The notes below the pieces were generated by a model. The model ran no database searches, was not told where the DNA came from, and was given only the letters and a program-made list of their open reading frames with translations. Below, one piece after another: positions 1-29,607 of a stretch of DNA of 29,607 nt. This DNA comes from a virus. The position numbers and the translations under genes were made by a program. The stretch is from the IMG/VR virus record IMGVR_UViG_3300045988_163197; one strand, given 5' to 3'. Position 1 is the first letter of the stretch. Each line of letters opens with the position of its first letter.

Positions 1-55
1 TTATAAGGAGTGAAAAAATGAATGAAAATAAAATAATAATACATATAATCGACGT
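1..55. repeat. Terminal overlap, copy 1 (identical to 29553-29607). Marks circular closure or terminal redundancy; unit genome 29,552 bp.
   Basis: 55/55 nt identical by direct reading. The ORF that starts at 18 restarts at 29570. Confidence 0.95.
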
Positions 56-206
56 TGACGAGGAAACTGCGCTTGAATGTGTTAGACAATGTGTTTCGTC
101 GGAATACAAAGATTGTGTATGGAGTTTTACAAAAATGAGTGAGCGTATAATTGTATTTGACACGCAAAACAAGAAAAGCGTGAAATACACGGTTTATAAG
201 GAGTGA
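18..206 (+). CDS. hypothetical 62-aa protein between the two methyltransferase genes
   Basis: ORF track. AAGGAG lies upstream of the ATG within TTATAAGGAGTGAAAAAATG. Confidence 0.7.
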   Translation: MNENKIIIHIIDVDEETALECVRQCVSSEYKDCVWSFTKMSERIIVFDTQNKKSVKYTVYKE

Positions 207-210
207 AAGA

Positions 211-1305
211 ATGAACGAACAAGTAGCATTATGGGATATTGACGAAACACTTACAGATTATAAGGCAATCAAATCTACCGATTGGAAATGGAATATGGCG
301 ACTGATTATCCTGCAAAAAACGGGATTACTGCGTTCTCATGCTTTGCGTGCGGTGGTGGCAGCACAATGGGATATAAATTATGCGGGGTTGACGTTCTCG
401 GTTGTTGCGAAATAGACAAGAAGATGAACGACGTATATGTTGCAAATCATCACCCGAAATATAACTACCTTATGGATATTCGCAAATTCAACGAACTTGA
501 AGATTTGCCCGAAGAACTTTTCAACCTTGATATTCTTGACGGTTCACCGCCTTGTACAACATTCTCAATGGCTGGCGAAAGAGAAGATAGTTGGGGAAAG
601 AAAAAGAAATTCCGCGAGGGACAAGCCGAGCAAACTCTTGATGATTTATCTTTCGTTTTCATTGATACAGTCGCAAAACTTCGTCCGAAAACGGTAATTA
701 TGGAAAATGTTGAGGGACTATTATTGGGCAACGCATATAAATATGTTGAGAAAATATATGCAAGGTTCAAAGAAATAGGATATACGGTGAGGCATTGGCT
801 GTTAAAGGGCGAAAATATGGGCGTTCCGCAAACAAGACATAGAGTGTTTTTTGTCGCAACAAGACTTGATTTTGACTTGTCAAATATTGACCTTATATTC
901 AATTATGAGCCGATTACATATGGGGATATTATGACAGGACAGCACGCTGTTGAGAATGGCAAAGTGGCAGAAGTTGCAAAACTGTCAAGCAAAGAAGATA
1001 AACTCCTTAGCGATACAATGATGAGGCTATATAATAAAAATACATATTTTAGTGAACGTATTGTTTACAGAAACAAAATATGTCCTACGATTGTTGCAGG
1101 AGCAAGCGATATATGGATTGAGAATTGGGGGGCGAAAATTAACCAAAATGAAATCATAAATGCACAAACATTCCCACAAGATTATAATTATAGCGGGCAA
1201 AAACCTAAATATATATGCGGTATGAGCGTTCCGCCGATTATGATAAAAAGACTTATGACAAGGCTCATTGAGAGTGGGTTATATAATTATAAACTCAATA
1301 GATAA
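211..1305 (+). CDS. DNA (cytosine-5)-methyltransferase
   Basis: C5-MTase motifs in canonical order: FACGGGSTMGY (I), GSPPCTTFS (IV, catalytic Pro-Cys), ENVEGL (VI), QTRHRVFFVA (VIII), FPQDY (IX), GMSVPP (X). Strong RBS. Confidence 0.92.
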   Translation: MNEQVALWDIDETLTDYKAIKSTDWKWNMATDYPAKNGITAFSCFACGGGSTMGYKLCGVDVLGCCEIDKKMNDVYVANHHPKYNYLMDIRKFNELEDLPEELFNLDILDGSPPCTTFSMAGEREDSWGKKKKFREGQAEQTLDDLSFVFIDTVAKLRPKTVIMENVEGLLLGNAYKYVEKIYARFKEIGYTVRHWLLKGENMGVPQTRHRVFFVATRLDFDLSNIDLIFNYEPITYGDIMTGQHAVENGKVAEVAKLSSKEDKLLSDTMMRLYNKNTYFSERIVYRNKICPTIVAGASDIWIENWGAKINQNEIINAQTFPQDYNYSGQKPKYICGMSVPPIMIKRLMTRLIESGLYNYKLNR

Positions 1306-1433
1306 GCAATGCACCGTCGGGGCGGCGGCGGCGTAAATACACAACAACGTAATAAAATAACACCCTTTGTCGGGAAACCGCCCTTTCTCGGCTGACAAAA
1401 AAGGACTTTACAAAACAACGGGAGTGTGATATA

Positions 1434-1625
1434 ATGAGTAAATCAAGAGCGAACGAACTATTACAGGAACTACATTCTAACCTTACGGCGAATTGGACGG
1501 GGAAAGCACGCTTCTCGTCGTCGGAAGCAATAAAGATGTGTCGGGAGATAATCAATGAATACGATAACGATGATAGTAATCGGAATAACACTGCTGATAG
1601 TGTTTCCGATGTTGGCGAATTATGA
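1434..1625 (+). CDS. hypothetical 63-aa protein
   Basis: ORF track. GGGAG about 10 nt upstream. The stop overlaps the next start (ATGA). Confidence 0.55.
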   Translation: MSKSRANELLQELHSNLTANWTGKARFSSSEAIKMCREIINEYDNDDSNRNNTADSVSDVGEL

Positions 1626-1888
1626 CTGATTTTGAAGAAAAGTGGAAAGAATACCGTAATCGGGCGATACAGGCATTAGGAACGGCGATTATAATCACCT
1701 TGATAGTTGTGGCGAACATCGGTCTTATAGCGTGCATAGGGCGTTTATCGGCGCAACAGACAAAGTATCTTCTGTATGCTCAATGCGGACTTGTGGATAT
1801 ACTCGGGTGCGTGGGAATGATACACTGCTATCACTACTTTGACAAATGGAAGGAGAAGAAGAAAAATGGGAATGATAAAAATAAATGA
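1622..1888 (+). CDS. small membrane protein (two hydrophobic helices)
   Basis: ORF track. Hydrophobic stretches AIIITLIVVANIGLIACIG and GLVDILGCVGMI. ATGA coupling to the upstream gene. Confidence 0.6.
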   Translation: MTDFEEKWKEYRNRAIQALGTAIIITLIVVANIGLIACIGRLSAQQTKYLLYAQCGLVDILGCVGMIHCYHYFDKWKEKKKNGNDKNK

Positions 1889-2048
1889 CGGCAGGGTGAT
1901 TGTGGCAATTCCGTCGATGCGGAAAATCGGGGACAGTAAGTGGGCGGTTTATTTTATGGAAGATAACCAACTTTACACCGCGATATATTACACGGAAGAA
2001 AAGGCTCGGCACAGATACGAAAAGGAACTTGAAAAATGCACTCGATAA
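1866..2048 (+). CDS. hypothetical 60-aa protein (start trimmed from ORF-track 1839)
   Basis: AGGAG at 1851-1855, 10 nt before ATG 1866. The stop lies inside the terminator hairpin. Confidence 0.5.
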   Translation: MGMIKINDGRVIVAIPSMRKIGDSKWAVYFMEDNQLYTAIYYTEEKARHRYEKELEKCTR

Positions 2049-2064
2049 CGGGTGTGTTTTTTTT
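2039..2064 (+). terminator. intrinsic terminator
   Basis: Stem CACTCG / CGGGTG (one G-U pair), loop ATAA, followed by TGTTTTTTTT. Confidence 0.6.
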
Positions 2065-2077
2065 GTGCGAAAAATTT

Positions 2078-2140
2078 TTGAAAAAACTTTGAAAAAAATA
2101 TTGAAAAACTATTGACAACGGGACGGCGGGGGTGTATAAT
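2078..2140 (+). promoter_or_regulatory. early promoter with phased upstream TTGAAAAA repeats
   Basis: TTGACA (2112-2117), 17 nt spacer, TATAAT (2135-2140). TTGAAAAA starts at 2078, 2089 and 2101, an 11-12 bp phasing. Confidence 0.75.
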
Positions 2141-2184
2141 GTAACTATAAAGATTAAGAAAGGCGCAAGCCAAAGGAGAAAGAT

Positions 2185-2352
2185 ATGAACGCGAGAGAAT
2201 TAGCGGAAAAACACGGCGTGAGCCATACGCTTATCTATAATATGGCGAAGAAACTCGGCAGACTGCCGACGGACGAAGAAATTGAAAACCGCAACCGCAA
2301 GACGGGAAGACCGCAGAAGTACAGGAGTATCGAAGATGAAGACGGAAAATAG
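2185..2352 (+). CDS. small helix-turn-helix DNA-binding protein, 55 aa (below the ORF-track cutoff)
   Basis: My own translation: MNARELAEKHGVSHTLIYNMAKKLGRLPTDEEIENRNRKTGRPQKYRSIEDEDGK. AAAGGAG lies 7 nt upstream. It is the first gene after the consensus promoter. RELAEKHGVSHTLIYNMAKK looks like an HTH. Confidence 0.65.
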   Translation: MNARELAEKHGVSHTLIYNMAKKLGRLPTDEEIENRNRKTGRPQKYRSIEDEDGK

Positions 2353-2503
2353 TTGCTATAACTGCCCAAACAGAAAGGAAGCGTGCCACGATAATTGCGA
2401 AGTCTATAAGGCGTGGAAAGCCGAGTATCAGCGCAAGGAAAAGGAAGAAACGAAGACACGCAAAGCGTATTACAACTACGTCTATTATAGGAGTAAGGAC
2501 TGA
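2336..2503 (+). CDS. small Cys-rich protein, 55 aa (start trimmed from TTG 2282)
   Basis: AGGAG at 2323-2327, 8 nt before ATG 2336. Contains CYNCPNRKEACHDNC. Confidence 0.55.
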   Translation: MKTENSCYNCPNRKEACHDNCEVYKAWKAEYQRKEKEETKTRKAYYNYVYYRSKD

Positions 2504-2676
2504 TGTACACGGTATATTGCGGAAGAGTATGTTGTAATTTCAGCAAATTAAGCGATGCGGACTATTTTGCGAGAAAGAACGGCACAGTGGTGTTCGGCAT
2601 TGCGAGAACAGAAAACGACAAAGGAGTGAAAAATGAAAATGGTAAAGAGTACAGAATTGACGGACGCGTTCTATGA
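2503..2676 (+). CDS. possible 57-aa ORF (not in the ORF track)
   Basis: TGATG coupling to the upstream gene. AGGAG at 2489-2493. It overlaps the next well-supported gene by 44 nt, so support is weak. Confidence 0.3.
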   Translation: MYTVYCGRVCCNFSKLSDADYFARKNGTVVFGIARTENDKGVKNENGKEYRIDGRVL

Positions 2677-2965
2677 TTATTGGAGCGACGGCGAAAAGGT
2701 GGAATTCCTTGAAGCACTTGACGGGGCGATTGCCGAGATAGAAGAACTGGGCTTCGAAACCTACGCAAAGAGAACCCTTGCGAAACTCAAAGAGATGCGA
2801 GAGTATTGCAAAGAAGAGATTAAGGAAGAAGCGGAATTCGAGGGTGTTTGCCCTTATTGCGGAGAGTATCTGGAATATGACGATGCAAGTGGAGAATATG
2901 AGTGCCACGAGTGTGGATACGGCGGCGGATATGTGCCAAACGAAGACAGACTTGAAGATTACTGA
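2633..2965 (+). CDS. acidic zinc-ribbon protein, 110 aa
   Basis: AAAGGAGTGAAAAATG start context. CPYCG...CHECG Cys4 pair. Confidence 0.75.
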   Translation: MKMVKSTELTDAFYDYWSDGEKVEFLEALDGAIAEIEELGFETYAKRTLAKLKEMREYCKEEIKEEAEFEGVCPYCGEYLEYDDASGEYECHECGYGGGYVPNEDRLEDY

Positions 2966-3137
2966 CGAACTTCCAACCGCTGACGACCTTATCGAACTTA
3001 TCGAAACCTTGAAGGTAGTTAAGGCGGAGAAGATAGCAAGGCTTGAACGATATATTGAGTATCGTGAACAAAGAAACAAACACGACCGCGAAGACATAGA
3101 ACGGTTGAAACAATACTTAAAGGAGTGCAAAAAATGA
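2931..3137 (+). CDS. small coiled-coil protein (start uncertain; ORF open from 2778)
   Basis: Frame-3 ORF ending in an ATGA overlap with the next gene. ATG 2931 chosen to minimise overlap; ATG 2898 is also possible. Confidence 0.45.
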   Translation: MCQTKTDLKITDELPTADDLIELIETLKVVKAEKIARLERYIEYREQRNKHDREDIERLKQYLKECKK

Positions 3138-3925
3138 AATTCAGAACATTGAAAGAAGATGAAATCGAGTGCCGAGTGGGGCAGATAAGCGCAAAGGGCT
3201 TTACGCTTTTGTTGTACAAGAACGCAAGGGTAGATATGGACTTGCTGGACGAGACCGTTGGCGCGGGAAATTGGCAACGCGACCACAAAGAACTCAAAGG
3301 CAACATCTATTGCGGAGTATCCATTTGGGACGAAACCAAAAAGCAATGGATAACCAAATGGGACTGCGGAACGGAGAGCAACACCGAAAAGGAAAAAGGC
3401 GAAGCATCTGACAGTTTCAAGCGCGCGTGTGTGAATGTGGGCATCGGCAGAGAACTCTACACATCGCCGTTCGTATGGATAAGCGACCACGTTAAGGAAC
3501 GCAACGGCAAGTATGTTCCTGACATAAGAAATATGAAAGTGCAGGAGATAGGCTACACCGACGACCGCAAGATAAACCGACTTGTCATTATCGGCGACGG
3601 CGAAGTTATATTCGAGTACGGCAAGGAAACGCCGAAAAAGGCGGCTAAAACCGATGAAACGCCGAAGACCGATAAATGGAGCGAAGAAGAACGAAAGGTG
3701 TTTGAAATGGGCGAATTTACCGAACAGAACATCGGATATATCAAGACCGTGGAGTTGAAGTACGACAATCGTTACAACGGAAAGACCGTCGGAGACCTGA
3801 CGTATGAAGAGATTATCGACCTTATCGGCACGACAAAAAGTCAGTGGTTGAAAGACAGATTGTGTACTTACAGAGATTTTTTAGCGCAGACGCGCATCGT
3901 GGGCGAAGAAGAAACGCCGTTTTAA
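3134..3925 (+). CDS. Rad52/Sak-like single-strand annealing protein
   Basis: AAGGAG at 3120-3125 before ATG 3134 (ORF-track GTG 3125 rejected). The N-terminal half with SDSFKRACVNVGIGRELY resembles the Rad52/Sak (DUF1071-type) signature. Confidence 0.7.
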   Translation: MKFRTLKEDEIECRVGQISAKGFTLLLYKNARVDMDLLDETVGAGNWQRDHKELKGNIYCGVSIWDETKKQWITKWDCGTESNTEKEKGEASDSFKRACVNVGIGRELYTSPFVWISDHVKERNGKYVPDIRNMKVQEIGYTDDRKINRLVIIGDGEVIFEYGKETPKKAAKTDETPKTDKWSEEERKVFEMGEFTEQNIGYIKTVELKYDNRYNGKTVGDLTYEEIIDLIGTTKSQWLKDRLCTYRDFLAQTRIVGEEETPF

Positions 3926-3928
3926 TCT

Positions 3929-4447
3929 ATGATAGAATTCACAAGTAAAAAACCGAAGTTATCAATAAGCCTTGACGGGGCGGTCGAAGTAACGTTCACC
4001 GCTCCGAGAGCGAAACTCGAAGCCTTAACCAACCTTGCGGACAAAGACTTTGACATCACCGTTAAGCAACACCGAGAGAAACGAAGCCTTGATGCAAATG
4101 CGTATGCGTGGGTTTTAATCACGGCGATTGCGGACGAACTGCGGGCGAGCAAAGACGAGATTTACTTTGATATGTTGAAGAAGTACGGACAAGGCGAACT
4201 CATAAGCGTTAAGACGGGTATCGACATAAGCGGGTTCGTTAAGTATTGGGAAATCGCAGGGTACGGAAAGGTCAACGGTGTCGAGTTTACGCATTACAGA
4301 GTTTACAAAGGCTCGTCAGAGTACGACACAAGAGAGATGAGTATCTTCCTTTCAGGAATTGTCGAAGAAGCACAAGCGTTGGGCATAGACACGAGAACGC
4401 CCGAAGAGTTGGCGGAAATGAAATCTTTATGGGAGCAGGGAAAATGA
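3929..4447 (+). CDS. NinB/Orf-like recombination mediator
   Basis: KRSLDANAYAWVLI resembles lambda NinB NRSLDQNRKLWACL. The C-terminal SSEYDTREMSIFLSGIVEEAQALGI resembles the NinB TSRM...ELIQAFG region. Adjacent to the annealase. Confidence 0.55.
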   Translation: MIEFTSKKPKLSISLDGAVEVTFTAPRAKLEALTNLADKDFDITVKQHREKRSLDANAYAWVLITAIADELRASKDEIYFDMLKKYGQGELISVKTGIDISGFVKYWEIAGYGKVNGVEFTHYRVYKGSSEYDTREMSIFLSGIVEEAQALGIDTRTPEELAEMKSLWEQGK

Positions 4448-5046
4448 ACAATAAGCAACGATACGCCATATTGAAGAAAAACAAAGAACAGTGGTTGAAG
4501 TATTATTCAATTAAAGACGAGAGCGGAATATATATCCTTACGAGATACGACGACAACGGTTTTAAGTTTGCTTATGTGGGGCAGGCAAAAAAGGTGCTTA
4601 CAAGGCTTGCAGAGCATCCTATGGGATATAAGCAACACATAGACTTTTCTTTGCGCAAGCACGGCATCGGCGCACCGTTCGCAAAGGATGACAAATGGAA
4701 ATGCGAGAAAGTCTTTTATTGTCCCGAAGCCGAACTCAACGATTTGGAGCAAGAGTGGATACGCAAGTGCCACGAACTCGGTTATCAGTTGCTGAATAAA
4801 ACGACAGGAAGTCAAGGGCAAGGCAAGCAGGCATTAGGCGAGCAAAAGCCCGCAAAAGGCTATTACGACGGCATAAAGCAAGGGCGCAAGAAAGTAATCG
4901 ACGAGATAAATAACAGGCTTACAAAGGGCGAAATTCGGCTTGTAATCGAATGCCCGAACAAACGCAAGGAACAACACCTTGCTAAACTTATGGAAATATT
5001 GGGGGAAAACGAAAATGAAGATACGGAATACAGCGGAGATTGTTAA
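4444..5046 (+). CDS. GIY-YIG domain nuclease (start trimmed to ATG 4444, ATGA overlap)
   Basis: GIYILTR ... YVGQAKKVLTRLAEH ... EQEWIRK...LLNK follows the GIY-YIG pattern. Confidence 0.7.
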   Translation: MNNKQRYAILKKNKEQWLKYYSIKDESGIYILTRYDDNGFKFAYVGQAKKVLTRLAEHPMGYKQHIDFSLRKHGIGAPFAKDDKWKCEKVFYCPEAELNDLEQEWIRKCHELGYQLLNKTTGSQGQGKQALGEQKPAKGYYDGIKQGRKKVIDEINNRLTKGEIRLVIECPNKRKEQHLAKLMEILGENENEDTEYSGDC

Positions 5047-5314
5047 AGAGATTTTGGAGCAAAAGCCGAGAGCAAGGGACTGCGATTTTGTCCTTTATGG
5101 GTTCGTTCTGAACAAGTACGGATATTCTGTTAGCATCCCGTTCAACGAGTTGGCGAATTTAGTCAAGGCGGAAGAATTGCCGTCAATGGAAACCGTGGGA
5201 CGAGCGAGAAGAAAGGTTATGGAACTCTATCCGTCATTGCGTGGCGATAGTTACAAGGTCAGAATTGACAACACAGCGGAGTACATAGAATTCGCACAGG
5301 ATAAAAGCGTATGA
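5015..5314 (+). CDS. hypothetical 99-aa protein
   Basis: GGGGG 9 nt before ATG 5015. The ORF-track start at 4979 has no RBS. Confidence 0.55.
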   Translation: MKIRNTAEIVKEILEQKPRARDCDFVLYGFVLNKYGYSVSIPFNELANLVKAEELPSMETVGRARRKVMELYPSLRGDSYKVRIDNTAEYIEFAQDKSV

Positions 5315-5601
5315 AATCAATAATTCAAGGCGATAGCGAAGATAGGTGTTACATTTGCGGACGGGCGGAGTGGATAGAGCGACATCATATTTTCAACGGA
5401 ACGGCAAACAGAAAGAAGTCGGAAAAGTACGGGCTAACCGTCCACTTATGCCATTGGTGTCATAACGAGCCACCGCACGGGGTACATTACAATCAGGAAA
5501 CGGACACGCGCTTGAAGCAAATCGGGCAACAAGCGGCGATGCACGAGTACGGTTGGACGGTGGACGAGTTTCGGGAAGTGTTCGGGAAAAATTATTTATA
5601 A
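5311..5601 (+). CDS. HNH-like zinc-binding protein (putative nuclease)
   Basis: CYICG...ERHHIF...NRKKSE...LCHWCH pattern. ATGA coupling to the upstream gene. Confidence 0.55.
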   Translation: MKSIIQGDSEDRCYICGRAEWIERHHIFNGTANRKKSEKYGLTVHLCHWCHNEPPHGVHYNQETDTRLKQIGQQAAMHEYGWTVDEFREVFGKNYL

Positions 5602-5646
5602 AACTATTGAAAAACTATTGACAAACACGGGAATAGGGAGTATAAT
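5601..5646 (+). promoter_or_regulatory. early promoter, paralog of the one at 2112
   Basis: TTGACA (5618-5623), 17 nt spacer, TATAAT (5641-5646). The 17-mer TTGAAAAACTATTGACA at 5607-5623 is identical to 2101-2117. AAACTATTGA repeats at 11-bp spacing. Confidence 0.75.
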
Positions 5647-5678
5647 AAAGGTAAGAAAAGACAAAAGGGAGTACGAAA

Positions 5679-5852
5679 ATGACGAAAGAACAAAGAAAGG
5701 CAATCAAGCGCATTTGTGCGGATTATGACTTTGAAGACCTTAAAGAACTGCGGGAGTGGTTCAAAGACTTTTACGGCGACAATCTTGACCTTGACTTATG
5801 GGACAAAACCGAAGACGGACTGTACGACGAAATCACAAAAATGATAAAATAA
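5679..5852 (+). CDS. hypothetical acidic 57-aa protein (below the ORF-track cutoff)
   Basis: My own translation: MTKEQRKAIKRICADYDFEDLKELREWFKDFYGDNLDLDLWDKTEDGLYDEITKMIK. GGGAG upstream. First gene after the promoter. Confidence 0.6.
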   Translation: MTKEQRKAIKRICADYDFEDLKELREWFKDFYGDNLDLDLWDKTEDGLYDEITKMIK

Positions 5853-5862
5853 GGAGTGTAAA

Positions 5863-6099
5863 ATGAAATTAGACTATTTTGAAACTGACGGACAAAGTTA
5901 TTATGAAGCGGTAATTTGGGATAAAACAGGAAACACTCAACTTCTCGCAGAATGTTACACGACAAAAAACGAGGCAAAGAGAGCCGTTCGGAATTTCGTT
6001 AAAAACTATAAAGGAACGAAGGTTATCATTCCCGAAAATTGTTTCGTTAGACAATTCGACGAGGACGAATGTGCCATAGAAGATTATGAGGTGTACTGA
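5863..6099 (+). CDS. hypothetical 78-aa protein
   Basis: ORF track. AAGGAGTGTAAAATG start context. Confidence 0.7.
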   Translation: MKLDYFETDGQSYYEAVIWDKTGNTQLLAECYTTKNEAKRAVRNFVKNYKGTKVIIPENCFVRQFDEDECAIEDYEVY

Positions 6100-6100
6100 A

Positions 6101-6454
6101 ATGACAAAAGACGAAATTAAGAAAGGCTTGGAGTTCTGTAAAGCGGGCTGGTGCGTTATGTGTCCATACTGCAACTGTATAGGTTGTGAAGGTTTTCTAA
6201 AACAAGATGCCCTAACGCTTATAACCGAGCAAGAGAAAGAGATTGACAGGTTGAAAGCCGAAAATAAGCAACTTAAAACCGAGTGCACCTTACTTGACGA
6301 CGAACTGCGTATTGCGAGGCAAGAAACAATCGACGTGTTGAACAAGTTGAAAACGAAAGCGTTCGACAAAGACGCTTTTAACGGGTGGGCAGGCTCGACT
6401 TTTGTGGTTCTTGTCAGAGATATAGACAAGATGATTGAGGACTATGTAAAATGA
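6101..6454 (+). CDS. Cys-rich coiled-coil protein (start trimmed from 6086)
   Basis: GAGG 9 nt before ATG 6101. CKAGWCVMCPYCNCIGC cluster followed by a heptad-like region. Confidence 0.6.
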   Translation: MTKDEIKKGLEFCKAGWCVMCPYCNCIGCEGFLKQDALTLITEQEKEIDRLKAENKQLKTECTLLDDELRIARQETIDVLNKLKTKAFDKDAFNGWAGSTFVVLVRDIDKMIEDYVK

Positions 6455-7053
6455 AGTCAATATTATTGAGTATAAAACCTAAATATGTAGAACTTATAGC
6501 AAGCGGGGAAAAGATAATTGAAGTGCGGAAATCAGCACCGAAAGAAGTGCCGTTCAAGTGCTATATTTACGAAAGCAGAAATGGTGGGCATAGATGTAAA
6601 CATTGCAATGAAAAAGATAGTTGTTATTCGTATGCGCCAAAAAATGTAGGTTGCTATAACGGTAGGGGTAAAGTAATCGGTGAATTTATCTGCGATAGGA
6701 TTGAAATGGTAAATGCAAAATGTAGCGATTATGGTATTGATTTATTCTATCATGATTGTTTAACGAATGGTTGTTTAACCGAAAGAGAGATTGAAAAATA
6801 TTTTAATGTTCCAGAAGATAGAGATTTAAGAGCAATGAAAGGCAATGGTTATGTTTGGAATATATCCGACTTGAAGATTTATGATAAACCTCGTGAGTTG
6901 AGCGAGTTTAGTCGTCCTTGCTCATATAGCGGGCTTTGTTTTTCTTGTAAAAGAACGAGTTTTAAGAAAGACGGAAATCTTTTGTGTAACACAAAAATAA
7001 CCCGTCCCCCGCAATCGTGGATGCACGTTGAAGATTTAGGAGAAGAAGAATGA
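6451..7053 (+). CDS. ASCH (PUA-like) domain protein with a Cys-rich insertion
   Basis: N-terminus SIKPKYVELIASGEKIIEVRK and the C-terminal WNISDLKIYDKPRELSEF are typical of ASCH. Insertion CKHCNEKDSC...C. Confidence 0.6.
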   Translation: MKSILLSIKPKYVELIASGEKIIEVRKSAPKEVPFKCYIYESRNGGHRCKHCNEKDSCYSYAPKNVGCYNGRGKVIGEFICDRIEMVNAKCSDYGIDLFYHDCLTNGCLTEREIEKYFNVPEDRDLRAMKGNGYVWNISDLKIYDKPRELSEFSRPCSYSGLCFSCKRTSFKKDGNLLCNTKITRPPQSWMHVEDLGEEE

Positions 7054-7262
7054 AACAAATCAGAGCGTTAAGAGCGAACGGCATAACTTTGTTGGTATCC
7101 TCGGTGATAACAGCCGTATGTGTCGGGGTGTGTTGGAAGCACTTCCCGATTGCAGTGCAGGCGATATATATCTGCATATCGTTGATGTTTGCGGTGTTCG
7201 GCGGAGTAATGGTAGGACGTAGCATTTGGTTGAATAAACAAAGAAAGGAGAATAGAAGATGA
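7050..7262 (+). CDS. small two-helix membrane protein
   Basis: Hydrophobic stretches ITLLVSSVITAVCVGVCW and AIYICISLMFAVFGGVMVG. ATGA coupling. Confidence 0.65.
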   Translation: MKQIRALRANGITLLVSSVITAVCVGVCWKHFPIAVQAIYICISLMFAVFGGVMVGRSIWLNKQRKENRR

Positions 7263-7522
7263 AAAAAACGCTCAAATCACTCATTATAGTACTTATTATA
7301 GTAATGTGTTTGGGCGTTTTTGTCGGGTGTTCGACTTATAAAATCCGAGACGATTATCATTACGAAACGATGACGATTTATTTCAAGGACGGCGAGAACA
7401 TATCTTTCAGGCGAAATGATATAAAAATAAGTCAAACCGACACGCTGCTGATTATCGACAAGAAAAACGACCGCAGTTATGTTTACAAAAAAGAAAATAT
7501 CCGAAAAATAATTTATGCTTGA
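7259..7522 (+). CDS. probable lipoprotein
   Basis: Signal peptide MKKTLKSLIIVLIIVMCLGVFVGC with a lipobox-like VGC. Confidence 0.65.
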   Translation: MKKTLKSLIIVLIIVMCLGVFVGCSTYKIRDDYHYETMTIYFKDGENISFRRNDIKISQTDTLLIIDKKNDRSYVYKKENIRKIIYA

Positions 7523-7547
7523 CAAAACACAAAAACTGTGTTATAAT
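7519..7547 (+). promoter_or_regulatory. promoter of the packaging/structural (late) operon
   Basis: TTGACA (7519-7524, overlaps the TGA stop of the lipoprotein gene), 17 nt spacer, TATAAT (7542-7547). Confidence 0.7.
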
Positions 7548-7664
7548 GAAGTATAACCATAAGAAAGGAGTTGCCTATGACTTCTAAATTAAAATTACAT
7601 AGGTCGAAAAAGTAGGCGGAGCAGTCCGTCTATTTGGCGTTATACAAGAAACAAGGAGTAAAAA

Positions 7665-8033
7665 ATGCCGTGCAAAGCGACCAACCCGCAAAACCTTATT
7701 CCGCAAAATGAAAGACCTATTGAAGAAAGGCGAAGAATAGCGGCAATGGGTGGAAAAGCAAGGGGCGAGCAAAAGAAAAGACAAAAGACTTTTAGAGAAG
7801 CACTTGAAACGCTTTTATCGAAAGAAGTAGTCGATAAGAACGGAGATAAGTATGACCTTTTGACGGCAATAAGTGCCAAACAAGTAGAAAAGGCAAGCAA
7901 GGGCGATACAAAGGCTTTTGAAGTTATCCGCGATACGATAGGACAGAAACCCGTTGAAAGAGTTGAAATCACAGAGTGGGACACAAAGATTGCGGGCGAA
8001 ATAGAAGCGTATGTTGACGGACGAAAAGCGTAA
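7665..8033 (+). CDS. terS: terminase small subunit
   Basis: Lies immediately upstream of and overlapping terL. Basic N-terminus (GGKARGEQKKRQK) and the KGDTKAFEVIRDTIGQKP motif are common in small terminases. Confidence 0.7.
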   Translation: MPCKATNPQNLIPQNERPIEERRRIAAMGGKARGEQKKRQKTFREALETLLSKEVVDKNGDKYDLLTAISAKQVEKASKGDTKAFEVIRDTIGQKPVERVEITEWDTKIAGEIEAYVDGRKA

Positions 8034-9270
8034 ATATCTTGACCTTTTAATCGACGAGCCGTACAAGGTTGCTAATTGGTTAGGTTTTACGGGAATAAAC
8101 AAAGAACTCCACAACAAGTGGATACAGGAACTTGTGTTCGGCAAGAACGATTGGACACTGCAAGCGCATCGCGGAAGTTATAAAACTACTTGTGTATCGG
8201 TGGCATTTGCGCTGTATATGATTTTGTTCCCGACAAAGAACATAATCTTTATCAGAAAGACCGATGATGACGTTACGGAGATTATAGAACAGACGAGAAA
8301 GATTTTATCGAGCGACACGATAAAGTTTTTAAGTTATAAATTGTGGGGCAAGCCTGTTGAAATAAAGAAGTCGAACAGCAACGAGATAACGACCAACCTT
8401 TCAGACACGACAAGGGGCGCGGTGCAGTTATTGGGTTTAGGCATTAAAGGGAGTTTGACAGGCAAACACGCGTACTGGGTTCATACGGACGATATAGTCA
8501 ACATCAAAGACCGTGTGAGCCGAGCGGAACGAGAATATACGAAGTCCATTTATATGGAGTTGCAAAATATCAAAATGGTTGGCGGGCGGATAACGAACAC
8601 AGGCACGCCGTGGCACAAAGACGATTGTTTTTCTTTAATGCCGACAGCCGAAAAATACGATGTGTATTCGACGGGGCTTTTGGGGCAGGACGAAATCGAC
8701 AAACTGCGAAAGAGAATGACACCGAGTTTGTTTGCCGCGAACTACGAGTTGAAACACATAGCGAACGAAAACACTTTGCTGAATACACCGCCGAAGTTTG
8801 TTGACGATGTAAACCTTGTGAGACAGGGGAGAGCGCATATCGACGCATCATACGGTGGCGAAGACGGAAGTGTTTTGACGATAGCCAACAGAATAGGCGA
8901 CAAGATATATGTATTAGGCAAACGCCGCCAAGGGCATATAGACAGCCATTTGAACGAGTTTTTGTCGTTATGCAAGGCTTATCAGGCGGGCGTTATTAGA
9001 GTTGAAGATAACGGCGACAAGGGCTATCTTGCAAAGGAAATAATAAAGCGTGGCGGGTATGCAAAGACCTACCACGAGGATATGAACAAATATATCAAAA
9101 TCTCAACATACCTTAAAGCGGAATGGGACAATGTTTACTTCCTGCGCGGAACGGACGAAGAATACATCGACGAAATACTTGACTATTCGGAAGACGCGGC
9201 GCACGACGATAGTCCCGACAGTCTTGCTTGCGTACTACGAGATTACAGCAAAATATACAAGCGGGGTTGA
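8011..9270 (+). CDS. terL: terminase large subunit
   Basis: Walker A-like HRGSYKTT, Walker B-like YWVHTDDIV, C-terminal nuclease-type AHDDSPDSLA. Size and position fit. Confidence 0.85.
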   Translation: MLTDEKRKYLDLLIDEPYKVANWLGFTGINKELHNKWIQELVFGKNDWTLQAHRGSYKTTCVSVAFALYMILFPTKNIIFIRKTDDDVTEIIEQTRKILSSDTIKFLSYKLWGKPVEIKKSNSNEITTNLSDTTRGAVQLLGLGIKGSLTGKHAYWVHTDDIVNIKDRVSRAEREYTKSIYMELQNIKMVGGRITNTGTPWHKDDCFSLMPTAEKYDVYSTGLLGQDEIDKLRKRMTPSLFAANYELKHIANENTLLNTPPKFVDDVNLVRQGRAHIDASYGGEDGSVLTIANRIGDKIYVLGKRRQGHIDSHLNEFLSLCKAYQAGVIRVEDNGDKGYLAKEIIKRGGYAKTYHEDMNKYIKISTYLKAEWDNVYFLRGTDEEYIDEILDYSEDAAHDDSPDSLACVLRDYSKIYKRG

Positions 9271-9273
9271 CCT

Positions 9274-10662
9274 ATGGCAAGTTATCAAATTGATTTTAAG
9301 GACGGCAAAGCAAACAATGCCGCTGATACTTACGCGCTTATTATATCGTATCAAGCGTCGGAGACCTATATCGCCGCAAAAGCGGGGTGGGATTATTATA
9401 TGGGCGAAAACACGACGATAAGTGCAATCGGGCGTTATTATTGGAAGAACAGGGTTGACGAGAACACGGGAAAGGTTGTCGGCGGCGGGTTTGTCGAAAA
9501 TCCGTATGTTGCGAACAACAAAATCGGTTACTCGTTCTTCACGGATATGGTAACGCAAAAGGTTGACACGCTGTTTAGGGAAATACCGACGATTGACGGG
9601 GTTGAACTTCCGAAAGGGTTTGTCAAAACATTCGGGTATGTATTAAGGTCGGCGGCGGAACGCGCATCGGCGCAAGCGGTGAGTTACATATTTGTTGATA
9701 GCGACGGACACCTTAACTGTTTCTCGGCGGATAGGGCGATGCCGTTCTATGACAACGAAACGGGCAAATTAAGGGCGTTGATACGTTGGTGGGAAGTCCC
9801 CGCGCAACGGAAAGATATTCCTTACATCTATTGGGAAGTATATACCGAAGACGGAGTAACGACTTATTGCAATCGACCGACGATACACGAGACGAAACCC
9901 TTAACGCCGTATAAGTATAAGAGAACGAAAAGCATTGTATCGGACGAAATCATCGCGGAAAAAACGCCGTTGCCGATTGTTGAGTTTCTGAACAACGAAT
10001 ACAGGATGAGCGACCTGACGGCAAACATAAGGTCTAAAATCGATATTATCGATATTGTACAATCGGGGTTTGCAAACAACATTGAAGACTTTTCGGATGC
10101 GTTCTGGTCGATTAAAGACAATATCGGCGGCAACGAAGGGTATTATCAAGACTTGGTTTCCGAGATAACGCGCACAAAGGTTATTGTTGCGGACGGTGCG
10201 GAAATGAAACAGTTTCAAATCCCGACGGAAGCGCGGTCAAGGTTTGTCGAGATTATTAAAGACGACCTTATTCGAGACGGCGGTGTAGTGGACACGAAAG
10301 CACTAACGCAGGGCAATCTTACGGCAACAGCGATTAAAGCGGCGCGAGCAAATCTTGAAACAAGGGTATCAAAGTTTGAATGGCAGGCGTATAAATGCGC
10401 GACAGAAGTGTTGGAGTTATATTTCAGATTGCAAGGGAAAGAAATTCCCGAGTTCGATGTTACTTTCAACACTTACCATTTGGACAATGTTACCGAAACC
10501 GTGCAGAACGCGGTATCGCTTCGCGGCACAATAAGCAACGATAGTTACTTGAAGATGTTAAAGAGCGTGAACATTATCGACGATGTGGAAGTCGAAAAGG
10601 CAAAAATGGAAGACGAAAACAACGCACGGTTTGGGTTTGGAAATAAGGGTATTGTAGAATGA
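9274..10662 (+). CDS. portal protein (SPP1 gp6-like by size and position)
   Basis: 462 aa, directly after terL and before the gp7/MuF-like gene. Confidence 0.8.
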   Translation: MASYQIDFKDGKANNAADTYALIISYQASETYIAAKAGWDYYMGENTTISAIGRYYWKNRVDENTGKVVGGGFVENPYVANNKIGYSFFTDMVTQKVDTLFREIPTIDGVELPKGFVKTFGYVLRSAAERASAQAVSYIFVDSDGHLNCFSADRAMPFYDNETGKLRALIRWWEVPAQRKDIPYIYWEVYTEDGVTTYCNRPTIHETKPLTPYKYKRTKSIVSDEIIAEKTPLPIVEFLNNEYRMSDLTANIRSKIDIIDIVQSGFANNIEDFSDAFWSIKDNIGGNEGYYQDLVSEITRTKVIVADGAEMKQFQIPTEARSRFVEIIKDDLIRDGGVVDTKALTQGNLTATAIKAARANLETRVSKFEWQAYKCATEVLELYFRLQGKEIPEFDVTFNTYHLDNVTETVQNAVSLRGTISNDSYLKMLKSVNIIDDVEVEKAKMEDENNARFGFGNKGIVE

Positions 10663-11477
10663 CCGAAAGACAAATGCACGAACAGAGCGACGGGGTTTTG
10701 AACGAAACGACGAAGTTGCTGAATAAACAATACAACGTGGCGTATAAGGAAGCGAAAGATTATCTTGCGATTGAACTTGCAAAGGTTGAACTTTCGGGGA
10801 CGGCGCAACAAAGGTATAACGAATTGTTGAAATACGACCGCTTGGACAAAATATGTTCGGAAGTTGCGGATATTATCTTAAACGCAAACAAAACCACGAA
10901 GAAAGAAGTAAACAATCTTGCGGTTGCGGTGTACAAAATGAATTACGACTGGCAGGCTGACAAATTGGGGCTTGACGGCGTAAACAAGACCGAGAGCAAG
11001 GAAGCATACGAAGAAGTGGATATGTTCGATGTGATAGCATTAGCGGCGTTGACAGACAAAGATGTTATAGAACGTGATGTGAAGTCGAAGATTGTGCAGG
11101 CGGTGATGAGCAAGGCGGGCGTTCGTCCTATCATTACAGCGGTGAAAAACGTTGCGGAAAAGAACTTGTCGGACAGTGTGAGAATAGCGACCACGGCGAC
11201 CACGCAAACGGAAAACAAAGGACGAGCCGATGTTGTGGAAGTCGCAAAGAAACAAGGACGGAAATTCCGCAAAGTATGGCGTGCAGTCGGGGACAATCGG
11301 ACAAGGCAGGCACATAGAGCGGCAAGCGGACAAGTGCAGGACTTTGACAAGCCTTTTATTGTTGGCGGTGAAAAATTGATGTACCCTGCTGATATAAGTT
11401 TGGGTGCAAGCGCAAAGAATACAATTAACTGTCGTTGCAGAATGGCGGTTATTGAATATGACGGGCAAACGTCGTAA
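10659..11477 (+). CDS. head morphogenesis / minor capsid protein (SPP1 gp7 / Mu F-like)
   Basis: WRAVGDNRTRQAHRAASGQ ... NCRCRM is the signature of the gp7/MuF domain. Confidence 0.85.
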   Translation: MTERQMHEQSDGVLNETTKLLNKQYNVAYKEAKDYLAIELAKVELSGTAQQRYNELLKYDRLDKICSEVADIILNANKTTKKEVNNLAVAVYKMNYDWQADKLGLDGVNKTESKEAYEEVDMFDVIALAALTDKDVIERDVKSKIVQAVMSKAGVRPIITAVKNVAEKNLSDSVRIATTATTQTENKGRADVVEVAKKQGRKFRKVWRAVGDNRTRQAHRAASGQVQDFDKPFIVGGEKLMYPADISLGASAKNTINCRCRMAVIEYDGQTS

Positions 11478-11540
11478 AAAATAGCAAATAAAAATAATTT
11501 TATGAGATGCAACCTCGTTAAAAGCGTAAAAGGAGTTTTT

Positions 11541-12101
11541 ATGAAGAGAGCAGAAATCGAAAAGTTATTCGACGGCAAATTGGCAGAAGGTGTTGAAGTC
11601 AAAGAAATCATCGACGCGATTATGAAAATCAACGGCGACGATGTAAACCTTGCGAAAGAAAGCGCGGTAAAGGCAAGCAATGCAAGCATTGAAGAAATCA
11701 AAGCACAGGCTATTGCAGAAGCCTTGAAGCCTTACGAGAAAGGCGGGGAAAAGTATTTTGATACGGAAGCCTATCAAAAGGTTTTGGACGAAAACAAAGC
11801 CTATAAAGAGCGTGAAACAAAGCAAGCGAGAACGAGCGCGGTTGAAAAGTTGTTGAAAGACGGCAAATTCGACACAAGGGTTTTAAGCCTGCTTTCAAAA
11901 GCGGTTGACGATTATCAGCCGAAATGGAACGAGAATAACGAAATCGAGAACGCTCCCGAAATCTTAAAGGCACTTCAAAGCAATTATCCCGACTTTGTTG
12001 TTACCGAAACGGACGGCGGGTTTAAGCCTGCTACACCGCCTGCAAAAGGAAAGGCAGATACAGAAGTAGATGCTTTCGTTGCGGGTTTCAAAAAAGGATA
12101 A
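11541..12101 (+). CDS. scaffolding protein (start trimmed from 11502)
   Basis: AAAGGAG before ATG 11541. Charged, helical, K/E-rich 186 aa, immediately upstream of the capsid gene. Confidence 0.65.
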   Translation: MKRAEIEKLFDGKLAEGVEVKEIIDAIMKINGDDVNLAKESAVKASNASIEEIKAQAIAEALKPYEKGGEKYFDTEAYQKVLDENKAYKERETKQARTSAVEKLLKDGKFDTRVLSLLSKAVDDYQPKWNENNEIENAPEILKALQSNYPDFVVTETDGGFKPATPPAKGKADTEVDAFVAGFKKG

Positions 12102-12133
12102 AAAAATAAAACATTTTAAGGAGAATTAAAATT

Positions 12134-12964
12134 ATGGCAATCAATTATGCACAGAAGTATTCTGATGTAGTAGCAGAAGCGTTCAGGCTTCAATCCAAGA
12201 CCGCTGATATCGCAGGCGGCAGATATGATTTTATCGGCGTTAAAACCGTTAAAGTGTATCAGGGCGCAACCGTTGAGTTGGGCGATTACACTATCAGCGG
12301 AAGCAACCGTTTCGGCACGCTCGCTGAACTCGAACTCCCCGTACAGGAAATGACCTTGACGCAGGACAAATCGTTCACTTTCGTTATCGACCGTATGAAT
12401 TACGAAGGCACGAACTTTGCGAACGAAGTCGGCGCAAGACTGCGTGATGAAATCGACCAAGTTGTTATCCCCGCACTCGACGCTTACAGGCTTAAAGCAA
12501 TGGCATCGGCAACGGGTATCACTTCGGCAACCGACACTGCGCCTACCAAAGCAAACGCTTACGAACTGTTCTTGAACGCATCTTCGACTTTGGACGAAAA
12601 CAAAGTCCCCGCTGTTGGCAGAATTGCGTTCGTAACGCCTGATTACCTGAAACTCTTAAAGCAAGACAGTTCTTTCATTCTGCAATCCGACCGTTCAATG
12701 GAAATGTTGCAGAAAGGTATTGTCGGCACTTGCGACGGCGTTGAAGTCCGTATGCTCCCCGCTTCGTACTTCCCCGCAAACAAATACCTCATTATGGCAC
12801 ATCGCGATGCTATCGTTGCTCCCGTCAAACTCACGACTTACCGTATTCTTGACGATGTACAGGGCATTGACGGCAGCGTTGCGGAAGGTCGTGTTGTTCA
12901 CGATTGCTTCGTACTTTCCAACCGCGCAAAAGCGATTTATGTACAAGGCAAAGCGGCGGGCTAA
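12134..12964 (+). CDS. major capsid protein
   Basis: Position after the scaffold gene, strong RBS (AAGGAGAATTAAAATTATG), followed by a strong terminator. Confidence 0.8.
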   Translation: MAINYAQKYSDVVAEAFRLQSKTADIAGGRYDFIGVKTVKVYQGATVELGDYTISGSNRFGTLAELELPVQEMTLTQDKSFTFVIDRMNYEGTNFANEVGARLRDEIDQVVIPALDAYRLKAMASATGITSATDTAPTKANAYELFLNASSTLDENKVPAVGRIAFVTPDYLKLLKQDSSFILQSDRSMEMLQKGIVGTCDGVEVRMLPASYFPANKYLIMAHRDAIVAPVKLTTYRILDDVQGIDGSVAEGRVVHDCFVLSNRAKAIYVQGKAAG

Positions 12965-12975
12965 AATTCAAGATT

Positions 12976-13000
12976 AAGGCGGTGAAATATCCGCCTTTTA
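12976..13000 (+). terminator. intrinsic terminator after the capsid gene
   Basis: AAGGCGG / CCGCCTT stem, loop TGAAATAT, followed by TTTTA. Confidence 0.8.
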
Positions 13001-13057
13001 TGCCGATAAGAGTAACGCCGTGCAACTCGGCAATCGGTAGAAATAAGGAGAACGAAT

Positions 13058-13462
13058 ATGAAAACATTATCGGATAGATACAGCGACAAATTTGGCGAGA
13101 ACTTGGGCAATCTTGTTGCAACAATCCCGCAATACGACACAATCACCGTTGACGGGTTTTGCAACAGAATACACGACTTTATTGAAGATTACATAATGTT
13201 GCGAAATCCGACTTATGACTTTGAAAGCCTTGCGCCATATCAGAAAACGCTTGTTGAAGATGCGGAAGTATATCAGGCGTTTTATGTTGTCCACGGGGTT
13301 GACTTTACGCAAGCGAGCGGTTACGACAGCAATTCGGGCGCGTTGATGGACAAAGCGACGATACGCGAAAGGCAAATTTGCGACAATGCAAGGAACAGAT
13401 TGTTAAGGGCGAGAGTGTTGCATAGAGAGCCGCGAGATATGGGGGCGCGATATGACGGCTAA
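13058..13462 (+). CDS. head-tail connector/adaptor (positional call)
   Basis: ORF track. AAGGAG RBS. First gene after the capsid terminator. Confidence 0.5.
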   Translation: MKTLSDRYSDKFGENLGNLVATIPQYDTITVDGFCNRIHDFIEDYIMLRNPTYDFESLAPYQKTLVEDAEVYQAFYVVHGVDFTQASGYDSNSGALMDKATIRERQICDNARNRLLRARVLHREPRDMGARYDG

Positions 13463-13751
13463 ATGGCGGAAAGGAACTTACAACAAAGACAAGACGGGGA
13501 CGGAGATTAAAGAATGGCTTATTCGGGTTACAAAGGAACTTTCGACCAACCGTTTTGACAGCACGCCGACGGACGGAGTTATATCGCACGATTGGACAAG
13601 GGCGATACAATCCGACAGTCCGAAAGCAAGGGAAATACAAGCGGGCGATATGATTATATATCAAAATCACCGCTACACCGTGCAGACGACCGCTACAACG
13701 CCGAATAGACTGGCTTATAACGGGTTTGACACGATTATTTATATGAAATGA
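13452..13751 (+). CDS. head closure / neck protein (positional call)
   Basis: ORF track. GGGGG RBS. Overlaps both neighbours. Confidence 0.45.
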   Translation: MTAKWRKGTYNKDKTGTEIKEWLIRVTKELSTNRFDSTPTDGVISHDWTRAIQSDSPKAREIQAGDMIIYQNHRYTVQTTATTPNRLAYNGFDTIIYMK

Positions 13752-14134
13752 ACAATCGAGATATTATGGCGTACAATGTGCTTGTAATGGCGTTAAAATC
13801 GGTGTGTCCGTATAGAACGGGAAACCTTGAACGAAACGGCATACGAGTTAAAATAGACAATGGCACAATGTGCGTTGTGGTTGGACACGAAACGAGTAAA
13901 CTTTTGGGCGAATATGCGGTTTATACAAACGAGCCGTGGATAAGCCCGAAATGGGGCGGAAAGCAAAACCCAAATCAAGGTTGGATAGAACGGGGCATTG
14001 AAAAGGCTTTGCCGCTTATAAGGCAAGTTTATTCGGGAATGACAATAGATGATTTTAATGACCTTATGGACGATTTACAAAAACAAACGGCAACGAGGCA
14101 AGCGGAGATAAGGAGAAAGCGGAAGAATGTTTGA
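13748..14134 (+). CDS. neck / tail-completion protein, HK97 gp10-like
   Basis: PYRTGNLERNGI and EYAVYTNE resemble gp10-family motifs. Position fits. Confidence 0.45.
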   Translation: MNNRDIMAYNVLVMALKSVCPYRTGNLERNGIRVKIDNGTMCVVVGHETSKLLGEYAVYTNEPWISPKWGGKQNPNQGWIERGIEKALPLIRQVYSGMTIDDFNDLMDDLQKQTATRQAEIRRKRKNV

Positions 14135-14981
14135 AGATTTGTTTTTACAGTTTATAGAAAAGGAGTTTTCCGATAGTCTGTCGGAAACGGTGAATGTTAC
14201 GAATGATTTGAGCGTCGTGTACGAACAGGAAGTAGATGCGGCGCAAGACTTATATTTCGAGCCGTTCAAGAAAAACCCGAAAGCGGTCGTGATTGTGTTG
14301 TCCACAACGAACGCAAGTCAAACGAACATCCCGCAAGTGTCGTTCACGACGGAGCAGATGTCGATTAAGATACTTTGCAACGAAAACCAAAAACACGATA
14401 TATATAAGGCGATTGACGAGTTTACGAATAAATACAACGCCGTTTATTCGGTGTTGGCAGGCGATACGAAGTCGTACAATATGCAGTTGAACATAAACAA
14501 GCCTTTTGTGGCGGGAATGTATGATATTCCGACGGAAAGCATAGATGACGACGGATGCACGGAGACTTTCGGATATATCACGATACAATGGTTTATCACG
14601 GCAATTTACAGTGATAACATTAAACTCGGCACGGACGAACTCAAAATCAAGGTAGGAACGACAGAATATCCGATTAAAGGACTGTACAGATACACTTTCT
14701 CGGAAAACCCGAACTCGGTCATATACCAAAAAGAGGGGCAGATAAGAGCAACGCACGAAGATGCGGTTTTAACGACCACTTATATCTTTAACTTTCAGTG
14801 TCTCGACGGCGACACGTTGAGTGAGTTATTAGATAGGTCTTTTAACGGCAAAACGGGCGGTATTTACGGTCAAACGCTGTCTTTGGTTATAGACGGTCAA
14901 ACGGTCGAAATGAGCGATTATACGCTTGAAAAGGCGTACGAAAACGGCGTTAAAAGTTACACGCTGACTTTGGTGAAATAA
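14127..14981 (+). CDS. tail structural protein (tube- or adaptor-like)
   Basis: 284 aa, beta-rich sequence, between the neck genes and the large tail protein. Confidence 0.45.
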   Translation: MFEDLFLQFIEKEFSDSLSETVNVTNDLSVVYEQEVDAAQDLYFEPFKKNPKAVVIVLSTTNASQTNIPQVSFTTEQMSIKILCNENQKHDIYKAIDEFTNKYNAVYSVLAGDTKSYNMQLNINKPFVAGMYDIPTESIDDDGCTETFGYITIQWFITAIYSDNIKLGTDELKIKVGTTEYPIKGLYRYTFSENPNSVIYQKEGQIRATHEDAVLTTTYIFNFQCLDGDTLSELLDRSFNGKTGGIYGQTLSLVIDGQTVEMSDYTLEKAYENGVKSYTLTLVK

Positions 14982-15409
14982 TGAGTAAAGAATATCATAT
15001 CTATCTTGACCACAATATAGCGGTTGACGGCGAACAAACTGGCGGGCAGTTGTCCGAAACTTCGTCGCCTGAAAAAAGTGCTAAAAAACAACAGTCGGAA
15101 GCGAAAACGGGAGCGACCGCAAAACTCGTCGGAGTGTACATCGGAAAGCAAGCCTTTCAGTGGGCAACATCGAATTACGGGAATTTGACGGGCGATTATT
15201 TGGGGCAAGCGTGGATAAGCGAGAGCATAGAGTTTGCGGGGCTTGTCGGCGGTATTTTGGCTAAACCCGTACTCGGGAGCGTGATTGCGGCGGCGGTCAT
15301 CGCTAAAAAGGCAACGGATAAATATATCGAACGCACGAAAGCAAATCAAGAAGCGATGCAATTAAGAGAACGCACGGGCAGTCTTTTGAGTAGTGGGGGC
15401 AGGCGATGA
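14981..15409 (+). CDS. small Gly/Ala-rich hydrophobic tail-internal protein (in the tape-measure position)
   Basis: 142 aa. FAGLVGGILAKPVLGSVIAAAVIA segment. ATGA-type coupling on both sides. Confidence 0.4.
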   Translation: MSKEYHIYLDHNIAVDGEQTGGQLSETSSPEKSAKKQQSEAKTGATAKLVGVYIGKQAFQWATSNYGNLTGDYLGQAWISESIEFAGLVGGILAKPVLGSVIAAAVIAKKATDKYIERTKANQEAMQLRERTGSLLSSGGRR

Positions 15410-18024
15410 AATTAAAAATCTTTTCACTCGGTATCATAAAAGAATATACGCCGTTGGCTGGCGGGGTGATGAATTGGGTTGCCGACGACACTTTGGATAG
15501 CGCGACTTTCCGCATTGTTTCGGACACTTCTACACCGTTCGAGAACACGGCGGTTGCAACGATTGTTTTTGAAAAGGGCGACGGAACGGAGATTGAAAGC
15601 ATTAAAATGCTTGTCGGCGCGGACAATGTCGAGCCTTTTGCGAAAGGTGCGGGCAAGTATGTCCATAACCTTATGCTTGTCGAATTGACAAAAATCCTTG
15701 AAAAGTTTACAAATTTACATTATATATCTACAATGGACACGCAGTTGTCAACGCAAATCGACACCGCGTTTGAAAACCTTAACACCTTGATATATGGTAA
15801 ATATATCGACTTTCTTGTGTCTCCGACAACATTTCCGTATATGCTCCAACAAGACGACTTGTTGAAGTCGGAAAATAGCCCGTTTTACGGGTTGCCTGCG
15901 GAAGATTATATCAACGAAAACGCAACAGCAAGAGAGATATTAGACGGGCTTTTCAGCACGGTAAACGCACGGGCGGTCGTTACGGATATAACGAATAATT
16001 ATATAATTAAAGTCGGGGTTATGGATATGAACAAGACCACCGACAAGACGGAAGTTGCAAATAGACTTGGAACTTTTTGGCAAAATAATATAGACAATTT
16101 TTGCGGCAAGGTCGTGTCGAAAGTGAGCAACGCAACGCCGCAATCGTATGTATTTGTAATTGACAGTTTCAAGTCTTTATTGAACACGGCAACAACGAAT
16201 AATAAGGTTGTGGCAACGGCTTTTAATGTCGAATATTTTGCTGACTTTTCTTTGTTGCCAAACGAAGATAGGCAAATCAATGTCAAATACACAAAGGGCG
16301 ATGTTTCGTATAATAAATATGTTACAATACCCTATCCCACGCCGCTTCCGTTGATTGGAAGTAAAGACTTTTCGGGAGCATCGCAAGACTTGCTTGTCGA
16401 TAAGGAATTTTGGGACGCTTTGGATAGCGACGCGGCAAGTTATACGAACTATGTTAAAGACAACACGCTGTATTATGAGCGCGGTGCGGCATCGGTAGAT
16501 GTGTCGAGAACATATAAGGACTTGTTCTTTACGCAAAGCGTTTTCGAGATGACGGCGAAAAAAGCAATGTTCAGATACATTGACCTTAACAGAGTTGCGT
16601 TATTGGGCGATGCCGATTGTCAAATCACGGGAATGGAAACCTCGGAAAACTTTTGGGGCATTGGCGATTTTATCTATACCGCGAAATACGCGCCGTTGGT
16701 TGATGACGTTATAATCGAAGCGAACAAGACCAAAAAGCAAAACGATAGAAACGCGGTATTTTCTATCACGGACGGACAGTCGGACAACATTATCGACTTG
16801 TCGAGGTACGGGCGTAATTTAGTCGGTAAGGCGCAAAGAATAGGCAATGACGAACTTTCTATCGACACGAATGTTTACGGGCGCGAAGATGTGTTAGAGC
16901 CGTTAGATAAGGTCGGTGATTACATCGTTTATAAGACCGAAATGCAAATAATGAGCAAGGCACATTATAGCGATACGGAAGATAAGAATTGGTATAAAGT
17001 GCGCTATTCGATGACGAAAGGCTTTAACAATCTTGCGGAAAAAATCGGGCTGGCGCGAGAAAAAAGGATATACCAAATCCCGCTTACGGGTTATCGTTCA
17101 ACCTTGCCGATAAGGTCGAGCATTGCATACGGCTTGCAAGGGAACTTTACATTGTTGCAAGACGGCGAAAACAACGAGCAAAAAAAGACTTTGAGTGCAT
17201 TCTTGTTGCAACGGCTTGTGAACACCTTTCCGTCGGATATGTACAATGCGATACTAATGAATGTTGTGGTTATGAATTATCACTATGTTCTGCCCGTGGT
17301 AGGCTTTGGCGCGGGAAACACAATGAACTTTATCGGGCGGTTTTATGACAATTACAGCGCGGGTTTATCGTTCGTGGCACAGCGCAACATATTCAAGTGG
17401 ATAGGCGGAAACAAAGCGTGCCAAAACCCGTATGTCAACAATGCGGGCGTTGCATTTGGTTTCTTTGATATATCAATCGGGAATATCCCCGCGCTTGATA
17501 GCGATAACATCAAAAAGCGTCCTGCGGTCGGTGCAAACGAAACCTTTTGGGGCTTTGGGAAAAGCGATATAAGTTACACAAAAGACCGCGCCGAGAGCAT
17601 AACATTGCAGAAAATCTATTCGTTGGTTGAAGACAATAAATTTACGGGGTACAAAAAAATGCGTATCGGAGAAGCGTTGATTAGAGATAACTACGCTTTT
17701 GAAGTTGAGAATAGACCGAAACTGAAATTGTACAAAGATTGTCCCGCAAAATATCTTGACGGCAACGCGCAGACTTTCAAGACTTCCGAGGGAACTTTGG
17801 TAGGTGAGACACAAGATTATCTTGAAGTAAAATATTGGAGTTATCAAGATATAAATGGCGGTTATTTAGTTGTAAAAAACGACAACACGGAGTATAATAA
17901 TTGTATAATCGCAGACGACAACGGAAACATTTATCTTGTTGCCGAAAAGTTAAGCAAAAAGGACGGGGAGATTGTCCCGACCACGAAACATTATGCGTGC
18001 GTAGCACTGTATGACGAACAATAA
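15406..18024 (+). CDS. large tail/baseplate hub protein, 872 aa
   Basis: Position between the tail genes and the fibre gene. No enzymatic motif recognised. Confidence 0.55.
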   Translation: MKLKIFSLGIIKEYTPLAGGVMNWVADDTLDSATFRIVSDTSTPFENTAVATIVFEKGDGTEIESIKMLVGADNVEPFAKGAGKYVHNLMLVELTKILEKFTNLHYISTMDTQLSTQIDTAFENLNTLIYGKYIDFLVSPTTFPYMLQQDDLLKSENSPFYGLPAEDYINENATAREILDGLFSTVNARAVVTDITNNYIIKVGVMDMNKTTDKTEVANRLGTFWQNNIDNFCGKVVSKVSNATPQSYVFVIDSFKSLLNTATTNNKVVATAFNVEYFADFSLLPNEDRQINVKYTKGDVSYNKYVTIPYPTPLPLIGSKDFSGASQDLLVDKEFWDALDSDAASYTNYVKDNTLYYERGAASVDVSRTYKDLFFTQSVFEMTAKKAMFRYIDLNRVALLGDADCQITGMETSENFWGIGDFIYTAKYAPLVDDVIIEANKTKKQNDRNAVFSITDGQSDNIIDLSRYGRNLVGKAQRIGNDELSIDTNVYGREDVLEPLDKVGDYIVYKTEMQIMSKAHYSDTEDKNWYKVRYSMTKGFNNLAEKIGLAREKRIYQIPLTGYRSTLPIRSSIAYGLQGNFTLLQDGENNEQKKTLSAFLLQRLVNTFPSDMYNAILMNVVVMNYHYVLPVVGFGAGNTMNFIGRFYDNYSAGLSFVAQRNIFKWIGGNKACQNPYVNNAGVAFGFFDISIGNIPALDSDNIKKRPAVGANETFWGFGKSDISYTKDRAESITLQKIYSLVEDNKFTGYKKMRIGEALIRDNYAFEVENRPKLKLYKDCPAKYLDGNAQTFKTSEGTLVGETQDYLEVKYWSYQDINGGYLVVKNDNTEYNNCIIADDNGNIYLVAEKLSKKDGEIVPTTKHYACVALYDEQ

Positions 18025-18044
18025 AACAAGGAGCAAAAAAGCGT

Positions 18045-21000
18045 ATGAAAGTTTACTTGAACAAAGAATACAAATGCGTTAAAGTGGAAGATAATACTTT
18101 TGTTGCGAACGACAGTAGCAATTACATAAGATATTATTTTGTAACGAACGCAAACGGCGATGTTATCGACAAAATGGACGATACGAGCGTTATCTATCGC
18201 AACACCGAGCCGAGTTATGTAACGGTGGCGTTTAGGCGTGCGGACGGCGACGTCATCCAACACCTTATGGCAAGTCCGAAAACCGATGCGACGGGAAAAA
18301 GTTTCTTTGAGTACGAAATCACGAACACAGACGGTGTTTTGTACAAAAAAGGCGCGTTGGAAATTTCCGCACAATTTATCGAAGCGACCTTATCGGAAAC
18401 GGGCGGCGTGAAAAAGGTTATCAGTCAAAAGGTCAAAGCGATTGCGATAAACACTGCTCACGTTTTGGATAATATCGGCGAAGAAGCGGAAGAGTATTAT
18501 TCGCAATACGAACAAGCGAACAACGACGCACACGCCGTTTTGCAAACGCAAATAACGACGAACTTTAATAACATCGGCACTTTGCAAGACCTTACGACCG
18601 ATGCCAAAGACGACCTTGTTAAGGCGATAAACGAAGTCGATGCACACGCTGATGCGAACAAGTCTGAAATAGGCGACCTTTCCACTCTTACCACTGACGA
18701 AAAGACCACTATCGTGGGCGCAATCAACGAAGTGGATGCACACGCCGATGCGAATAAAGCCGAAATAGGCAATCTTTCTGCGCTTACCACGGACGAAAAG
18801 GCTACGCTTGTGGGTGCAATCAATGAAGTGGATAATCACGCGGACAACGCCACAACTTTGGCAAACAATGCTGTCGCAACGGCTAACGGTGCAGTCGCCA
18901 CGGCAAACGAAGCGAAGACCACCGCGCAGACCGCCGAAACGAACGCTAATAGTGCGGTAGATACTGCAAACGCCGCAAACGCGACCGCAGACGAAGCAAA
19001 GGCTATCGCGCAAGGAAGTCAACGGGCAATAGGTTTTGCGACTTTACAAGCGGCAATAACGGCGTTAAACGGGTATAGCAACACGCAACTTAAAGTGGGC
19101 GATAATGTCTATATTGTGGAAACGGGAGTGCCTGATTTATGGGTTGCGGCGGTTGAGCCGAACAGTGTGGCTTATAACTACACGACGAACGACGCGTTCA
19201 ACGATGACCTTGTGGAAAATACCCTTGTGCAAGTCGGGTATTACAAGTTTGCGTATCTCGAAAGCGACGGAAAACCTTGCACGGTTGCGTGGCAGAATAT
19301 GACTGTTGCTGAAAGCGATTGGGTTGCGAGTACGGAGTTTGCGGACTTCCCGTATGAAGCGAAGATTATTCTTACGGATTTTGTAAACTTTTCATCTATT
19401 CCGCAAGTGGTGTTCGGACTGACCGAAGCGACGAGCGGGAACTATGCGCCTATTTGTAAAGCGGGCGACAAAGGGGTTTACATTTACAGCAAAGTCAATA
19501 CTGCTATCACGCTCCCGACAGTCGTTACTTTTGCGCCGAATGTACACGGGGCGAGTATGCAAGGCGGCGGCTACACGAACAAAGGTAAATGGGTTGCAAG
19601 CACGACCTATGCAATCGACGACCTTGTTTACACCGACAACGGACAGTTTGTGTGTATCGAAGGTATCACTTCGACGACTTCTCCCGAACAAGACACTACG
19701 CATTGGCAAGCGACTTTTGTTGCGACAGGAAAGACGAAAAACGGGCTTACAATCAGCGGACAAGACAACGGAACGGGAGTGCAAAAGACTTTTGACGGCT
19801 CGCAAGCGGTTGAAGTGGCGTTCGATGAAACCACGATGACGGCGAAAGAAGTCAACGGTGTTTTGAAAGTTGGTGCGAAAGGTACTATCCCCGAAGCGTT
19901 ACCGCAAGAAGCGAGTGCGTTGAAGAGCGGGGAGTTGCCGACAAGCGGGTGGGATACGAATACACCGTTTTTTGAGGGCGAATTAAATTTGCCTTATGGT
20001 GATAACTCGGAAATTAAAATTTGTGACGGGGATTATCGAGCCGTAAAAGTTGACTTAACCGTTACCGCAAAAGCGACAACGAATTATGAGGCAGGAGAAA
20101 ATATATCAACAGTTACTAAAACAAAAAACAGCGGTAGTGCGTCAGTACTTGTTACGTTTTCTTTCTCGTCGTCTCGCTCAAACGACGCACAGTTTATGTT
20201 TAAGGAAGATGGAATATATGTAAAACTATTTAATTCGCCATATACATCTTACGGGTGTAGGCTTACGCTTCTAAAAGCACAGGCTCCACAAGTCGGGGGA
20301 ACACCTTGCTACACTATCTCCGACACTTCCATAACCGCCAACAGCGATATTCTTATGGAACTCACCGACGAGGGCGGAGTAAAGTCCTATTCAATGGAAG
20401 CGGGCAAGATAACCGTTATCCGCGACACCGCACCGACACAGCCTATCCCGTACACCTACAAGGTAAAACAGACCAACGCAAGCGGGCAGTTTACGCTGGT
20501 AAACCATTATGTACCGAGCATACCTGAAAGCCCGACGAGTTTGCCCGTTACTTATAAGAAAGTGAGCGGAGAGTTACCGACGAGTGGGTGGGAAAATGAA
20601 GTTAGGAGTGCCGACTTATGGAACGGTAGTGTAAACGTCGGTGGTTATGGCGGTTCCCCAGCTTATAATGTTCCTGCATCTGCGGAACAAGACCTAAAAA
20701 ACATTGTTTACCACAAAACAGGACGATTATATCTTTACACTGATGACGGAAAGGAATTTGTTTGCACATACTCGGAGTCTGCTTCTACATCATCGGAATA
20801 TACGTACACTGGCATCACGGATGGGATAAAAATGGGAATATCAACCAACGTTGATGCCTCACCTCTTACGATTTCCGCGAGAAACTTAGATAGTGCTAAC
20901 CATACGGTTGTCGCTATGTCCACATACAAACTTGTATCGGGTAATAAAACCTTTACTATCTCCGACACCGATATAACCGCAAACACTTCTGTCAAAATGT

Positions 21001-22040
21001 ACTTAACGGACGAGGGCGGTGTAAAGGCTTATAGCAAAGCAGTGGGCAGTATTCAGGTTATCCGCGATAGCGTGCCGACAACTGCTATTCCTTACGAATA
21101 CGAAGTTGAACAAACGAGTGCAGAAGGGCTTTTTGAGGTCATAAATGCTTATGTACCTACCAAAACAAGTCAACTCACGAACGATAGCGGGTTTGCGAAA
21201 ACGACAGAGGCAAATACTTGGACGGGCGTGCAGACTTTCAGCAATGCCGACGGCATAAAGACCGACCGAGTACATAACCTTGACAATAATGACGCGTGGT
21301 ACAATTTCGACGGGTCGAATAATAGGTTTGGCAGCCCTTCAAGACCAACGATTATTAGGACGAGTGAAGCAAGACCGAGAGCGCAAGTTCCGAGCGGCGA
21401 AACAACGGTAACGAAAGCGATTGCGTTGTTGGAAGATATACCGAGTGCAAGTCAACTCATGAACGATAGCGGGTTTGCGAAAACGACAGAGGCAAATACT
21501 TGGACGGGCGTGCAGACTTTCAGCAATGCCGACGGCATAAAGACCGACCGAGTACATAACCTTGACAATAATGACGCGTGGTACAATTTCGACGGGTCGA
21601 ATAATAGGTTTGGCAGCCCTTCAAGACCAACGATTATTAGGACGAGTGAAGCAAGACCGAGAGCGCAAGTTCCGAGCGGCAAAACAACGGTAACGAAAGC
21701 GATTGCGTTGTTGGAAGATATACCGAGTGCTGGCGAATGGGTAACCGTAACGGGTGAAACAGCGACCTTAACGGAAGCGGGGACTTATCAAGTATTGTTC
21801 GGCGCAAGTTATAGGGTGCAATCAATCATATATTGGGACGGCACAAATGGCGCAGACGGCATATATTCGACCGTGGCAACGGCGGTATCAAATAACAGAA
21901 TATCTATTACTTCTCGATACCCGAGTGTTACCGCTGGCGGCGTGTTGTCGATATATTTCGCTACTGTAACAGCAGACAACGGAGTATGGACAGAAGAAAC
22001 GACAGCGCAATCAGGCTTCAAATACCGTAAAATAAACTAA
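18045..22040 (+). CDS. tail fibre / receptor-binding protein, 1331 aa
   Basis: LTTDxKxxLVGAINEVD repeats, an Ala/Thr/Asn-rich coiled segment, an NTWTGVQTF-type fibre motif, a CBM5/12-like segment, and internal duplications. Confidence 0.85.
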   Translation: MKVYLNKEYKCVKVEDNTFVANDSSNYIRYYFVTNANGDVIDKMDDTSVIYRNTEPSYVTVAFRRADGDVIQHLMASPKTDATGKSFFEYEITNTDGVLYKKGALEISAQFIEATLSETGGVKKVISQKVKAIAINTAHVLDNIGEEAEEYYSQYEQANNDAHAVLQTQITTNFNNIGTLQDLTTDAKDDLVKAINEVDAHADANKSEIGDLSTLTTDEKTTIVGAINEVDAHADANKAEIGNLSALTTDEKATLVGAINEVDNHADNATTLANNAVATANGAVATANEAKTTAQTAETNANSAVDTANAANATADEAKAIAQGSQRAIGFATLQAAITALNGYSNTQLKVGDNVYIVETGVPDLWVAAVEPNSVAYNYTTNDAFNDDLVENTLVQVGYYKFAYLESDGKPCTVAWQNMTVAESDWVASTEFADFPYEAKIILTDFVNFSSIPQVVFGLTEATSGNYAPICKAGDKGVYIYSKVNTAITLPTVVTFAPNVHGASMQGGGYTNKGKWVASTTYAIDDLVYTDNGQFVCIEGITSTTSPEQDTTHWQATFVATGKTKNGLTISGQDNGTGVQKTFDGSQAVEVAFDETTMTAKEVNGVLKVGAKGTIPEALPQEASALKSGELPTSGWDTNTPFFEGELNLPYGDNSEIKICDGDYRAVKVDLTVTAKATTNYEAGENISTVTKTKNSGSASVLVTFSFSSSRSNDAQFMFKEDGIYVKLFNSPYTSYGCRLTLLKAQAPQVGGTPCYTISDTSITANSDILMELTDEGGVKSYSMEAGKITVIRDTAPTQPIPYTYKVKQTNASGQFTLVNHYVPSIPESPTSLPVTYKKVSGELPTSGWENEVRSADLWNGSVNVGGYGGSPAYNVPASAEQDLKNIVYHKTGRLYLYTDDGKEFVCTYSESASTSSEYTYTGITDGIKMGISTNVDASPLTISARNLDSANHTVVAMSTYKLVSGNKTFTISDTDITANTSVKMYLTDEGGVKAYSKAVGSIQVIRDSVPTTAIPYEYEVEQTSAEGLFEVINAYVPTKTSQLTNDSGFAKTTEANTWTGVQTFSNADGIKTDRVHNLDNNDAWYNFDGSNNRFGSPSRPTIIRTSEARPRAQVPSGETTVTKAIALLEDIPSASQLMNDSGFAKTTEANTWTGVQTFSNADGIKTDRVHNLDNNDAWYNFDGSNNRFGSPSRPTIIRTSEARPRAQVPSGKTTVTKAIALLEDIPSAGEWVTVTGETATLTEAGTYQVLFGASYRVQSIIYWDGTNGADGIYSTVATAVSNNRISITSRYPSVTAGGVLSIYFATVTADNGVWTEETTAQSGFKYRKIN
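18579..18866 (+). repeat. three tandem 96-bp (32-aa) coding repeats
   Basis: Units start at 18579, 18675 and 18771: (D/N)LS(T/A)LTTDEK(T/A)T(I/L)VGAINEVD(A/N)HAD. Confidence 0.85.
21171..21730 (+). repeat. near-perfect 282-bp tandem duplication inside the fibre gene
   Basis: Copy 1 is 21171-21452 and copy 2 is 21453-21730. I saw only two differences: C/T at 21178 vs 21460 (Thr/Met), and one G/A substitution in GGCGAAACA vs GGCAAAACA (Glu/Lys). Confidence 0.9.
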
Positions 22041-22053
22041 AAGGAGATAAACT

Positions 22054-23295
22054 ATGTACGGAATAAGTAACAGTCAACAACAAGGTGGGGGCGGCGGTAG
22101 TGCCGCTTCCTACAAGGCTATAAAATCAACGCTTACACCGAGCGATTGGCAGGAAGTAGCAGGTGCAACGCCGTATTTTATAGGCGAAAACGCTATGCAA
22201 TGGACGGTGAACGGCGATGGCGACTACGAAAAATCTCAAACAACAAAACTCGGACTTGTAGCAGGCAATAGTTATACGATAACTGCTGTTTGCGATGGAC
22301 AAACTTACACGCAAACGGCGGTCGCAGCAGGTGACGAAGCAAACGGAATAGCAATAAGTTATGACCTTCATCCCCAAGTTTCTATGTTTGTTGATATTTA
22401 TGATGATAATACGGGTTCAAAATGTGTTATATATGTTGAGGCAACAAGTTTCGTCATTACAAAATTCGAGGGCGAAGGTTTCGGTTCAGGTTGCAGAGCA
22501 ACCATATCCGACAGTGCAATCAAAGTCAATTCAGCAGTCACATTATATACAAACACAAGTGAGAAAATCGCCGTCGGAGAAAAAACGAATGGCAATGTAA
22601 CATTGATAGCCGATAGTATTCCTGTAACTTCTATACCTTACAGCCTTGAAATTGTCGGCACAGACACGGAAGGACTTTTTGAACTTATAAACGGATATAT
22701 CCCGCCGACGATAGAAGTGCCGACAGCACTGCCTCAAAAAACAAGTGCGATTAAAACTGGGACTTTGCCAAAAGGAGGGTCGCGTGTTGAGATAACTGAC
22801 AGCGAAATTACTGCGACAAGCGATATTGTAGTCGATGTCTCGTATAAGAAAAAGGTTACTGGCGGACTTGCTCCTGGGATGTTAGCACTTGTTTTAAGCA
22901 ACGGCGAAGTAGCAGATGAAGACATTTCGTTCGAGTATAAAATTAAACAAACAGACGGAGAAGGTCAATTCACGGTAGTGAACAGTTACATCCCTCAACA
23001 AATACTACCATTAGAAAAGAACGTAACAAACGAAAGCACCTCATTGGGACAAAAAGTTGTAACAATTACTGGTACCGCGAAACCGTATTTGTTTACCGTA
23101 AAAGACAGTGATGTATCTGCATCAGTTTTTGTTCGTCTTTATCCTGCCGACGAAAACACTGAAACCTGGCTTAATGAACATACTTTATCAAGTATAATTA
23201 CAGAAGAAAGTCATCAATTCACTTTTAAGGTAGATACAAATACATTGCCGACCACTTTTAGTATAAAATATATTATCGAAACCCTTACAAAGTAA
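22054..23295 (+). CDS. second tail fibre / receptor-binding protein, 413 aa
   Basis: Shares the linker motif and the ~70-aa module with the 1331-aa fibre. AAAGGAG RBS. Confidence 0.75.
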   Translation: MYGISNSQQQGGGGGSAASYKAIKSTLTPSDWQEVAGATPYFIGENAMQWTVNGDGDYEKSQTTKLGLVAGNSYTITAVCDGQTYTQTAVAAGDEANGIAISYDLHPQVSMFVDIYDDNTGSKCVIYVEATSFVITKFEGEGFGSGCRATISDSAIKVNSAVTLYTNTSEKIAVGEKTNGNVTLIADSIPVTSIPYSLEIVGTDTEGLFELINGYIPPTIEVPTALPQKTSAIKTGTLPKGGSRVEITDSEITATSDIVVDVSYKKKVTGGLAPGMLALVLSNGEVADEDISFEYKIKQTDGEGQFTVVNSYIPQQILPLEKNVTNESTSLGQKVVTITGTAKPYLFTVKDSDVSASVFVRLYPADENTETWLNEHTLSSIITEESHQFTFKVDTNTLPTTFSIKYIIETLTK

Positions 23296-23310
23296 GAATA
23301 GGAGACTGTT

Positions 23311-23463
23311 ATGGGATATGTGGAACTTAAAACAGGGCAAGTGGCGTTAAGACCAGCGGGAGATTTAAGTAGCCGATATACGATTGTATGGGAAGGTGCA
23401 GAACAAACAGGTACCGACTGGCAGTATAAGGCATTACCAGACGGAGGGTATTATTGTAGTTGA
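23311..23463 (+). CDS. 50-aa ORF ending at TGA 23461. The same frame stays open to 23799.
   Basis: AGGAG 6 nt before ATG 23311. My own translation: MGYVELKTGQVALRPAGDLSSRYTIVWEGAEQTGTDWQYKALPDGGYYCS*. Confidence 0.6.
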   Translation: MGYVELKTGQVALRPAGDLSSRYTIVWEGAEQTGTDWQYKALPDGGYYCS

Positions 23464-23484
23464 CTATGGTATATAACTCCCTCA

Positions 23485-23799
23485 GTGCCGTTTAACACTG
23501 CTGATACACTTGTTCTTAATACTGATAAGATAACTAATGATACGCCTTTGTATACTGTCGTACAACAGAGTGATTATCTTGACTTAGGAGACGATGCGTT
23601 AAGTAGAATTTTTGCAAACGTTACAAAAGTATGGAGACATACAACAACATCTGGTTCTGGGGAAACGCCTAACGTAACAACGTGGGAAGTGTGGCTGTTT
23701 AATAATGGGAAATTTGGACTTTTTGGATACCAGAAAGAAGCTGGATATGTCTACGGTTATCCAGTATGGATAGAAAAATTATGGAAAAACAAGGAGTAA
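23485..23799 (+). CDS. 104-aa ORF-track ORF, probably the continuation of 23311-23463 rather than an independent gene
   Basis: Begins at a GTG with no RBS and contains no ATG codon. It is in the same frame as the upstream ORF, and the codons between them (LWYITPS) are open. Confidence 0.4.
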   Translation: MPFNTADTLVLNTDKITNDTPLYTVVQQSDYLDLGDDALSRIFANVTKVWRHTTTSGSGETPNVTTWEVWLFNNGKFGLFGYQKEAGYVYGYPVWIEKLWKNKE

Positions 23800-23802
23800 A
23801 TT

Positions 23803-24036
23803 ATGGAAGAAAAAATCTTACTTATCGGCAAACTAATACAAGAGGGTATCGAGGGCGAAGCGGAAGCGTTAAAAGACTACAACCGAGAACTCGCGGAAAT
23901 CTATGCCCTTGACGCGGAAACGGGCGACAAATGTGCTCCTGTCATTGCGGAAATCATATCCGACGAACTCAATCATATCGCTAAACTTACGGCATTGTAC
24001 ACCGAACTTACGGGCATTGCCGAGAACAAGGAGTAA
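23803..24036 (+). CDS. 77-aa helical protein with a ferritin-like E...Y...ExxH pattern
   Basis: AAGGAG RBS. GEAEALKDY ... ISDELNHIAKL. The gene call is solid; the function is tentative. Confidence 0.7.
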   Translation: MEEKILLIGKLIQEGIEGEAEALKDYNRELAEIYALDAETGDKCAPVIAEIISDELNHIAKLTALYTELTGIAENKE

Positions 24037-24038
24037 TT

Positions 24039-24512
24039 ATGGAACTGAACATTAAACTTATCGGAAACATCGGACGGCTGAACAAGAGAGAGCCTTTTAT
24101 TTTGGCAGACAATGAAAAACTTGTCCTTAACTTTTCCTGCGCCACGCCTTTGACAGATTATTATATCGAACTCAAAAACGGCGACAAATCGGCAAAATAC
24201 AGGCTTTCTTCGGTATCTTCCTATGAAGTGCCGAACGAACTCTTGCAGGCGGGTACACTTGAAGTTACGGTCAGCCTTTTATATTGCGGAAAAATCGTCG
24301 TTACCTACACCGTCGAGCCTATCGTCATTGCTCTTATAGACAACGGCTACAAGGGCTTTGCGGAACTCGACGAAGTAAAGGCGAAATACGACCTTCTTAT
24401 GGCGAACTACAACGAACTTGTCAGCAAGATAAATCAGGTTATCGACACCGCGAACAGACAACAGGAAGATATCCAAAAACTGTACAACGCGGTTGAACAA
24501 GGCGAATTTTAA
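24039..24512 (+). CDS. hypothetical 157-aa protein, beta-rich N-terminus plus C-terminal coiled coil
   Basis: AAGGAG RBS. Heptad-like C-terminus ELDEVKAKYDLLMANYNELVSKINQVIDTANRQQEDIQKLYN. Confidence 0.7.
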   Translation: MELNIKLIGNIGRLNKREPFILADNEKLVLNFSCATPLTDYYIELKNGDKSAKYRLSSVSSYEVPNELLQAGTLEVTVSLLYCGKIVVTYTVEPIVIALIDNGYKGFAELDEVKAKYDLLMANYNELVSKINQVIDTANRQQEDIQKLYNAVEQGEF

Positions 24513-24579
24513 GCGTGCTACCGCTCAAAAATCTAACTGCTCTCGTCGGGTAGCAACGGCACGGGCAAAGGAGTAATTT

Positions 24580-25101
24580 ATGGTAACTTTATCACTTACA
24601 GCAGAACAAATCGACCAACTTCGCAACATCGCGGCAGTCGGCGGCAAATGGCTTATGGCGGCTTTCACTGCACTCGGCGGACTTGCGGGCATCGCAAAAA
24701 TCATCACGACTTTTGTGGCAAGGAAGAAACCCGTCAAACTCAATCAATCAGACTACGAAGCAATCGCAAACGCTATCGTCGATAAAACCAACGGCAGTAT
24801 CGAAATCAATATGTCGTCCGAAATCGACAAGGCAACGCGTAACAGACTTGCGGAAGTCGAAAAAGTCAACGGCGAACTTGTCAAGGCTTGCAAGCAACTT
24901 GTAAAATCGCAAAAAGCAATAGCCAACGCTGTTTCGGACTTCAAAACTATATCTACATCGGCGCGCGACGAACTCAAAGCAAGTATGAATGACCTTGCGG
25001 ACGGCGAAAACGGGCTTGTGGCGGTCGAAACACCGAAAGTCGATAAACCTATCGTCAAAATAGAAAAAGTGGCAGAAAACGAAAATACGCCCTTGTATTA
25101 A
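24580..25101 (+). CDS. single-pass membrane protein with a long helical tail, 173 aa
   Basis: AAAGGAG RBS. TM segment WLMAAFTALGGLAGIAKIITTFV. Confidence 0.7.
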   Translation: MVTLSLTAEQIDQLRNIAAVGGKWLMAAFTALGGLAGIAKIITTFVARKKPVKLNQSDYEAIANAIVDKTNGSIEINMSSEIDKATRNRLAEVEKVNGELVKACKQLVKSQKAIANAVSDFKTISTSARDELKASMNDLADGENGLVAVETPKVDKPIVKIEKVAENENTPLY

Positions 25102-25113
25102 GGGGGTGAGAGT

Positions 25114-25620
25114 ATGAAACGAAACCCGAAAACCATAATGTCGGCTATAATGGAGTACATTGTGCTTATTGCGCCGACTGCGGGATATGCTATTTACTCG
25201 TACACGGACACTCTGCAATACACGATGAGCGCGAACTCCAAAGGCTTCTTTTGGACTTTGATTAGCCTTGCTATTCTTTGCGCTATAATCTACGGCATTT
25301 TTAAGAGCAGATACGACGAGTATCTTAAAGGGTATTACCAACACAAAGCGGACTTAAAGGTCGCGGATAATCCGTCGGAACTGTTAGTCAAGACCGTGGC
25401 AAAGGAAGAAAAGGTCGTATCAAATATAACCTACATTCCGATTATGTTCTATCTTCTTATGGCGTTGGCTGTACTCTCGGCGTTCCGCGATGCAATCGAA
25501 AAACTTGAACTCATTATCGAAATCATTGCGGCGAGCGTGTTCGGCAAAATGTGCTTGCATTGTCTTACCACTCATTTAAGGGAAGTCGCAACCATAAAAA
25601 AGGACGGTGAGACCGAATGA
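25114..25620 (+). CDS. polytopic membrane protein, 168 aa (about 4 hydrophobic helices)
   Basis: GGGGGTGAG RBS. Hydrophobic stretches at roughly aa 9-29, 45-63, 105-124 and 132-150. Confidence 0.7.
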   Translation: MKRNPKTIMSAIMEYIVLIAPTAGYAIYSYTDTLQYTMSANSKGFFWTLISLAILCAIIYGIFKSRYDEYLKGYYQHKADLKVADNPSELLVKTVAKEEKVVSNITYIPIMFYLLMALAVLSAFRDAIEKLELIIEIIAASVFGKMCLHCLTTHLREVATIKKDGETE

Positions 25621-26657
25621 GTAGTGAGAAAAAGAGAGTAGTGCTGGTTGGCAGTCGAATAACGATTAACGCGGCAATATCGTTGTGTATCACGGCGGCG
25701 TTGATTTTATCGAGTTTTTTCATCTTCAAGGGTATCGAAACGCAAGTATCGGGCAAGGACTTTTGGATACAAAAATCGGTTATGGCTGTCGCAACATTCT
25801 TGTTGATGTTTTCCATTGCGAACGTTACCGAAAACATAATGCTTGCAAAAGACAAGGATATAAACGACCGTCTGAACGCGTTAGACACGCACTATCAAAC
25901 AATAATGGCGAACTACGAAACCGCCGACTTGGAAACCTACATCGAAAACTTGAACAAAGCAAACAAGTATAAGAATTATATCCACAAGTGGAAAAAGAAA
26001 CTTCGTTTTGCAAGTAGGTTTAAGAAATGGGGAACTCCGAAAAGGCTTGAACGCATAAACAAAGCGTTGACCGTTACGGCAGAAGAACTGTGGGAAAGCG
26101 GACAAAAAGTCAAGTATCACAAGATAACTTTCAGCCAAATGGTGAGTGGAGCGAACGATGTTTCACCGAACGATGACGAGAGCGATTTAAGGTCGCACAA
26201 AGCCCGTTACGGCGCACAAAAGTTCGGCTGGAAGATTTTATCGCTCGTTGCGTTTGGAGCGTTCTCGGGGCAATTATTGTACTCGTGGCAAGACTTCAAC
26301 AAGGGTATGATTATTCCGCTTATCTTTCAGTGCGTAACGATTTTAATCTCTATCTATTCGGGGATATGCTTCGGATGCGCGATGAACGAGAGAACGAAAC
26401 AGACCTTAAAGCGCAAGTTAAAGATATTCTCGCAATTCAGGTACAAGATGAACAACAAGGTTGACGGCGTTGCGAACTTGGGCGTTGAAGTAATCAAAGA
26501 CCTTGAAGTCGAAAGAGCAAAAGAGAAGTCGAATAACCCGTTAAAGCGTACTTTTGATGACACCTTTGGGAGCGGACAGCCCGTTAAAGCGGGAGCGTTC
26601 GTCGGAAAACTCATCTCGTCAACGATTGATATTGAAGCGGAAAAACTTGCTAACTAA
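25617..26657 (+). CDS. membrane protein, 346 aa: 2 TM, basic loop, 2 TM, soluble tail
   Basis: ATGA coupling. TM-like stretches ITINAAISLCITAALILSSFFIF, SVMAVATFLLMFSIANV, FGWKILSLVAFGAFSGQLLY and MIIPLIFQCVTILISIYSGICFGCA. Loop KWKKKLRFASRFKKWGTPKR. Confidence 0.7.
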   Translation: MSSEKKRVVLVGSRITINAAISLCITAALILSSFFIFKGIETQVSGKDFWIQKSVMAVATFLLMFSIANVTENIMLAKDKDINDRLNALDTHYQTIMANYETADLETYIENLNKANKYKNYIHKWKKKLRFASRFKKWGTPKRLERINKALTVTAEELWESGQKVKYHKITFSQMVSGANDVSPNDDESDLRSHKARYGAQKFGWKILSLVAFGAFSGQLLYSWQDFNKGMIIPLIFQCVTILISIYSGICFGCAMNERTKQTLKRKLKIFSQFRYKMNNKVDGVANLGVEVIKDLEVERAKEKSNNPLKRTFDDTFGSGQPVKAGAFVGKLISSTIDIEAEKLAN

Positions 26658-26666
26658 AAGACAAAA

Positions 26667-26698
26667 CCCTCGGCATTTCGTCGGGGGCTTTGTTTCTT
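26667..26698. terminator. bidirectional intrinsic terminator between the late operon and the minus-strand gene
   Basis: Hairpin CCCTCGGC-ATTTC-GTCGGGGG (8 bp, two G-U pairs). T-rich on the + side (CTTTGTTTCTT) and on the - side (TTTTGTCTTTT). Confidence 0.65.
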
Positions 26699-26759
26699 AT
26701 AGGAGTGTAAAAATGATGTCAGTCGTTCGTGTTACGACAATGGTATTATAGCATACTGA

Positions 26760-26924
26760 TTAAGGCTTGTCAATACCAAACCACACTTTTTTTGCGTTTT
26801 CGGGCAATTTATCAGGGGCGGCGGGCTTTATGTGTTCAAAAGAACTCTCCGTCGATTGCAGGGCTTGTTTTATTTCTTCGATTTTTTGTTTGTCCGTAAC
26901 GACCACGTTTTCAAATTCGTTCAT
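26760..26924 (-). CDS. 54-aa protein, the only minus-strand gene, apparently leaderless
   Basis: ORF-track 26760-27044 trimmed to the internal Met (MNEFENVVVTDKQKIEEIKQ...). TATAAT ends 6 nt before this ATG and there is no SD. Confidence 0.5.
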   Translation of the reverse strand: MNEFENVVVTDKQKIEEIKQALQSTESSFEHIKPAAPDKLPENAKKVWFGIDKP

Positions 26925-26930
26925 AATTTC

Positions 26931-26959
26931 ATTATAGCAAAAAAAATTAAAAAACGCAA
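26931..26959 (-). promoter_or_regulatory. minus-strand promoter
   Basis: The minus strand reads TTGCGT (26959-26954), 17 nt spacer, TATAAT (26936-26931), GAAATT, then ATG. Confidence 0.55.
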
Positions 26960-26968
26960 CAAAAAGTA

Positions 26969-26997
26969 TTGACAAACGCAGAAAAGGGGTGTATGAT
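26969..26997 (+). promoter_or_regulatory. promoter of the replication/methylase operon
   Basis: TTGACA (26969-26974), 17 nt spacer, TATGAT (26992-26997). The extended box AAAAGTATTGACAAAC matches AAAACTATTGACAAAC at 5611-5626. Confidence 0.7.
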
Positions 26998-27066
26998 ATA
27001 AGAGTAATCGATATTTGGTGGGTGATGGCATTAAGTATCGGCAAACTGAATATCGGTTATCCATAA

Positions 27067-27118
27067 CCGCTTAAACAACCCTATCCATCACATTAAGGGA
27101 AGTTTAAGTGGTTTTTTT
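27067..27118 (+). terminator. terminator-like hairpin plus T7 inside the 5' leader of the replication operon (candidate attenuator)
   Basis: CCGCTTAAAC (27067-27076) pairs with GTTTAAGTGG (27102-27111). Inner CCCT pairs with AGGG. TTTTTTT at 27112-27118. Confidence 0.6.
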
Positions 27119-27139
27119 ATGGATAAAAGGAGATTGCTT

Positions 27140-28015
27140 ATGGCAGAATACAACAAACAAAGGTATTATTGGATAAAACTTACCGACCATTTTTTGACAA
27201 GCGACACGGTTGATTTTTTACTTTCGCAAAAGAACGGCGCAAACTATGTTGTCCTGTATCAGATGCTTTGCTTAAAATCGGTAAACTCAAACGGCTTACT
27301 TGCAAGACAAATCGGTGAAATCATTGTCCCCTACGATGTTGAAAAGATACAAAGAGATTGTAAACACTTTGATATTGACACCGTTCGGGTGGCTTTGGAA
27401 CTCTATAAGAAACTCGGACTTGTCTATGAACAGCAAGACGGGATATTGCAAATTACGAATTTCGACAGGCTTATAGGAAGTCAAACAATTTCCGCCGAAA
27501 AGAAACAAATTCAAATCGCAAATAGGCAAAGTGGAAAACAAGGTGGAACAAAGGTGGAAAATTTTCCACCAGATATAGAGATAAAGAGATTAAGAGATAA
27601 AGAGATAGATATTAAAGATATAAAAGAAAAAGACATAAATGTAGAAAAAGAAAGCCCGACGGACAAGCCGTCGTCGCCCGCTCCAAAACACAAGTATGGG
27701 CAATATAAGAATGTTTTATTGACCGAAAAAGAGTATAACACGCTTATCGGAATGACCGACGGAAAGGAAGCAATAGACTTTTATAGCGAATATCGTGCTT
27801 ATAAGGGCTACAAAGCAACGAGCGACTATCTGGCAATAAGGAAGTGGGCGTTCAAGGGACTTAAAGAACAACGGATAAAGGACGGCAATCAAACGGAATC
27901 CGTGCCGAAAGAAGAAACGGAAGAAGAAAAGATACAACGACAATTACGGGAATTACGCAAAGCAAGACCTGACCTTGCTAATTATAGCGACAAAGACTTA
28001 TTGAGATATTTTTAA
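27140..28015 (+). CDS. phage replisome organizer (start trimmed from 27119)
   Basis: AAGGAG at 27127-27132 before ATG 27140. N-terminus YYWIKLTDHFLTSDTVDFLLSQKNGANYVVLYQMLCLKS matches the replisome-organizer N-terminal domain pattern. Confidence 0.8.
   Translation: MAEYNKQRYYWIKLTDHFLTSDTVDFLLSQKNGANYVVLYQMLCLKSVNSNGLLARQIGEIIVPYDVEKIQRDCKHFDIDTVRVALELYKKLGLVYEQQDGILQITNFDRLIGSQTISAEKKQIQIANRQSGKQGGTKVENFPPDIEIKRLRDKEIDIKDIKEKDINVEKESPTDKPSSPAPKHKYGQYKNVLLTEKEYNTLIGMTDGKEAIDFYSEYRAYKGYKATSDYLAIRKWAFKGLKEQRIKDGNQTESVPKEETEEEKIQRQLRELRKARPDLANYSDKDLLRYF
27531..27650. repeat. origin-like repeat cluster within the organizer gene
   Basis: GTGGAA direct repeats at 27531, 27543 and 27554. Perfect 18-bp palindrome GGTGGAAAATTTTCCACC (27553-27570). 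Four tandem GAGATWRA octamers (27578-27609), then AT-rich sequence. Confidence 0.6.
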
Positions 28016-28027
28016 GGAGAACGAAAA

Positions 28028-28825
28028 ATGAAAAGAGATACACAATTATACTTATTGGCATTAAAGAGATACGAACGCACGATGATGACCGACAGCGAGT
28101 ACATTAAAGACGATGTGTTGTATTGTGCGAACTGCAACACGCCGAAAGCGATGCCTGACCTTATCGACCAAAACGGCAATCTTGTGATGTGTGCGTGCGA
28201 GTGTCGGGACAGGCGCAACCGTGAAGACGAAGAAGAAGAGCGCAAATGGAAACTGTTGCAGAAAATAGCGCAACTTAAAGAAATATCGCTTATGGACGAA
28301 CGATATTCCAAAGTAAGTTTTGAAACGAGCGCAAGGGGAACGGACGAGTATGAAAAAGCCGTCGGAGTGTGTAAGGACTATTGCACGAACGCAAGACAGA
28401 ACTTTAAGGACGGCAAAGGTTTATTCATATACGGCAATACGGGAATGGGCAAAACGCATATATCGGCGTGTATGGCAAACGACCTTTTGGAGCAGGGCTA
28501 TAAAATCAAATTCACGAACATAAACCGCATAATCGACCTTATCTACGAAAATGCGACCGCCGAACTGACGGAAATAAAGCGATGCGACTTCCTGTTCTTG
28601 GACGACTTCGGTAAAGATGTTGTTATGAAGAACAATCAGGACACTTGGTTGCAGTCGAAAATATATAACATAATCAATGACCGTTACATAGGCGAAAGAC
28701 CGATTATAATCACATCTAACAGCACTTTAAGAACGCTTATGCAGAAAGGGTATGATATTGTTACAATCGACCGCATAAGGGAAATGTGCGAGCAGATTGA
28801 AGTCAAGGGGGAGAATTGGCGTTAA
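28028..28825 (+). CDS. DnaC/IstB-like AAA+ helicase loader with an N-terminal Cys cluster
   Basis: Walker A GNTGMGKTH, Walker B FLFLDDFG. CANCNT...CACEC at the N-terminus. Confidence 0.85.
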   Translation: MKRDTQLYLLALKRYERTMMTDSEYIKDDVLYCANCNTPKAMPDLIDQNGNLVMCACECRDRRNREDEEEERKWKLLQKIAQLKEISLMDERYSKVSFETSARGTDEYEKAVGVCKDYCTNARQNFKDGKGLFIYGNTGMGKTHISACMANDLLEQGYKIKFTNINRIIDLIYENATAELTEIKRCDFLFLDDFGKDVVMKNNQDTWLQSKIYNIINDRYIGERPIIITSNSTLRTLMQKGYDIVTIDRIREMCEQIEVKGENWR

Positions 28826-28847
28826 ACCGATTTATAAGGAGTGAAAA

Positions 28848-29558
28848 ATGATAGAAATTGACAAGGTATATAATATGGACTGCCTTGACCTTATGCGAGA
28901 AATGGCAAATAATGGGGTGCTTGTTGACGGTATAATAACAGACCCGCCATATTTAATTGATTATAAAACAGGGCGGAGACAAGACAAAGACGACAAATTT
29001 TGCAAGGCGATTATCGGTGATAGCGACGAGCAACTTATTACCGACTACATAAAATTATGTTACGACATAATGAAAGATAACACGGCAATTTATTGTTTTT
29101 GCAATGCTGACAAGATAGACGTTTTTAAGCGTGAAATAGATAAATATTTCACAATAAAAAATATCATAATATGGGTTAAGAATAATTGGACGGCGGGCGA
29201 CCTTGAAGCGCAAATGGGAAAACAGTATGAGATGTGTATTTATGCAAACAAAGGACGAGCGTGTTTTAATGATAACTTAAAAAGACCTACGGATATATGG
29301 TATTGCAATCGTGTTTCAGGAAATGACCAGATACACCAAAATCAAAAACCACTTGACTTGATTTATAAAATGTTACAATTATCAACAAAAAAAGACGATA
29401 TAATTTTTGACGGATTTATGGGAAGTTTTACAACGGCGGTTGCTTGCCACAAAATGCAAAGGCACTTTATCGGCGCGGAACTTGACAAGGAATATTTTGC
29501 ACTCGGACAAAAGCGATTGCAAGAAGTACAAAATCAAATATCAATGTTTGACTTATAA
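28848..29558 (+). CDS. DNA N6-adenine / N4-cytosine methyltransferase (beta class)
   Basis: Catalytic IITDPPY comes before the AdoMet motif IIFDGFMGSFTT (order IV then I). Confidence 0.9.
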   Translation: MIEIDKVYNMDCLDLMREMANNGVLVDGIITDPPYLIDYKTGRRQDKDDKFCKAIIGDSDEQLITDYIKLCYDIMKDNTAIYCFCNADKIDVFKREIDKYFTIKNIIIWVKNNWTAGDLEAQMGKQYEMCIYANKGRACFNDNLKRPTDIWYCNRVSGNDQIHQNQKPLDLIYKMLQLSTKKDDIIFDGFMGSFTTAVACHKMQRHFIGAELDKEYFALGQKRLQEVQNQISMFDL

Positions 29559-29607
29559 GGAGTGAAAAAATGAATGAAAATAAAATAATAATACATATAA
29601 TCGACGT
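29553..29607. repeat. Terminal overlap, copy 2 (identical to 1-55). Includes the duplicated start of the 62-aa ORF at 29570.
   Basis: Direct comparison with nt 1-55. Confidence 0.95.

Follow-up and report, generated by a model that had tools for sequence, protein, structure and literature searches.

The in-frame TGA at positions 23461-23463 of this phage genome is, with a probability that we put at about 0.85, a very recent nonsense mutation, a G-to-A change at position 23463 which altered the Trp51 codon of a non-essential and swappable tail-region gene. All positions refer to the window, i.e. the whole stretch of 29,607 nt of DNA that was analysed. A first-pass annotation of the sequence had favoured programmed read-through of the stop and had named a fresh pseudogene or a nonsense mutation as an alternative. 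It is this alternative that gains support here, the ancestral TGG being one substitution away and carried by the closest relatives. A programmed signal is expected to be conserved and the stop is a polymorphism within one strain; programmed read-through is therefore not supported.

The interrupted gene is a single gene of 162 codons plus TAA on the plus strand (23311..23799), which is broken at codon 51 and has full-length homologues across the stop. A Shine-Dalgarno sequence, AGGAG (23299..23303, plus strand), was read directly, with a spacer of 6 nt to the ATG at 23311; the same motif is found in the closest relative (L001). Codons 1-50 (23311..23460, plus strand) are the sole translated part if termination takes place at the TGA, and their product is recorded as P0034. 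The premature opal stop at codon 51 (23461..23463, plus strand) is followed by a C and derives from the Trp codon TGG. Behind it, 111 sense codons, codons 52-162 (23464..23796, plus strand), continue in the same frame as the intact rest of the gene and end with TAA at 23797-23799. The coordinates of this arrangement, from the AGGAG and its spacing through the 50 codons and the TGA-C to the end of the open frame at 23799, were all confirmed as first described. The start chosen by the ORF finder for a 104-aa ORF, GTG at 23485..23487 (plus strand), is not a conserved start; at this position intact relatives have Met, Val or Ile, and most relatives have ATG. In-frame starts 3' of the TGA are restricted to GTG 23485, TTG 23548 and GTG 23689, none of which is preceded by an SD-like sequence. 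With no in-frame ATG among them, the downstream part indeed has neither ATG nor SD, as had been noted. Several off-frame open stretches of 100-138 codons are present in the window, so that an open frame of about 110 codons is unremarkable and homology, not length, shows coding. In the full-length product, the predicted tryptic peptide spanning codon 51 is ALPDGGYYCSWLWYITPSVPFNTADTLVLNTDK, and a downstream peptide is ITNDTPLYTVVQQSDYLDLGDDALSR.

The joined 162-aa product aligns with proteins of 163-165 aa at 100% coverage across the stop (E 4e-102, 4e-96 and 7e-76), the full-length homologues having 162-166 aa overall, and also matches a 154-aa protein with 44% identity. Because full-length homologues bridge the stop, the 50-aa and 104-aa ORFs are, as judged from these alignments, one gene. 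The earlier proposal that the two ORFs belong together is thus confirmed end to end. Among the relatives, the 50-aa part was found as a separate gene in none except carriers of the same TGA allele. The codon-51 site is covered by 33 of the 35 relatives that were aligned, with Trp in 31, Val in one and Tyr in one. Four close relatives have AGT TGG CTA TGG in their DNA, against AGT TGA CTA TGG in the window, and wherever the DNA of relatives was read, Trp at codon 51 is encoded by TGG. Comparison with homologues, which the first-pass annotation had named as a way to distinguish a sense codon from a shared TGA, accordingly gives Trp, and TGG in every close relative read at the DNA level. The alignments thus show that one G-to-A transition in a conserved Trp codon gave rise to the TGA. 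A blastn search of 23000-24100 against INPHARED phage records gave no match, and exact-pattern and protein-guided scans of IMG/VR contigs, together with GTDB genomes, did not yield the gene.

Both codons occur within one strain. TGA is carried by L010 (ENA ERZ653814, ~30x), L011 (SRR5155795) and L012 (SRR5156194), which show 100.000% identity to the window over 12.3, 6.8 and 6.4 kb, respectively. With the JGI contig of the window itself, this makes four assemblies for the TGA allele, which derive from three pipelines and a minimum of two sequencing runs. TGG is carried in the same strain by L020 (SRR5156103), L024 (ENA ERZ28624084, SAMN06164849) and L029 (ENA ERZ654501), which were found as contigs encoding the identical 157-aa neighbour. 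L024 differs from the window by one mismatch in 5,288 nt, and this mismatch is position 23463 (A in the window, G in L024). L020 and L029 have three mismatches each, in 6,065 and 3,260 nt; two of them fall within a 282-bp tandem repeat and the third is again 23463. When the window protein with W51 was used in tblastn, identity was 100% over 162 aa in all three TGG contigs. The 111 codons 3' of the stop are identical to the intact sibling allele, i.e. there is no secondary decay. As far as the assemblies show, TGA is very probably a real allele that segregates in the strain rather than a random read error, and its presence in several runs and pipelines makes a one-off sequencing error unlikely.

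The intact allele was found on six contigs and the 50-aa fragment is indexed in nine collection blocks (JGI, Logan, ENA); these collections partly re-assemble the same public runs, and independent samples may number only two for TGA and one to two for TGG. The run accessions suggest a single study. TGA and TGG assemblies of the strain are about equal in number, which shows that the nonsense allele is not quickly purged and makes neutrality or even an advantage possible. The only amino-acid changes that set the window lineage apart from the 35 relatives are D62N and P86Q, at nearly invariant positions that both lie downstream of the stop. Relaxed constraint 3' of the stop was considered as their cause and rejected, since the TGG sibling also has D62N and P86Q and both changes are therefore older than the stop. 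Change driven by a diversity-generating retroelement (DGR) was rejected as well, the window having no reverse transcriptase and only one site varying.

L010 wraps from the window end to its start, and the window ends form an exact direct repeat of 55 nt (1-55 and 29553-29607). The genome in the window is therefore complete, with a length of about 29.55 kb, and either circular or circularly permuted. It is a tailed-phage genome with every gene on one strand. In map order, the identified genes encode Erf-like and NinB-like recombination proteins, the terminase (8011-9270), an SPP1-type portal (9274-10662), a Mu F-like protein, the major head protein (12134-12964) and an 872-aa protein. A 1331-aa fibre-like protein (18045-22040, plus strand; weak PHROG tail-fibre match to phrog_25848, E 8e-9) and a 413-aa protein of no family (22054-23295, plus strand) precede the interrupted gene, the latter directly. 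After it, the map continues with small proteins and membrane proteins, followed by a replisome organiser, a DnaC-like loader and a pair of DNA methyltransferases. The methyltransferases (C5 type PF00145; N4/N6 type PF01555), at 211-1305 and 28848-29558, flank the arbitrary window ends. The proteins scanned include no recognisable integrase or endolysin. For the portal, the nearest relatives lie on contigs binned with uncultured Clostridia and Lachnospiraceae, cultured phages showing only 28% identity. This is an uncultured gut phage, probably with a host among the Clostridia, the host being assigned from two metagenome-assembled genomes only.

Some features of the genome and its relatives were observed beside the interrupted gene. 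The gene for the 1331-aa fibre-like protein contains a 282-bp tandem duplication at 21166-21730 (2.0 copies, 99% identical), which doubles a segment of about 94 aa. Sibling contigs of 29,325 bp have the length of the window (29,607) minus 282, and L020 aligns as a single copy; the size gap and this alignment indicate that the repeat copy number varies between strains or that assemblers collapse the repeat. Near the N-terminus of the fibre-like protein, a 96-nt tandem repeat at 18630-18833 (2.1 copies, 82% identical) encodes segments of the form ...AINEVDAHADANK.EIG.LS.LTTDEK... Exact matches to two window proteins, of 77 aa (23803-24036) and 142 aa (14981-15409), are on record on at least 1,000 contigs each, and a 168-aa membrane protein of the window is on record on 714 contigs. 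This phage group is very common in public metagenomes and is without a cultured relative.

The gene is dispensable or exchangeable. Among ten contexts with the identical 157-aa neighbour, it is present in three, all of them assemblies of the same strain; its place is taken in the remaining contexts by a reverse transcriptase or by unrelated genes of 341-409 aa, for which Pfam gave no family. The stretch 22054-23799, from the fibre-like gene to the 77-aa gene, is a swap hot-spot (loci L020-L029); 3' of about 23790, seven other contexts show 90-93% identity, and the genes 5' of that point are unrelated. The reverse transcriptase, a 357-aa protein (L025:336-1409; Pfam RVT_1, E 4.5e-15) encoded at the position of the gene beside the identical 157-aa neighbour, may belong to a diversity-generating retroelement next to tail genes. 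A template/variable repeat pair was not found in 5 kb of L025, a contig that begins just upstream.

Relatives of the gene carry lesions of their own. Codon W27 is changed from TGG to TAG in L015 (2825-2835), codon Y89 from TAT to TAA in L019 (780-785), and a 1-nt deletion at codon 46 (GGAGGG to GGAGG) is present in L013 (~1030) and L014 (~867), from two runs. In L013-L015, the module belongs to a long form (about 450 aa), of which it makes up the C-terminal portion. Read-through of UGA cannot account for these TAG, TAA and frameshift lesions. With the TGA, the family shows four independent lesions (TGA, TAG, TAA and 1-nt deletion), which led us to consider that the gene is unusually prone to inactivation. 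This idea was weakened by the neighbour-gene clusters, which also hold short or frameshift-looking variants at the protein level (e.g. P0056, P0097, P0116), so that no excess of lesions in this gene can be claimed.

The gene product is a putative accessory tail-region protein. Pfam and PHROG scans of the joined protein revealed no family, and an exhaustive HMMER search yielded only six representatives, one of which is P0040, a long form of 457 aa. The window protein and P0040 begin with the same ~15 residues, MGYVELKTGQVALRP, which are followed in the window protein by a predicted all-beta module of about 140 aa. In P0040, a poly-proline linker and then repeats that extend over about 290 aa separate the shared N-terminus of 15 residues from the shared C-terminal module. 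The insert of P0040 contains, by eye, about five S-x-D-x-G-x-T-W motifs (Asp-box/BNR-like) at beta-propeller-like spacing; Pfam gave nothing for P0040 at E 0.01 or better. From the modular layout and the gene position we infer an accessory distal-tail or receptor-binding cassette. AlphaFold2 predicted an all-beta structure with low confidence (pLDDT 55, pTM 0.50), in which residue 51 is placed within a strand (47-55) of a single all-beta domain. With this model as query, Foldseek found nothing in the PDB below E 0.1.

In TGA carriers, most ribosomes would be expected to stop after 50 residues. The resulting fragment would end after the second or third strand of the beta domain and is presumably non-functional. 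UGA is the leakiest stop codon, and tRNA-Trp misreads it in E. coli and B. subtilis (PMC5289835). A few of the ribosomes may thus pass the stop when ordinary tRNA-Trp misreads UGA by near-cognate C-A wobble. Since the ancestral residue is Trp, such read-through by tRNA-Trp would restore the exact wild-type protein of 162 aa. On these considerations, which take the fragment to be inactive and presume how often, and by which tRNA, the stop is read through, the TGA allele is probably a leaky hypomorph; it would be neither a null allele nor a designed system of two isoforms. That it is tolerated would follow from the accessory nature of the gene.

Several other explanations of the TGA were weighed. 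If the codon were decoded by a reassigned or special code (code 4, phage TGA-to-Trp recoding or selenocysteine), the Trp of the homologues would match what code 4 inserts, and late genes with recoded stops have been described in gut phages (bioRxiv 10.1101/2021.08.26.457843). We give this explanation practically no credence, and code 4, phage-type TGA recoding and selenocysteine are all excluded at the sequence level. ARAGORN found no tRNA genes in the complete genome, hence no suppressor tRNA. One in-frame TGA stands against 113 TGG (37 genes, 9,054 codons), TGA is the stop codon of about 19 other genes (20 of 43 called ORFs if the 50-codon fragment is counted), and the other window genes that are comparable with L006, L007, L013 and L016 are all colinear and have no internal stops. 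Selenocysteine had been held unlikely for want of an obvious SECIS-like hairpin. This is corroborated, as neither folding nor Rfam revealed a SECIS hairpin 3' of the UGA and codon 51 is Trp, Val or Tyr, never Cys or Sec, in the 33 relatives. Stimulatory signals for read-through were likewise not detected; 106 nt of 23455-23560 folded no better than shuffles (z +0.57), and an Rfam scan of 22800-24300 gave no match. UGA-C is reportedly a weak terminator in E. coli, a finding attributed to Poole et al. 1995. Among the approximately 19 other TGA stops of the window, about nine lie in ATGA overlaps, ten have A as the next base and six have C. The last group includes the stops of the terminase (9268-9270) and the portal (10660-10662), which makes TGA-C an ordinary terminator context in this genome. 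The first-pass annotation had placed most TGA stops in ATGA overlaps and had read these as TGA-A, with TGA-C as the exception. The overlaps stand for about nine of the approximately 19 stops; the special status of UGA-C does not, and equating ATGA with TGA-A was mistaken, since the overlap tells nothing about the base after TGA.

It is unlikely that selection keeps the TGA as a translational attenuator, with TGG and TGA as a switch between high and low expression. The residue inserted at read-through would match the ancestral Trp, TGA is about as frequent as TGG among the assemblies of the strain and is present in a complete genome at ~30x, no further decay has occurred 3' of it, and UGA is leakier than the other stop codons (PMC5289835). 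All this would suit a selected leaky stop. However, no diverged relative has the stop, and at one base from its sibling the allele is too young for selection to be visible; there is no stimulatory RNA structure, and TGA-C ends six other genes, terminase and portal included. The TAG, TAA and frameshift lesions of other lineages point to plain loss, and broken-looking variants occur in neighbouring genes, too. A specific form of this explanation, in which TGG/TGA is kept as a dosage switch providing a few percent of wild-type accessory tail protein via tRNA-Trp at UGA-C in a Clostridia host, appears slightly less likely again. A sequencing or assembly artefact with TGG as the true codon is very unlikely: L010 (TGA) and L024 (TGG) are both 29,325 bp long, come from different pipelines and possibly represent the same sample, as an artefact would allow, yet TGA is present in the Logan contigs of SRR5155795 and SRR5156194, in the ENA assembly at ~30x and in the JGI contig, which are identical elsewhere, and a repeated consensus is not expected of random error. 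Still more doubtful is a split gene, the 50-aa and 104-aa parts being made separately by re-initiation at GTG 23485, 21 nt past the stop. Most relatives do have ATG at this position, the frameshifted ORF of L013/L014 stops shortly before that ATG, and gene callers give two adjacent genes; but GTG 23485 has no SD, the position is occupied by Met, Val or Ile in intact relatives, the break is placed inside one beta domain (in the low-confidence model), and the arrangement is seen only in lineages that bear lesions. The recent nonsense mutation of Trp51 therefore remains the explanation that we prefer.

A nonsense mutation of Trp51 has consequences for annotation, as P0034, P0020 and P0021 (the 50-aa and 104-aa ORFs, entered in public protein collections from JGI, Logan and ENA assemblies) should be regarded as pieces of one 162-aa gene with a premature stop and not as a recoding site. 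It also provides a small case of micro-evolution in a prevalent gut phage, in which a nonsense SNP is at consensus level in some samples and genomes with the intact codon are, apart from the mismatches given above, identical to TGA carriers over the 3-6 kb compared. If the samples are time points of one person, selection on an accessory tail gene could be followed directly in the allele frequencies at 23463. Should the dosage switch be true, the allele would mark, at a single codon, a natural step in the direction of the late-gene TGA-to-Trp recoding of other gut phages.

Recoded gut phages (Borges et al., bioRxiv 10.1101/2021.08.26.457843) share with the window a gut phage setting and a late or structural gene with a stop where relatives have the recoded residue. 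The recoding types described are TAG to Gln and TGA to Trp, and recoded phages have many in-frame stops in recoded late genes, a codon depleted as terminator and usually suppressor tRNAs (bioRxiv 10.1101/2021.08.26.457843). The window, in contrast, has one in-frame TGA, nearly half of its genes end in TGA, and it has no tRNA. The mosaic distal tail and receptor-binding cassettes of siphophages are another system to which the gene is similar: it lies after fibre-like genes, unrelated genes are found there in siblings, its N-terminal segment is conserved, and its long form has an inserted domain of repeats with S-x-D-x-G-x-T-W (Asp-box-like) motifs. It differs from these cassettes in that the window gene has no family assignment, its link to the tail coming from gene position and layout only.

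In Q-beta A1, as in the window, a UGA lies in a gene of the phage structural region with an open frame behind it, and tRNA-Trp is the expected decoder. The conserved stop of Q-beta comes at the end of a complete coat protein, to which read-through adds a further domain that the virion requires. The stop of the window, in contrast, is a strain-level SNP at a conserved Trp, apparently in the middle of a domain, and relatives encode one uninterrupted protein. The short and long isoforms for which the first-pass annotation had taken Q-beta A1 as a model are thus a poor fit to a stop that appears, in the low-confidence model, to lie mid-strand in one domain. The closest parallel in kind is provided by opal (UGA) nonsense mutants such as the leaky opal mutants of coliphages, in which one base turns a sense codon into UGA and the gene is otherwise intact. 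As in these mutants, residual expression would be expected via tRNA-Trp, and the read-through product of the window gene would be wild type. Such leakiness is common to opal mutations at Trp codons in general and is not programmed. Unlike the classical opal mutants, the allele of the window arose and spread naturally, in an uncultured phage of a gut metagenome; it is an ordinary event of an already known kind.

Follow-up and report, generated by a model that had tools for sequence, protein, structure and literature searches.

A Conserved Trio of Membrane Proteins at the Lysis-Cassette Position in a Gut-Phage Lineage without a Detectable Endolysin

Introduction

Tailed phages are generally assumed to carry an endolysin without exception; these enzymes serve as marker genes in annotation and host prediction and are also pursued as antibacterial leads. 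To our knowledge, a muralytic enzyme is encoded by nearly all tailed phages of walled bacteria, and the true absence of an endolysin therefore has a low prior.

Several described systems are of relevance for the locus presented here. Lysis cassettes of coryne- and mycobacteriophages feature LysZ, a protein with one transmembrane (TM) segment and a long helical body, together with the 4-TM protein LysY (bioRxiv 10.1101/2025.06.24.661397). LysZ is composed of an N-terminal segment, one TM, the long helical body, a flexible linker with many Pro residues, and a helix at the C-terminus (bioRxiv 10.1101/2025.06.24.661397). Cassettes of the PBSX/SPP1 type encode XepA, XhlA, XhlB, and the amidase XlyA (PMC6834076). 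For pneumococcal phages, PMC12029793 recounts, with reference to PMC2725628, that the host enzyme LytA cooperates with phage-encoded lytic enzymes during release, a collapse of the proton motive force being a possible route.

The DNA analyzed here, referred to as the window, is the whole stretch of 29,607 nt deposited as IMGVR_UViG_3300045988_163197. Its late operon ends with three genes for membrane proteins (hereafter, the trio). In a widespread gut-phage lineage without a detectable endolysin, either a novel type of enzyme for wall degradation has gone unnoticed or lysis follows a membrane-only route, and either outcome would represent new biology for the poorly studied, health-associated Christensenellales.

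Results and Discussion

Genome Layout and Position of the Trio

The ends of the window share a 55-nt overlap, and the genome therefore represents a closed circle of 29,552 bp, in agreement with the circular closure assumed in a preliminary description of this DNA. Every credible gene is located on the plus strand. Approximately 46 ORFs were counted, a correction of the earlier figure of about 55 products. The early genes are opened by a sigma-70-like promoter (11/12 match) at 26969-26997. The features at the end of the late operon are as follows:

23803..24036, plus strand: two-helix protein of 77 aa in which E19, Y26, and E55-x-x-H58 make up a ferritin-like metal-site pattern, from homologue conservation and weak PDB matches
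24039..24512, plus strand: 157-aa soluble protein with an FN3-like beta-sandwich (approximately residues 1-100) followed by a coiled-coil helix at the C-terminus (108-153), from AF2 and Foldseek
24511..24582, plus strand: structured RNA leader, composed of hairpin P1, an A-rich linker, and the two-part hairpin P3, followed by the ribosome-binding site and the 173-aa start codon, from a covariance model
24580..25101, plus strand: 173-aa bitopic membrane protein, from hydropathy and homologues
25114..25620, plus strand: 168-aa protein with 3-4 TM and a charged C-terminus, from hydropathy and alignment A2
25617..26657, plus strand: 346-aa 4-TM protein with a 136-aa helical loop and a 99-aa tail, both predicted to be cytoplasmic, from hydropathy and a structural model
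26667..26687, no strand assigned: terminator, a GC-rich stem-loop with T-runs flanking it on both strands

The trio ORFs are located on the plus strand at 24580-25101, 25114-25620, and 25617-26657, in agreement with the coordinates stated before. The ATGA motif reported at 25617 is likewise present: the ATG at 25617 overlaps the TGA at 25618-25620, so that the 168-aa stop and the 346-aa start share bases. Between the 173-aa stop and the 168-aa start lie 12 nt, and the latter start is preceded by GGGGGTGAGAG. The stem-loop at 26667-26687 terminates the late operon and probably serves a short minus-strand transcript as well.

The late operon closes with the trio genes and the terminator behind them, and in temperate relatives the integrase or the prophage edge follows directly downstream, which supports the lysis-cassette position proposed earlier. 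At the late-operon end, after the tail-fibre genes and beside the lysogeny module of temperate relatives, the trio occupies the place of a canonical cassette.

Two explanations outside the cassette itself were rejected. Stop-codon recoding that would conceal a gene was dismissed because standard-code ORFs tile the genome tightly. A wall-less or archaeal host was dismissed because relatives were found inserted in MAGs from Christensenella and Clostridia, next to lgt and DivIVA-like genes; the DnaC-type loader among the replication genes was also counted against such a host.

Comparison with Described Lysis Systems

Like the PBSX/SPP1-type cassettes (XepA-XhlA-XhlB-XlyA; PMC6834076), the trio region is located at the late-operon end after the fibre genes, and the genes encode, in this order, a soluble beta-sandwich protein, a bitopic helical membrane protein, and a multi-TM holin-type protein. 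However, neither sequence nor fold comparison gave a match to XepA, XhlA, or XhlB, the proteins encoded here are two to four times larger, and the amidase XlyA has no counterpart, the 346-aa 4-TM protein being found in its stead. For holins, the trio proteins are large, which was counted against their interpretation as a lysis module.

Judged by described architecture, the outline of the 173-aa protein (one TM, long helical body, Pro-containing linker, and C-terminal segment) and of the adjacent 168-aa protein with its 3-4 TM might correspond to that of LysZ and LysY, and both pairs are located at the lysis position by the tail genes. In contrast to the LysZ/LysY cassettes, the gene order is reversed here, the hosts are Firmicutes instead of Actinomycetota, the LysA endolysin and the separate small holin are absent, and the helical body is predicted to be cytoplasmic. 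The 168-aa protein also resembles the TcdE/Phage_holin_4 multi-TM holins (~140-170 aa, 3-4 TM) in size, TM count, and charged C-terminus, but it yielded no Pfam holin match at E<=0.05 and no endolysin adjoins it. The single-gene lysis proteins of ssRNA and ssDNA phages (E, L, A2, LysM) would share with the trio lysis by a membrane protein that needs no phage muralytic enzyme; however, they are single small proteins of tiny genomes, whereas a three- to four-gene module of a tailed dsDNA phage is found here.

Conservation of the Trio in Related Phages and Prophages

The trio is a conserved module. Synteny was confirmed in that the same order was found in every relative detected, down to approximately 20% identity of the 346-aa homologue, the recurring arrangement being a protein of ~77 aa, sometimes one of ~150 aa, and then proteins of ~165-184 aa (1 TM), ~165-180 aa (4 TM), and ~300-440 aa (4 TM). 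In these relatives, whose tail-fibre genes diverged beyond recognition, the trio is always located at the late-operon end; in temperate members it is followed by an integrase or serine recombinase gene with a CI-type repressor, or by host DNA. The lineage is a broad, uncharacterised group of phages and prophages of gut Clostridia with Christensenellales-like hosts. Among 50,697 phage records, no match was obtained by blastn of 22000-27100, by tblastn of the 346-aa protein, or for the distant 346-aa family members P0086, P0098, P0106, and P0118, and a viral-contig scan with P0098 confirmed none.

Conversion genes such as gtrABC are also located at the prophage end by the integrase, and this second use of the region was counted against a lysis module. 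A role of the trio in lysogenic conversion, superinfection exclusion, or defence, as an envelope-modifying or membrane-effector module at the prophage end, would agree with the adjacency of the prophage cassette to the integrase or attachment-site edge and with a GT2 glycosyltransferase gene immediately upstream of the cassette in one relative (L036; GT2 genes occur in L036 and L037 only). It would also agree with the likeness to 2-TM effectors noted in the preliminary description: SLATT and other 2-TM pore-forming defence effectors feature paired TM helices and helical cytoplasmic extensions as well. However, no Pfam SLATT match and no linked sensor or nucleotide-signalling gene were found here, and PADLOC returned nothing meaningful, its only matches being a weak cyclase hit (E=0.0017, 15 bits) and a 12-bit '2TM effector' hit to the 77-aa protein. 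Regarding GtrABC-type serotype conversion, which involves a 4-TM flippase of the GtrA family, a GT2 bactoprenol glycosyltransferase, and the multi-TM GtrC, Pfam gave neither a GtrA nor a GT2 match in the window. Furthermore, the promoter scan detected no promoter of the trio's own, the cassette being co-oriented and contiguous with the late genes, and its neighbours are virion and replication genes. The trio has been kept in this integrase-less genome and, unlike variable accessory genes, is among the few proteins detectably conserved in divergent relatives. Finally, such a role would leave the phage without any lysis genes. The exclusion or defence effector suggested earlier thus found no backing in PADLOC, Pfam, or the distribution of the trio, and a conversion or defence role is considered improbable.

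Features of the Three Membrane Proteins

The 173-aa protein consists of a short acidic N-terminus, one TM, a basic flank, and a long, mostly helical C-terminal body; a short linker containing Pro follows, and the Tyr at the C-terminus is invariant. The single TM noted before was located at approximately 17-43 by family-averaged hydropathy. Homologues with 24-37% identity hold the same position in the relatives, and the sole database match was a weak one to phrog_5962 (E=7e-4), a family of unknown function.

Within the cassette, conservation is highest for the 168-aa protein. Alignment A2 of its family (45-90% identity) contains 42 invariant columns, the first external loop is nearly invariant (DTLQYTMSxxSKGxFWTLI), and homologues with 42-57% identity are encoded even where the tail genes of a relative can otherwise no longer be recognised. 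Of the about four hydrophobic helices reported before, three are clear TM segments, while the fourth, at ~130-150, is weaker. No relative was found in Pfam, PHROG, NCBIfam, PADLOC, or PDB, and hhalign indicated that the 168-aa and 346-aa families are unrelated. Within the trio, this protein is the most holin-like.

For the 346-aa protein, the four TM segments proposed earlier were placed at 20-36, 54-70, 207-223, and 231-247 by family-averaged hydropathy. The central loop, by contrast, had been called strongly basic at roughly 140 aa; it comprises 136 aa, is moderately basic (family mean K+R 25.6, D+E 20.0), and forms helices in the model. Invariant polar residues in the soluble parts are E72, D79, H92, Y93, E101, D181, and D190. 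Based on charge bias (positive-inside rule), the large soluble parts of all three trio proteins are predicted to be cytoplasmic. Structure prediction was performed with alignment A6, and the confidence of the AF2 models is moderate (pLDDT 69-71). This moderate confidence and the derivation of the topology from charge bias only were counted against a lysis module.

An exhaustive profile search assigned 87 clusters (50% identity) to the 346-aa family at E<1e-3, mostly of 255-420 aa, plus shorter fragments. None of 61 members matched a PHROG, and Pfam gave only scattered matches to one or two of these 61 members (E>=1.6e-4); a Phage_holin_3_6 match of a single distant member (1/61, E=0.0098) was treated as noise. 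The 346-aa protein has no match in PDB by sequence profile or fold, Foldseek reporting only generic long-helix matches of the model (E>0.3). For the described holin families, Pfam yielded no match at E<=0.05 with any trio protein. This lack of homology to holin families was counted against a lysis module. The trio adds three protein families without entry in Pfam, PHROGs, or PDB.

In BFVD, the 346-aa protein matched uncharacterised phage proteins only, apart from two insignificant 'internal virion protein' matches (E ~1). Together with the late-operon location and the lack of a long tape-measure gene in a lineage that may be short-tailed, these matches are the basis for viewing the trio as virion-borne ejection or channel proteins used for infection, as in short-tailed phages. 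However, multi-pass proteins with such strongly hydrophobic TM segments (hydropathy above 2) would enter the membrane of the producer cell instead of being packaged, and the trio genes are located after the fibre genes and not between head and tail genes, so that a virion-borne role appears highly improbable.

RNA Leader and Genes Upstream of the Trio

The RNA leader overlaps the start of the 173-aa gene, and its P3 loop is complementary to the P1 loop. Covariance model R1 gave one strong match (>=51 bits) each in 31 of the 43 sources searched, invariably immediately 5' of the 173-aa gene, and in at least 10 lineages the leader is located directly upstream of the trio. In the alignment, 88.5% of cells are paired, compared to 72.4% in shuffles (0/500) and 26-46% in slid controls, and compensatory changes were observed in 9 of 13 pairs. 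Since loop lengths vary among lineages in the model alignment, loop-loop pairing was assessed as self-versus-cross complementarity: a Watson-Crick complement of 6-7 bp is present in 10/10 lineages with nine different hexamers, whereas the cross-lineage mean is 3.7. None of the 4,227 Rfam covariance models matched at E<0.6 within 24400-24700. The leader represents a compact new cis-regulatory motif with strong covariation. It agrees with the tight control of dosage that lysis genes usually show, and it offers a handle on lysis timing in these phages.

The 77-aa protein is co-conserved with the membrane trio: a homologue is encoded upstream of it in L022, L024, L025, L028, L034, and L058, as well as in the distant L031-33. 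Residues E19, A20, Y26, E50, D54, E55, and H58 are invariant among homologues with 35-49% identity. Weak matches were obtained to bacterioferritin and rubrerythrin in PDB (E=0.011-0.14) and to EncB in NCBIfam (E=0.007).

The 157-aa gene occurs in closer relatives only and is missing in L031 between the 75-aa and 163-aa genes. The preliminary description had considered a peptidoglycan hydrolase hidden in this ORF (24039-24512), a suggestion that did not hold. Its AF2 model (pLDDT 69.4) shows a beta-sandwich and a long helix, the top Foldseek matches in PDB are all fibronectin type III domains (E ~5e-3, target-normalised TM 0.5-0.7), profile matches of the family in Pfam and PDB are coiled coils only, and a conserved Cys/His/Asp catalytic set is absent from the family.

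Search for a Peptidoglycan Hydrolase

The searches covered amidase, lysozyme, GH25, CHAP/NlpC-P60, M23, transglycosylase, VanY, and other peptidoglycan-hydrolase families. No such family was detected in all 46 ORFs by Pfam (E<=0.05) or PHROGs (E<=0.01 or 0.001), in 10 late ORFs by NCBIfam (E<=0.1), or in the 10 longest ORFs in other frames by Pfam (E<=0.01), part of the ORFs being scanned as concatenates with a possible slight loss of sensitivity. These results substantiate the earlier statement that the genome features no recognisable endolysin. A free soluble endolysin gene is not evident in the fully tiled genome, and no hydrolase match was obtained in the parts examined of the relatives L019, L034, L036, L038, L040, and L065, the coverage of L034 being 20.5 of 28.3 kb, from the tail genes through terminase. 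Neither the phage nor its relatives, in the parts covered, thus encode a recognisable wall-degrading enzyme. That the phage truly lacks a wall hydrolase of its own is a tentative reading, to which we give somewhat less than even odds.

The virion proteins of 284, 872, 1331, and 413 aa are without fold assignment, and phmmer searches of the 872- and 1331-aa proteins against PDB returned nothing meaningful; a novel hydrolase could be hidden within these four. The trio would then represent the membrane part (holin plus LysY/LysZ-type accessories) of conventional lysis, with a muralytic enzyme of an undescribed family residing in one of these proteins or in the cytoplasmic domain of the 346-aa protein. 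Established knowledge on the near-universality of endolysins in tailed phages of walled hosts speaks for this arrangement, as do approximately 3,000 residues of late proteins without family or fold assignment, the invariant polar residues in the soluble parts of the 346-aa family, and the presence of LysA alongside LysZ/LysY. On the other hand, the large unassigned proteins occupy virion-structural positions with no free endolysin gene in evidence, relatives gave no hydrolase match either, the 157-aa ORF is FN3-like, and the 346-aa model is all-helical without an enzyme-like fold match, its soluble parts being predicted to be cytoplasmic. Overall, a hidden enzyme of this kind is regarded as somewhat unlikely.

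A lambda-like lysis spot upstream of the small terminase gene (6451-7522; an ASCH protein, a 2-TM protein of 70 aa, and a lipoprotein of 87 aa) was also considered and rejected. The 200-aa protein of this region is an ASCH domain, and homologues of the two small ORFs are absent from divergent loci. Similarly, the small 2-TM ORFs 1622-1888 and 7050-7262 have no homologue in the divergent loci covering the region, and no comparable small membrane ORF was seen in L034 or L036.

Proposed Membrane Lysis Module

Considering the observed gene order, conservation, and membrane character of the trio, the covariation in its leader, and the lack of a detectable hydrolase family, the trio probably represents a lysis module. 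In the more specific reading that we prefer, with a probability of roughly 0.45, the trio, the 77-aa ferritin-like protein, and the RNA leader together form this module, and host autolysins most likely open the wall because no phage peptidoglycan hydrolase is recognisably encoded. Transcription of the module would take place at the very end of the late operon, and the leader, whose 3' helix abuts the ribosome-binding site, may throttle translation of the module. All three proteins would enter the cytoplasmic membrane, their bulky helical parts remaining on the inner side, and at a critical level a lethal membrane lesion may be formed. The likeliest holin-type core would be the 168-aa protein, with the 173-aa and 346-aa proteins acting as partners or regulators. 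Collapse of the membrane potential would then free host autolysins from control, by which the wall would most likely be breached. Precedents were seen in the actinophage cassettes that combine a 1-TM long-helix protein with a 4-TM protein (LysZ/LysY; bioRxiv 10.1101/2025.06.24.661397) and in phage release from S. pneumoniae, where wall hydrolases of the host such as LytA could be set free once a membrane lesion collapses the proton motive force (PMC2725628, as cited in PMC12029793); however, according to the account in PMC12029793, pneumococcal phages still encode a lysin of their own, whereas none is detectable here.

Besides host autolysins, a hydrolase that escaped recognition or a blocked synthesis of the wall may account for the breach. 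In the last case, a membrane protein of the cassette would kill by binding MraY, MurJ, lipid II, or the undecaprenyl carrier, similar to the single-gene lysis proteins of small RNA and ssDNA phages, whose targets are MurA, MraY, or MurJ, or to the lipid-carrier idea put forward for LysZ. Such a block would suit bulky domains that are all in the membrane or predicted to be cytoplasmic, the lack of a detectable hydrolase, and, in the 168-aa protein, the near invariance of TM1-TM2 and of the first external loop, which would be anticipated if a particular protein or lipid were contacted. However, three proteins exceed the need of such a mechanism, direct evidence for it is lacking, and we know of no tailed dsDNA phage that lyses by a block of wall synthesis. 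Although the authors of the LysZ study suggest a possible lipid-carrier-dependent pore (bioRxiv 10.1101/2025.06.24.661397), a synthesis block is therefore considered quite improbable for the trio. A lineage that is endolysin-free altogether, in which a three-protein module with a kissing-loop RNA leader unleashes autolysins or blocks lipid-linked wall synthesis, is judged unlikely; if true, no lysis strategy of this kind would have been described before for tailed phages with walled hosts.

Three membrane proteins at the end of the late operon

The genome encodes a putative phage lysis cassette whose membrane proteins belong to uncharacterised families and whose function we infer from sequence. 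Since sequence comparison found the first and last 55 nt of the window to be identical, the assembly closes into a circle of 29,552 bp, in which all credible genes reside, tightly tiled, on the plus strand. Pfam and PHROGs families were assigned to replication (replisome organiser and DnaC-like loader), recombination (Erf and NinB), two DNA methyltransferases, and head genes (small and large terminase, SPP1-type portal, MuF-like protein, scaffold, and major capsid protein), the latter being followed by a series of unassigned late proteins up to position 26657. The cassette was placed last in the late operon, because a stem-loop with a T-run and then an early promoter come next:

23803-24036 (+), 77-aa two-helix protein
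24039-24512 (+), 157-aa protein
24511-24582 (+), RNA leader, adjoining the 173-aa gene on its 5' side
24580-25101 (+), 173-aa membrane protein
25114-25620 (+), 168-aa membrane protein
25617-26657 (+), 346-aa membrane protein
26667-26687, stem-loop and T-run after the last late gene
26969-26997, sigma-70-like promoter (11/12 match) preceding the replication genes

The three membrane-protein ORFs and the overlap of the last two, both proposed in the preliminary description, were recovered, with the 346-aa gene beginning at the ATG of ATGA; the 168-aa gene starts 12 nt past the 173-aa gene and possesses its own GGGGGTGAGAG site. The proposed transmembrane (TM) counts held for the 173-aa (one) and 346-aa (four) proteins, while the roughly four helices suggested for the 168-aa protein were resolved by family-averaged hydropathy into three strong and one weaker. 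Charge counts fit the positive-inside rule if the 168- and 346-aa proteins have their N-termini inside. Judged from charge bias alone, the cytoplasm would then hold the helical body of the 173-aa protein together with two soluble parts of the 346-aa protein, its 136-aa loop and its 99-aa tail. If this orientation is right, no protein of the trio presents an enzyme-sized domain to the cell wall. The AF2 model of the 346-aa protein was all helical at moderate confidence (pLDDT 71), gave no PDB match better than E=0.3, and in BFVD matched only uncharacterised phage proteins of ~300 aa. The best conserved cassette member is the 168-aa protein, whose 42 invariant columns take in most of the stretch from TM1 through the first external loop to TM2.

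Conservation among phages and prophages

Relatives of the 346-aa protein, close and distant, showed 39-98% identity, and an exhaustive profile search yielded 87 clusters at 50% identity, mostly of 255-420 aa plus shorter fragments. None of 61 family members matched a PHROG, and Pfam matches among these 61 were scattered, with one or two members each and E>=1.6e-4. In all relatives that could be located on a contig, gene order was constant: a small two-helix protein, sometimes a fibronectin type III (FN3)/coiled-coil protein, and then membrane proteins with one TM (~165-184 aa), four TM (~165-180 aa), and four TM (~300-440 aa). The order is kept by relatives whose tail-fibre genes have lost recognisable similarity and by those with a 346-aa homologue of only ~20% identity; for the two middle genes of the most distant loci (L031-33, L038, L040), the match relies on size, position, and TM count rather than on sequence.

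The 77-aa protein accompanies the trio as far as the most distant relatives. Its invariant E19/Y26/E55-x-x-H58 represent the metal-site pattern of half-ferritins (encapsulated-ferritin-like), and weak bacterioferritin and rubrerythrin matches were obtained. Between fibre genes and cassette, a reverse transcriptase gene (RVT_1), probably part of a diversity-generating retroelement, is found in some relatives, and one relative has a GT2 glycosyltransferase gene immediately 5' of the cassette (RVT_1/GT2 genes: L019, 7188-8264; L036/L037, 4578-5633 and 5963-6982); neither gene occurs in the window.

In temperate relatives, directly after the cassette, a tyrosine integrase (L019), a serine recombinase with an S24/CI repressor (L036), or host genes (L021, L038) were found. 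Prophage copies were found in Christensenella sp. UBA6880 and in MAGs of uncultured Clostridia, with adjoining genes that include lgt and a DivIVA-like gene; the hosts are therefore walled Firmicutes. Prophage ends also host conversion-type genes, and the trio could accordingly be a conversion, exclusion, or defence module, the last two having been considered in the preliminary description. However, this reading is disfavoured, because the trio gave no meaningful PADLOC match and no SLATT match, has no promoter of its own, and is conserved as a core gene set; moreover, the phage would be left without lysis genes.

In outline only, the gene order recalls PBSX, where the amidase comes after a beta-sandwich protein, a bitopic helical protein, and a holin (PMC6834076), and the pairing of one-TM long-helix and four-TM proteins recalls actinophage LysZ and LysY, which accompany holin and LysA (bioRxiv 10.1101/2025.06.24.661397); to the PBSX-type proteins XepA, XhlA, and XhlB, no sequence or fold match was obtained.

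Search for a peptidoglycan hydrolase

Every ORF was scanned against Pfam and PHROGs (some as concatenates), ten late ORFs against NCBIfam, and the ten longest ORFs of non-annotated frames against Pfam. No peptidoglycan-hydrolase family was found in any of these scans, in agreement with the initial impression that a recognisable endolysin is lacking. The 157-aa protein, previously suspected to be a hidden hydrolase, was rejected: its AF2 model, built on a shallow alignment (pLDDT 69, moderate), shows a beta-sandwich of seven to nine strands and, after it, a helix of 45 residues, the best 50 PDB matches are almost all FN3 or related Ig-like beta-sandwich domains, profile searches match coiled coils only, and no plausible catalytic set is seen among the residues that its family conserves.

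Among relatives, viewed up to 10 kb on each side of the cassette, precomputed and newly run Pfam matches likewise contained no hydrolase family in the parts covered, namely 20.5 of 28.3 kb of L034 (tail genes via early genes to terminase), L019, L036, L038, L040, and selected ORFs of the larger L065 group.

Small two-TM proteins of holin-like shape are encoded in the early region at 7050-7262 (+; 70 aa) and 1622-1888 (+; 88 aa), and an 87-aa lipoprotein (signal LGVFVGC) at 7259-7522 (+). The 7050-7262 and 7259-7522 genes immediately precede the small terminase gene, a placement like that of lambda-type lysis cassettes; since no homologues of the three proteins were detected in the divergent loci examined, they are probably not core lysis genes.

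A structured RNA leader of the cassette

Comparison of the short gap 5' of the 173-aa gene across relatives revealed an RNA leader consisting of hairpin P1, an A-rich linker, and the two-part hairpin P3, which ends 1-3 nt ahead of the AAAGGAG ribosome-binding site. It had no Rfam match and was present in the following relatives:

L018, L019, L022/L034, L023, L024, L025, L026, L028
L055, L058-L062, L064, L065-L075

Single-sequence folding recovered P1 and P3 in most of 14 sequences, often adding a pyrimidine stretch paired with the ribosome-binding site, and RNAalifold agreed with the P1/P3 folding. A covariance model gave one strong match each in 31 of the 43 sources searched, always at the site before the 173-aa gene. 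In 16 distinct leader sequences, the share of paired cells was 88.5%, against 72.4% for shuffles (0/500) and 26-46% for slid partners; compensatory changes occurred in 9 of 13 pairs. Furthermore, each of the ten lineages (10/10) shows a perfect complement of 6-7 nt between its P1 and P3 loops, with nine different hexamers in use, compared with a mean of 3.7 nt for cross-lineage combinations, which points to a kissing loop or an alternative pairing. The leader would mark the trio as a separately controlled translational unit within the late transcript, as expected of dosage-sensitive lysis genes.

Putative role in lysis

A role of the trio in lysis is the best-supported reading, to which we assign a probability of roughly two in three, because position, lineage-wide conservation, and contiguity with late genes point together, the trio is kept in an integrase-less genome and has a dedicated leader, and no other conserved membrane or lytic gene is present. 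Being lineage-wide and accompanied by a new RNA element, the observation is stronger than the preliminary description could convey.

For the breach of the wall, host autolysins freed by membrane depolarisation are favoured; according to PMC12029793, citing PMC2725628, host LytA and the phage-encoded lytic enzymes act together to release the progeny of pneumococcal phages. Nearly as likely, a virion protein would contain a muralytic domain of an undescribed kind: the 872- and 1331-aa proteins, having no sequence relative in the PDB, may hide a novel hydrolase domain. Thirdly, the trio may block lipid-linked wall synthesis, an attractive option though a less likely one. There is a realistic, though minority, chance that the cassette is a case of endolysin-free lysis by tailed phages.

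Further features of the genome

The tail module (14127-23295, +) contains no long tape-measure gene and encodes three small connector proteins, a 284-aa protein, a 142-aa glycine-rich hydrophobic protein, and the 872-, 1331-, and 413-aa proteins, none with a family assignment. This layout is repeated in distant relatives (L040, L063), and the lineage may be short-tailed. An Rfam GP20-b motif (11459-11528, +; 42.1 bits versus a gathering score of 36.2) is located just 5' of the scaffold gene (11502-12101).

The C5-cytosine and N6/N4 DNA methyltransferase genes (211-1305 and 28848-29558, +) lie on either side of the arbitrary contig junction, each behind an identical TTATAAGGAGTGAAA ribosome-binding site. 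On the minus strand (26650-26773), a perfect sigma-70 promoter (TTGACA-17-TATAAT with TG; 26773-26745) is aimed at the terminator of the late operon, a structure with T-runs on both sides, and predicts an RNA of ~85 nt (z = -2.65). In this predicted RNA, CACUCCUAUAA is single-stranded and complements the TTATAAGGAGTG ribosome-binding sites of three genes, ORF 18-206 and the two methyltransferase genes (211, 28848).
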